Positions 1 to 64,000 of a stretch of 64,000 nt of DNA are shown here, one piece after another. The DNA lies in assembly GCF_964204645.1 (NCBI RefSeq), contig NC_134027.1:19926560-19990559 (forward strand), given 5' to 3'. The DNA is from Tubulanus polymorphus (taxonomy: Eukaryota; Animalia; Nemertea). The position numbers and the translations under genes were made by a program. The notes beneath the pieces are model-generated. The model saw nothing but the letters and a program-made list of their open reading frames with translations, was not told the DNA's origin and searched no databases. The first letter of the stretch is position 1, and every line of letters starts with the position of its first letter.

Positions 1-1138
1 TCCTCTTGGAGGCGAGTAATTCAGCTGGAACCCTCTGCCGGTTAAAATATCGGTAGCGTGACTCCGGCCTCTCTTCAGCTAACCGGATTCCTCGTGCCCT
101 TATTAAAAGCTATGACTCTGACTCTCTTCCTCACTCCAAACGTCCACGACAACTCGAACGGCATTCTTAATTTGAAATAGTAAATGTGTACATTGCAGAC
201 GGATTAAATCCGGCGTTGTACCTCACGATAATTTCTAAATATACATTATTATTATATATATGATCACGGTCGTTCTACATCTTAACTATTTACACTAAGC
301 TCCCGGTCAACGAATCCGCGGGTTCCGGGGACAACCACGTCCGCCGGGGACAACGTCGACCGCGGGCCGGACATCAATAAGCAACGAACCCGGGGACAAT
401 GTCCGGGCGGCAAATAACCTATTTACAAGTTCTATCGCAAGGCGAGCATGCGCGGACGATGGTTCTTACATTTTGACTTAGCTGGAAAGCGTAACTGATA
501 TCGACCTAGCGTTCTATTCTGGTGGCGCTTGAAGTAGCCCGGACAGTCTGAGTGAACGGTTTGTTCTTGCATCTCGCGCTCCGCGTGCCTTTTATAACCC
601 GCGATTGTCCCCGCCGCGCTCTCATTGGCTGGAACAAAAGCCCAGGGACACGCGTGATTGGTTACGCGTGTCACGTGACTTCGAGGTTGGCTGAGTTCCA
701 GCGAAAATGAACGGAGGCGGGCAACAGCACGCCAGCTGCAAAAGGTCACGGCGGACACGAGAAGATACGTTAAGAATAGTTAAAATATATATAAATATCA
801 CAAAGGTAATAGTATAATATACATGAGCGACAAATGTTCTTAAGTAAAAACGAGTATGAAAGGGTTCGAACCCCGCACTCAGAAGATATACGTAATAATT
901 ACAAATCCAATTCAACCAGAAGGGTTAAAATGAATCAACGCGGACCCAGAACAACCAGTCGCGAAACATCGACCAATGTACAAAACACGGACATTGATAA
1001 AATGATACAGCACGGTCTCGCCGAATAAATACAGCTAAAAGACATTAAGCAGGATAATATACAAAGATAGGAGCAGAGCGGTGAATTCCGGGAGAAGCTG
1101 ATTTTTAATGTACGGCGAAATCCGCTAGTTTCGCTACA
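1..1138 (-). repeat. 3' LTR of the Gypsy element (left boundary not determined, may run past the window start)
   Basis: On the minus strand a polypurine tract (GGAAGGGGG, about 1142-1150) is followed after a few bases by TGTAGCG starting at 1138. Promoter motifs lie inside. No matching 5' LTR is in the window. Confidence 0.6.
590..679 (-). promoter_or_regulatory. Pol II promoter module in the LTR (U3)
   Basis: Minus-strand order: palindromic E-box GTCACGTGAC (670-679), CCAAT (657-661), CCAAT (624-628), GC box, TATAAAA (590-596). Confidence 0.6.
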
Positions 1139-1304
1139 TCACCCCCTTCCAGCTTTCACGCGCCCCGCGTGAAAAATCGAAGTTTCTCGTAGACGGACAA
1201 TCGTTCGACATTTCAATGACAGACGCTCATCGTAATCTTCTAAAATAGACGGACATTCGAGTTTCTCGCGGACGGACAATCGTTCGACGTTTCGATGACA
1301 GACG

Positions 1305-2637
1305 CTAATTGTAATCTTCTAGTAAACACGCTACGCAGTCGATCAGCATATCGTCGAACCCGAAGATGATCATGTCCCCTGTCTCGAGTGGATGGACGTG
1401 GACTTCCGAAAACGGCTGCGATGAGTTTCGTGCTGGAGGCGTCCAGATCCCCGAAGCGCGGGCCATCTTTTGACAAAACGGGCATCGAACGGGCACTCCC
1501 GGAACTTCCCGGAAAATAGCCGGGCGGCCATGGACGGTCGGGTGTACATGCGCGAGCACCCTTCACGATTCTGGGTAACATCTATTCTCTTTCGCCGGCC
1601 GCGGCTCGTCAGCATTGAGTATCGCGAGCTGTATGGGGGCCGGGACATCGGCCTTCGGTAAAGGCTTCTCGATCGCTGTATGCTGGGGTCTGGTTCCCCC
1701 ACCAATCCTGAAATTTCGTGCCGAGTACTTCCGGCGAGTACGCTGGCACGCTCTCCGGCTCTCTCGTTCCTTTCTCCAAGCGCTGTATTTCTTCTCTCCG
1801 TTTCTCTTCTAGCCTCCTTCTCTCTCTCTTCTCTCTTGCCTCCTCTTCTACCCTCCTCCGCTGTTCGACTGCCGCCATGCGCGCCTCTTCCGACCTCTTC
1901 TTTTTTCCAGCTCGTCTCCTTCTCTCGCGCACCGGCTAAGTTCTAGGCTCCACTTTATCATTAGTTTTCTCCTTTTTCCGTAACTAATTCTTTCGAACAA
2001 ACTTCTCCCGGGTTTTCCAGACGCAACATCTTCTGGTTTGCCGACTTTTCCTTCATCTTCTACATCGTTCGAGGCGCCGTCAGGGGTGATTTCCTCAACT
2101 ACGGTTGTAGTGTCTGCCGCTGTCAAGTCGTCTTCCATTATCTTGGTCCATTCTGTTCCATCTCCGGCTCCTCTCTCTTCATTCGCTACGCTTTCTTCTT
2201 TTTCTTTGCTTTCGGTCTCTCCTTCTTTCTTTCTCTCTTCTTACTTCTTAATCTGTGTCGTCACATCTTCTTCCTTCCTCTCTTCTTTCTTCTTAATCTC
2301 TGCCACCACACCTTCTTCCTTCCTCTCTACCTTTTCTTCCTTCTCTTCTCCTCACGCACCGCACCTGTCAACTCCACCATGTTCTTATCTACTGCGCACT
2401 CAATACCGATCTCTGGCAGTTGGTCCCACCCTTCCTCCACGATCTTTACTACGCACTGAGACATGGTGACGTCTGGCGTGGCGTCGCAGTGTGTCGCCCC
2501 TGTCACTGATTCGGCACTTCTTAAATTTGTACTTTATGCCCTCGTGTGTCACCGCTTCACACTTAGTTTCATGGCGCTTCAAGTTCTCTACTGATCGGAT
2601 ATGGTCCCGACAGCCATGACATTTGAAATTTGACGAC
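1305..2637 (-). pseudogene. Gypsy extra ORF in the env position: zinc-finger-like N-terminus, E/K/R-rich middle, Cys-containing C-terminus; frameshifted
   Basis: ORF fragments 2400-2582, 1848-2138, 1609-1932, 1370-1705 and 1305-1559 tile the interval. CHGC..LKRHETKC motif at the start, preceded by a polypyrimidine tract plus AG. Confidence 0.55.
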
Positions 2638-2719
2638 CTAAAAATAAAAGAACAAAGAGCGATTGATTACTTTGCTGTTTTAAACAGTAGACAGTGCCTA
2701 CAAGTAGATATATTCTGGG

Positions 2720-3430
2720 CGTTGGCGTTTCGGGCAGGTACGGCCGATGGTTTTACGTCTACCATCTGTATCGTCTGTCATCGTCATTTCGTCTGTTTCG
2801 GGCTCGACAGTCAGTAGAGATCGGTATTGCACTCCTAAATACGGCTTAAGTCGATCTTAGGAGCTGGACAGCTTGTCCTGCACCTGATATAGGGCATCTG
2901 AGAGTCGTTTAATTACGGTAAACGGCCAAGTCCAGTTCAGGAGTTTGCGGTTTGGATTTCCGTCCGTCAATTTGGGTTGATAGAGCCAAACCCGGTCGAT
3001 GGCGTTGTACGGCTTCCCGTGACGTTTTTGGTCGTAAAGTGATTTCTGTCGCGATGTGTTTTTCAGGAGCGCCTTGCGGGCATCTCTGTGTGCCGTTGTT
3101 ATTCGGGTTCGTACTTGGCCGTGTAGTCGTTGATGGATGGATACCGATCTTTCGGAGGGAGTCCGACGATCAGATCTAGGGGTAGATCTCACTCAGAAGC
3201 ATCAGGTAGTTCGGTGACGCTTCTGTAGTGGTGTGCCGGGCAGAACGATAGGCCATCGAGACGTAGGGAAGTTGTAAGTCCCAATCAAAAGGGTCGTCAG
3301 TTGTTGTTAGGGACAACATTGCTTTAAGGCTCCGATTGAAGCGTTCCACCATACCGTCGCTTTGAGGACGGTAGGGGCTGCATCTGGTTTGATGGATCCC
3401 CAGCAGGGTACAAATTTCGCGGAAAAGGTG
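2720..3430 (-). pseudogene. pol: Gypsy integrase, C-terminal part
   Basis: Translates HLFREICTLLGIHQTRCSPYRPQSDGMVERFNRSL...WD..LP...MAYRS, then a GPY/F-like motif (WTWPFTVIKRLSDALY). Confidence 0.9.
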
Positions 3431-3522
3431 AGTAATAGGAAAAGTAGGCTTTCATACCAGAGGTCGAGAGGTCGAGACACAACTCATTACCACAAGAAAT
3501 TTGTTTCCCTTATAAATGGGAG
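3431..3522 (+). repeat. P1 left TIR
   Basis: AGTAATAGGAAAAGTAGGCTTTCATACCAGAGGTCGAGAGGTCGAG is the reverse complement of 29205-29250. Confidence 0.95.
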
Positions 3523-3725
3523 ATAGAAAAGCATTCTTAGCAACAATAAATAACAGAATAAAACCAGCAAAAAAACAATTTGAAATAAAAAAGTTAGTTG
3601 ATGTTACAAAAGAAATTGAACATAAAATATTGAAATTAGAAAAGATAAAAACTAAATATGGAGAGAAAGTATCAGCTAATTTAAGCTACTGCAATGTTAG
3701 TACATCGCGAGAATTAATATCATAA
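3516..3725 (+). pseudogene. Small Polinton protein, apparently truncated; similar to P2 49933-50267
   Basis: KKLVDV..EHKILKLEKIKTKYGEKV resembles FKKLTEL..KYLITNIETITNKYGDKL. TAAATG start. Confidence 0.45.
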
Positions 3726-4006
3726 ATTTTATTTGATTTCTTATACCAACTACACCCAATCAAAATGAATACAATTACAAATCCAGTTGCAAAATATAGA
3801 TATTTATCAAATATTCTATTATTAGAAGGAGTAGAAATAACAATATTTTCACCATTTTTATTAACATTTTTATTACTTATTTTTTCTTTTACAGCTCTTT
3901 TATATTCTTGTGATTTAATTCCTAATTTCCGAGACCATTCAATTTGTTTCTGAGTTCTCGGTTTTTTCTTCACAGTTAATTCCTTCACTTCTTCCTTTAC
4001 GCTCAT
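3686..4006 (-). CDS. Hypothetical basic protein with one TM helix (homolog of P2 40244-40639)
   Basis: KKPRTQKQIEWSRKLG vs KKARSEKQIKWARELG, plus a hydrophobic segment. Confidence 0.75.
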   Translation of the reverse strand: MSVKEEVKELTVKKKPRTQKQIEWSRKLGIKSQEYKRAVKEKISNKNVNKNGENIVISTPSNNRIFDKYLYFATGFVIVFILIGCSWYKKSNKIYDINSRDVLTLQ

Positions 4007-4548
4007 TTATCATAGAAAAATCTTTACTTTCAATATTTGAAAATGTTATAACTCCAGTTGATAATAATGTCATAAATCCACCTAATTGAAATGATAAATA
4101 ACCAATCCATTTATTTAATTCGGTCATAACTAAATAATCATTTTTTAAATCGGAATATAATCTATTTTCATCTTGAATTGGCAGCATATAATTACATAAT
4201 TTACTATAACCTTTTACTACATTTTCTTATATCGCGTCATTAATTCTAGCTGTTCTCGCGGTTTTATAAATCTTAAATAATGTAATAATTTCATCTGATT
4301 TCATTGTATCTAATTCATTATAAGTTAAATTTTTACCGATAAAATTTTTACATTTTCCAGATGCTATTAATAATTAATATTTCTAATTGATGTTTACAAT
4401 AAAGATAATATTCATAATTATTATTTGTTGAAACATTATTTAAAGCACCATCATCTGGAGTTAATTTTGTTTCTGTTATTCCTAAATCATCTAAAGTTTT
4501 TTCAATTGGAACATCGCCATTTTTAGATTTTCTTTTTTCACCTCCCAT
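3939..4548 (-). pseudogene. Conserved hypothetical protein (homolog of 39649-40251 and 63166-63768), frameshifted
   Basis: Fragments YEYYLYCKHQLE and LYSDLKNDYLVMTEL match the P2 and P3 ORFs. Confidence 0.85.
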
Positions 4549-4564
4549 TTATATAACAAAAAAA

Positions 4565-4853
4565 TTAGTTGTGATGTTGCAACTAGAATTTAACTAGAAT
4601 GTAACTAAGAATCAACTAGATTGACAAACTAGTTGAATTATTATTGTTTTTATTTATTTCTTGTTAAATCTAGTTGATTTTTGTTCCAACTGCCAATAAC
4701 TAGAATTCAACTAGAATGTAACTTAATATATACTAGATTAACAAGCTAGTTAAAATATTGTTGAATTTTATTTGATTTTTGTTTCAAATACCAATAACTA
4801 GAATTCAACTAGAATGTAACTAAATATGTAATAGATTAACAAGCTAGTTGAAT
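4565..4853. repeat. Imperfect tandem repeats built on CAACTAGAAT / CTAGTTG
   Basis: Recurring AACTAGAATTCAACTAGAATGTAACT...TAGATTAACAAGCTAGTT units roughly 100 bp apart. Confidence 0.7.
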
Positions 4854-5462
4854 TTAAATAAATTCATATTTAAATGGGTGTTGTAATCTAAATAATAATT
4901 TTGATCTTTTATTATTTTTCAACTTATCCATATATTCATTATGTAAATCATGTGGAATAATATCATTTTCCTCAAGTGCATTTTTCATCGATTTTCTATC
5001 TTTATTGTAGAATAAAACTAAAAATCTAATGTTTTCTCTAAAATCTTTAACAATTGAATTATATTTTTGATTTAAATCCCAAGTTGTTATCCTAAAATGT
5101 CTACCAGAAAAAGCTAAATAACATAACTCACTCTCTCTAATTTTTGAATCATGTAGATTAGCACAATCATCTATAATGAATAATGTATTAGACCCTTTAT
5201 AAATATCAATTGCTATTTTAATACAATTATCTAGATTTTCTTTTACTGTTTTAGGATCTAGTATAATAAATTCATTATTTCTAGTAATATTTCTATCATA
5301 AGTTTGATTAAATTCATATGTTGGACAAAATAATACTATATTATCAAAATAGTTTTTATAAACAGTTTCTAATAGATTTAATATATAATAAGTTTTTCCA
5401 CAATTTGTTACGCCAGGAATTAACATATTATGAGGCTCAAATATAAATAATTCCTTATTCAT
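4854..5462 (-). CDS. DNA packaging ATPase (A32/FtsK-like)
   Basis: Walker A GVTNCGKT, Walker B FIIDD, SGRHF motif. Confidence 0.92.
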   Translation of the reverse strand: MNKELFIFEPHNMLIPGVTNCGKTYYILNLLETVYKNYFDNIVLFCPTYEFNQTYDRNITRNNEFIILDPKTVKENLDNCIKIAIDIYKGSNTLFIIDDCANLHDSKIRESELCYLAFSGRHFRITTWDLNQKYNSIVKDFRENIRFLVLFYNKDRKSMKNALEENDIIPHDLHNEYMDKLKNNKRSKLLFRLQHPFKYEFI

Positions 5463-6592
5463 TTATATATTTTTAATTTTACTTGATAATATCCATTCAT
5501 TGAATTTATCTGCCCATCCAACCCATTTTACTAAAGAATATGTTTTTCTTTTAACAGTTTTTGTTTTTAATACTTTTTCAATTTTATATTCTTGTTCTAG
5601 ATTTTCAGTAGTTAAACTCAATTCTTCTTCATAAAAATACCCATCAACTTCTTCACCATCTAAATCTTTTTAAATTTATAGACATATGGTTTTGTTGTTA
5701 TTACCTTTTTTATTTTATATATTTCCCTAGTAAAATTTCGATCGTATCCCTTGTCAAATATCTTTTTATACTTAGAAATTCTAACATTTTGACCAACTTT
5801 AAATTTAGGTTCACCAAAATCATCTACAAGAAATGCTCCATATAAATTATTCCAAACAATTTCAGCATTTTCAGGTTTTCTAGCATCAATAGGTTTCATT
5901 CCAATAGAAGAATGGTAAGAATTATTATATCCTTCTATCAATTTTGGTAAAACATCAATCCATTTAAAAGTATTATTTGCTGTAAAATATTTCCACATTC
6001 TTGTTCTTAATGTTCTATTACATCGTTCAACAACTGCTGCTTTTTTATCCGATTTTGTTGAAAAATATTTAATATTATGATTATCGAAGAGTTCATGAAC
6101 AAGTGAATTATCAAATTCTTTTCCATCATCAAATTGTATTTTTTCTGGTTTTAGTTTATCATCCGAAAGAAATTTTCTTAAAACATTTGATGTTTGTGCA
6201 GCATCTTTTCTATAAAGTGGGAAACTCCATACATAACGACTAAAAATATCAATTATATTCAATATCCACCAATAATCATCATTATCTTTTTCAAGATTTT
6301 TCATATCAATTAAATCTCCTTGCCACTGTTGATCTACATAACTTACCATAGTTTTACGAGTTTTATATTATCTAACAATTTTTTTATGTGTTGTATATGT
6401 TGGTTGTTCTAACATAAATTCATTTATATCTTTATATTTAACTAAATTTTCCGGGATTATCTTATCTAATTTATCTTGGTTTACCTGACGCCATATATTT
6501 TTGGTAGAAGAATAAGCAACCGAACTCTCAGGGTTGTAATATAAATTTCTTAAATATTGTTCTTTAGTATTAGGAGTTTTTTTATCCCCCAT
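5463..6592 (-). pseudogene. Retroviral-like (rve) integrase with C-terminal chromodomain; in-frame stop and frameshift
   Basis: QWQGDLID, IQFDDGKEF, VVERCNRT. Stop at 6368-6370 and frameshift near 5670. Confidence 0.93.
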
Positions 6593-6622
6593 TTATATAT
6601 CGTTATTTTCAACATTATATTT

Positions 6623-7869
6623 CTAATATTGAATACTATGTAATTGAGAATTTACAATATTTAATTGCGCGTCAGATATAATATAAATGTGCATTTTGAA
6701 ATTTTTGTCTCCTCTTTTCTTTGTCATGAATAATTGTATCCCATCTTTTGTATTTTGTAGTTTTTTCCCAGAACCATGTAATGAATTATCCTCTGTTGTT
6801 CTAAAATCTAACCATAATGCATATTTATTACCGGTATAATAATCAATTTGATTAATATTACAATTTTCAGATGATTTCACTTTTTCATTCATAAAATGTT
6901 TTCTAATTTCTGGCCATTGATCTATCATTCTCATTCCTTGACAAAATATTTTATTTGCTATTCCTTCGATAGTTATTTCTACTTTTGTTATTTCAGGATT
7001 ATAATAATTATCAACATTTATTGCACCATTAGTATATGTTGCAATGGTAAAAAATATTAATATACCTTTAATAGATCTTCTTGGGAAGTAAATATTCTCA
7101 TTAATAATTTCATCACTTGCTTTAATAGTTACAGTTTTAAATTTATCAATATAATCATATAATAATGAAAATCCTTGATTGTATTGAGTTTGAATTATAC
7201 TTGAAATATTTTCATCAGTTACTGTATCATATTCTAAACATATATTCGATAATTTATAACCCATATCTTTATTAACGCTAGATATTACAATTTCATTAAC
7301 AGGAGCAAATGTTATTTCGAATATAACATCTTCTTGAATTGCGTATTTATATAAAGGTGCATTATTATTTATCAATTCAAAGTCTAATGGAATTTTAAAT
7401 TTGCTTCCATATATACTTTTTATCAATTTATCTATAGCATTAGTTAATATTGCATTATGTGCTTCTGATCTTAATTTATTTTGGTTTTCTGATTGGATTC
7501 CTTGAAATATCATATTATTTCTATTTTCTTTAGTTAACCATAAATCTTTATAATGCATAAATAAATTATAATCATCTAATGAGAAAACTGTTTCTGGTCC
7601 AATCTTTATAGTTAATTTTTTAATCAAATATCTTCCAACATTATCAGCAACATAATTATTATTATTACCAGTTACTTTTATATCAGCTGATAAATAAATA
7701 CTATTTGGAACATAAAAAAGTATTTTGTGTTAATCTAGGAATTCTAACATATAAAGTTTCATCGGGATTAATATTAGAAGGGTTATGAGTAATTATATGA
7801 TGTGATCTTTCTGCTTTAATAACATTAGATATTCTATTTCTTAGAAGGATTGATATAACTCCCACTCAT
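6623..7869 (-). pseudogene. Putative major capsid protein, frameshifted near the 5' end
   Basis: Near-identical to the intact 415-aa P2 ORF 43487-44734. Confidence 0.7.
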
Positions 7870-7909
7870 TTATTTAACAAAAAAATTAATTATTTATTTT
7901 TGATTATGT

Positions 7910-9341
7910 TTACTTGATTTCTTTTGATATCATATTCACTAACCCAAAAATAATTGCACTTACAACCGTAATTAAAAATAAAATAATATGTTCAGCAGCA
8001 AAGTTAATAATGTTCCCAGCAGATTTCAATATAAAACCAACAATTGATGCAATAATTCCTGGTAAAGCTGTAGCAGATTTTTTAGATAGTTCCCATAAAT
8101 ATTTTGCAAATTTTTTTAAACCATCCTTAACTTTATCTTGTATAGAATTATTATTCGGAGGTTTATCCGGTTTATTGGGAGTAGGTGTAGATTTTAATGA
8201 ATTTGATATAGCTAAACCAATTCTTGTGAATACCATAGTTACAGCTGTTAGAATTGAAAGAATTGTTATACCTTCTAACTTAAATAATAACTTTATTCTA
8301 TCTTTCAATAATATTTCAGAATCTGGTTTTATTATTAACTCTTTAAAAATAACTTTTAATCTATTAATATTATAATCATATGATTTTAATAATAATTTAA
8401 TTTCTTCTTTTTGTAATTCTATGTTATATTCTAAATCATCTTTTTCTTTTTCTAAATATGCATTTCTTTTTTTAAATTAAATTTCTTCAATAACTTTAAT
8501 TATCTTTATCTAATTTTAGTTGTTCTATTTCTTTAGTTTTATCAGTTCTCTCTTTTTCCAAAGTTCTAATTTCAAAATCTCTTATACTTTTATCATGCGC
8601 AATTTTATCAGATGCAAGTCTTATACTAATAATTTCTCTAATTGCTTTATCAGAAAATATATTTAAATCTTCTAATTCTTGATCTGTTGCATCAAGTAAT
8701 CCATTTGGTAAAAGTTTTTCAATTGGAACTTTATTTGATTTAAGTTTACCAGAAGTTGTTTCTGGTTCTAAATTATTATCGATTGTTTCAAATAATTCAT
8801 TAATTCTTTGTTTAAATACTCTTTCATTTTTAATAATTTCTTCTTGTGTTACATCTTCTATTTCATTACTATTTCTTATTCTTTTAATTCTAGATAGGTC
8901 TAACTTAAGCAAAGTTGATTCTGCTAATATTTTGTTTTGTTTTTTATAAGAGATATCAATATAATAATCATCTTTCAAATTATGATAATATTCACCATCT
9001 AATGATTTTAATTCTGTTACTAAAAGTCTGGCGCCTCTATCATTTATATTATATCCAGATCTTTCAAATATAGGTTTCAAATTATAAATATATTCATTAT
9101 ATTCTAGATTTTGCTTTACTAAATCTGGATTTTCATTTTCAGGATCTATTCTCGATTTAGTTCTTCTATCAAATTCATCTGTTGATGGGTCTTTAGAACC
9201 ACTACCTGCTAAATTAGAATTATATGCTGATTCATCATCATTATCAATATTAGTTTCTGCATCATTATAATCATCATCAATATACCCTTCATTATTATTT
9301 CCCATTTCTCCCATTTCATAATCTTCTACACCGTCTGTCAT
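7910..9341 (-). pseudogene. Acidic/coiled-coil protein with hydrophobic C-terminus (homolog of 44759-46249), premature stops
   Basis: ORFs 8496-9341 and 7910-8308 align with the single 496-aa P2 ORF. Confidence 0.85.
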
Positions 9342-10338
9342 TTACATAATAAAAAAATTAAAATTTAAAATACAATATTCCTCCGATTACAATTCCTATA
9401 CAAGTTATAGCTAATTTAGTATTTTCATGGGATTTTTTATCATCATTTAGTTTATTTATTTCATGTTGAATATTATCAGTTTTTATATTTTCTGATGTAT
9501 TGTAATCTTTTATTTTAGAATCATTATTTAATTTAATATTCTTAGTTTTAGTTTCTGTTGATTGAATATGTTTTTTATTTTTTAACCTTCCATTTATTTT
9601 GGAGCAGTAATAATCTTTTTATTTATATCATTTAATCCAAATGAATTATTTATTGTTGCAGTTTTAATTAGATTATTATAACCAATTATATTTCCCATCT
9701 TTAATACTAAATCATTAGAAATAATAAATAGATTAGGGCCTATACAATAATTTAATCTAATATGTGATTTATCTAAATAATTTTGATATCTTACAATGTT
9801 TTCTGGAATCGATCTATTTTTATCATTATGAATTGAATCTTCAAATAATACTTTAAATTGTTTCTGTGCAACGAATGAAGTGTCATCATTTCCAACTATT
9901 GGTGATCTTGTTTCAACTTGCGGGCCTAAAATACATATCAAATAAGTTCTAATAGATTGATTTATTCTTTGTATTCCAGCTTTAGTAAAACCTTCACTAT
10001 TTTCTAAAATGAAATTAATCCAACCATTATTGTTTTGAGTAATTAGAAGATGGCGTTTTCAGATCAGAGGGCGTGAGGGCGAGACACCACTCATCACCAC
10101 AAGTAATTTTTTTTCCTAATAAATGGGGGAGAATGAACACCAACCAGAAAACAATAATGTCAATAAAAATCAATATTATTGTCAATATTGTAAAAAATAC
10201 ATCGATACATCTAATAAAACACGACATGAAAAATGTTAGAAATTATATTGATTCACTAGAAATAAAAGATACAAATTAAATTTTTTTTTGTTGCTTTTTT
10301 CCAAAAATAAACACACTTTTTAATATAAAAGCGCTAAT

Positions 10339-13149
10339 AAAATGATAAAATTGTTTAATGTTAAAAGTGTGAGTAAAGTGTGAGTAAAATAATTGAGATT
10401 TTCAATATTAAAAGTGTGAGTAAAGTGTGAGTAAAATGATAAAATTGTTTAATATTAAAAGTGTGAGTAAAGTGTGAGTAAAATGATAAAATTGTTTAAT
10501 ATTAAAAGTGTGAGTAAAGTGTGAGTAAAATAATTGAGATTTTCAATATTAAAAGTGTGAGTAAAGTGTGAGTAAAATAATTGAGATTTTCAATATTAAA
10601 AGTGTGAGTAAAGTGTGAGTAAAATGATAAAATTGTTTAATATTAAAAGTGTGAGTAAAGTGTGAGTAAAATAATTGAGATTTTCAATATTAAAAGTGTG
10701 AGTAAAGTGTGAGTAAAATGATAAAATTGTTTAATATTAAAAGTGTGAGTAAAGTGTGAGTAAAATAATTGAGATTTTCAATATGAAAAGTGTGAGTAAA
10801 GTGTGAGTAAAATAATTGAGATTTTCAATATTAAAAGTGTGAGTAAAGTGTGAGTAAAATGATAAAATTGTTTAATATTAAAAGTGTGAGTAAAGTGTGA
10901 GTAAAATAATTGAGATTTTCAATATTAAAAGTGTGAGTAAAATGATAAAATTGTTTAATATTAAAAGTGTGAGTAAAGTGTGAGTAAAATAATTGAGATT
11001 TTCAATATTAAAAGTGTGAGTAAAGTGTGAGTAAAATAATTTAGATTTTCAATATTTAAAGTGTGAGTAAAGTGTGAGTAAAATGATAAAATTGTTTAAT
11101 ATTAAAAGTGTGAGTAAAGTGTGAGTAAAATAATTGAGATTTTCAATATTAAAAGTGTGAGTAAAGTGTGAGTAAAATGATAAAATTGTTTAATATTAAA
11201 AGTGTGAGTAAAGTGTGAGTAAAATAATTGAGATTTTCAATATTAAAAGTGTGAGTAAAGTGTGAGTAAAATGATAAAATTGTTTCATATTAAAAGTGTG
11301 AGTAAAGTGTGAGTAAAATAATTGAGATTTTCAATATTAAAAGTGTGAGTAAAGTGTGAGTAAAATGATAAAATTGTTTAATATTAAAAGTGTGAGTAAA
11401 GTGTGAGTAAAATAATTGAGATTTTCAATATTAAAAGTGTGAGTAAAGTGTGAGTAAAATGATAAAATTGTTTAATATTAAAAGTGTGAGTAAAGTGTGA
11501 GTAAAATAATTGAGATTTTCAATATTAAAAGTGTGAGTAAAGTGTGAGTAAAATGATAAAATTGTTTAATATTAAAAGTGTGAGTAAAGTGTGAGTAAAA
11601 TAATTGAGATTTTCAATATTAAAAGTGTGAGTAAAGTGTGAGTAAAATGATAAAATTGTTTAATATTAAAAGTGTGAGTAAAGTGTGAGTAAAATAATTG
11701 AGATTTTCAATATTAAAAGTGTGAGTAAAGTGTGAGTAAAATGATAAAATTGTTTCATATTAAAAGTGTGAGTAAAGTGTGAGTAAAATAATTGAGATTT
11801 TCAATATTAAAAGTGTGAGTAAAGTGTGAGTAAAATGATAAAATTGTTTAATATTAAAAGTGTGAGTAAAGTGTGAGTAAAATAATTGAGATTTTCAATA
11901 TTAAAAGTGTGAGTAAAGTGTGAGTAAAATGATAAAATTGTTTCATATTAAAAGTGTGAGTAAAGTGTGAGTAAAATAATTGAGATTTTCAATATTAAAA
12001 GTGTGAGTAAAGTGTGAGTAAAATAATTTAGATTTTCAATATTAAAAGTGTGAGTAAAGTGTGAGTAAAATAATTGAGATTTTCAATATTAAAAGTGTGA
12101 GTAAAGTGTGAGTAAAATAATTTAGATTTTCAATATTAAAAGTGTGAGTAAAGTGTGAGTAAAATGATAAAATTGTTTAATATTAAAAGTGTGAGTAAAG
12201 TGTGAGTAAAATAATTGAGATTTTCAATATTAAAAGTGTGAGTAAAGTGTGAGTAAAATGATAAAATTGTTTAATATTAAAAGTGTGAGTAAAGTGTGAG
12301 TAAAATAATTGAGATTTTCAATATTAAAAGTGTGAGTAAAGTGTGAGTAAAATGATAAAATTGTTTAATATTAAAAGTGTGAGTAAAGTGTGAGTAAAAT
12401 AATTGAGATTTTCAATATTAAAAGTGTGAGTAAAGTGTGAGTAAAATAATTGAGATTTTCAATATTAAAAGTGTGAGTAAAGTGTGAGTAAAATGATAAA
12501 ATTGTTTAATATTAAAAGTGTGAGTAAAGTGTGAGTAAAATAATTGAGATTTTCAATATTAAAAGTGTGAGTAAAGTGTGAGTAAAATGATAAAATTGTT
12601 TAATATTAAAAGTGTGAGTAAAGTGTGAGTAAAATAATTGAGATTTTCAATATTAAAAGTGTGAGTAAAGTGTGAGTAAAATGATAAAATTGTTTAATAT
12701 TAAAAGTGTGAGTAAAGTGTGAGTAAAATAATTGAGATTTTCAATATTAAAAGTGTGAGTAAAGTGTGAGTAAAATGATAAAATTGTTTAATATTAAAAG
12801 TGTGAGTAAAGTGTGAGTAAAATAATTGAGATTTTCAATATTAAAAGTGTGAGTAAAGTGTGAGTAAAATGATAAAATTGTTTAATATTAAAAGTGTGAG
12901 TAAAGTGTGAGTAAAATAATTGAGATTTTCAATATTAAAAGTGTGAGTAAAGTGTGAGTAAAATGATAAAATTGTTTAATATTAAAAGTGTGAGTAAAGT
13001 GTGAGTAAAATAATTGAGATTTTCAATATTAAAAGTGTGAGTAAAGTGTGAGTAAAATGATAAAATTGTTTAATATTAAAAGTGTGAGTAAAGTGTGAGT
13101 AAAATAATTGAGATTTTCAATATTAAAAGTGTGAGTAAAGTGTGAGTAA
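10339..13149 (+). repeat. Tandem array of about 60 x 47-bp units, two variants
   Basis: Core AATATTAAAAGTGTGAGTAAAGTGTGAGTAAAAT followed by AATTGAGATTTTC (A) or GATAAAATTGTTT (B). Confidence 0.97.
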
Positions 13150-13165
13150 TAATTTTGTTATAAAA

Positions 13166-13822
13166 ATGAAGAAAGAAGAACCCAACTTCAAAATCGAAAT
13201 CAATGAAACCAATAAATCATTTTCACAGTTTAATATTAGAAATTATATTTCAGCAACAAATTTAGTATATGGAAGACAATATAAAATTGATAATATTACT
13301 GTAATTAATCAAATATTATTAAATGAAACATATTTAATTACTGAACTAATAGATACTTTAGATAATGGCGCCAAAAATCCTAAAATATTTAATACAGTTT
13401 TAAATTATAAAGGTAATTTAGATGAAAACATAATAAATATTCTTAAATTTCCTTTTAATGAAAGAGAAAGTGATATAATACTTTCAAATGGTAATGATAG
13501 GATAGACTTAAGAATTGAAAAACGACTATTATATTATTGTAATTTTGATAATAAACAAATTATTTATAATGAAAATACATCAAATATTGAAATTCAATGT
13601 GATTTAGAAAACAATAATTCTTTTAAAGATATTGCAATTCAGTGTGATTTAGAAAATAGTAAATCTTTTAAACATATCGCAATTCAATGTGATTTAGAAA
13701 ATGAATTCAAAAGATTTAATCCTAATGAAAAAATTCATTGTTATTGCGGAGGTAAATATTCAAAATCACATAAATCAAAGCATTACCAAACAATTAAACA
13801 TAAAAACTGGTGTAAAGAGTAA
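13166..13822 (+). CDS. 218-aa hypothetical protein with three IQCD repeats and a C-terminal CxC...H...H zinc-finger-like motif (left arm copy)
   Basis: Open in both arms; ATG at 13166 matches the 218-aa right copy. Confidence 0.75.
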   Translation: MKKEEPNFKIEINETNKSFSQFNIRNYISATNLVYGRQYKIDNITVINQILLNETYLITELIDTLDNGAKNPKIFNTVLNYKGNLDENIINILKFPFNERESDIILSNGNDRIDLRIEKRLLYYCNFDNKQIIYNENTSNIEIQCDLENNNSFKDIAIQCDLENSKSFKHIAIQCDLENEFKRFNPNEKIHCYCGGKYSKSHKSKHYQTIKHKNWCKE

Positions 13823-13894
13823 CAATTATACATTGAAAATAAATTAAATAGTCAAATAATTATTGAATTTAGTTAAATGATTTAAATATCTAAT

Positions 13895-14541
13895 AGACTG
13901 TTGAAATGATAAATTGTTTGGCTGTTAAAATGATAAATTCTTTGACAGTTGAAATGATAAAATGTTTGACAGTTGAAATGATAAATTGTTTGACAGTTGA
14001 AATGATAAAATGTTTGACAGTTGTAATGATAAATTGTTCGACTGTTGAAATGATTTGACAGTTGAAATGATAAATTGTTTGACAGTTGAAATTATAAATT
14101 CTTTGACAGTTGAAATGATAAATTGTTTGACAGTTTTAATGATAAATTGTTCGACTGTTGAAATGATTTGACAGTTGAAATGATAAATGGTTTGACAGTT
14201 GAAATGATAAATTGTTTGACAGTTGAAATGATAAATTGTTTGACAGTTGAAATTATAAATTGTTCGACTGTTGAAATGATAAATTGTTCGACAGTTGAAA
14301 TGATAAATTGTTCGACTGTTGAAATGATTTGACAGTTGAAATGATAAATTGTTTGACAGTTGAAATGATAAATTGTTTGACAGTTGAAATGATAAAATGT
14401 TTGACAGTTGTAATGATAAATTGTTCGACTGTTGAAATGATAAGACAGTTGAAATAATAAATTGTTTGACAGTTGAAATGATAAATTGTTTGACAGTTGA
14501 AATGATAAATTGTTTGACAGTTGAAATGATAAATTGTTTAG
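13895..14541 (+). repeat. Tandem array of 24-bp units (GACAGTTGAAATGATAAATTGTTT) with shorter variants
   Basis: Directly visible periodicity. Confidence 0.95.
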
Positions 14542-14664
14542 CTGTAAATTTAATTGTTATTTGATTTAATCATTTGAAAGTTTAATATTTTAAAAATGAT
14601 TTTAAAATATTTAAAATAAAAACAAGCAAATGTTTATTAATTTTCTAATTTCTTTCTTAAATAA

Positions 14665-14883
14665 ATGGATGGTTTCATTCCAACTGGGAAAAGTGATTTA
14701 AAACATTATTTAGTTGCTGGAGGTTTAATTTTAGCTGCGCTTTACTTTTATTATGAAAATATTTCAAAAGATTTAATAAATGAAAATAATAAATTAAGCA
14801 AGAAATTAAAGAAGTTAAATACTAAAAATGGAAATAATTATAAAAACGGTAATAATCACAAGAAAGTTGTTGAATCAGATTAA
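14665..14883 (+). CDS. 72-aa single-TM protein
   Basis: TAAATG start; hydrophobic YLVAGGLILAALYFYY followed by a basic tail. Confidence 0.6.
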   Translation: MDGFIPTGKSDLKHYLVAGGLILAALYFYYENISKDLINENNKLSKKLKKLNTKNGNNYKNGNNHKKVVESD

Positions 14884-14920
14884 ATAGTGAATTAATCTAT
14901 TAAAATCTTTTTCTTATTAA

Positions 14921-15202
14921 ATGAGTGAAAATATATTAAATTTGTTAAATCTTATTTACAGAAATCAAGAGAAAATGAAATTAATTATGATGATTTCAGG
15001 GTTACTTTCATTTTCAGTTTATAGTTTGAAACAATTGTTTCATTTTTATGATGATTGTAAAATAAAATATATTGAATTGAAAAATAATATCAATTACATT
15101 TCAGATAGAATGAATAATATTAAAAGATGCGAAATTTGTAGTAAAAAATACAAGACGGAAAAAGGATTTAGAAATCATAAAATTGGGCATAAATTGGAAT
15201 GA
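14921..15202 (+). CDS. 93-aa protein with a hydrophobic segment and C-terminal C2H2 zinc finger
   Basis: TAAATG start; CEICSKKYKTEKGFRNHKIGH. Confidence 0.65.
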   Translation: MSENILNLLNLIYRNQEKMKLIMMISGLLSFSVYSLKQLFHFYDDCKIKYIELKNNINYISDRMNNIKRCEICSKKYKTEKGFRNHKIGHKLE

Positions 15203-15469
15203 TTAAATAACAAATTAAAGTAAAGAATTTAAAAAAAATCTCATTTATTGTGTAAAATTGACTAAAATTGAACTAAAATAGACAACTTTGTTAATCTAAT
15301 GAAAGTTAAGTTATATTTTAGTTGAATTGTAATTAAAGTTAGTTGCAACTAACTTCAACTAGAATTTAACTAGAATTGAATAAAAAATTAAAAAGATTAA
15401 CAAGACAGTTGATTTAGTGTATTTTTAGTCAATTTTAGTTGAATTCTAGTTGAAGTTAGTTGCAACTAA

Positions 15470-15856
15470 CTTATCATTTCAACTGTCAAACAATTTATCA
15501 TTTCAACTGTCAAACCATTTATCATTTCAACTGTCAAATCATTTCAACAGTCGAACAATTTATCATTAAAACTGTCAAACAATTTATCATTTCAACTGTC
15601 AAAGAATTTATAATTTCAACTGTCAAACAATTTATCATTTCAACTGTCAAATCATTTCAACAGTCGAACAATTTATCATTACAACTGTCAAACATTTTAT
15701 CATTTCAACTGTCAAACAATTTATCATTTCAACTGTCAAACATTTTATCATTTCAACTGTCAAAGAATTTATCATTTCAACTGTCAAAGAATTTATCATT
15801 TCAACTGTCAAACAATTTATCATTTTAACAGCCAAACAATTTATCATTTCAACAGT
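15470..15856 (-). repeat. Inverted, shorter copy of the 24-bp array
   Basis: AAACAATTTATCATTTCAACTGTC units. Confidence 0.95.
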
Positions 15857-15930
15857 CTATTAGATATTTAAATCATTTAACTAAATTCAATAATTATTTG
15901 ACTATTTAATTTATTTTCAATGTATAATTG

Positions 15931-16587
15931 TTACTCTTTACACCAGTTTTTATGTTTAATTGTTTGGTAATGCTTTGATTTATGTGATTTTGAATATTTA
16001 CCTCCGCAATAACAATGAATTTTTTCATTAGGATTAAATCTTTTGAATTCATTTTCTAAATCACATTGAATTGCGATATGTTTAAAAGATTTACTATTTT
16101 CTAAATCACACTGAATTGCAATATCTTTAAAAGAATTATTGTTTTCTAAATCACATTGAATTTCAATATTTGATGTATTTTCATTATAAATAATTTGTTT
16201 ATTATCAAAATTACAATAATATAATAGTCGTTTTTCAATTCTTAAGTCTATCCTATCATTACCTTTTGAAAGTATTATATCACTTTCTCTTTCATTAAAA
16301 GGAAATTTAAGAATATTTATTATGTTTTCATCTAAATTACCTTTATAATTTAAAACTGTATTAAATATTTTAGGATTTTTGGCGCCATTATCTAAAGTAT
16401 CTATTAGTTCAGTAATTAAATATGTTTCATTTAATAATATTTGATTAATTACAGTAATATTATCAATTTTATATTGTCTTCCATATACTAAATTTGTTGC
16501 TGAAATATAATTTCTAATGTTAAACTGTGAAAATGATTTATTGGTTTCATTGATTTCGATTTTGAAGTTGGGTTCTTCTTTCTTCAT
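15931..16587 (-). CDS. 218-aa hypothetical protein (right arm copy)
   Basis: Identical to the 13166-13822 product except one N/K change. Confidence 0.75.
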   Translation of the reverse strand: MKKEEPNFKIEINETNKSFSQFNIRNYISATNLVYGRQYKIDNITVINQILLNETYLITELIDTLDNGAKNPKIFNTVLNYKGNLDENIINILKFPFNERESDIILSKGNDRIDLRIEKRLLYYCNFDNKQIIYNENTSNIEIQCDLENNNSFKDIAIQCDLENSKSFKHIAIQCDLENEFKRFNPNEKIHCYCGGKYSKSHKSKHYQTIKHKNWCKE

Positions 16588-16604
16588 TTTTATAACAAAA
16601 TTAT

Positions 16605-19522
16605 TACTTTACACACTTTACTCACACTTTTAATATTGAAAATCTCAATTATTTTACTCACACTTTACTCACACTTTTAATATTAAACAATTTTATCATT
16701 TTACTCACACTTTACTCACACTTTTAATATTGAAAATCTCAATTATTTTACTCACACTTTACTCACACTTTTAATATTAAACAATTTTATCATTTTACTC
16801 ACACTTTACTCACACTTTTAATATTGAAAATCTCAATTATTTTACTCACACTTTACTCACACTTTTAATATTAAACAATTTTATCATTTTACTCACACTT
16901 TACTCACACTTTTAATATTGAAAATCTCAATTATTTTACTCACACTTTACTCACACTTTTAATATTAAACAATTTTATCATTTTACTCACACTTTACTCA
17001 CACTTTTAATATTGAAAATCTCAATTATTTTACTCACACTTTACTCACACTTTTAATATTAAACAATTTTATCATTTTACTCACACTTTACTCACACTTT
17101 TAATATTGAAAATCTCAATTATTTTACTCACACTTTACTCACACTTTTAATATTGAAAATCTCAATTATTTTACTCACACTTTACTCACACTTTTAATAT
17201 TAAACAATTTTATCATTTTACTCACACTTTACTCACACTTTTAATATTAAACAATTTTATCATTTTACTCACACTTTACTCACACTTTTAATATTGAAAA
17301 TCTCAATTATTTTACTCACACTTTACTCACACTTTTAATATTAAACAATTTTATCATTTTACTCACACTTTACTCACACTTTTAATATTGAAAATCTCAA
17401 TTATTTTACTCACACTTTACTCACACTTTTAATATTAAACAATTTTATCATTTTACTCACACTTTACTCACACTTTTAATATTGAAAATCTCAATTATTT
17501 TACTCACACTTTACTCACACTTTTAATATTAAACAATTTTATCATTTTACTCACACTTTACTCACACTTTTAATATTGAAAATCTCAATTATTTTACTCA
17601 CACTTTACTCACACTTTTAATATTAAACAATTTTATCATTTTACTCACACTTTACTCACACTTTTAATATTGAAAATCTAAATTATTTTACTCACACTTT
17701 ACTCACACTTTTAATATTGAAAATCTCAATTATTTTACTCACACTTTACTCACACTTTTAATATTAAACAATTTTATCATTTTACTCACACTTTACTCAC
17801 ACTTTTAATATTAAACAATTTTATCATTTTACTCACACTTTACTCACACTTTTAATATTGAAAATCTCAATTATTTTACTCACACTTTACTCACACTTTT
17901 AATATGAAACAATTTTATCATTTTACTCACACTTTACTCACACTTTTAATATTGAAAATCTCAATTATTTTACTCACACTTTACTCACACTTTTAATATT
18001 AAACAATTTTATCATTTTACTCACACTTTACTCACACTTTTAATATTGAAAATCTCAATTATTTTACTCACACTTTACTCACACTTTTAATATTAAACAA
18101 TTTTATCATTTTACTCACACTTTACTCACACTTTTAATATTGAAAATCTCAATTATTTTACTCACACTTTACTCACACTTTTAATATTGAAAATCTCAAT
18201 TATTTTACTCACACTTTACTCACACTTTTAATATTGAAAATCTAAATTATTTTACTCACACTTTACTCACACTTTTAATATTGAAAATCTCAATTATTTT
18301 ACTCACACTTTACTCACACTTTTAATATTAAACAATTTTATCATTTTACTCACACTTTACTCACACTTTTAATATTGAAAATCTCAATTATTTTACTCAC
18401 ACTTTACTCACACTTTTAATATTAAACAATTTTATCATTTTACTCACACTTTACTCACACTTTTAATATTGAAAATCTCAATTATTTTACTCACACTTTA
18501 CTCACACTTTTAATATTAAACAATTTTATCATTTTACTCACACTTTACTCACACTTTTAATATTGAAAATCTCAATTATTTTACTCACACTTTACTCACA
18601 CTTTTAATATTAAACAATTTTATCATTTTACTCACACTTTACTCACACTTTTAATATTGAAAATCTCAATTATTTTACTCACACTTTACTCGCACTTTTA
18701 ATATTAAACAATTTTATCATTTTACTCACACTTTACTCACACTTTTAATATTGAAAATCTAAATTATTTTACTCACACTTTACTCACACTTTTAATATTG
18801 AAAATCTCAATTATTTTACTCACACTTTACTCACACTTTTAATATTAAACAATTTTATCATTTTACTCACACTTTACTCACACTTTTAATATTGAAAATC
18901 TCAATTATTTTACTCACACTTTACTCACACTTTTAATATTAAACAATTTTATCATTTTACTCACACTTTACTCACACTTTTAATATTGAAAATCTAAATT
19001 ATTTCACTCACACTTTACTCACACTTTTAATATTGAAAATCTCAATTATTTTACTCACACTTTACTCACACTTTTAATATTAAACAATTTTATCATTTTA
19101 CTCACACTTTACTCACACTTTTAATATTGAAAATCTCAATTATTTTACTCACACTTTACTCACACTTTTAATATTAAACAATTTTATCATTTTACTCACA
19201 CTTTACTCACACTTTTAATATTGAAAATCTAAATTATTTTACTCACACTTTACTCACACTTTTAATATTGAAAATCTCAATTATTTTACTCACACTTTAC
19301 TCACACTTTTAATATTAAACAATTTTATCATTTTACTCACACTTTACTCACACTTTTAATATTGAAAATCTCAATTATTTTACTCACACTTTACTCACAC
19401 TTTTAATATTAAACAATTTTATCATTTTACTCACACTTTACTCAAACTTTTAATATTGAAAATCTCAATTATTTTACTCACACTTTACTCACACTTTTAA
19501 CATTAAACAATTTTATCATTTT
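16605..19522 (-). repeat. Inverted tandem array of about 62 x 47-bp units
   Basis: Reverse complement of the left array units, with a different A/B order. Confidence 0.97.
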
Positions 19523-20490
19523 ATTAGCGCTTTTATATTAAAAAGTGTGTTTATTTTTGGAAAAAAGCAACAAAAAAAAATTTAATTTGTATCTTTTATT
19601 TCTAGTGAATCAATATAATTTCTAACATTTTTCATGTCGTGTTTTATTAGATGTATCGATGTATTTTTTACAATATTGACAATAATATTGATTTTTATTG
19701 ACATTATTGTTTTCTAGTTGGTGTTCATTCTCCCCCATTTATTAGGAAAAAAAATTACTTGTGGTGATGAGTGGTGTCTCGCCCTCACGCCCTCTGATCT
19801 GAAAACGCCATCTTCTAATTACTGTTTTGTTGTTGTATATTATTATAATATTTTGGTAATTCATTCCAATTTAGTGTTCTTATATCTGAATTTGTCATTA
19901 TTTTACCAAATTCTTTAGTATATAATATTCCTAATCCACCCATTGTACCAATTTATGCTCTAAAATCATTATTTGAATTAATATTAAATTCATTACATAT
20001 TTTATAAAACTAAGAAAAACTAATATTATTATTCAATTCTTTAAAATATTTTAAACCTGGTAAATGACATTCTAATTCATCTAATATTAATTTTATTTGA
20101 AAATATGTATGAAATCTAAAAAGTGATAGCATCAATGGTAAACTTGGTTTGTTTAAATGATCATTCCAACTTATCCCACATCCTGCTGTTGTGCAATAAA
20201 CAGCAAAATTTAATTGGTTCTGCCAATACTTCATATTAGATTTTAATAACCATTGTTGTGCCTCATTTAAATTCTTAAAATTAATTACGTAAACATTGAA
20301 TATATTTTCCATCTTAACATTAAAATTATTAGTTTCAGTAACATAAATTTCTAAATTAGTTAATGAATTTAAAATTTCATTTCTATATGAAATATCTTTA
20401 TTGAAATCTATTGCAGGAATATTATATTTAATTGATTTATTATATTGGAAAGCTTTTGGAAAACTATCTACCATTTATATAATTAAAAAA

Positions 20491-20924
20491 TTAATAATCT
20501 ATTAATTCTTTCAATAATTTATCTTGTTCTTCAACTGTTATATGACCATTTAAACTTATTATATAATCTAGTTTATTTTTCAATTTATTAATTTCTTTTA
20601 TATTAGTTTAAATTTTTTCTTTATTACTTTTTATATTCAATTTTGAACTTTTACCAGTTAAAACACTTGAACTTAATCCTAATACACCAATTGATATAGC
20701 TAAAGGTGTTAATGGTGAAAAAATGCTAGAAATGTTATTACAGAACTAATTGTAACCGAACCACTAATAATAAAATACTATATAATTTTACTTTTTAAAT
20801 ATTTTTTCTTTTTTATCTTTAAGTCACTTTCAAATTCTAATATTTGTTTTTCCAAATATATTTCTAATTTAGTTTTATTTATATCATGAGGAATAATATC
20901 AATATTATCAACTTTATCATCCAT
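20491..20924 (-). pseudogene. Two-TM protein (homolog of 47671-48105), 1-nt frameshift
   Basis: DNA-level match to P2; 434 nt vs 435 nt. Confidence 0.8.
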
Positions 20925-20943
20925 TTATTTAGCAAAGAAATTA

Positions 20944-21366
20944 CTAATTAGTAAATCTATACGCTACAAATATAACAATTACAGTTCCACCTAAAATCCA
21001 TATTATTTCATATTTCTGTTGTTCTTTACTTGGGGTATAATAATCTGATAAATAAGGTTTGTATAGATGTAATTTTTCTTTATTGGTTACCGCGTTATAT
21101 AAACTCATTGCATCATCAACTGATTGAAAATCTCTATGTGAAATCTTCTGATCATATAATTCTTTGTTAATATAATCCATGTAATTTTGCCTCTTTTCTC
21201 TATATTCTTCTGCAGCTTTATTGTATTTCTCTAATGCTAAGTTATGTCTTTTTTGTTCTGATAATGATCCATTTTTATCAATATGTTTAAATAAATATCC
21301 ACCGCCAGTAATTGCTAAAGCGTTAACAATTGCCGATCCTATAATAGTTATAATTGCAGAAGCCAT
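20944..21366 (-). CDS. 140-aa protein with hydrophobic termini and EQKRHNLALE motif
   Basis: Near-identical to 48126-48548. Confidence 0.85.
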   Translation of the reverse strand: MASAIITIIGSAIVNALAITGGGYLFKHIDKNGSLSEQKRHNLALEKYNKAAEEYREKRQNYMDYINKELYDQKISHRDFQSVDDAMSLYNAVTNKEKLHLYKPYLSDYYTPSKEQQKYEIIWILGGTVIVIFVAYRFTN

Positions 21367-21390
21367 TTATTTAGCAAAACAATTATGCAA

Positions 21391-21609
21391 TTATATGGGA
21401 GGAATATATTTTTGTTCCAAATAATCAATAGTTAAATTAGGTAAAGTAACTGCTAATGTTAATTTTAAAATATCATTTATATCAAATCTATCAACATTAA
21501 CACTTCCCATTTTAAATACTTTTTTTAATACCATTGAATAACCAACAGTTCCAACTGATAATAATGCTCCATTATATAATCCAGTAATTATCCACTTATT
21601 ATCACTCAT
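21391..21609 (-). CDS. 72-aa hydrophobic protein
   Basis: Near-identical to 48574-48795. Confidence 0.8.
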   Translation of the reverse strand: MSDNKWIITGLYNGALLSVGTVGYSMVLKKVFKMGSVNVDRFDINDILKLTLAVTLPNLTIDYLEQKYIPPI

Positions 21610-21966
21610 TTATTTATCAAAAAAATTACTATCTTCAAAATATTTAGTTATCTTATTTATGATTAATTCAACATTTATTTCATTACTAGTTTCATTTGTA
21701 TATATTTCAATTATTATTTTTTTAATATCATATATGATAAAATCTTCATCTTATTCATAAAATCTTAAAGATTCTCTAATTAAATTAGTAATCTTTTCTA
21801 CATTTAAAGTTTCTTTATCTATTGTTGTTTCATACTCAAATGTTGTTTCATTAGAAAATGCAATATTTTTAATATGTATAATTACATCATTAATGTTAAA
21901 TTTCATTTCTTTCTCACGTTTAAAATCAAACCCAAAACATATACTCGGTCCAACAGTTATATTCAT
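21610..21966 (-). pseudogene. Hypothetical protein (homolog of 48796-49143) with in-frame stop
   Basis: MNITVGPSICFGFDFK start; TAA at 21751-21753. Confidence 0.8.
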
Positions 21967-21982
21967 TTATATAATGAAAAAA

Positions 21983-22738
21983 TTACTCTCTACATCTTAT
22001 AACTAATTCATATATCACAGGGAAATTATTTAAATCAATTAAATATCCATTATGATTTCTAATTTCTAATCTAAAATTATTAAAATGTGGAATGCAAGGT
22101 TTGAAATCACATTCAGTTAAATTATAATCTATTTGAGTTCCAAATTGTTTGACATTTTTTAATGGTAAAATATTTAATAAACCAGAATTACAAATTGTAT
22201 CTTTAGTTGCTTCGAATGTTTTTGTAGGATCAATTAAATTACAATAAATATAGAAGTGCGTAAAAGGTATTATATTTGGCGTAGTATCAACATTTGAATA
22301 AACTTTATTTGGATTAACTCCTAACATTTTAGCTAATGGTTTTCTTACTATGAATTTATATTGTTCATTTGTTAACTTTATTTTAATTTTATTAGAACTA
22401 TCAATTTTATTAAATTTAATGTTAAACCCAACAGATTCACCCACTTTTAACTGAGCTCATCTATTAATTTCTTGAGATAATGTTTCTAAATTATATAATC
22501 CTGGTCTTAGGAATAGATGATACCATTTATTCATATTTCTATCATGAATCATAAACAATCTATGATCCAAACTTTTGCCCGATACATTATGAAAAGAATT
22601 ACATAAACTTATATTAACTAATTTTAAATCTACACAATTCTTAGATTCTCTATCCAATTGTACTACTAAATTATTTGATTTATAATTTGTAAGTCTTCTT
22701 GAATCAAGAAATATTCTGTATTCTTTGAATTCACCCAC
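21983..22738 (-). pseudogene. Putative minor capsid (penton-like) protein, in-frame TGA
   Basis: PGLYN, YIYCNLI and C-terminal LEIRNHNGYLIDLNNFPVIYEL pattern typical of Polinton pentons. Same 756-nt length as P2 49160-49915. Confidence 0.65.
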
Positions 22739-22806
22739 TATTTATAACACAAAAAAATTACCGCTCATCACTAAAAATTAATTTTAATAAAATTTTTACT
22801 AAATAA

Positions 22807-24129
22807 ATGGATGAGAAGATAGGATGTGAAATTTGTGGTGAACTTATCAGAAAAAGTAATATGGCTCGACATATGAAAAAACATGACGAAAATTATAAAC
22901 CCCCTAAAATAAACTGCCCAAAATGTAATAAATTATTCTCAAGAAATTATGTTAAAAAACATTCAGAGAAGTGTAAAATTAATAACGCAACGGTTAATGT
23001 TGATAGTAACGAAAGTAATAGTAATTCTGTTGAAGTTGAACCTGAAATTATTTGGAAAAGACCTTTCTTATTCTATGATAAGGATAATATAAAAGATCAT
23101 TTCTTGTCTAATAAAATATAACCCCTGAAAATATAGAAGATTGGGAGAATCATCAATTTCACAAAGTACATATAGAAAAAATTTCTAATGAATTTGAAAC
23201 TGAATTCAATGAAAGAAAAAATAATATATTAGAAAAAATTAAATACGAGAAAACGTTACCAGATAATAAAGAAACAGTTGAAAAGTTAGAAAAACAATAT
23301 AATGAATTAGTAAGAAAAACATATTATTGTAAATATTGTAAATTGATTATTACAACAAATAATTCAAATCTACATAATAGAACAATAAAACATAAAGAAA
23401 ACGTAAGAAAATACCAAGAGCTTAATGAAGATCTATTACCAAGCTATGATAGAAAAAAATGCCCACAATGTATTTATGAATACTTAAGACAAGAAGGTCC
23501 GGTGATATTTTGTAATGAATGTGGATGGCAAAAGAATTTATGGGGTGATGAAAAAACTAGAAATATTCTTATAGAACCAAAATTAAAATATCTAGATGAA
23601 ATATTTAATATATTTTCTATGGAAGATCATACACCAGAATATAAGCAATGGCTTGAAAAAAATGAAAATAATAGAAAATAAAAATGGTGAAATAACTAAA
23701 AAAGATATAATAAAAACAATTATTCCATCAACATTTAACACACAAGAAAAGAAAATGTATTTATATTTATTATTTAACGATTATTATAAAAAACCTAAAT
23801 TAACAGAAAAAGATATGGAAAATATAAAAGAAACATTCAAACAAATATTAAGATATCATGTGGATAATAGAATAACAGATTCAATTAATTATGAATTCTT
23901 TTTAAATAAGATTGTAAATTATTTAAACATCGATATTATAATTCCATTTGATGAATTAACAAATAAAAAGAAACAAAGAGAGCGAGATGAAATGTGGTAC
24001 AAGATAGAACTTAATTTAAATGAGAAAAATGAAATGGAAGAACCTAAACAAATTATGCAAGAACAATTAAATGAACAAGAAGAAACCAATAGTGATTTCG
24101 AGTTTGATGACATTGATTTTATGTTTTAA
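22807..24129 (+). pseudogene. Multi-zinc-finger protein with VLTF3-like (poxvirus A2-like late transcription factor) C-terminal region; frameshifted or several genes
   Basis: C2H2-type fingers, a CPQC...CNECG ribbon, and C-terminal SINYEFFLNKIVNYL...LTNKKKQRERDEMWYKI. Confidence 0.55.
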
Positions 24130-27100
24130 TAACCATAAGGTAATGTTTTTATTCCATCATCTAAAATATGCCTTTTATCATCAAATGGATTCAAACTAGT
24201 TTTTTCAACTTCATTAATGTACATCTCGTGATCTTCTGATCTTCAACAATTCATTTTATGTTTCATAACAAATGAGTTATATAAACACTTTATTTAATCT
24301 TGAAATTCTATATGTTTATCAACCACATGTTTTGTTATTCCTTTTAACTTTTTAGCTTCATGATCTTTTGTTCTATAACTGTACATTTTACTTCTTATCC
24401 CAACAAATTCAATCATTTCATCACCCCCTAATTCATCTTTAAACTTACCAGGAATCTTTTTATTATCATTACTAAATAGTTCATGATCTTTGGGATAATT
24501 GCTAAAATCAAAATGATGTTTTAATGTTTTTAAGTATTTTGTTATGTCATTTGTCTTGATTTTTAGTATGTAGGCGTCCGTATTTTTGGCTATTAATGGA
24601 AATCCACGGTTAAATGTTCCATCTTCAGTTGATAAATCATAAACATAATCTGATGGTTTATATATTTCGAATAAATCTCTTACTTCTTCAGTTAAATCTT
24701 TTTCTGTATGCCTTAAATTAAAACAATTTGGTTTGGATTTAATTAATTCTATATTCATATTAAATCCTAATGAACTGCATAATATATTCAATCCTGATAT
24801 AGCAACTTTTCCTTTTTGAGCTAAAGATATTGTTTTGTGGTTTTTGAAACTTTTTGAACCATCTGCAGCATAGAACCCAATGAAGAACCATTTTCTTAAA
24901 TTATCTTTTGCATTTAATATATAATCTGGAACTATCTTTTCTTTAGTTGAAGTATTACTTTTCACTATTGCATGAATATAGAATTCATCATTATATTTTG
25001 TAGCAAAATCTTTAGGATTATTTACAAATATTCTATAAACCGCGGATGATTTCATATGATCGACGATTCTAAATGTTTTATGTGAATAAACTTCTTCGCA
25101 GAATTTCTTTATTCTTTCTAATAATTTCAAATCTTGATTGCATAAATACCAACGATATTGAGTGCGATTAACATATTTATACACACCTGCTGAACCATCA
25201 CCCATGAAAAATCCTTTAATAAAATATTCTTTTTCTTCTAATGTTTCAGGTTCTATATTATATATATTATCAATAATTTCGTCGAATGACATATGATTCA
25301 TTCTTTGAAAAAATCTTTTATGGAAAAATTCGCCTCCAATTTTTATATCAGTTGGTTTTATTTCATCACCATTTCGTTTAATTAAACTATGATCTTCTGT
25401 AACATCTACAAACCCTAATTTAGTTCTAACTCTATAGATTTTCTTATTTGTTTTATGTCTAATAATATTCTTTAATTTTTTCCATCCATTTCTTGTCCAA
25501 ACATCCATTAATTCATTTATTTGTATTAATTCTTTTTCACCATACGAAATATAACATTCATTTTGTTTTGGAATTATTTCTGAAATTCTTGTAATTAATA
25601 TTTGGTTATTGTATTTTAATAATATTGGGGTGTCTGCTGTAACAGAATCAAAATATATAATATTTCAATATGCTTTTCCCCAAAAATTGGTTGTAAAACA
25701 TTATAATAAAAATCATACATTAATAATTTTGATACTTCTAAAACAGTTGAACCAATGAATATAGGTTTATTAAATTTCATTGACGTTCTTTTTAATTTTA
25801 CTGCGGTTAAATAATCTTCAAATCTTTTATTTCCTAAATGTCTAGGGCTTGATTGTAAATGCCTTAATCGTTCAGAATTATTTACTAATTCAATATCATT
25901 TCTATTTCTAATATTTTCACATGTTTTTCCATAAAAACTATTGTTCATTAATTTAAAAAAATCTTTTTCGAAATCTTTTTTAGATATTGTTCTCTGTTGA
26001 GTATTGAAATCTATATATTTTTCTAACCACTTCGATTGATTAAATTCAATATATCTATGTACTTTCTTTAATTTCATTCCTTGTTTTAGATAAAATTTTA
26101 ACATTCTTTAATGAACAATATAATTGTATTTATTATTTTGAGTAAGTATTAATTTTTCTGTAAAAACATGATCTTTCGGTTTTATTTTCTTCTGGTATTC
26201 ACTTAAATAACTATCATCTACGGCTAAATGTTCTGGGCAATAAGGTAAGTTTCTTGTTTTAAACTTTATGTTATCAGGATATTCTAAATCAACTACAAAG
26301 AAATAACCAATTGGTGCTTCATCTTTTAAACTCGCAATTGCTCTTTCCCAATCAGTTTTATCATCATTTTCAACTTCTGTTAATATAAAATTTTTGTATG
26401 GTTGAGGTTGCATCATTGTCCAACCATATAAATTATTAGCGTCAATATATAATAATTTATATTCATCATTTGCTTTTAAATGTCTATCTCCCAAAACACC
26501 ACTAATTCCACCTCTAATTGATTTTTCAAATAATAAAACCATGTCTGGTTCTTTTAATAAATCTAACTCTACGTTAGTATATTTTAAACCACATTGCCAG
26601 GTTAAACCAGTACTAGAGTAGCAATAACAAGGATCAACTTCAAATTAACTTCTCAAAATTTTTCAAATATATCAGCCAATATCATAACATCTGATTTTAA
26701 ATATAAATCAACTAATTCACCATGATTTTCATCTTAAAATGGTTCCAAATATTTAATGTTCTATTAAACACTTCATCTTTCACATACTCCTCTTTTAATT
26801 GATCATAAAATTGATCTTTCAATAATTCTGTTACATTAAAATCATTGTGTGTTATATAAAATGAATACGGAATTGCACCTTTATATCTCAATAATTTAAA
26901 ATCTTGTTCATTTGGATAATAATATCGAGTTATAACAAAATCATTATCAACTAAACTTTTTGCTAAATTATCTAATGAACTATTTAAAAATCTATAAGAA
27001 TCAAAAAATCTAATGCAACCACATTGAACTGAAATATAATTTTCAGATGTCTTAGCTAATAGTTTAAAATCATATTTTCTTACATTTACACCATTCATAG

Positions 27101-29166
27101 CATTATATTCATCTATTTCTTGATTAATTGCGCCCAATTTTCCCGATAATTGTTTTATAAATAGATGGGTATCATAGCCTGATAAATTATGAAATAATAT
27201 TGGTACGAAATTAACTTTCTTAGCTTGTAAATTACAATCTTCATGAGCAGCTCCACGATATTTTGAATTTAAATGATCATGATCTCTAACTTTTTTATCA
27301 AATGAATAAAAACGTTTTTCACAATAACAACAATGAGTTGCATAATTAAAATCAATTTCATCTTCTTTTGTCATAACTATTCTTTTATTTTTGTTTAATA
27401 ATTCTGCAAAATCACTTTCTAATTCAATTATTTCATTACAAAAATCATTAACTACATTTTCACCTCTAAAAGAAATATATTGACTTTCATATAATTCGGG
27501 ATAATTTGATTTTATGTAAATTCCATAAGCAGCAGCTCTTTGATGAACTTTTTTCATTGTGTTTATGATTGGTGGGTCTTGATTTATGTCTTCATTTAAT
27601 TCATTTCCTTTATCCATTGATTTTAATAATTGCTTTTTGTTATATATTTCTTTACTATCTTGATCAGTTAATTCTTTATTCAACGATTCAAAATCCCCAT
27701 AAATTATAAATGGAACAATATTTTTAAATTTATGATTAGTAAATTTCAATTTATAATCTTTTTCTGTTGGCATTATTAATTTGCAAAAATCTTTATTATC
27801 ACATAATTCTTTATGTTTTAATAATGTATTCTCAGTCATAAATTTAGATAAACATTTTCTACATAGATAAATTTTATTATGGTGATCACTTTCTGTTCTA
27901 AACAATAAATTGTTTTAACCACACTTAATGTTCATTTTCATCTTTTTTGTAATATAACAAGTCTATAGCATTTTCATCATCATAATATTCTGTTAAATAT
28001 AAAGCTTCTAATGTATAATCTTTAATATTTTCACCTTTTGTCTTTGGTAATTGCATTAATTCGAATACATTTATTTTTAAATTATTAATTTTTTCTATTT
28101 TGGGTATCATTTTTATAGTTACTGGATATTGATCAATTTTATATAATGTTTCATATTTCCGGTAATTTGTTATTCTAAAACTATGCGGAATATCTTCTGT
28201 AAACAACTAATAATTGACCATAGAAAACATTTATTATCTTCATTTTGAACATTTATTACTGCTTTTGTTGTAAATGGTAATTTAATATAACTTGATGCAT
28301 TAATATCCTTTTCTGTTGTAAAGTTTGAGTCATTTTTAAACATTGTTTTACTTTTTGATGTTTCATTCCTTTTTGTATTATAAACATTTAAATCTAAAAA
28401 TATAATTTCATTCAATGTTAAACCAGAACCCTCAAAATATCTTTCTTCAATATGACGTTTAAATTCATTAAATATTTTTTCTAACTTCTCTTTTATTTGT
28501 GTTTTTGAAATTATTTCTTCAGAGAGTGTTTGAATATTATAATCCATTTTCTCTTCTGACTTTAAAAAACTTACTTTCCCAGAGATACTAATTTTTGGAT
28601 ATTCAACATCTGTTATCAAATCTAGTATTTTTTCTATTATTTCATTAATTTTACTATAATCTTCTATTGTTGTACCTTTAAAAAATCTAAATATAATAGC
28701 TGCAGGACCAATTTTACTACGTAATGTTTCTAAAATTTCAATTGTATCTTTTATTTTTAGTGAATCAATATAATTTCTAACATTTTCCATGTAAGGTTTA
28801 TTTGAAATAGATTTAGTTCTTGAAGCTGGTTTTTTACTTGTTGAGGTTTATCATCAAAATAAATTATTCCTTAAACATTATTACTCAAATTTTGATGGTG
28901 TTTTTGTGTTTCGAGATGTCTATTATAATTTCTTTTTGCTATAAATTCATCACAAACTTCGCATTTAATTTTATCCACATTCATATTTTCTAATTGTTCT
29001 TTTCTTACATTGGAATTTTCTGGAGTTTCAAAATCTATAACATTTTTTAAATGATTTGCAGATTTTTCATGACGCGATTTTGAGATTTATCAATGTATTT
29101 TTTACAATATGGACAATGATATTGATTCTCATTAACATCAATTTGTTCTGTCTTATTCTCTCCCAT
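24126..29166 (-). pseudogene. pPolB: Protein-primed family B DNA polymerase of P1, multiple frameshifts, intein-containing
   Basis: YGDFES, FHNLSGYD, YIDANNLYGW, KLMNNSFYGK, YFD[intein]TDA, KLKG. Colinear with the P2 pPolB. Confidence 0.96.
24582..25646 (-). mobile_element. 355-aa intein with LAGLIDADG homing endonuclease in pPolB motif C
   Basis: Starts SVTADTPILL, block B VDVTEDHSL, LAGLIDADG motifs FIKGFFMGDGS and FFIGFYAADGS, block F YVYDLSTEDGTF, ends LIAKN before +1 Thr. Absent from P2. Confidence 0.95.
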
Positions 29167-29250
29167 TTATTAGGGAAAAAATCACTTGTGGTGATGAGTG
29201 GTGACTCGACCTCTCGACCTCTGGTATGAAAGCCTACTTTTCCTATTACT
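29160..29250 (-). repeat. P1 right TIR
   Basis: Reverse complement of the left end; contains the pPolB start codon. Confidence 0.95.
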
Positions 29251-32107
29251 AAGGTGGGACTGGAAGTTCGAGCCTTGGTCTGAGTGTAGCTCCCTTGGCA
29301 CTCCGAAACGACTGAAGAATTCGGTCACAAGCTTGTCAGCTACCGTCTTGGCCTCGATGTCCGTACAGTGTAACATTCCACGCATTTTGTGACATAGTCC
29401 ATTATGACTATGATGTATTGGTTCCCTGCCGTGGTTTCCTGCAGAGGGCCCATGATATCGACCGCTACTCTAACCATGGGGGATCCAACATTGTCCGACT
29501 GAAATTCCGCTTGATATCTTTTCGGTGGCGGTTTCTTCCTGGGACACACCTCGCATTGTTTTACCCATAGATCGATGTGGTCCCGCATCTCTGGCCAGTA
29601 GTACCGTTGCTGCACCTTGGACAACGTTTTCTCGATTCCTTAGTGACCCCCGACACGGCCAGAATGAAGTTGGTCGAATACGGTCCAGCGGAATGGTGGG
29701 GGGACAACTAGTTGGGAAAAGCCGCCTCGGTGAGGTCTACACTTGCGGAACAGTATGTCATCCTTGATCTGAAGTAAGTCCGACTCGGGCCAACAGCGTT
29801 TCGCTTGAGTGCTTTTTGGTGCTACGTCTTGCCACTGTTGTCTTGGTTTTCCTTCGCGTTGAAGTTCAATGAGCCACCCCAGATCCTCGTCGTCAAATTG
29901 GGCTGTTTTCAGCTCTGTCGGGTCCCAAGGCTCGGGGATTTCACCGAATGTCGAGTTAATCACTCGGATAAGCCGACGTTGCGGTGAACGAGCTGCAACC
30001 TGTAGTTCGGTGTCTGTCGATTTGTCGTCCGAGTCACTTCCTCCGTGCTGGACCACGTGGAGGTAGCCTATTTTCTCGCACTGACGACAGGGAATGCGAG
30101 ACAGTCCGTCAGCGTTTCCGTGCTGTGTTCCCTTGCGGTATTCGATTTGGAATTGGAATGATGATAAAGACTCCTGCCAGCGAGCAATTTGTCCTTCGGG
30201 CTCCTTGAGGCTCATCAACCACCGGAGGGCGCTATGGTCGGTTCGTATCAGGAAGTTCTGACCGGTCAGAAAGTGTTTGTAGTACTTAACGAAGTATACT
30301 ACGGCCAGCAACTCCCTACGTGTTACGCAGTAGTTCTGTTCGGCCCTATTTAGCGTCCGACTTCCATAGGCAATTGGTGTTTCCTCGCCCTCCTGTACTT
30401 GGCCTTAAACGCCGCCAATAGCAAAAGCAATCGCGTCGCAGTCTAGGACATAAGGGTCAATAGCGTTCGGCTAGGATTGGTGCGCTAGTCAACCTGTGTT
30501 TCAGATTGCAAAACGCCGACTCGTGTTCCTCCGTCTAAACGAATTTCTGGTCTTTGGCAGTCAGATGATGAAGACTGCTGGCTATTTCTGCTAACCCCGG
30601 GACGAATCGTCGATAGTAGGTGGTGAGACCGAGAAAACTTCGGACTTCTCTAATGTTGGGGGGTATGGCCAGGTCTGGATACATTCGATTTTGGATGGGT
30701 CCGTCTGAATTCTGGCTGCGCTGACTACGTGACCGAGGAAGGCCACCGACTGTTGAAACAGGGAGCATTTCCGAGGTTTCAATTTGAGCCCCGCTTCATT
30801 CAATTTGGCGAGGACTAAGTCCAGCCTTTCGAGCATCTCATCTACGGTGCTGCTGAATATCAATATATCGTCTAAGTAAATTAGACAGACCTCCCACTGT
30901 AGACCGACAAGTACCATTTCCATAAGTCGTTCGAACGTTCCAGGAGCTCCGGACATACCAAACGGTAAAACAGTAAACCGTCACAGGCCACTCTGTTCGA
31001 TCAACCCTCGCCGGTTTATGTCCTGTACCAAGTCTTCGGTGTCCTTCCGTTTACTGAGTGGCGGTAGCCTGGGTGGTTGTCTTATTGGCGCGTGGTCCCC
31101 TGCATTTACTTTGTGTTGCACGAGGTCCGTTTGTCCCAGGTCCTCGTCAGTCCTGGAGAATGCGTTTGAGTGCTAAGTTAAAAGCTCTGCAAGCCGCGTG
31201 GCCTCCGTCGGGTTCAAATGTTCGATGCTGGTTTCGTACAGTTGTTGCACGTGACCGGGGACGTTTGTATTAGGGTCTCCATCTCCTAGACAAGTGTTTT
31301 CTGCATTTAAGTCCATCGAGCGGATTGTTGAAACGGTGGTTAGTCGACCAAGCACTGGCGATCCAGGGAGGACAATCGATTCAACTCCCAAGTTCATGAC
31401 ACGCAGACAATTTGCTGTGTCCCCAGTTCTGGTGTCGATTAACCTTCTGGCAATTGCCAAGTCACCGCCCTCATATCTGGAAGTTTCCTCAACGACGCCT
31501 AGCATCGGTATCCCTCGATCGCCCGAAACGGTTACAGGAATTGTAGCTTGGTGACGTGGGGGTATCTCTACGCTGTCCAGTGTTCTTACGAGGAACTCTG
31601 AATCGGGTTCGATTAATCTCTTCGGATAGAGGACAATCTCTTCGTTTTCGCAGATGAGAAGTGAATTTCCGACATCGAGGAATGAGTTGGTTCGAGAATT
31701 CCGTCTTCTCCGATGCCCGCGACGATAATACTCATACGAAACTTCCGTTGTCCAAACGTCAACGAAACAATCGCTCGTCCGTCAACAGAGAGATCGCCAC
31801 CGTTGGCCCCGAGTAGCCTGAGGTACGATTCTGGTATAGCGGTGTATGCTTTGCTCGAGATTATTGTGGTACAAGCACCCGTGTCCATTAGCAGAGTCCT
31901 CTTTACATAACCAACCTCGGTGATAACATAGAGTCCATTATCTGGGTTGTTTCCCGGATGGTAATTTAGCACGTTGCCTGGGTCGTGTTGGGGCCGATCG
32001 ATCTCGCTAGAATCTCCGGTTGGTGCCCCTTGGAACCGGAGCATTGTCGTTTCCCAAACGCTGTCTGCAGTTATAGCACGTAGAATTCGTTCGGCCCAAA
32101 CTGACAT
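29251..32107 (-). pseudogene. pol: Gypsy pol: protease, partial RT, RNase H, integrase N-terminus
   Basis: LMDTGA; IYLDDILIF; ELLAVVYF..IRTDHSAL..ADGLSR; H...CEVC; VDIMGP; LHSDQGSNF. Confidence 0.93.
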
Positions 32108-32600
32108 GATTCCCGGTAACGGGCGGCTTTTCTGACGTCATCTTCGTGCTCATGGTGTTCAAAGCGTCGGTCAGTTTCGCCATCTGGTCGGCCATCCCTT
32201 GGACAACCGATGGCGTCGGAGAGGGTTCTCGGGCTTGCTTGAAAGAGTCGCATTCTCATTTCACCGTCCTGTAGAGCGTCCATGAAGTGGACTCTCGCCA
32301 GTGTATCTCTGGTTGTACCCCTCGCCAGTGTATCTCGGGGTACGCTAACGCCACCAGTCGTTTGATCCCATGTCCCAGCTCCGGGAGACTCTCACCTGGC
32401 TTTCTGATTCTGGCTCTGAGTTCGGCCGTATATAGCTCCTCTCGGACTTGCGGTCCAAATCTCAACCGCAACGCGGAATACAGGCTTTCAAAATCTTCCC
32501 GCTCTTCGACCGTCAGTTCCCGCAAAACTTGTTGGGCCTCGCCCTTGAGGCTGACGCCGAGATATGTCGATTTTCATCGTCGTCCACAGATTCTCGGTCT
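32050..32600 (-). pseudogene. gag: Gypsy gag fragment
   Basis: LRGEAQQVL...LRLRFG...RKPGESLPELGHGIKRLVALAYP; broken CYNC knuckle. Confidence 0.8.
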
Positions 32601-33334
32601 TGTCGTACATCGTCGTCGGAGCTCTGGTGAATGCTGGTGCCTTTTGCCTTTTTTAAAAGGCCAGGGATCCTAAAAGAATTCCTTTTTACACTTGGAGGGG
32701 GTCAGTCATAAAATGTACGCTAGGGGAGGGGGGGGGTTATAAAAAAACGTTATAAGAATACCCGGAAGTCCCAGCATACTTACTTTATGCACGGCCCCTC
32801 ATTCAATTGGGGGCAACCGGACAATTCAATCAATGATTTATTGATTCCGAATCACAAAATATACCGCAGAAAACCCATCATCGATCGTTACTTTACAGCT
32901 ATATTTCTTTCTTTGAAAGTCGAAACATATTTCCTCAGCTGTTCCAAGTTCAGTTTTTGAACCCTGCAATCGACCGACGTCGGATTTTGGTCCTGAGTCA
33001 CATCGCATTATGACGTAAAACTTACATCCTATTCATGTGCTATTGCCAAATATTACAATTTTGGTTGTTCTGGTCACACCGTCACGCACGGTGCGACGTA
33101 AATACGATGTCGTGATTACGGCACAAAATTTTCAAAAAGTGCCCGATCTTGTCCCGCCGTAAATGACGTGACCGACATGGCAAATAATTTTTTTCTCACT
33201 GGATTTTTGTTGATCTATTGATCACGCCACACTTCAAGACCCACGTACGTTTACAGTGCAGAGGTTATGCGGTTCATACCTGCTGTAAAAAGTGTAAAAA
33301 GATAAGATAGTATCAGTAATTCACCCCAGTGAAG

Positions 33335-34135
33335 TTTATTACTTGTTCCTAATTCCTTATTCCGTTACTTATTGAGAATTCATCTCCTAATAAGCAACTA
33401 GGAACCATTACTTGTTCCTTATTCAGATTTGCTCGTACCGGTTCAACTTCCCAATAAGGAACACGGAACCGTTACTTGTTCCTTATTCAGATTTTCTCGT
33501 TACCGGCTCAACTTTCGTAACCGAATTCAAATTTTTTATGTTTTTTTGCCCCAATTGTAAATTGATTCGGCTTTATGTTCTTAGTATCGGCGCATCCTCC
33601 GGTATCGATTATCTCAAAAAACCGAGAGGCGACCTCTTACGACCTCCCCAGAGGTTTGTTACCTATTCAGGAGTCATCCCCCAATAAGGAACAAGGAACC
33701 GTTACTTGTTCCCGATTCAGATTTTCCCGTTACCGGTTCAAATTCTTTATGTTTTTTCGCCTCTGTTATCACTTCAACACCATAAATCGATTAGGCGTTA
33801 TGGTCTTAGTATCGGCGCAACCTCCGGTATCGATTTCCTACTAAAAATCCAACGGGCGACCTCTCACGACGTCCCCAGAGGATTGTTACCTATTCAGAAT
33901 TCACCCCCCAATAAGGAACAAGGAACCGTTACTTGTTCCCGATTCAAATTTCTTGTCATTATCGGTTCAACTTTCGTTACCGGTTCAAGTTCCCAATTAA
34001 GGAACAAGGTACCGTTACTTGTTCCTTATGCAGATTTTCAACCCTCTGGAGAGGTTGTGAGAGGTAACCTGTCTGTTCTTGGAGGTAATCGATACTGGAG
34101 GATGCGCCGATACTTATATCATAAAGATCTAAATC
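33335..34135. repeat. Composite repeat with palindromic subunits (likely non-autonomous DNA element remnant)
   Basis: TAAGGAACAAGGAACCGTTACTTGTTCC occurs about 5 times. The block at about 33575-33660 is repeated directly at about 33800-33885 and inverted at about 34040-34125. Confidence 0.6.
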
Positions 34136-34803
34136 AGTATCGTTTACATAAGATGTAAAATTATCATTTAAAGATAAAAATCATTTAAATTCTGTGACCG
34201 CGAGTCTGATGTTTCCAGGCTTATTGTGCTTGTGTGTTTCACCGCGGTTAGATATGCGATATATTTCGCTCGACATTTTCCGTCTAGCCGGCAATATTCT
34301 CATTTTTTTACTTTTTACGGTAAGTCTTTCAATTTTATTTGTTTCTGACTTACTCTTTACGGTTTTTATATGTTTGGAACGCATCTTTATACATGAAAAA
34401 AGTTTAAGCTAGGCTTGTATAGTTGAAGATGGGTTTGAAAACGTGTGCTCTTGTAAGAAAATTCAGACATAATGGATAAAACCTAGCGGCCGATGTTCGC
34501 TTTTACCTACATTGTCAAGCGGTGGATTGTTCAAAGTGAGTGATGACGTTCTGTGAGTTGATGTTTGAAAACACCGATTTTACTGTTATTGATGTTTTAA
34601 CTTATATTCCGGTTGATCTTTTTAGATATTTCTTCATTTGAGATTTCCGGGAGTCTCTTGTCAATTTCTCGGCTCACAGATTTTATGCAACGTGGATGGT
34701 GGTTGCTTCTAACTAAATTACAACTATGTATATTAAAATGGCAGGTCCTTTTTATAGAAAATGCATTTTTTGAGGTGGTCCGTAACGAGCTACACGTCAA
34801 TTG

Positions 34804-35745
34804 CTATTCGTTTGCATTTCTACTGCAGATTTTTGTACAAAAATATTCTCGGATTTCACGTCCCAGTAGAAGATATATGTAAAAGTTAGCAGCGTAGTTG
34901 CAAACTTGGAACTGAGTGAATATATCAAAGAAGTAATCTTTAAGCTCCGTAGAGATTGGTAAAAATACAGCAACAGTGGTTGGGAGTGTAAAAATTGCAA
35001 AAGCTAGTGAAACTGTTACGAGCATTATTGTTGTACGTTTTGATTTCGTATCGCGCGATACAAGTTTTGATCCTTTGAATAACTGAACTATTATCACAGA
35101 ATTCGATGTTGTAATCAGAGTTAAAGGTAGAATATAAGATTGTACGACGAATGCAATGAAGTACGTTAATTGATCGAGTAATTCATAATAACATCCAGAG
35201 TTCTCATCAGAAAAATGCATCGATACAGTGGGTAGAAGATATAGTATCAACCCGTTCACTACACTAATTAGCAATGTATTAAATCTTGCAAATCTAGGTG
35301 TACATATCAAACGAGACGTGAACGGGAAGAGCACAACTGCCGCACGTTCTAGAGATATTGCAACTATCAACCACGAACTATTACAAGCCGAAAATGCCAT
35401 TATGAATTCATAGATCTGACAACTAAGCAGCGACTTCATCATATATCTAGGACCGCTGTTTATATGCATAAGTACTAACTGCAAAACAGGCATCAAGGTA
35501 AGATTGACACAGAACACAAAATCGCAGACTGATAAAACGATAAGATAGTTAGCGTAAGATAAACTCCGGAATCTGCGACTTGTCATTATCAAGAAAGTAG
35601 CTGAATTACCGAAGACGCCTAACAGAAACACAGCAGGCAGAATGAACAATGTCAGCATACGGTAGCTTCCAGACTTGTTCATTAAAGACATGAGAACGAT
35701 GTAGCTATCATAAGGTCGATGAATTTGCATACTCGTAAAATTCAT
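34804..35745 (-). CDS. Intronless rhodopsin-like (class A) GPCR, peptide-receptor-like, 313 aa
   Basis: Seven hydrophobic segments; TM1 GN, TM2 LSVCD, TM3 SLER, TM6 TLP, TM7 ANFYIY. Confidence 0.92.
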   Translation of the reverse strand: MNFTSMQIHRPYDSYIVLMSLMNKSGSYRMLTLFILPAVFLLGVFGNSATFLIMTSRRFRSLSYANYLIVLSVCDFVFCVNLTLMPVLQLVLMHINSGPRYMMKSLLSCQIYEFIMAFSACNSSWLIVAISLERAAVVLFPFTSRLICTPRFARFNTLLISVVNGLILYLLPTVSMHFSDENSGCYYELLDQLTYFIAFVVQSYILPLTLITTSNSVIIVQLFKGSKLVSRDTKSKRTTIMLVTVSLAFAIFTLPTTVAVFLPISTELKDYFFDIFTQFQVCNYAANFYIYLLLGREIREYFCTKICSRNANE

Positions 35746-36541
35746 TATTTTGGAACTGTATACTGCTCGATTAGACTGTCTTAAATATATTGGGAAATTG
35801 ATTCAAATTGAAATATGTCGATTCAGATGCCTCATCAATGATTCTTTATATATAAGGAAAGCTATTATTCATTCATTTAGAGACGAAGCTATTCAAAGGA
35901 AAAGTTCATTGTCGACACAAATCAAAAATCAATTCTCTAAAACCCCCGAAATACAATATTCAAATTTGTGTAGAAGCCTATTGTGTAAAATGATGACGTA
36001 CCTAAATAAAAAGTCAATCTTGACAATCAATTCAAAAAATGCACTTAGTTTGACTCGAGAAAAACGGATAGTGTCAATAAGAGAATGCTTTCCACGCATT
36101 AACGATCATATAAAGCAGCTTATAGAATAACAAACATGTTACAAACGCTTCTACAATATAATTTGAAACTTTTAGTTTTCTGGTAGAAAAAAATTGTTTA
36201 GTAAGGCCCGAATCAAACACCATATCGTTTACGTTAACGTAATGATTTACATAAATATTTGAAATATCCAAAATCAACATATCAGGTTGCCTAATTTTGA
36301 GTCAGATGGTTATTTATTGGAATTTCTACACCGGCTATTACAGGTGCATTCATTGTCTCATTAAGATCAATATACTGTACGTATGTAAAAATATTAGCTA
36401 TTGACAAAACGGTCCATGCTGTGATAATACAGAAAAGCTTACAGTTCACTCAACGTTTCGACTACGAGTAGCCATCTTCAGGAATAGTGGGATTGTCTAC
36501 ATGTAAAATGTACGGCATAGTAACAAACCTGAGAATATATC

Positions 36542-36807
36542 AGTAATAGGGATAATAGGCTTTCAAGCCAAAGGTCGAACGGTCGAGCTCGTAAAAAATG
36601 AAAAACATAAAAATAATTACAATTTCTACTTGAATTACTCACGAAACTCATAAAAATGAAAAATAAATTCTCACACGCTCGAATTTATTTTTCATTTTTA
36701 TGAGTTTCACTCCTAATTCAAGTAGAAATTGTAATTATTTTTGTTTTTTCATTTTTACTCACCCGCCCGTTCAACCTTTAGCTTGAAAGCCTATTATCCC
36801 TATTACT
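36542..36807. repeat. 266-bp imperfect palindrome forming the outer part of the P2 left TIR
   Basis: AGTAATAGGGATAATAGGCTTTCAAGC...GCTTGAAAGCCTATTATCCCTATTACT with a loop of about 10 nt near 36670-36680. Confidence 0.93.
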
Positions 36808-36887
36808 CTTAAAATATTCATATAAATGAATAACATTTAAATCATTGAACTTCTAAAATCAATTTTAATAAAAAATATAGTATTAAA

Positions 36888-37160
36888 ATGGAAGCAAATA
36901 AGTACTACTGCCCAACATGTAATATCGATATAGATAAATCCCAAAAAGCAAGACACAATAAAACTAGAACACATTTAGAGAATAAATTGAAACTAGAATA
37001 TTTACAGTTATATTCAGAACAGTTAACAAAAGGAAAGAAATTTATTGAATTATGGAACACTGATCCAAATAATGAACAATACGTTGAGGATACGATGTTT
37101 ATACTAGAAAATGATTCTATTTTAGCCTATATACATTCAATGTACAGAGCTATAGAATAA
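36888..37160 (+). CDS. 90-aa chimeric ORF: pPolB N-terminal zinc finger (TIR copy) plus HNH-protein C-terminal tail
   Basis: First 38 aa match the pPolB start; LQLYSEQLTK..KFIELWN...NEQYVE matches the end of the HNH ORF. Confidence 0.5.
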   Translation: MEANKYYCPTCNIDIDKSQKARHNKTRTHLENKLKLEYLQLYSEQLTKGKKFIELWNTDPNNEQYVEDTMFILENDSILAYIHSMYRAIE

Positions 37161-37819
37161 ATCTATAAATTCACAGCTGTTACAGTTGTTACTATAACGA
37201 CGAGACATTATGACACATCATAATCAGAAACGTGTAGAATATTCTAGAAAAGGCGCGCCGGAACTAGATGACGTGGCATAATCAACGACGTGTTCATTCT
37301 AGAAATCGCCCCGGAAATGGACATACGCTGTAATATTGTGCTCAGGATATTCTATCTTTCGAAACGAAATTAGGAGTTAATAGTATACAATTATAAATCT
37401 AAATGTAAGTACTGTTTGTTGTAGTTATTAAGACTATTAAATATGAAACCTTTAGATATATTTAAGTGTATTTAGTATATCTTTTAGATAGCTAGAGTTA
37501 CCGCTAATATCTTTTAGATTAATAAAACGCCATACGCATCAAGAAGCGATAGAGAAACTCAAGATACTCTTTCTGACTGAGGAATCAACAGCAATGGATA
37601 TCAAACCAATAGAAACACCAAAAGATCGATGAAGAAACTATATAAGAATTTCAAAAACATTGAGACTCCAATGATTAAGTTTAACATTTGTTAATGTAGT
37701 TAAATATTTACCAGCAATTGAAAAAATGTTTGTAATTATAAATTGTATTTATAGAAATCAAATGATGTATTAGAAGAAATGACTGAACAACTTGTATAAT
37801 GTATTGTGTAAATCTGATT

Positions 37820-38460
37820 TGTGAATTTTTATGTTCGGTCGTTTCTATTATGTTTAACACATACGCATTAAGCAAAACCGGCCATAAATGGCCGCATGTG
37901 ACACATGTTACGCATGTGACGAGAACATGAATGCGTTCGAATTTTCTATGTTCAGTTGTTTCTATTTTACAGAATTTATAGAATGAATATATAATTATGA
38001 TTAACACATGTGCATTAAGCAAAACCGGCCATAAATGGCCGCATGTGACTGACACATGTAACGCATGTGACGAGGGACATGAATGCGTTCGAATTTTCTA
38101 TGTTCAGTTGTTTCTATTTTACAGAATTTATAGAATGAATATACAATTATGATTAGCGCATGCGTATTGATCAAAACCGGCCATAAATGGCCGCATGTGA
38201 CTGACACATGTAACGCATGTGACGAGGGATATGAATGCGTTTGAATTTTCTATGTTCAGTTGTTTCTATTTTACAGAATTTATAGAATGAATATATAATT
38301 ATGATTAACACATGTGCATTAAGCAAAACCGGCCATAAATGGCCGCATGTGACACATGTAACGCATGTGTTGTTTCTATTTTACAGAATTTATAGAATGA
38401 ATATATAATTATGTTTAACGCATGCGCATTAAGCAAAACCGGCCACAAATGGCCGGCCGC
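37820..38460. repeat. Five 110-153 bp tandem units with palindromic core CGGCCATAAATGGCCG
   Basis: Cores near 37875, 38022, 38175, 38326 and 38436. Confidence 0.9.
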
Positions 38461-38595
38461 TTGTATGATTTAGATATCAAGGAATCGAAACAACTTATCA
38501 AAAGCAACGAAGAATGAAAAAGGATGACGTTGGTCGAAGAAATGGAAGAGGATTCTAAAATATTAACCAATTTAGTAAAAAAATACGTATAATAA

Positions 38596-39399
38596 ATGGA
38601 ACCAGAACAATCACAAGCTATAAATATAAACAATAATAGTGTAATAAATATATATCAGAAGACATGTTATAAGTGTAAAATAAATAAGCCATTTACAGAA
38701 TTTAATAAACATAAAAAAACTAAAGATGGTAAAAGTTGTTATTGCAAAACTTGTAATAAACTATATAATAAACAATATCAAGCAAATACTCCAGAAAAAT
38801 CTAAAGAAAAAGATAAACAATGGAGAGAAAATAATCCCGAAAAGTGGAAAGTTTATATGAGAGAATGGAGAGAAAATCACCCAGAATATATGAGAGAATG
38901 GAGAGAAAATCACCCAGAATATATGAGAGAATGGAGGGAAAATAATAGAGAGAATATTAACAATTATCAAAATGAAAAATATCAAACAGATCTTAATTTT
39001 AGATTGAAACAATGCTTAAGATCTAGATTAACACAATTATTCAGTAAAGACAGTCACTCATACACATTATCTAATTTACTAGATTGTTCGGATGAATTCT
39101 TCAAATCATGGATAATATTTCAATTCGATGATAAAATGAATATAAATAATTATGGCAATTATTTTCATATTGATCATGTGTTACCAATATCTAAATTTGA
39201 CATGAATGATGAATACAATCAGAAGTTAATATGGAATTGGAAGAATCTAAGACCTCTTGAAAAGAAAGAAAATAAAATAAAATTTAATAAAATAGATTTA
39301 CAGTTATATTTGAATCAACTGGAAAAAGTAAAAAAATTTATTGAATTATGGAATTCAACACATAATGAACAATACGTTGAGTCTTTAATGAGTGGTTAA
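38596..39399 (+). CDS. HNH endonuclease-like protein with N-terminal zinc finger and EYMREWRENHP repeats
   Basis: CYKC...CKTC; HIDHVLP...NLRPL...EN. Confidence 0.85.
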   Translation: MEPEQSQAININNNSVINIYQKTCYKCKINKPFTEFNKHKKTKDGKSCYCKTCNKLYNKQYQANTPEKSKEKDKQWRENNPEKWKVYMREWRENHPEYMREWRENHPEYMREWRENNRENINNYQNEKYQTDLNFRLKQCLRSRLTQLFSKDSHSYTLSNLLDCSDEFFKSWIIFQFDDKMNINNYGNYFHIDHVLPISKFDMNDEYNQKLIWNWKNLRPLEKKENKIKFNKIDLQLYLNQLEKVKKFIELWNSTHNEQYVESLMSG

Positions 39400-39648
39400 A
39401 GAATAATAGATTTTAAATAAAAAGTATTTAAAAAACAATAACTTCAACTAGCTAGCGAATTCTATTATATTTTTAATATTTTCTTTTCAAAAAGAGAATA
39501 CTTTATATTTTGAATAGATCCGAATAGAAATTCTTTAAATTCAAATAGCTAGTATCAGTAGTCAATAATAGAATTCTTTAGCTTTAACTATCTAGTATCA
39601 TTTGAAGAATACTTATAATACTATTCTTATTAAATTTCTCTAATATAA

Positions 39649-40251
39649 ATGTCAAAGAAATCTAATAAGAATAATATTGATATTGAAAATACATTAGATG
39701 ATTTAGGTATTAGTGATAATAAAGATACAGTTGTTTCTAATTCTATTCAAGTTAACAACAATATAGATTATGAATACTATTTATATTGTAAGCATCATCT
39801 TGAATTATTAATTGCTGGCGGGAAATCTAAGGAGTTTTTAAATAGAATCATTACTTTTCAAGAACTAGATGCTATGAAACCCGATCAAGTAATAAAATAT
39901 TTTAAGATTTATGAAGAGTCAAGATTAGCTAGAATAAATGATTCTATTTCTAATGGTATTGTCAAATGTTATTCAAAATTATGTAACCAGTTAATACCAA
40001 TTGATGATGAAAATAAATTATATAATGATTTGAAAAATGACTATTTAGTTATGACTGAATTACAAAAATGGGTCGGTTATGCTTCATTTCAATTAGGATC
40101 GGTTATGACATTAATTTCTACTGGCGTCATAACATTTTCGAACATCAAACCTATGGAATATAAATCAGGTAAGAACGAAACAGATGTACTACAACCAAAC
40201 GTCGAAACAGAAAATGAATCAGAACAAAAATTAACTAAAATAAATGAGTGA
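39649..40251 (+). CDS. Conserved hypothetical Polinton protein, 200 aa
   Basis: Three homologs in the window. Confidence 0.85.
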   Translation: MSKKSNKNNIDIENTLDDLGISDNKDTVVSNSIQVNNNIDYEYYLYCKHHLELLIAGGKSKEFLNRIITFQELDAMKPDQVIKYFKIYEESRLARINDSISNGIVKCYSKLCNQLIPIDDENKLYNDLKNDYLVMTELQKWVGYASFQLGSVMTLISTGVITFSNIKPMEYKSGKNETDVLQPNVETENESEQKLTKINE

Positions 40252-40639
40252 TGGAGTTAAGAAAAAGGCTAGATCCGAGAAACAAATTAAATGGGCAAGA
40301 GAATTAGGTAAAAGATCATCAGAATTAAAAAAAGCTAAGAAAAAGAAATTAACTGATATAAATGAATCACAGAAATTATCTGATGGTGCCGTACGGCACC
40401 CACACGGTGGTATTGATTCAAATAATAATCCATCTAATTCTTCTAATAGTGGAAGAAATAATTACTTATATATTACAATTGGGTTAATCACAATTATTAT
40501 ATTCTCCAGTGTAATATATAAATCAAAATTCAATTCTGATGATAAAGATGATCGGAAACTTAGTTATCCATGTACAGACAATAAACCACCAGAAAATAAA
40601 TCAAATGAAAATAAATCTAAAATATTATTAATGGATTAA
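40244..40639 (+). CDS. 131-aa basic single-TM protein
   Basis: Homologs in P1 and P3; TM YLYITIGLITIIIFSSVIY. Confidence 0.8.
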   Translation: MSDGVKKKARSEKQIKWARELGKRSSELKKAKKKKLTDINESQKLSDGAVRHPHGGIDSNNNPSNSSNSGRNNYLYITIGLITIIIFSSVIYKSKFNSDDKDDRKLSYPCTDNKPPENKSNENKSKILLMD

Positions 40640-40642
40640 AAT

Positions 40643-41758
40643 ATGATGAAAAAAGAACAATATTTAAGAGATTTATATTACAACCCAGAAAGTGAAGTTT
40701 CATATTCAAGTGTTTCGGAATTATGGGATAAAATTAAATCTGATAAAGAAAATGGTGCCGTATGGCACCCACATGGTGCCATAAAATATAGTGAATTAAA
40801 ATCATGGTTACAAAATCAACCCACATATCAAATTCATAAAAAGATGGATAAAAAATATTTAACAAGAAAAGTAATGGTTTCATATATTGACCAACAATGG
40901 CAAGCTGATTTAATTGATATGAAAAACTTAGAAGAATATAACAAAGGATATTTCTGGATACTAAATGTTATAGATATATTCAGTAGATACGCATGGAGTA
41001 TCCCGATTAAAAATAAAACTGGTATAGAAGTTACAAATTCTTTCAAATTAATATTTAAAGAAGCTATCCCAGATAAAATACAATTTGATGAAGGTAAGGA
41101 ATTTTATAACAAACATTTTAAAAAACTATTATCTGATAACGATGTAGATTATTTTTCAACACACTCAGATAAAAAAGCATCTATTATAGAAAGATTTAAT
41201 AAAACATTGAAAACTAGAATGTGGAAATATTTCACCGCTAATGAAACATATAAATATATCGATGTGTTAGATGATTTAGTTAAAGGTTATAATAATTCTA
41301 AACATAGTTCTATAAATATGAAACCTATACAAGCTAGAAAAGAAGAAAATTCAGAAATAGTTTGGAATAATTTATATGGAGCATTTGCTACACATGATTT
41401 TGGAGAACCTAAATTTAAAATAGGACAACATGTTAGAATTTCTAAATATCGAAAAACATTTTATAAAGGTTATACCCCTAATTTTACTGAAGAAATATTT
41501 AAAATTAAAAAGATAATATTAACTAAACCATTTGTTTATAAATTGTTTGATTTAAAAGATGAAGAAATATTAGGTTATTTTTATGAACAAGAATTATCAT
41601 TAGTACCAAATCCAGATGAAATAGAATACAAAATAGAAAAGGTATTAAAAACTAAAACATTACGCGGTAAGAAATATTCTCTGGTGAAATATAAAGGATA
41701 TGATGATAAATTTAATGAATGGATTTTATCTAGTAAAATTAAAAGAATAAATGAATAA
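40643..41758 (+). CDS. rve integrase with C-terminal chromodomain, intact, 371 aa
   Basis: QWQADLID, IQFDEGKEF, IIERFNKT (DDE); YKIEKVL...LVKYKGY...NEW. Confidence 0.96.
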   Translation: MMKKEQYLRDLYYNPESEVSYSSVSELWDKIKSDKENGAVWHPHGAIKYSELKSWLQNQPTYQIHKKMDKKYLTRKVMVSYIDQQWQADLIDMKNLEEYNKGYFWILNVIDIFSRYAWSIPIKNKTGIEVTNSFKLIFKEAIPDKIQFDEGKEFYNKHFKKLLSDNDVDYFSTHSDKKASIIERFNKTLKTRMWKYFTANETYKYIDVLDDLVKGYNNSKHSSINMKPIQARKEENSEIVWNNLYGAFATHDFGEPKFKIGQHVRISKYRKTFYKGYTPNFTEEIFKIKKIILTKPFVYKLFDLKDEEILGYFYEQELSLVPNPDEIEYKIEKVLKTKTLRGKKYSLVKYKGYDDKFNEWILSSKIKRINE

Positions 41759-42365
41759 AGATTTGTTTATATTTGAACCACATAATATGTTAGTTACTGG
41801 AGTTACAAATTGTGGTAAAACACACTTCATATTATATTTATTAGAAACTATTTATAAAAATCATTTTGATAATATAATATCATTCTGCCCAACTTATGAA
41901 ATGAATGAAACGTATAATAGAGATATAGTTTTTAAAGATAAAAAGTTTATTATATTAAATTCTAAAACAGTAAAAGAAAATTTAGATAATTGTATAAAAA
42001 TTGCATTAGATATTTATAAAGGATCTAATACATTATTTATTATCGATGATTGCGCAAATTTACATGATTCAAAAGTTAGAGAAAGTGAGTTATGTTATTT
42101 AGCTTTCTCTGGTAGACATTTTGGGATAACAACATGGGTTTTAAATCAGAAATATAATTCAATTGTGAAAGATTTTAGAGAGAATATAAGATTTCTAGTT
42201 TTATTCTACAACAAAGATAGAAAATCTATGCAACAATCATTGGAAGAAAATCAAATTATACCTACTGAAAAACATGATGAATATATGAATAAATTAAGAA
42301 ATAATAAAGGTTCCAAATTACTTATGAGATTACAATTTCCATATGAATATAAATTTATAAAATAA
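41751..42365 (+). CDS. DNA packaging ATPase
   Basis: GVTNCGKT, FIIDD, SGRHFGI. Confidence 0.93.
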   Translation: MNKDLFIFEPHNMLVTGVTNCGKTHFILYLLETIYKNHFDNIISFCPTYEMNETYNRDIVFKDKKFIILNSKTVKENLDNCIKIALDIYKGSNTLFIIDDCANLHDSKVRESELCYLAFSGRHFGITTWVLNQKYNSIVKDFRENIRFLVLFYNKDRKSMQQSLEENQIIPTEKHDEYMNKLRNNKGSKLLMRLQFPYEYKFIK

Positions 42366-42374
42366 CTATTTGTA

Positions 42375-42480
42375 TACCTATGTATTAGATACCCTAATAA
42401 CTTATACCCCATTAGATACCCTAATACCTGAAACCCTAATACCTGATACCCTATTAGATACCTTAAATACTTAAAACCCC
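42375..42480. repeat. Short ATACC(C)T micro-repeats between convergent genes
   Basis: Repeated TAGATACCCTAATA and TACCTGA. Confidence 0.55.
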
Positions 42481-42551
42481 CTTTTTTATTTACTATTACT
42501 TTATACAATTTTCAACTAATATTATTATTTTAGTTAAATATAATTAATATC

Positions 42552-43454
42552 TTAATCACTTTCACTATTATATCCTAACAATTTTCTCAAATTATCTACC
42601 GAATTTTCTTTTTCAAATTCTTCATTATTTTTATACTCATTCTTCATCTTTTTTACCGCATCATCAATAGTTGTTTCATTTTTAAACTTATTCATCCAAT
42701 CAAATTTATTATTATTTTCTACTTTAAGTTTTATAGAATCTTTATTATCAATATGCTTATCTGTAACTATATCACCATGTGGGCGTATGGCGGCACCATT
42801 TTCATTATCATCTTTATTAGTGTTTGCTCCTAATATTTCATTTACAATATTTGATCCTAATATTTCATTAGCATCGGTTAAATCTAATTCATCTCTATTA
42901 GGTGTTGCTAATAAAAAATCTTCATATAATTCTTTACCATTTACTTTTTGATTTGAAACAAACTTCGTAACATATCTAAATGGGTGTTCTATAAATTATC
43001 TTAAACCAACACGTTCTATAACATTAGTAATATGTGAATTTGTATTCATATGTTTATTCCAATTTGATGGAGCGTTTGAAAATTCACCATTACAATAACC
43101 ACAATAATTTCTATTTTCACTAACATCTAATATTATTGCATTATTAGATGTAGTAGGTATTACATTATTAGATGTAGTAGGTATTACTGTAGTAGGTATT
43201 ACAGATGTAGTAGTAGGTATTACAGATGTAGTAGTAGGTATTACAGGTGTAGTAGGTATTACATTATTATCAATTACACTATTATCAACAACACCACTTT
43301 TATTATTATCGATTTCTATCAGTTTAGTTTTATAATTTTTAAAAATAGGATCAAATATCAAAGCTATATTACAAGGTATTACATAATATAAACCATCATT
43401 ATTTTCATGTGTATCGATGTATGGAATATGTTTATATACTTTACCTCCTTCCAT
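42552..43454 (-). pseudogene. About 300-aa hypothetical protein (VIPTT repeats, CGYC...H...H finger) with in-frame TAA at 42996-42998
   Basis: The frame continues past the stop (VGLR*FIEHPFRYVTKF...) to TAA at 42552. Confidence 0.7.
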
Positions 43455-43486
43455 TTATTATATATATTTTTATTAAAGTTAAAATT

Positions 43487-44734
43487 TTAATACATAACAC
43501 TATCTAATTGTGAATTTACAATATTTAATTGCGCGTCAGATATAATATAAATGTGCATTTTAAAATTTTTGATTCCTTTATTCTTTGTCATGAATAATTG
43601 TATTCCATCTTTAGTGTTCTGTAGTTTTTTTCCAGAACCATGTAATGAATTATCTTCAGTTGTTCTAAAATCTAACCATAATGCATATTTATTACCGGTA
43701 TAATAATCAATTTGATTAATATTACAATCTTCAGATGATTTTATTTTTTCATTCATAAAATGTTTTTTAATTTCTACCCATTGATCAATCATTCTCATTC
43801 CTTGACAGAATATTTTATTCGCTATTCCTTCGATAGTTATTTCTACTTTTGTTATTTCAGGATTATAATAATTATCAAAATTTATTGCACCATTAGTATA
43901 CGTTCCAATGGTAAAAAATATTAATATACCTTTAATAGATCTTCTAGGAAAGTTAATATTCTCATTAATTATTTCATCATTTGCATTAATAGTTACAGTT
44001 TTAAATTTATCAATATAATCATATAATAATGAAAACCCTTGATTGTATTGAGTTTGAATTATACTTGAAATATTTTCATCAGTTACTGTATCATATTCTA
44101 AACATATATTCGATAATTTATAACTCATATCTTTATTAACGCTAGATAATACAATTTCATTTACAGGAGCAAATGTTATCTCAAATATAATATCTTCTTG
44201 AATTGCGTATTTATATAAAGGTGCATTATTATTTATCAATTCAAAGTCTAATGGAATTTTATATTTGCTTCCATATATACTTTTTATCAATTTATCTACA
44301 TCATTAGTTAATATTGCGCTATTAGCTTCTGATCTTAATTTATTTTGGTTTTCTGATTGAATTCCTTGAAATATCATATTATTTCTATTTTCTTTAGTTA
44401 ACCATAAATCTTTATAATGTGAAAATAAATTATAATCATCTAATGAGAAAACTGTTTCTGGACCAATCTTTATTGTTAACTTTTTAATCAAATATCTTCC
44501 AACATTATCAACGACATAATTATTATTATTACCGATTACTTTTATATCAGCCGATAAATAAATACTATTTGGAACATAAAAAGTATTTTGTGTTAATCGA
44601 GGGATTCTAACGTATAAAGTTTCATCGGGATTAATATTTGAAGGGTTATGAGTAATTATATGATGTGATCTTTCTGCTTTAATAGCATTAGATATTCTAG
44701 AAATCTTAGAAGGACTTATATAACTTCCACTCAT
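43487..44734 (-). CDS. Putative major capsid protein (double jelly-roll expected), 415 aa
   Basis: Size, beta-strand-like alternation, strong conservation with P1 and position in the structural block. The fold is an inference. Confidence 0.7.
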   Translation of the reverse strand: MSGSYISPSKISRISNAIKAERSHHIITHNPSNINPDETLYVRIPRLTQNTFYVPNSIYLSADIKVIGNNNNYVVDNVGRYLIKKLTIKIGPETVFSLDDYNLFSHYKDLWLTKENRNNMIFQGIQSENQNKLRSEANSAILTNDVDKLIKSIYGSKYKIPLDFELINNNAPLYKYAIQEDIIFEITFAPVNEIVLSSVNKDMSYKLSNICLEYDTVTDENISSIIQTQYNQGFSLLYDYIDKFKTVTINANDEIINENINFPRRSIKGILIFFTIGTYTNGAINFDNYYNPEITKVEITIEGIANKIFCQGMRMIDQWVEIKKHFMNEKIKSSEDCNINQIDYYTGNKYALWLDFRTTEDNSLHGSGKKLQNTKDGIQLFMTKNKGIKNFKMHIYIISDAQLNIVNSQLDSVMY

Positions 44735-44758
44735 TTATTTAACAAAAAAATTAATTAT

Positions 44759-46249
44759 TTATTTTTTGATATCATGGTTTACTTGATATTTTTTGATTAT
44801 GTTTACTAAACCAAAAATAATAGCACTTACAACTGTAATTAAAAATAAAATAATATGTTCAGCAGCAAAGTTAATAATGTTTCCTGCAGATTTCAATATA
44901 AAACCAACAGTTGATGCAATAACTCCTGGTAATGCTGCAGCAGATTTTTTAGATAGTTCCCATAAATATTTTGCTAATTTCTTTAAACCATCCTTAACTT
45001 TATCTTGTATAGAATTATTACCGGGAGGTTTATCTGGTTTATTGGGAGTGGGAGTAGGAGTAGATTTCAAAGCATTTGATATTGCTAAACCAATTGTTGT
45101 AAATAACATAGTTACAGCTGTTAGAATTGAAAGAACTGTTATTCCTTCAAACTTAAATAATAATTTTATTCTATCTTTTAGTGATATGTCAGAATTTGGT
45201 TTTAGTATTAACTCTTTAACAACAACTTTTAATCTATTAATACAATAATCATATGATTTTAATAATAATTTCATTTTTTCTTTCTGAAATTCTATGTTAT
45301 ATTCTAAATCATCAATTTCTTTTTCTAAATATGCATTTCTTTTTTTAAATTCAATTTCTTCAATAACTTTAAATTCTCTATCTAATTTTAATTGTTCTAA
45401 TTCTTTTCTGGTGTCAAATAATTTATTTTCTAAAGGTTTAATTTTATTATATCTAATATGTTTTTCGCGAGCAATTTTATCGGCATCATTTCGTATACTT
45501 ATTATTTCTCTAATTGTTTTTTTAGAAAACATACTTAAAGCTTCTATTTTTTTATCTGTTGCATCAAGTAATCCATTCGGTAAAAGTTTTTCAGTTTGAA
45601 CTTCAGTGTTTGATTTAAGTTTACTAGTTTTGGAAGTTTTATTCTGTTCAGAAGTTGTTTCTGTTTCTGGATTATCTTTGATTGTTTCAAATAATTTATT
45701 AATTCTTTGTTTAAATACTCTTTCATTTTTAATAATTTCTTCTTGTGTTGCATCTTCTATTTCATTACTATTACTTATTCTTTTAATTCTAGATAGTAAT
45801 GAGTCAGACTTAAGCAAAGTTGATTTTGCTAATATTTTTTCTCCTTTTTTATAAGAGATATCAATATAATAATCATCTTTCAAATGATAATAATATTCAC
45901 CATCTAAAGCTTTTAATTCTTTTACTAAAAGTCTGGCGCCTCTGGTATTTATATTATATCCAGAATCTTTAAATACATGTTGAAAATCATACATAAATTC
46001 AATATTTTCTAAATTTTGTCTTGATAAACCTTGATTTTCATTTTCAGGATTTATTCTCGATCTAGTTCTTCTATCAAATTCATCTGTTGATGGGGCTTTA
46101 GAACCACTATCTGCTAAATTAGAATTATATGCTGATTCATCATCATTATCAATATTAGTTTCTGCATCATTATAATCATCATCAATATATCCTTCATTAT
46201 TATTTCCCATTTCTCCCATTTCATAATCTTCTCCACCTTCTACATCCAT
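44759..46249 (-). CDS. 496-aa acidic/coiled-coil protein with C-terminal hydrophobic and amphipathic helices
   Basis: Long ORF with TAAATG start; homolog in P1. Confidence 0.85.
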   Translation of the reverse strand: MDVEGGEDYEMGEMGNNNEGYIDDDYNDAETNIDNDDESAYNSNLADSGSKAPSTDEFDRRTRSRINPENENQGLSRQNLENIEFMYDFQHVFKDSGYNINTRGARLLVKELKALDGEYYYHLKDDYYIDISYKKGEKILAKSTLLKSDSLLSRIKRISNSNEIEDATQEEIIKNERVFKQRINKLFETIKDNPETETTSEQNKTSKTSKLKSNTEVQTEKLLPNGLLDATDKKIEALSMFSKKTIREIISIRNDADKIAREKHIRYNKIKPLENKLFDTRKELEQLKLDREFKVIEEIEFKKRNAYLEKEIDDLEYNIEFQKEKMKLLLKSYDYCINRLKVVVKELILKPNSDISLKDRIKLLFKFEGITVLSILTAVTMLFTTIGLAISNALKSTPTPTPNKPDKPPGNNSIQDKVKDGLKKLAKYLWELSKKSAAALPGVIASTVGFILKSAGNIINFAAEHIILFLITVVSAIIFGLVNIIKKYQVNHDIKK

Positions 46250-47654
46250 TTACATAATAAAAAAAGTAAAATTTAAAATATAATATTCCTCCGATTACAA
46301 TTCCTATACAAGTTATAGCTAATTTAGTATTTTCATGGGATTTATTATCATCATTTAGTTTAATTATATCATGTTGAATAATATCGGTTCTATTATTTTC
46401 TGATGTATTGTAATCTTTTATTTTAGAATCATTATCCAATTTAATATTCTTAGTTTTAGTTTCAGTTGATTGAATATGTTTTTTATTTTTTTCACCTTCC
46501 ATTAATTTTGGAGCAGTAATAATCTTTTTATTTATATCATTTAATCCAAATGAATTATTTATTGTTGCAGTTTTAATTAGATTATTATAACCAATTATGT
46601 TTCCCATCTTTAATACTAAATCATTAGAAATAATTAATAGATTAGGGCCTATACAATAATTAAGTCTTACATGAGATTTATCTAAATAATTTTGATATCT
46701 TATAATGTTTTCTGGAATCGATCTATTTTTATCATTATGAATTGAATCTTCAAATAAAACTTTAAACTGTTTCTGCGCATCGAATGAAGTGTTATCATTT
46801 CCAATTATCGGTGATCTTGTTTCAACTTGCGCACCTAAAATACAAATTAAATAAGTTCTAATAGATTGATTTATTCTTTCTATACCTGATTTAGTAAAAC
46901 CTTCACTATTTTCTAAAATAAAATATACCCAACCATTATTGTTTTCTTGTTTTAAATTATCATAAAATTTTGGTAATTTATTGAAATTTAATGTTTCTAA
47001 ATCCTTTGTTTCTATTTTACCATAACCTAATTTATTATTATAGATATTATAAAAACTATTAGATGGTATGGGAAGTGCACAATATTCTGCAATCTTTCAA
47101 GGGCATGGAAGTGATCTTATTGTTCCAATTTTTGTTCTAAAATCAGAATTATTTATATCTATATTAAATTCATTGCAAATTTTATAAAACTTAGATAAAT
47201 TAATATTATTATCTAATTCTTTGAAATACCTAGATCCTGGTAAAGCGCACTCTAATTCATTTAATATTATTCTGATTTGAAAGTATGTATGAAATCTAAA
47301 TAAACTTTGAATTAATTTATATTTAGAATTATTCAAATGATCATTCCAACTAATTCCACATCCTGTTGTTGCACAATAAACAGCAAAATTTAATTGATTC
47401 TGCCAATACTTCATATTAGATTTTAATAACCATTGTTTTTCATCTTTCAATTTTTTAAAATTAATTAAATATATATGAAATATATTTTCCATCTTTGCAT
47501 TAAAATTATTAGTTTCAGTAACATAAATTTCTAAATTAGTTAATGAATCTAAAACTTCATTTCTATATGTAATATCTTTATTAAAATCTATTGCTGGAAT
47601 ATTATATTTAATTGATTTATTATGTTGGAAAGCTTTTGGAAAACTATCTACCAT
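46221..47654 (-). pseudogene. Conserved Polinton protein (WQNQLNFAVYC, C-terminal TM), disrupted near 47097
   Basis: ORFs 47097-47654 and 46221-46607, with the intervening sequence homologous to P1. Confidence 0.8.
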
Positions 47655-47670
47655 TTATATAATTAAAAAA

Positions 47671-48105
47671 TTAATAATTTATTAATTCTTTTAATAATTT
47701 ATCTTGTTCTTCAACTGTTATATGACCATTTAAACTTATTATATTATCTAGTGTATTCTTTAATTTATTAATTTCTTTTATATTAGTTTTAATTTTTTCT
47801 TTATTACTTTTTATATTCAATTTTGAACTTTTACCAGTTAAAACACTTGAACTTAATCCTAATACACCAATTGATATAGCTAAAGGTGTTAATGGGCTGA
47901 ATATTGCTAGAAATGTTATTACAGAACTAATTGTAACCGAACCACTTATAATCAAATGATATATAATTTTACTTTTTAAATATTTTTTCTTTTTTATCTT
48001 TAAGTCACTTTCAAATTCTAATATTTGTTTTTCTAAATATGTTTTTAATTTAGTTTTATTTATATCATGAGGAATAATATCAATACTATCAACTTTATCT
48101 TCCAT
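47671..48105 (-). CDS. 144-aa two-TM protein
   Basis: Two hydrophobic stretches flanked by helical Lys-rich regions. Confidence 0.85.
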   Translation of the reverse strand: MEDKVDSIDIIPHDINKTKLKTYLEKQILEFESDLKIKKKKYLKSKIIYHLIISGSVTISSVITFLAIFSPLTPLAISIGVLGLSSSVLTGKSSKLNIKSNKEKIKTNIKEINKLKNTLDNIISLNGHITVEEQDKLLKELINY

Positions 48106-48125
48106 TTATTTAACAAAAAAAATTA

Positions 48126-48548
48126 CTAATTAGTAAACTTATAAGCAACAAATATAACAATAACTGTTCCGCCTAAAATCCATATTATTTCATATTTCTG
48201 TTGTTCTTTACTTGGGGTATAATAATCTGATAATTTAGGTTTGTATAGATGTAATTTTTCTTTATTTGTTACTGCGTTATATAAACTCATTGCATCATCA
48301 ACTGATTGAAAATCTCTATGTGAAATCTTCTGATCATATAATTCTTTATTGATGTAATCCATATAGTTTTGCCTCTTTTCTCTATATTCTTCTGCAGCTT
48401 TATTGTATTTCTCTAACGCTAAGTTATGTCTTCTTTGTTCTCCTAATGAACTATTTTTATCAATATGTTTAAATAAATAACCACCACCAGTAAATGCTAA
48501 AGCGTTAACAATTGCCGATCCTATAATAGTTATAATTGCAGAAGCCAT
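48126..48548 (-). CDS. 140-aa protein with EQRRHNLALE motif and hydrophobic termini
   Basis: Conserved with P1. Confidence 0.85.
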   Translation of the reverse strand: MASAIITIIGSAIVNALAFTGGGYLFKHIDKNSSLGEQRRHNLALEKYNKAAEEYREKRQNYMDYINKELYDQKISHRDFQSVDDAMSLYNAVTNKEKLHLYKPKLSDYYTPSKEQQKYEIIWILGGTVIVIFVAYKFTN

Positions 48549-48573
48549 TTATTTAGCAAAAAAAATTATGCAT

Positions 48574-48795
48574 TTATATGGGAGGAATATATTTTTGTTT
48601 TTCTAAATAATCAATAGTTAAATTAGATAAAGTAACTGCTAATGTTAATTTTAGAATATCATTGATATCAAATCTATCAACATTAACACTTCCCATTTTG
48701 AATACTTTTTTTAATACCATTGAATAACCAACAGTTCCAACTGATAGTAATGCGCCATTATATAATCCAGTTATTATCCACTTATTATCACTCAT
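48574..48795 (-). CDS. 73-aa hydrophobic protein
   Basis: Conserved with P1. Confidence 0.8.
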   Translation of the reverse strand: MSDNKWIITGLYNGALLSVGTVGYSMVLKKVFKMGSVNVDRFDINDILKLTLAVTLSNLTIDYLEKQKYIPPI

Positions 48796-49143
48796 TTATT
48801 TATCAAAAAAATTACTATCTTCAAAATATTTAGTTAACTTATTTATGATTAATTCAACATTTATTTTATTACTAGTTTTATGATTATCATATATTTTGGA
48901 TAATATGTTTTTAATATCATATATGATAAAATCTTCATCTAATTCATAAAATCTTAAAGACTCGGTAATCTTTTCTACATTAAAAGTTTCTTTATCAATT
49001 GTTGTTTCATACTCAAATGTTGTTTCATTAGAAAATGCAATATTTTTGATATGTGTAATTACATCATTAATGTTAAATTTCATTTCTTTCTCACGTTTAA
49101 AATCAAATCCAAAACATATACTCGGTCCAACAGTTATATTCAT
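48796..49143 (-). CDS. 115-aa hypothetical protein
   Basis: Conserved with P1; TAAATG start. Confidence 0.8.
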   Translation of the reverse strand: MNITVGPSICFGFDFKREKEMKFNINDVITHIKNIAFSNETTFEYETTIDKETFNVEKITESLRFYELDEDFIIYDIKNILSKIYDNHKTSNKINVELIINKLTKYFEDSNFFDK

Positions 49144-49159
49144 TTATATAGGTGAAAAA

Positions 49160-49915
49160 TTACTCTTTACATCTTATAACTAATTCATAAATTACAGGAA
49201 AGTTATTCAAATCAATTAAGTATCCATTATGATTTCTTATTTCTAATTTAAAATTATTAAATTGAGGAATACAAGGTTTGAAATCACATTCAGCTAAATT
49301 ATAATTTATTTGCGTTCCAAATTGTTTAACATTTTTTAATGGTAAAATATTTAATATACTAGAATTACATGTTGTATCTTTAGTTGCTTCAAATGTTTTT
49401 GTAGGATCGATTAAATTGCAATAAATATAAAAGTGTGTAAAAGGTATTATATTTGTATAAGTATCAATATTTGAATAATGTCTATCCGGAAGAATTCCAA
49501 ACAGTTTAGCTAAAGGTTTTCTTACTAGAAATCTATGTTGTTCATTAGTTAACTTTATTCTTATTTTATTCGAACTATCACTTTTGATGAATTTAATTTC
49601 AAATCAAGCAGCTGAGCCCATTTTTAAACGAGCTCTTTTATTAATTTCTTGCGCTAATGTTTCTAAATTATATAATCCTGGTTTTAGATAAAGATGAAAC
49701 CATTTATTCAAATTTCTAACATAAATTTTAAAAGCTAAATGATCAAGACTTTTATTCGATATATTATGAAAAGAATTACATAAACTTATATTAACTAATT
49801 TTAAATCTACACAATTCTTGAATTCTCTATCTAATTGTATTAGTAAATTATGAGATTTATAATTTGTAAGTTTTCTAGAATTTACAAATATTCTGTATTC
49901 TTTTAATTCTACCAT
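49160..49915 (-). pseudogene. Putative minor capsid (penton-like) protein, in-frame TGA at 49604-49606
   Basis: The frame continues to LEIRNHNGYLIDLNNFPVIYEL. Confidence 0.65.
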
Positions 49916-49932
49916 TTATTTTACATATTTTC

Positions 49933-50267
49933 TTATTCGAAATCTATTTCATGGTGCCCTTTTTCATTCTTACCTTTATATATGAAATAGAAATCACCAG
50001 AATATAATTCTTCTAGATCTTCACTTGATAATCTATGAAATCTATCTGGTAATTAAGTTCTGAATTTATATTTATTTCCTTTTAATCCTTCATATTCTAA
50101 ATGAATTACTAATTTATCTCCATATTTATTAGTAATTGTTTCAATGTTAGTAATTAAATATTTCTTGTGAATTGTTAACTCAGTTAGTTTTTTAAATCTA
50201 CGGATTTGACGCTTGAAGTATCTTTAATTCTATCTAAGAATTCACTGTGTACTTGTTTACTCTCCAT
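49933..50267 (-). pseudogene. About 110-aa small protein (NKYGDKLVI...LPDRF), possibly OB-fold-like; one frameshift and one stop
   Basis: Manual translation from the TAAATG start at 50267. Confidence 0.55.
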
Positions 50268-50295
50268 TTATTATACAAATTTTTATTGAAATTGA

Positions 50296-53200
50296 TTAAC
50301 ACGCTAGAATCCTTTTCATAATCTCATTTTCTTTTGTTTCTTCTCTTTTGAATTTTATATATTCATCTAAATTGCAACCATAGGCGACTGTGTGGATTCC
50401 ATCATCTAAAATATATCTTTTATCATCAAATGGATTCAAACTTATCTTCTCTATCTCTTCAATATACATTTCATGATCTTCAGATCTTAAACATTTCATC
50501 TTATGTTTTCTAACTTCTTCATTAAATATACAATTGATATAATCTTTAAAATGAATATTCTTTTCAACAACGCTTTTGGTTATTCTTTTTAACTTTTTAG
50601 CTTCATGTTCTTTAGTTTTATATGAATACATTTTAGATCTAATACCTATGAACTCTATCATTTCTTCACCACCTAATTCATCTTTGAATTTACCGGGAAC
50701 TTTTTTATTATCATTGCTAAACAATTCATGATCTTTAGGATAGTTACTGAAATCAAAATGATGTTTTAATGTTTTTAAATCATCAGTTATATTATCAGTT
50801 TTTATCTTTAATATGTAAGAATCTGTATCAAAATATAAGATTTCTATATGTTTTTCTCCAAAATGAGGTTGTAATACGTTATAATAGAATTCATACATCA
50901 ATAGCTTTGAAATTTCTAAAACTGCAGCTCCAACATAAATCGGTTTATTAAATTTCATTGAAGTTCTTCTCATATTAACTGCTGCTAAATTTTCATCAAA
51001 TATTCTGTTACCTATAAACTTAGGATATGATTGTAAATGCCTTATCCTTTTACCATTACTAACTAACTCAATATCATTTCTATTTCTAATATTTTCACAA
51101 GTCTTACCATAGAACGCATTGTTCATTAGTTTGAAGAAATCCTTCTCAAAATCAGTTTTAGATTTAGTTCTCTGTGTAGTATTAAAATCTATATATTTTT
51201 CTAACCATTTAGATTGACTGAATGAAATATATCTATGTACTTTTTTTAATATCATTCTTTGTCTCAAATAAAACTTCAACATTCTATAATGCACAACGTA
51301 ATTATATTTATCTTCTTGAGTTACCATTAACTTTTCAGTATGAATATGATTATCGGGTTTAATTCTTTTTTGATAATTTGATAATTCTTCATGTTTAACA
51401 GTTTTATGTTCGGGACAATATGCTAGATTTCTAGATTTGAATTTAATATTTTCAGGGTATTCTAAATCTACAACGAAGAAGTAACCAATATCTGAATCAT
51501 CTGCAATATCTAGGATTCTTTTCTTCCAATCAAATTTATCAATTTGTAAAACTTCAGTTATTTCAAACATCCCATAAGGTTGTGGTTCCATCATTGCCCA
51601 ACCATAAAGATTATTTGCATCTATGTATAATAATTTATATCCAGGATTATCATTTACATTGAAATATCTATCACCCAATACACCTGAAACACCTCCTCTT
51701 ATAGATTTTTCAAATAATAGTAATTGATCTATATTTGTTAACAAATCCATTTTTATATCTGTAAATTTTAATCCACAATCCCATGTTAATCCTGGTGATG
51801 AATAACAATGACAAGGATCAATATTGAAATATTTTAGGTTTACATCTCTAAACCTTTCGAATATATCGGTTAATAATAATACATCTGATTTTAAATATAA
51901 ATCTACTAATTGCCCGTGATTTTCTATTTTGAAATGATTCCAAATATTCAATGTTCTATTATAGACTTCATCTTTAACATATTCATTTTTTAATTCATCA
52001 TAGAATTGTTCTTTTAATAATTCAGTTATATTAAAATCATTATGATTTTTATAGAAAGAATATGGAATCGCTCCTTTATATCTCATTAATTGGAAATCAT
52101 CATTATTTGGGTAATATTCTTTTAATATCTTTAATTCATCATCAACTAATGATTTTGATAAGTTATCTAATGAACTACTTAAAAATCTATATGAATCTAT
52201 AAATCTTAGACAACCAAATTGGAATGATATATAATTCTCAGATGTTTTAGCTAACATTCTAAATTTATAAGTTGGTATTTTATCTTTTGATCTATTTGAA
52301 TTTAATATTTCTATTTCATTATTGATTTCTTCTATTTTGTGACATAACCGTTTGATAAATAAATGTGCATCATATCCTGATAGGTTATGAAATATAACTG
52401 GTACAAAGTTAATTTTCTTAGCTTGTAAGTTACAATTCTCATGTGCAGCGCCTCTAAACTTTCCATTCAAATGATCATGGTCTCTTACTTTTTTATCTTT
52501 ATAATTAAATATCTTTTCACAATAATAACATTTATCTGCAAACGCAAATTCTTCTTTATCTTTTTCTGTCATTATAATTTCTATATTTGTATTCAATAAT
52601 TTACTAAATCTTATTTCATATTCAATTAATAAGTCACAAAAATGATTGATAACATTTTCATTTCTATAATTATAATATTCACTTTTAATTAGTTCTGGAT
52701 AATTAGATTTAATATATAACCCTAAAGCTGCAGCTGATTGATGAATCTTTTTAATTGTATTTGTTATTGGTGGTTCTTCTGAATAATCACTTTCATTAGA
52801 ATTTAATTTCTTTCTTTTATAACATATATCTTTTCTATCTTTATCTGTTAATTCTTTATTTAATGATTCAAAATCTCCATATATTACAAATGGTAATTTA
52901 TTTTTGTAATCATATTTTTTGAATTCTAATATTTTATCCTTTTCATTTGGTAAAACTAATTTACAATAATCATGATTATCACATAGTTGTTTATGATTTA
53001 ATAATGTACTTTCATTACTAAATTTATGTAAACATTTTCTACATAGATATATTTTATTATGGTGATCACTTTCTGATTTGAAAAATAAATCGATTTGTTT
53101 AATCCACATATAATGATTTTCATAATATAGTATATCTATAACATCATTTGAATCATAATCTTTTGATAGATATAAAGGTTCTAATGTATAATGTTTTATG

Positions 53201-54330
53201 TTGTTACCTTTTGTATTTGGTAATTTGATTAAATCAAATACATTTATTTTAAGATTATTATCTCTTTCTATTTTTGGAATATTTTTAATTCTAACAGGAT
53301 ACTTATCTATCTTATAATTATTTTCAAATTGTTTATAATGAGTTAATCTAAAACTATGTTGTTTATAATCTTCAACTGGGTGTAAACAACTTATTATAGC
53401 CCATATAAAACATTTATTATCAAAATTTTGTATATTTATTACACCATTAGTTTTAAATGGTAGTTTAATATAACTTGTTCCATTTATACTATCATCTTTA
53501 TAATATGATAAATTATTTTCATCAATTGGTTTTGATTTAGTTAACTTATTATATTTTGTGTTATAAACATGTAAAGTTATAAATATTATCTCATCAAATA
53601 TTAAACCAGATCCTTCAAAATATTTCTCTTCTATTTTAGTTTTTATTTCATTATAACATTTATTTAATTTATCATCTATATGTTGTTTAGATATAATATG
53701 TTGTGAATGAGAATTTATATTATATATTGGTTTATCTTCAGATTTTATAAATTTAACTTTAACTGATATACTAATTTTTGGATATTCTACGTTTGTAATT
53801 ATTTTTATTATTTCTTTCATATTTTCTAAATGTTTTTTATTTTCTTCTAATGTTTTTCCTTTATGAAATTTAAACTCGATAGCTGCTGGACCAATATCAC
53901 TTTTAAATGCTTCGGTTATCTCTATATCTTTTTTATTATCTAATGAATTAATATAATTTCTTACATCTTCCATGTATGGTCTTTTATTGTTTAATTTATT
54001 TTTTATTCTTTTAATTGTCTTCTGTTTCTTATCGTTATCATTATCAAAATAATCTTCACCTAAAATATCATTATTCTTATTTCTAATATGACTTTTAGAT
54101 TTAAAATGTTCATTATAATATCTTTTATCACTGAATGATTGATTACATGTATCACATTTGTATGTTTCTTTTTCATCCTTTAATTCTTCTAATTTAGTTT
54201 CTAATATATCATCTTTATATTCTAGTTTCAATTTATTCTCTAAATGTGTTCTAGTTTTATTGTGTCTTGCTTTTTGGGATTTATCTATATTTATCTTACA
54301 TGTTGGGCAGTAGTACTTATTTGCTTCCAT
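50296..54330 (-). CDS. pPolB: Protein-primed family B DNA polymerase, 1344 aa, open frame, no intein
   Basis: N-terminal zinc fingers, OTU-like NFDNKCFIWA...HY, Exo YGDFES / HNLSGYD / YLKSD, endonuclease VII-like RDHDH...AHENCN, YIDANNLY, KLMNNAFYGK, YFDTDS. Confidence 0.98.
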   Translation of the reverse strand: MEANKYYCPTCKINIDKSQKARHNKTRTHLENKLKLEYKDDILETKLEELKDEKETYKCDTCNQSFSDKRYYNEHFKSKSHIRNKNNDILGEDYFDNDNDKKQKTIKRIKNKLNNKRPYMEDVRNYINSLDNKKDIEITEAFKSDIGPAAIEFKFHKGKTLEENKKHLENMKEIIKIITNVEYPKISISVKVKFIKSEDKPIYNINSHSQHIISKQHIDDKLNKCYNEIKTKIEEKYFEGSGLIFDEIIFITLHVYNTKYNKLTKSKPIDENNLSYYKDDSINGTSYIKLPFKTNGVINIQNFDNKCFIWAIISCLHPVEDYKQHSFRLTHYKQFENNYKIDKYPVRIKNIPKIERDNNLKINVFDLIKLPNTKGNNIKHYTLEPLYLSKDYDSNDVIDILYYENHYMWIKQIDLFFKSESDHHNKIYLCRKCLHKFSNESTLLNHKQLCDNHDYCKLVLPNEKDKILEFKKYDYKNKLPFVIYGDFESLNKELTDKDRKDICYKRKKLNSNESDYSEEPPITNTIKKIHQSAAALGLYIKSNYPELIKSEYYNYRNENVINHFCDLLIEYEIRFSKLLNTNIEIIMTEKDKEEFAFADKCYYCEKIFNYKDKKVRDHDHLNGKFRGAAHENCNLQAKKINFVPVIFHNLSGYDAHLFIKRLCHKIEEINNEIEILNSNRSKDKIPTYKFRMLAKTSENYISFQFGCLRFIDSYRFLSSSLDNLSKSLVDDELKILKEYYPNNDDFQLMRYKGAIPYSFYKNHNDFNITELLKEQFYDELKNEYVKDEVYNRTLNIWNHFKIENHGQLVDLYLKSDVLLLTDIFERFRDVNLKYFNIDPCHCYSSPGLTWDCGLKFTDIKMDLLTNIDQLLLFEKSIRGGVSGVLGDRYFNVNDNPGYKLLYIDANNLYGWAMMEPQPYGMFEITEVLQIDKFDWKKRILDIADDSDIGYFFVVDLEYPENIKFKSRNLAYCPEHKTVKHEELSNYQKRIKPDNHIHTEKLMVTQEDKYNYVVHYRMLKFYLRQRMILKKVHRYISFSQSKWLEKYIDFNTTQRTKSKTDFEKDFFKLMNNAFYGKTCENIRNRNDIELVSNGKRIRHLQSYPKFIGNRIFDENLAAVNMRRTSMKFNKPIYVGAAVLEISKLLMYEFYYNVLQPHFGEKHIEILYFDTDSYILKIKTDNITDDLKTLKHHFDFSNYPKDHELFSNDNKKVPGKFKDELGGEEMIEFIGIRSKMYSYKTKEHEAKKLKRITKSVVEKNIHFKDYINCIFNEEVRKHKMKCLRSEDHEMYIEEIEKISLNPFDDKRYILDDGIHTVAYGCNLDEYIKFKREETKENEIMKRILAC

Positions 54331-54488
54331 TTTAATACTATATTTTTTATTAAAATTGATTTTAGAAGTTCAATGATTTAAATGTTATTCATATATATGA
54401 ATATTTTAAGAGTAATAGGGGTAATAGGCTTTCAAGCTAAAGGTTGAACGGGCGGGTGAGTAAAAATGAAAAACATATCCCTATTACT
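54217..54488 (-). repeat. P2 right TIR with internally deleted terminal palindrome
   Basis: Matches 37001 back to about 36742, then jumps to the terminal ATCCCTATTACT. Confidence 0.9.
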
Positions 54489-54728
54489 TATATCTAATAT
54501 CATAAGATGGATTTTATTGTTCAATGCAGGTTTGTGACAATACGATACTGTATGGAACATTGCTAATACGAGTTAAAATGTTTGAGGCATTATATATGTA
54601 CGTACGTTGTTTTTATTTCGTACGTATTAGATAAAAAAAATTCTAAACTCCATTATAAAATTATTCAGTGAAAGTTTAAGGCAAGAAATCACAGCGGTAG
54701 TTAAGTACGTACGAATTGATAAGATGAT

Positions 54729-55060
54729 TAGTATATTATTCACATTGGTCAGTGTTCTCAGCTCCGCGGTATTTGAAGGATGGGGAGCAATGGAAAACAA
54801 ACCGGGATCTGAGATCACCGAGCCAACACCCTGTTTTGCATTAAAATGTGGTTCTAATTTTTTTTTGTTTTTTGTCAATTCCTACTACATAGAATATTTT
54901 AACTAGAATCCACTCGTGACCCACACGAACTCAAATGACACGCACCACTCGAGATCCAAACGAAGACTGGTCGCTACGCTTATCACATGTGACAAGTGTA
55001 AATAGTATATTATTCACATTGGTCAGTGTTCTCAGCTCCGCGGTATTTGATGGATGGGGA
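54729..55060 (+). repeat. Two copies of a roughly 58-bp direct repeat
   Basis: TAGTATATTATTCACATTGGTCAGTGTTCTCAGCTCCGCGGTATTTGA at about 54730 and 55003. Confidence 0.8.
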
Positions 55061-55503
55061 TTAGAAAACAACCTTGGTCCTTACCACCTGACCACACTCC
55101 CCACTGCCTACCTCTACCACATATAATAAATCCCCGATCACACAAATAATCCCCAACCCACAAATAAGCCCCAACCCCACAAAACCTAACCCCCACTTAA
55201 AAACCGACTGAAATGAGGAGCAAACTGAAGAATATAATTTATGGACCATACACACGCGAACACTTTAAAAACGACTGTCATCATCACTCCGCAATATCCA
55301 CTATGAGGGACACATGGGTCAGGTGAGCGCAGGTGTCATATTCTTAGTTATGAAAAAGTGGACTAAATGGATTATGAATGTACAGGGAATGCCAAGGAAG
55401 TTTTGTCAACGATTTATTAGAGATGTTCTGCAATTTTGGTGAATTATATTTGTTCATATGGACACTTGGATTTATAACCATATTGAACTATAGTTCATAT
55501 ACC

Positions 55504-58500
55504 ATGTACACAAGGACTGAACTCTGTGACCTCAGGACTAGTAATAGGTCTTTATCAGGTGAATTAGTATCACACTTGAGACAGTTTGGTATCTAAAAAC
55601 GTGGATCAACGGGGCGTGGTAAAAGAGCTGGCAAACATTCTGAAGCACTGCTGAACTTAACTTGCTGGAACTCCAGGTCATTGAATGGAAAACAGACCCC
55701 ACTGTGTGACCTAGTTCATAATAACAATACTGACATTTGTGTTATACCTGAGTCTTGACTGAAGGGTAACGATTCTGATGACATCATTATTTCAGAACTT
55801 AAAAGACAATTACCAGCACATTTATTTGCTCATGAACCTAGACTCTCTAAAACTGGCGGTGGTATTGGTCTACTATATAAAGACAGCTTTAAATTGCATC
55901 GTAATGAACTGGTTGCATATAAACTGTTTGAGTACCTAGATGTGTCATTGACATCAGGGTCAACTACCACACGTGTCATTGGAGTTTATAGGCCAGATCC
56001 ATATCCTAAGAACATTAGTGGATTTATCAGAGAATTTTCTTCACTTCTGGAAGAGGTAATTCCAGGAACTGAGTTTTTCGTCATCACAGGTGATTTTAAC
56101 ATACACATGGATAAAATCTCTGAAGCACCGGTAACTAAGTTTCTTGACTGTTTAGAGACATTTGGATTACATCAGGTTGTTCAAGAGTCGACTCATATAA
56201 AAGGACATATCCTTGATCTGCTAATTGTCAAATCCTCGCAGATGGACATGGTGCGGTGGTTGGAGGTTGACCCCTCACTACCTCCGGATCACTTCGCAGT
56301 TAACTGTGGTTTCAGTATTGCAAAGCCTTTTAGTTGTGGCAAGGTTTGTTCCTTTCGCAAGATCAAGGACATAAATGTTGATATGTTTTGCGTGGATATC
56401 ACTAACTCTGATCTCTTGTTAAACCCTTGTGATGACCTTGATACATTGGTTGATCAGTATAACACCACTCTTTCTGACCTTCTTGATAAACATGCTCCAT
56501 TAATCAAAAGGACAGTTAGAAATCGGCCAGATGCTCCATGGATGAGTGATGATATACGACAGGCTAGGAGGGTTAGGAGGAAGGTTGAGATAAAGTGGAG
56601 AAAAGAACGCACTGAGATCAGCAGACAACTCTATCGGATACAGGCTAAAATTGTCTCTGCCCTAATTAACAATGCTAAGATGGAGTATAACAAGCTGCGT
56701 ATCAGTTCTGGGAATAGTAAGGAGTTGTTTAAGATAGTGAACAACTTGTTCGGTAAACCTGTACCATCGCCGCTACCAGATCACTCGGATGCTGAACTCA
56801 TGGCTGATGAGTTTTCCGTCTTCTTTAGTCAGAAGGTTGCACGAATTCGTGATGATCTCGATTGCTCTGGAAATGAGACTGTCGCATATCGACCTGTTCA
56901 GTTATACATCCTCTCAAACAATTCGCACTCACTTCGGATGACGAACTTAAACGTCTGGTTATGTCTCTAACTGCCAAGAGTTGTGAACTAGATCTAATTC
57001 CTACCAGTCTACTAAAGTAATGTATTGAACCACTTTTACCGGTACTACTTCGTATAACTAACATGTCCATTACCAGTGGACATGTACCCGGAGTACTTAA
57101 ACGTGCGATTGTTAAACCTCTTCTTAAGAAGACTAATCTCAACAAAGAGGAACTGTCTAACTATCGACCAGTTTCTAACTTGAGTTTCCTTTCAAAGTTG
57201 GTTGAACGAATCATAGCTGCACGACTGAGGACGCATATGGAGCTTAATGTACTGTATGATCCCCATCAATCAGCCTATAGCTGTGGACATAGCACTGAAA
57301 CTGCCCTTCCATTAAAGTTTCTGACTTTATACTGTCAGCATTAGATAATGGTCATGAGGCTTTGTTGGTCCTTTTAGATTTATCTGCTGCATTTGATACC
57401 GCTGACCATCAGATTCTATTACAAAGACTTCATGCGCGAATGGGAATATGTGACGGTGCTTTGCCTTGCTTTAGATCTTATCTACACGGGAGGAGTTCAC
57501 ATTGTGTTAAAGAAGAACAGTCTACCCCAACCCCTTTAGCATATGGTGTTCCTCAAGGGTCTGTACTTGGCCCTGTATTATTCACATTGTATACAATTCC
57601 CCTTAGTGATATCATGTTGGAAAATAACATTCCGTATGAGCTTTTTGCAGATGAAAACCAGGTTATGGACTCTGTACCACTTGGTGATCTCGAGCTTACC
57701 AAGGCTATGGTTGATAATGTTCAAACGTGTATTGTTGATACCAGGTCGTGGCTGACTGTAAACAAGCTAGCTCTAAATGCTGTGAAGACAGATGCTGCTA
57801 CCTTCGTCTCAACCAGAAGATCTGGTACCATACATGATGTTAACGTCGATGGAACATTAATTCAGGTTTCTGAATGTGTAAAAGACTTGAATTTCTGAAT
57901 GTGAAAAGGTGTTTTGCTTGATCGTGGAATGACAATGGATCCGCATATAAAAGCATCATGCAAAGCCGCTTTCGGTAGCTTATATAAGATTAGCCGTATA
58001 CGGAAACATCTCGACACTGAGAGCACAAAAAACTAGTGCATGCACTTGTTATGTCCCGCATTGACTATGGCAATTCATTGCTGTGTGGACTACCGTCCAG
58101 TTCTCTTCTACCCTTACAAGGGGTACAAAATATGGCTGCTAGAGTGATTAGTCGGCGCAGAAAGTATGACCACATATCACCTGTCCCTCAGGAGCTTCAC
58201 TGGCTACCAATCCAGTCTCGCACTGAATATAAAGTTATCTGTCTTGTACATCGTGCGTTGTACCAAGATGCCAGTTTATCTGTCGGACATGTTGAAATTG
58301 GTGGAAGGCAGAACACGGTCATGTGTCACCGGAGCCTAGTTGTACCGCGTACCAACAATAGATATGGCGATCGGTCCTTTTCTCATAAAGGTCCATTATT
58401 GTGGAACAGTCTACCAGTCGGAATCAGGAACATTGAAGATGTGACCTGCTTTCGAAAAGCTTAGAAAACTTTATTGTATAGAAGGCATAATGTGGAGACA

Positions 58501-58558
58501 GCGCACTGAGCGTGGAAACATGGATTCTGCGCTATACAAGCTCTTATTATTATTATTT
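55504..58558 (+). mobile_element. Degenerate L2/CR1-group LINE (APE endonuclease plus RT) with (TTA)n tail
   Basis: GVYRP, TGDFNIH, THIKGHILDL; NYRPVSNL, QSAY, LLDLSAAFDT, GVPQGSVLGP, FADE; LHWLP; TTATTATTATTA tail. Confidence 0.93.
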
Positions 58559-59362
58559 ACTCAATGAAATTCTGTCCTATATCACGTCACCACTCTGTTA
58601 CAACATGCAAACGTTAATAAGGATACCAGTCTAGCCCGCGGGAGCCAGCATGCCATTAGCCGGGACTACAGATCCTGTAGCCTTCTGTGGCTCGGGACTT
58701 ATTTTACTGTTGTTTAAAAATGCCATGGTCGATTGAAGGGAACCAAAGAACCATATAGAACATTCACATTTGGCTGGGATCTCAGTCTCACTATACGACA
58801 TGAGGATGACACAGACCTCCACCTACAAAACGCATCTCACACGTAAATAAACCACCACAAGACGCTCCATAGCTCATCGAAATACATTATGATCCAAGTT
58901 GACATTGATGCTTTTCTGGTGAATCACAATTGCGTTGAAAAACTGTCATGTCTAAGTATTTTCAACGATGGTTACTTTGGGACAGATGGTGTTCCATCTG
59001 AGAGATTATGGGTGACTCCAACAAACCTCAGCATTACGAAAAGCTGTCTCTATCCATGTTGGCCCCTCTGTATATATTGATTCTTGATATTGACCAGTCC
59101 TCCAAAAAGTCTAGGTCCAGGAGCACCCTTCCTTTCTCTAGGCCTAGGTCCCACAAACCAGATGGACGAGCCTAAAACCTGTGTCTGCTGTTACCTAATT
59201 TAACCACCGCCAGCCTCCTTGGTGAGAGAACCAGATCAACATAATCCTCTCCACTTGGCTCACACGAATAACACCTTAGTAAATGCATTAATGTTACTGC
59301 TGAAGTAGTATACTAGTTTTACTTATATCCTATGTACTTAATTTAACGTAAACTTTTCATGT

Positions 59363-59366
<4 letters not shown>

Positions 59367-59403
<37 letters not shown>
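59367..59403. repeat. (AT)n microsatellite
   Basis: Directly visible. Confidence 0.95.
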
Positions 59404-59407
<4 letters not shown>

Positions 59408-59469
59408 GTTGAATACTGAATACTGTTTATCCTCTCGAATAGTGTACGTATATAATCTCTGTATTTGCA

Positions 59470-60497
59470 ATTTCCGGAACAGAAACAAGATGACTTGTTC
59501 AAGTCCCTAGAAAATGACGTGGCCCAGTACTCCCTATCCGGCCATTGTATTCTTCTTGGGGATTTCAATGCGAAAATGGCCAGTGATCCTGACTATTGTA
59601 TTGTAACAAATTATAGCATTAATGATCTAGTTTAAGGGTTGGGTGATCGCCCCTTACCTAGGAAACACAAGTGACAAACATGTTGTTGATGCTTTTGGGG
59701 TAAAGCTCCTAGATCTATGTAAAAGTGCTAAATTCAGAATCGCCAACGGTCGTTTTCAAGCTGACTCCTTGGGTAAATCGACTTGTTCAAGCCACCATGG
59801 TGCACCAAGTACTATTGATTATTAAGTTGGAGCTGAAAAGTATTTTGCAATGTTGATATGTTGTATATTAATCCACCATCTGCGCACTCTCATCATTGTA
59901 AGCTATCTACTCTAATCTTTACCGGTTCCTTCCATACCCCCTTCACGGTTGTTGACAATCTCATCTCAGATAATCCCATTGGATTTTTTTCTAGCCTTCT
60001 TTAGCTGAAGACGCAAGATATATAACCACTCCCTCTGCTGCGGATATACCGTCAGAAATTACCCATGCCATTGACTATATCTGATGTCAATGAGGTGGTC
60101 TCTTCGATTGATGACATCCTTGTGAAAACTGCCTAACGCACAGGCATCGGAAAGAACCCCTTCTCTTGCGCCAAATCACACCTGGACAAGAAGCATCAAA
60201 GAACCATAAATGGTTTGATAGCGATTGTGTCTACCTAAAACGTGACAAAAACTTGGAAATCAGCTCCACAAATGTCAATCTACTCTCGGGCCACCAATGC
60301 AAACGAGAGGTAATCAAATGTCTAGATAACAAAGGAAGTCTCTTTAAACCAGAAATTCTATCTCAAATCAACCCTCTCCACTCTAACGAATCCGAGAGAA
60401 TACTGGTCCCTTTTTCGATACACTCCGGTCTCTCGACAAATAAAAGAATTTCAGTCCTATTAGCGAATCTGACCGGTTCGACCCCTTTAGCAAGCTT
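59470..60497 (+). mobile_element. Highly decayed LINE endonuclease fragment, the insertion target of P3
   Basis: ILLGDFNA, G.KLLDLCK...IANGR, STIDY, KWFDSDC. Confidence 0.75.
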
Positions 60498-60829
60498 AGT
60501 AATAGGGGTAATGGGCTTTCATACCAAAGGTCGAACGGTCGAGCTCATTAAAAACAAAACATTAAAAGTAATTTAAAACTATAATATATTTTCATAACCG
60601 TGTGCATTTTATATTAAAACTAAATATTTATTCTAAGATATCAATAATTTAAAAAGCATATTGTATTAAATCAATTGGTCGCTCAACTAATAATAATAAT
60701 TATTCTATTATTCAACTGAAATACACACGGTTATGAAAATATATTATAGTTTCAAATTACTTTTAATATATGTTTTTAATGAACTCGACCATTCAACCTT
60801 TGATATGAAATCCCATTACCCCTATTACT
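60498..60829. repeat. 332-bp terminal palindrome of P3
   Basis: Arms of about 105 bp ending CCCATTACCCCTATTACT around a loop of about 120 bp. Confidence 0.9.
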
Positions 60830-60909
60830 CTTAAAATATTCATATAAATGAATAACATTTAAATCATTGAACTTCTAAAATCAATTTTAATAAAAAATTT
60901 AGTATTAAA

Positions 60910-61161
60910 ATGGAAGCAAATAAGTACTACTGCCCAACATGTAATATCAATATAGATAAATCCCAAAAAGCAAGACACAATAAAACTAAAACACATTTAG
61001 AGAATAAATTGAAACTAGAATATTTACAGTTATATTCAGAACAGTTAACAAAGTCAAAGAAACTTATTGAATTATGGAATAATGATCCAAATAATGAACA
61101 ATATGTTGAGGAATTTGATATCAAGGATCCGATGTTTATACTAGAACATGATTCTATTTGA
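60910..61161 (+). CDS. Chimeric zinc finger/HNH-tail ORF (homolog of 36888-37160)
   Basis: Near-identical N-terminal 65 aa. Confidence 0.5.
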   Translation: MEANKYYCPTCNINIDKSQKARHNKTKTHLENKLKLEYLQLYSEQLTKSKKLIELWNNDPNNEQYVEEFDIKDPMFILEHDSI

Positions 61162-61574
61162 ACCTATATACATTCCATGTACAGAGCTATGGAATAAATC
61201 TATAAATTCACAGCTGTTACAGCTGTTACTATGACGCCGAGACTTATGACTCATTATTACAAACGTGCAGAGAACACTCTAGAACCGGAACCAGATGACG
61301 TGGCAAGAAATGAACATACGCTGTAACATTGTGCTCAGGATATTCTATCTATCGAAACGAAATTAGGAGTTTATAGTTTACAATTCTAAATCTAAATGTA
61401 AGTACTGTTTTTTGTAGTTATTAGGGCTATTAAATATGAAACCTTTAGATATATTTAAGCGTAAAAAGTGTTTGTAATTATAAATTGTATTTATAGAAAT
61501 CAAATGATGTATTGGAAGAAACGGCCGAACAGCTTGTATAATGTATTGTGTAAATCTGTTTGGTGAATTTTTAT

Positions 61575-62040
61575 GTTCGGTCGTTTCTATTCAGAATGAA
61601 TATATAATTATGATTAGCGCATGCGCATTGATCAAAACCGCGCACGAATGCGCGGTTTGCTCAGTGGTATGATTCAGATATTTCATGTTCGGTCGTTTCT
61701 ATTTACATAATGAATATATAGTTATGATTAGCGCATGCGCATTGAGCAAAACCGCGCATGAATGCGCGGTTTGCCTAATGCGAACACGTTTTGATATTTC
61801 ATGTCGGTTGTTTCTATTTACATAATTATATATTCATTATGTAAATATAATTATGATTAACGCATGCGCATTAAGCAAAAGCGCGCATGAATGCGCGGTT
61901 TGCCTAATGCGAACACGTTTTGATATTTTCTGTGTTCGGTTGTTTCTATTTTACAGAATTTACAGAATGAATATATAATTATGATTAACGCATGCGCATT
62001 GATCCAAACCGGGCCTGAATGCGCGGTTTTGTCCAGTGGT
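61575..62040. repeat. Four 114-129 bp tandem units with palindromic cores
   Basis: CGCATGCG and AAACCGCGCATGAATGCGCGGTTT. Confidence 0.88.
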
Positions 62041-62170
62041 ATGATTTAGATATCAGGGAATCGAAACAACTTATCAAAAGCAGCGAGGAATGAAAAAGGA
62101 TGACGTTGGTCGAAGAAATGGAAGAGGATTCTAAAATATTAACCAATTTAGTAAAAAATACGTATAATAA

Positions 62171-62853
62171 ATGGAACCAGAACAACCACAAATTATCAAT
62201 ATTACAAATAACACTGCTGGTGTTATAAATATATATATTACAAGAAGTGTTCTAAATGTGAATTAGATAAATTAGCTTTAACAGAATTTAGTAAGCGTAA
62301 GATTAGCAAAGATGGTTTTCAATATTGCTGTAAAACTTTTTTTAAACTATATACCAAACAATACCGAGAAGATAATATAGAACATTATAATTATTATATG
62401 GCAGAATATATGAGAGAAAGATATCAAATAGATCTTAATTTTAGATTGAAACAATGCTTAAGATCTAGATTAACACAATTATTCAACAAAGAAACGCATT
62501 CAGAAACACTATCTAATTTATTGGGTTGTTCAGATGAATTCTTAAAATCATGGATTATATTTCAATTCGATGATAAAATGAATATAGATAATTATGGTGA
62601 ATACTTTCATATTGATCACGTGTTACCAATATCTAAATTTAACATGAATGATGAATACAATAAAAAACTTATTTGGGGTTGGAAGAATTTAAGACCTTTA
62701 GAAAAGAAGGAAAACATAATTAAATCTAATAAACTAGATTTACAGTTATATTTAGAACAGTTAACAAAGGCAAAGAAATTTATTGATCAATGGAACAATG
62801 ATCCAAATAATGAACAATACGTTGAGGAATTTGATATCAAGGATCCGAAATGA
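62171..62853 (+). pseudogene. HNH endonuclease-like gene of P3, frameshifted near the 5' end
   Basis: HIDHVLP...NLRPL; ATG at 62171 is out of frame with ORF 62398-62853. Confidence 0.8.
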
Positions 62854-63165
62854 CTTATCTGGACAGTTATAATTACTGCTCCTAATAGATAAACAAAAGT
62901 AGTGAGATATCAAATAGATTTTAAATAAAAAGTATTTAAAAAACAATAACTTCAACTAGCTTGTGAATTCTATTATATTTTTTCAAAAATCTATTATTTC
63001 TTTTCAAAAAGGGAATACTTTATATCACAAATAAAAAATACTAAAAAAACAATAACTAATACTAAAATTCTTTACCTTTAACTAAGCTAGTATTAATCTA
63101 AAGAGATACTAGTATCATTTGAAGAATACTTATAATATTTTTTTTGCTTTTTTTCTCTAATATAA

Positions 63166-63768
63166 ATGTCAAAGAAATCTAATAAGAATAGTATTGATAT
63201 TGAAAAAACATTAGATGATTTAGGTATAAGTGATAATAAAGATACAGTTGTTTCTAATTCTATTCAAGTTAATAACAATATAGATTATGAATACTATTTA
63301 TATTGTAAGCATCATCTAGAACTATTGATTGCCGGTGGGAAAACTAATGAGTTTTTAAATAGAATCATTACTTTTCAAGAACTAGACTCTATGAAACCAG
63401 ATAAAGTAATAAAATATTTTAAGATTTATGAAGAAGCTAGATTGGCTCGAATAAATGATTCTATTTCAGATGGTATCGTCAAATGTTATTCTAAGTTATG
63501 TAACCAGTTAATACCAATTAATGATGAAAATAAATTATATAGTGATTTGAAAAATGACTATTTAGTTATGACTGAATTACAAAAATGGGTTGGTTATGCT
63601 TCATTTCAATTAGGATCGGTTATGACATTAATTTCTACTGGTGTCATAACATTTTCGAACATCAAGCCTATGGAATATAAATCAGGTAAGAACGAAACAG
63701 ATGTACTACAACCAAACGTCGAAACAGAAAATGAATCAGAACAAAAATTAACTAAAATAAATGAGTGA
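63166..63768 (+). CDS. Conserved hypothetical protein, 200 aa
   Basis: Near-identical to 39649-40251. Confidence 0.85.
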   Translation: MSKKSNKNSIDIEKTLDDLGISDNKDTVVSNSIQVNNNIDYEYYLYCKHHLELLIAGGKTNEFLNRIITFQELDSMKPDKVIKYFKIYEEARLARINDSISDGIVKCYSKLCNQLIPINDENKLYSDLKNDYLVMTELQKWVGYASFQLGSVMTLISTGVITFSNIKPMEYKSGKNETDVLQPNVETENESEQKLTKINE

Positions 63769-64000
63769 TGGAGTTAAGAAGAAGGCTAGATCCGAGAAAC
63801 AAATTAAATGGGCAAGAGAATTAGGTAAAAGATCTTCAGAATTAAAAAAAGCTAAGAAAAAGAAATTAACTGATATAAATGAATCACAGAAAATATCTGA
63901 TATTGATTCGAATAATAATCCATCTGATTCTTCTAATAGTGGAAGAAATAATTACTTATATATTACAATTGGATTAGTAACAGTTATTATATTATCCGGT
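63761..64000 (+). CDS. Basic single-TM protein (partial, homolog of 40244-40639)
   Basis: MSDGVKKKARSEKQIKWARELG; runs off the window. Confidence 0.8.
   Translation, partial: MSDGVKKKARSEKQIKWARELGKRSSELKKAKKKKLTDINESQKISDIDSNNNPSDSSNSGRNNYLYITIGLVTVIILSG

Follow-up and report, generated by a model that had tools for sequence, protein, structure and literature searches.

A polymerase gene in the chromosomal DNA of the ribbon worm Tubulanus polymorphus contains a canonical intein of the homing type, which belongs to a known allele; both the type of gene that hosts it and the type of genome are new for such an intein. That it may home is suggested indirectly, by comparison of related sequences. 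The window, by which we mean the whole stretch of 64,000 nucleotides analyzed here, includes the Polinton elements P1 and P2, and the intein interrupts the protein-primed polymerase (pPolB) of P1 (Table 1). The reading we favor, and regard as probable, is that of a pol-c LAGLIDADG intein in a chromosomal Polinton polymerase, predicted to self-splice and likely to home into empty related pPolBs.

Table 1. Features of the window discussed in the text, with positions counted from its first letter.
Feature	Position	Strand	Evidence or remarks
Polinton P1	3431..29250	.	terminal inverted repeats starting AGTAATAGG; 6-bp target duplication AAGGTG
P1 pPolB, C-extein	24132..24581	-	begins TDAY; two stops
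pol-c intein, 355 aa	24582..25646	-	stop-free frame, profiles, fold, motifs
C-terminal splicing region, blocks F and G	24582..24686	-	no block F His; Lys penultimate
LAGLIDADG homing endonuclease domain, about residues 121-313	24708..25286	-	PF14528, Foldseek, kept acidic residues
N-terminal Hint splicing region, residues 1 to about 110	25317..25646	-	TIGR01445; all-strand in model
P1 pPolB, N-extein	25647..29157	-	frame changes and stops; tblastn with P2 pPolB; PF03175
Gypsy-type retroelement: RT, RNase H, integrase zinc finger, first part of integrase core	29251..30980	-
Rhodopsin-family GPCR open frame, host marker	34804..35802	-	PF00001
Polinton P2	36542..54488	.	ends AGTAATAGG; 6-bp target duplication TATATC
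P2 pPolB, intact 1357-aa frame without intein	50296..54369	-	empty site between 50827 and 50826

The insert reads through 355 codons without a stop (SVTADTP...LIAKN in translation); none of 2000 shuffles of it was free of stops, and the mean was 35. It sits exactly in motif C of the polymerase (YxD/TD, the slash marking the insertion point). Two profiles match above their cut-offs, namely the intein N-terminal model TIGR01445 over residues 2-88 (30.5 bits, cut-off 24.5) and LAGLIDADG_3, PF14528 (31.5 bits, cut-off 22.5), and the Pfam model Intein_splicing (PF14890) scores 27.2 bits (E 4e-6), under its cut-off of 35.8. A structure model calculated from a 70-row alignment reached a pLDDT of 93.4 and a pTM of 0.92. 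Its best Foldseek matches in the PDB are inteins with a homing endonuclease (E 7e-17 to 1e-10); the solved folds comprise TliVMA, PhoVMA, PI-PkoII, PI-PfuI and PI-SceI, and also I-DmoI, while the matches among viral models are led by polymerase inteins of large DNA viruses (phycodnavirus, pandoravirus, marseillevirus). Insertion falls after YxD in motif C and the top similarity is to inteins at the same site. Judged from sequence and model, the insert is thus a Ser1/Thr+1 intein with a predicted LAGLIDADG nuclease, and its allele is pol-c. An earlier note, made from the letters alone, had proposed a full-length Hint and LAGLIDADG intein, an in-frame insert with a set of quoted motifs, and the pol-c site. 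The profiles and folds agree with the first, the uninterrupted minus-strand frame with all motifs in place with the second, and the site as described in passages of PMC549080 with the third.

Checked against the residue list given in parts of PMC4031507, the insert carries the class 1 splicing set: Ser1, Thr83 and His86 in block B, Asp337 (block F:4), Asn355 and the +1 Thr. The ends had already been described as splicing-compatible, and the rest of the set bears this out. Arg63-His64, placed by motif and by alignment to PI-PkoII (2cw7), fits motif NX, whose His in Ser1 inteins is preceded by Arg or Lys according to a section of PMC10189870. The acidic residues of both LAGLIDADG helices, Asp150 (GFFMGDG) and Asp262 (GFYAADG), are present as well. 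Across 110 aligned inteins, a set that omits the 11 of 121 proteins that the motif could not cut, His64, His86 and Asp337 score 1.00 and the two acidic residues are retained in 95-96%; Ser1 and the terminal Asn follow in this set from the rule used for cutting and so carry no independent weight. Both the block F His and the penultimate His are absent from the insert, with Lys354 preceding Asn355. These histidines are the usual helpers of splicing and are not obligatory. They usually assist Asn cyclization, as set out in the same portion of PMC4031507. The earlier note was right that the penultimate residue is Lys instead of the usual His, but as a defect it does not hold up: Lys is the commonest state among the relatives (60 of 110), and 52 of 110 lack both helper histidines, so the penultimate Lys is a family trait and decay at Lys354 was rejected.

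Since the insert splits catalytic motif C, splicing is needed for a working polymerase. It would follow class 1 with oxyester chemistry, in which Ser1, aided by His64, Thr83/His86 and Asp337, would act together with Thr+1 and Asn355, and splicing of the precursor would restore motif C. The freed intein would then cut an empty pPolB site in any nucleus that also contains a plus copy; with the plus copy as template, repair would transfer the intein with short flanks and spread it among Polintons.

The intein-bearing element is chromosomal. P1 is bounded by its target duplication and splits one Gypsy integrase, the remainder of which lies at 3179-3430 on the opposite side of P1. The element carries genes for pPolB, an A32 ATPase and an rve integrase, as well as a capsid-like gene with a weak profile match (PF16903, E 0.005); a hallmark check within the window found no Polinton protease gene. 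The best matches of the GPCR between P1 and P2 are from Tubulanus polymorphus (60% identity, E 5e-111; the four best of 8), and because this neighbor is 60% identical to a ribbon worm protein we take the DNA to be animal and probably spiralian. The AAGGTG duplication, the split Gypsy integrase and the GPCR alongside uphold the animal genome of the earlier note, and contamination was rejected. The GPCR itself is encoded in a single frame and belongs to a family that has expanded in ribbon worms; sequencing run X5 covers parts of it several hundred-fold, a depth that suggests either many paralogs or a repeat embedded in the gene.

The surroundings hold further mobile DNA. A palindromic element of 9.8 kb is nested in P1 (10038-19823; target duplication GTTTTG). 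Its ends, AGTAATTAG, resemble the P1 terminus, its arms are 92% identical, and in each arm a 94-bp repeat recurs about 30 times and is accompanied by a 24-bp array. The element has the appearance of a Polinton satellite that is non-autonomous. In a comparison of P1 and P2 (6594-10036 and 19942-22732 with 43461-49909, and 4858-6406 with 40817-42358), the structural block is 90% identical, while the polymerase and integrase/ATPase blocks are 74-78% identical and differently arranged, a mosaicism that suggests an exchange of modules between Polinton families. A third Polinton, similar to P2, starts at 60498 with an AGTAATAGG end and runs past 64000; its left end (60498-60829) and that of P2 (36542-36807) are short palindromes, in which a second copy of the terminal motif faces inward. 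Between these two lies a LINE-type element with endonuclease and reverse transcriptase pieces (55759-57898).

In a blastn comparison of the window with itself, P1 25647-28797 aligns with P2 50827-53980 at 73.5% identity and P1 24131-24583 with P2 50376-50828 at 78.4%. These alignments abut the insert on both sides, which shows that P2 contains nothing corresponding to it and that the insertion is precise; P2 reads through the site as ILYFD/TDSY. P2 had been taken for an empty allele, and it does lack the insert, but with 74-78% DNA identity between the polymerases, and 63% amino acid identity over a 400-aa upstream piece, it is a diverged paralog and not a close allele. A co-conversion tract between P1 and P2, likewise envisaged, was looked for and not seen, since identity is not raised beside the site. 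The P2 site is a possible substrate for cleavage; four of the first nine bases past it differ from P1. The EndoVII/HNH domain of P2, at residues 601-649, lies apart from the intein site.

The P1 polymerase has decayed, with seven frame changes among eight tblastn pieces and several stops (eight asterisks, some within overlapping piece ends); PF03175 matches one N-extein piece slightly below its cut-off. A lesion-free insert would arise by chance with P 0.04-0.12 at 8-12 lesions, in keeping with the earlier judgment that the contrast between intact insert and lesioned extein is weak evidence. As its polymerase is broken, the P1 copy can be at most a homing donor.

Sequencing reads extend these observations to the P1 family. 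Genomic run X5 covers the insert 135-246x and the adjacent extein 285-430x, with about 16x on unique flank (7-14 at single places). This depth, used in place of a genome-wide tally of plus and empty copies, suggests about 10-30 intein copies, a figure that free episomes or a hemizygous flank would shift. Reads at the P1 end enter many different flanks (788 loose ends, agreement 0.36), and several P1 breaks are absent from most reads, so that the family is in better shape than the P1 copy. Ten read differences in the insert come from the rows listed, 40 of about 1200; nine are at third positions and seven are silent (P 0.0006-0.018), which among these rows points to probable selection on the insert frame. 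No joint that skips exactly the insert occurs among 15 listed of 78. Record 7 of the contigs of run X1 is about 87% like P2 (P1 itself is about 79% like P2), and its match ends at 50828, the base at which an intein-plus copy also stops matching P2.

Plus and empty alleles that are close to each other were found in database families. The P0004 cluster has 136 members, and the 15 listed comprise seven plus, six empty and two uninformative ones, with plus and empty alleles about 98% identical. At the protein level and for these 15 of 136 members, which are related rows, all ten residues diagnostic of plus or empty fall between -7 and +44 relative to the site, and the remaining 800 columns contain none; the two forms differ by 40-42% beside the site and by 1-4% far off. 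In the plus members the patch is like that of further families with the intein, and among the empty members the site occurs in three sequence versions. Such a site-centred patch may have arisen by co-conversion or by escape from cutting. The P0007 cluster includes an empty member that shares 97-99% identity with plus members, and altogether plus and empty forms occur in three polymerase lineages. Homing among Polinton copies, as put forward in the earlier note, therefore gains indirect support from the patch in a related family but none from P1 and P2, and it is possible that the pattern of plus and empty forms also fits vertical descent with loss by recombination.

Eight of the 120 longer homologs listed are pPolBs with an intein at the same site; the remaining ones are mostly large-virus-type PolBs, with a few topoisomerases II or ADP-ribosylglycohydrolases. 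Of 120 further proteins examined after a profile search, 43 are closest to pPolB inteins, and 28 of these also have a pPolB extein; many of the 43 are fragments on contigs of 10-700 kb. A library search matched 2056 clusters at E 0.001, and among 201 loci from viral, metagenome and prokaryote collections a pPolB-type extein occurs in none, while 192 have PolB-like flanks. In trees of 73 and 29 rows picked from top matches, the pPolB inteins form one clade (support 100/99; SH-aLRT 99 in the 73-row tree) whose members are 40-63% identical to each other; the support for its sister group is 52. Intein and polymerase trees branch alike among HNH-type pPolBs, the extein tree leaving out P0003, P0140 and three short proteins with short overlap. 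From this shared branching the capture of the intein appears old, and vertical descent fits the matching trees equally well. A recent capture by the P1 element was rejected, given the one old clade and its agreement with the polymerase tree. The closest viral identities, 41-42%, are to giant-virus contigs; they make an origin in large viruses likely, as far as an unrooted tree allows. Of the pickup from a co-infecting large DNA virus proposed earlier, the kinship with large-virus PolB inteins thus stands, while a recent event in this element does not. Two archaeal genome bins (L192:6001-6984 and L193:6001-6984), one labelled Promethearchaeota, contain 36% identical pol-c inteins in PolB.

One relative, P0006, carries an intein 45-47% identical in a polymerase that BLAST does not match significantly to P2 (best E about 0.1) and whose motif we take to be VSR-like. 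By an AU test, a position of P0006 outside the HNH-type group is also acceptable (p 0.13); because a similar intein sits in a very distant polymerase, a transfer between pPolB types is required wherever P0006 branches. The history we envisage would accordingly start with a single old capture from the pool of PolB pol-c inteins, most likely those of a large DNA virus, after which the intein would have descended together with HNH/EndoVII-type pPolBs and moved at least once into a pPolB of the VSR type. The intein family also occurs in ADP-ribosylglycohydrolase (GGD/TDT) and topoisomerase II (DQD/TDG), at sites mimicking motif C, and these copies (P0038, P0096, P0101, P0118, P0119 and P0122) represent non-allelic spread. 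In P0305, P0437, P0439 and P0326 (clusters of 55 and 14 members) the intein has only 11 residues before it and 4-6 after; this P0305-type subfamily encodes the intein as an almost free-standing frame, possibly in non-autonomous elements.

Three other explanations have to be weighed. The intein may splice while its nuclease no longer drives its spread, being inherited with the polymerase and giving rise to empty alleles through recombination with intein-free relatives. The like branching of intein and extein trees among HNH-type pPolBs would be expected then, the three site sequences of the empty P0004-cluster members are what separate imports would give, and many database copies are fragments. 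Yet both LAGLIDADG acidic residues are kept over a clade only 40-63% identical, three separate polymerase lineages contain plus as well as empty alleles, the divergence is limited to the site, and the intein crossed into a very distant pPolB type, so that we consider purely passive inheritance unlikely. Far less probable still is that the intein splices poorly for want of the penultimate and block F histidines, that plus Polintons are non-autonomous and use helper polymerases, and that the frame is kept for the nuclease only. Such a view could draw on the two missing histidines, on the broken P1 polymerase and on the P0305 cluster, which encodes the intein with just 11 and about 4 flanking residues. 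It is opposed by full-length intein-plus pPolB frames of 1476-1693 aa (P0003, P0004 and six cluster mates, P0009, P0010, P0452) and by the occurrence of His-less ends in large-virus PolBs, which presumably must splice to replicate.

The idea to which we give the least credence concerns the DNA itself, which might be contamination, free virus or a chimeric assembly instead of animal chromosome. The animal assignment comes from one GPCR family, and no single listed read contig spans the stretch; however, the 6-bp target duplications on either side of P1 match, the element interrupts a single Gypsy integrase, reads at its end run into many different flanks, flank and intein are both found in one genomic run, and none of the 201 viral, metagenome and prokaryote loci has a pPolB-type extein. 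Beyond the pol-c homing intein that we favor, a broader proposition appears to us evenly poised between true and false: that these sequences form an old and still active clade of homing inteins, which would splice in animal cells, move between Polinton families within a host genome, have jumped between two deep pPolB types, and select for cleavage-resistant empty sites.

The closest known systems are the PolB pol-c inteins of Nucleocytoviricota, described in passages on Mimivirus (PMC549080) and on prasinoviruses (PMC5371798). They occupy the same site (YGD/TDS, here YxD/TD[SA]) and share Ser1, Asn, Thr+1 and LAGLIDADG with the present intein, which is 30-42% identical to many of them; homing and exchange of inteins among prasinoviruses are reported in the latter source in the portion consulted. 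In contrast to these, the host protein here is the protein-primed PolB of an integrating Polinton, present in many chromosomal copies in an animal, and the pPolB inteins group in a clade apart, without two short segments that most of the viral relatives shown possess. Archaeal PolB inteins of the pol-c/Ser1 motif NX kind (PI-PkoII, 2cw7; PolB16, in excerpts of PMC10189870) share the fold and the RH of motif NX, and identity reaches 36% in two archaeal genome bins. Their hosts, however, are cellular or phage primer-dependent PolBs in prokaryotes, and most of their matches are weaker than the viral ones.

Nucleases within Polinton pPolBs are familiar from HNH and VSR inserts, but in the available sections of Jeong et al. 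(10.1101/2023.08.22.554363) and Krupovic et al. (PMC11161782) these are fixed domains, not at motif C, for which no splicing domain is described; the words 'Hint', 'LAGLIDADG' and 'homing' occur 0 times in the accessible text of the former. Krupovic et al. (PMC11071308, PMC11161782) devote one sentence to the suggestion that pPolB nuclease inserts stem from intein invasions. Virus-borne polymerase inteins on nuclear scaffolds have likewise been described by Gallot-Lavallee et al. (PMC10710043), although those in the text at hand are giant-virus insertions in non-animal hosts, algae and labyrinthulomycetes; 'polinton', 'metazoa' and 'animal' do not occur in the main text as available, nor 'polinton' and 'metazoa' in two supplement files. 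In the corresponding part of PMC5784728, Green et al. write that metazoan genomes lack inteins, and they name iridoviruses and other large viruses among the carriers. No Polinton intein appears in the portions covered of PMC12220804, PMC3671162, PMC13768754, PMC5718144 and PMC5371798, and 'intein' has no occurrence in the covered parts of the adintovirus, vertebrate Maverick and coral polintovirus papers. The earlier note knew of no inteins in Polinton pPolBs, and we found no Hint intein in a pPolB, Polinton or animal genome in the full-text literature outside most subscription journals, InBase, Repbase reports and bioRxiv supplements.

A multi-copy intein in animal chromosomes qualifies the statement that inteins are absent from metazoa, with the proviso that the host gene is viral and not cellular. 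Work on intein inhibitors as drugs leans on this absence, according to a passage of PMC5784728. The finding extends the pol-c allele to protein-primed polymerases, and what Krupovic et al. offered as speculation now has an actual case. Since single Polinton families include both plus and empty alleles, sequence alone suffices for testing homing, co-conversion and site escape, and the clade is a source of compact Ser1/Thr+1 inteins and of new LAGLIDADG specificities that may work in animal cells. Because an intein of the large-virus type had to meet a Polinton in one cell, it can serve as a marker of an earlier co-infection, a point relevant to the question whether the Polintons of animals live in a virophage-like manner. 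If the clade is indeed old and still active, it would rank as the first lineage of inteins to reside in the genomes of animals, and would preserve, as a fossil record, gene flow out of giant viruses into Polintons.
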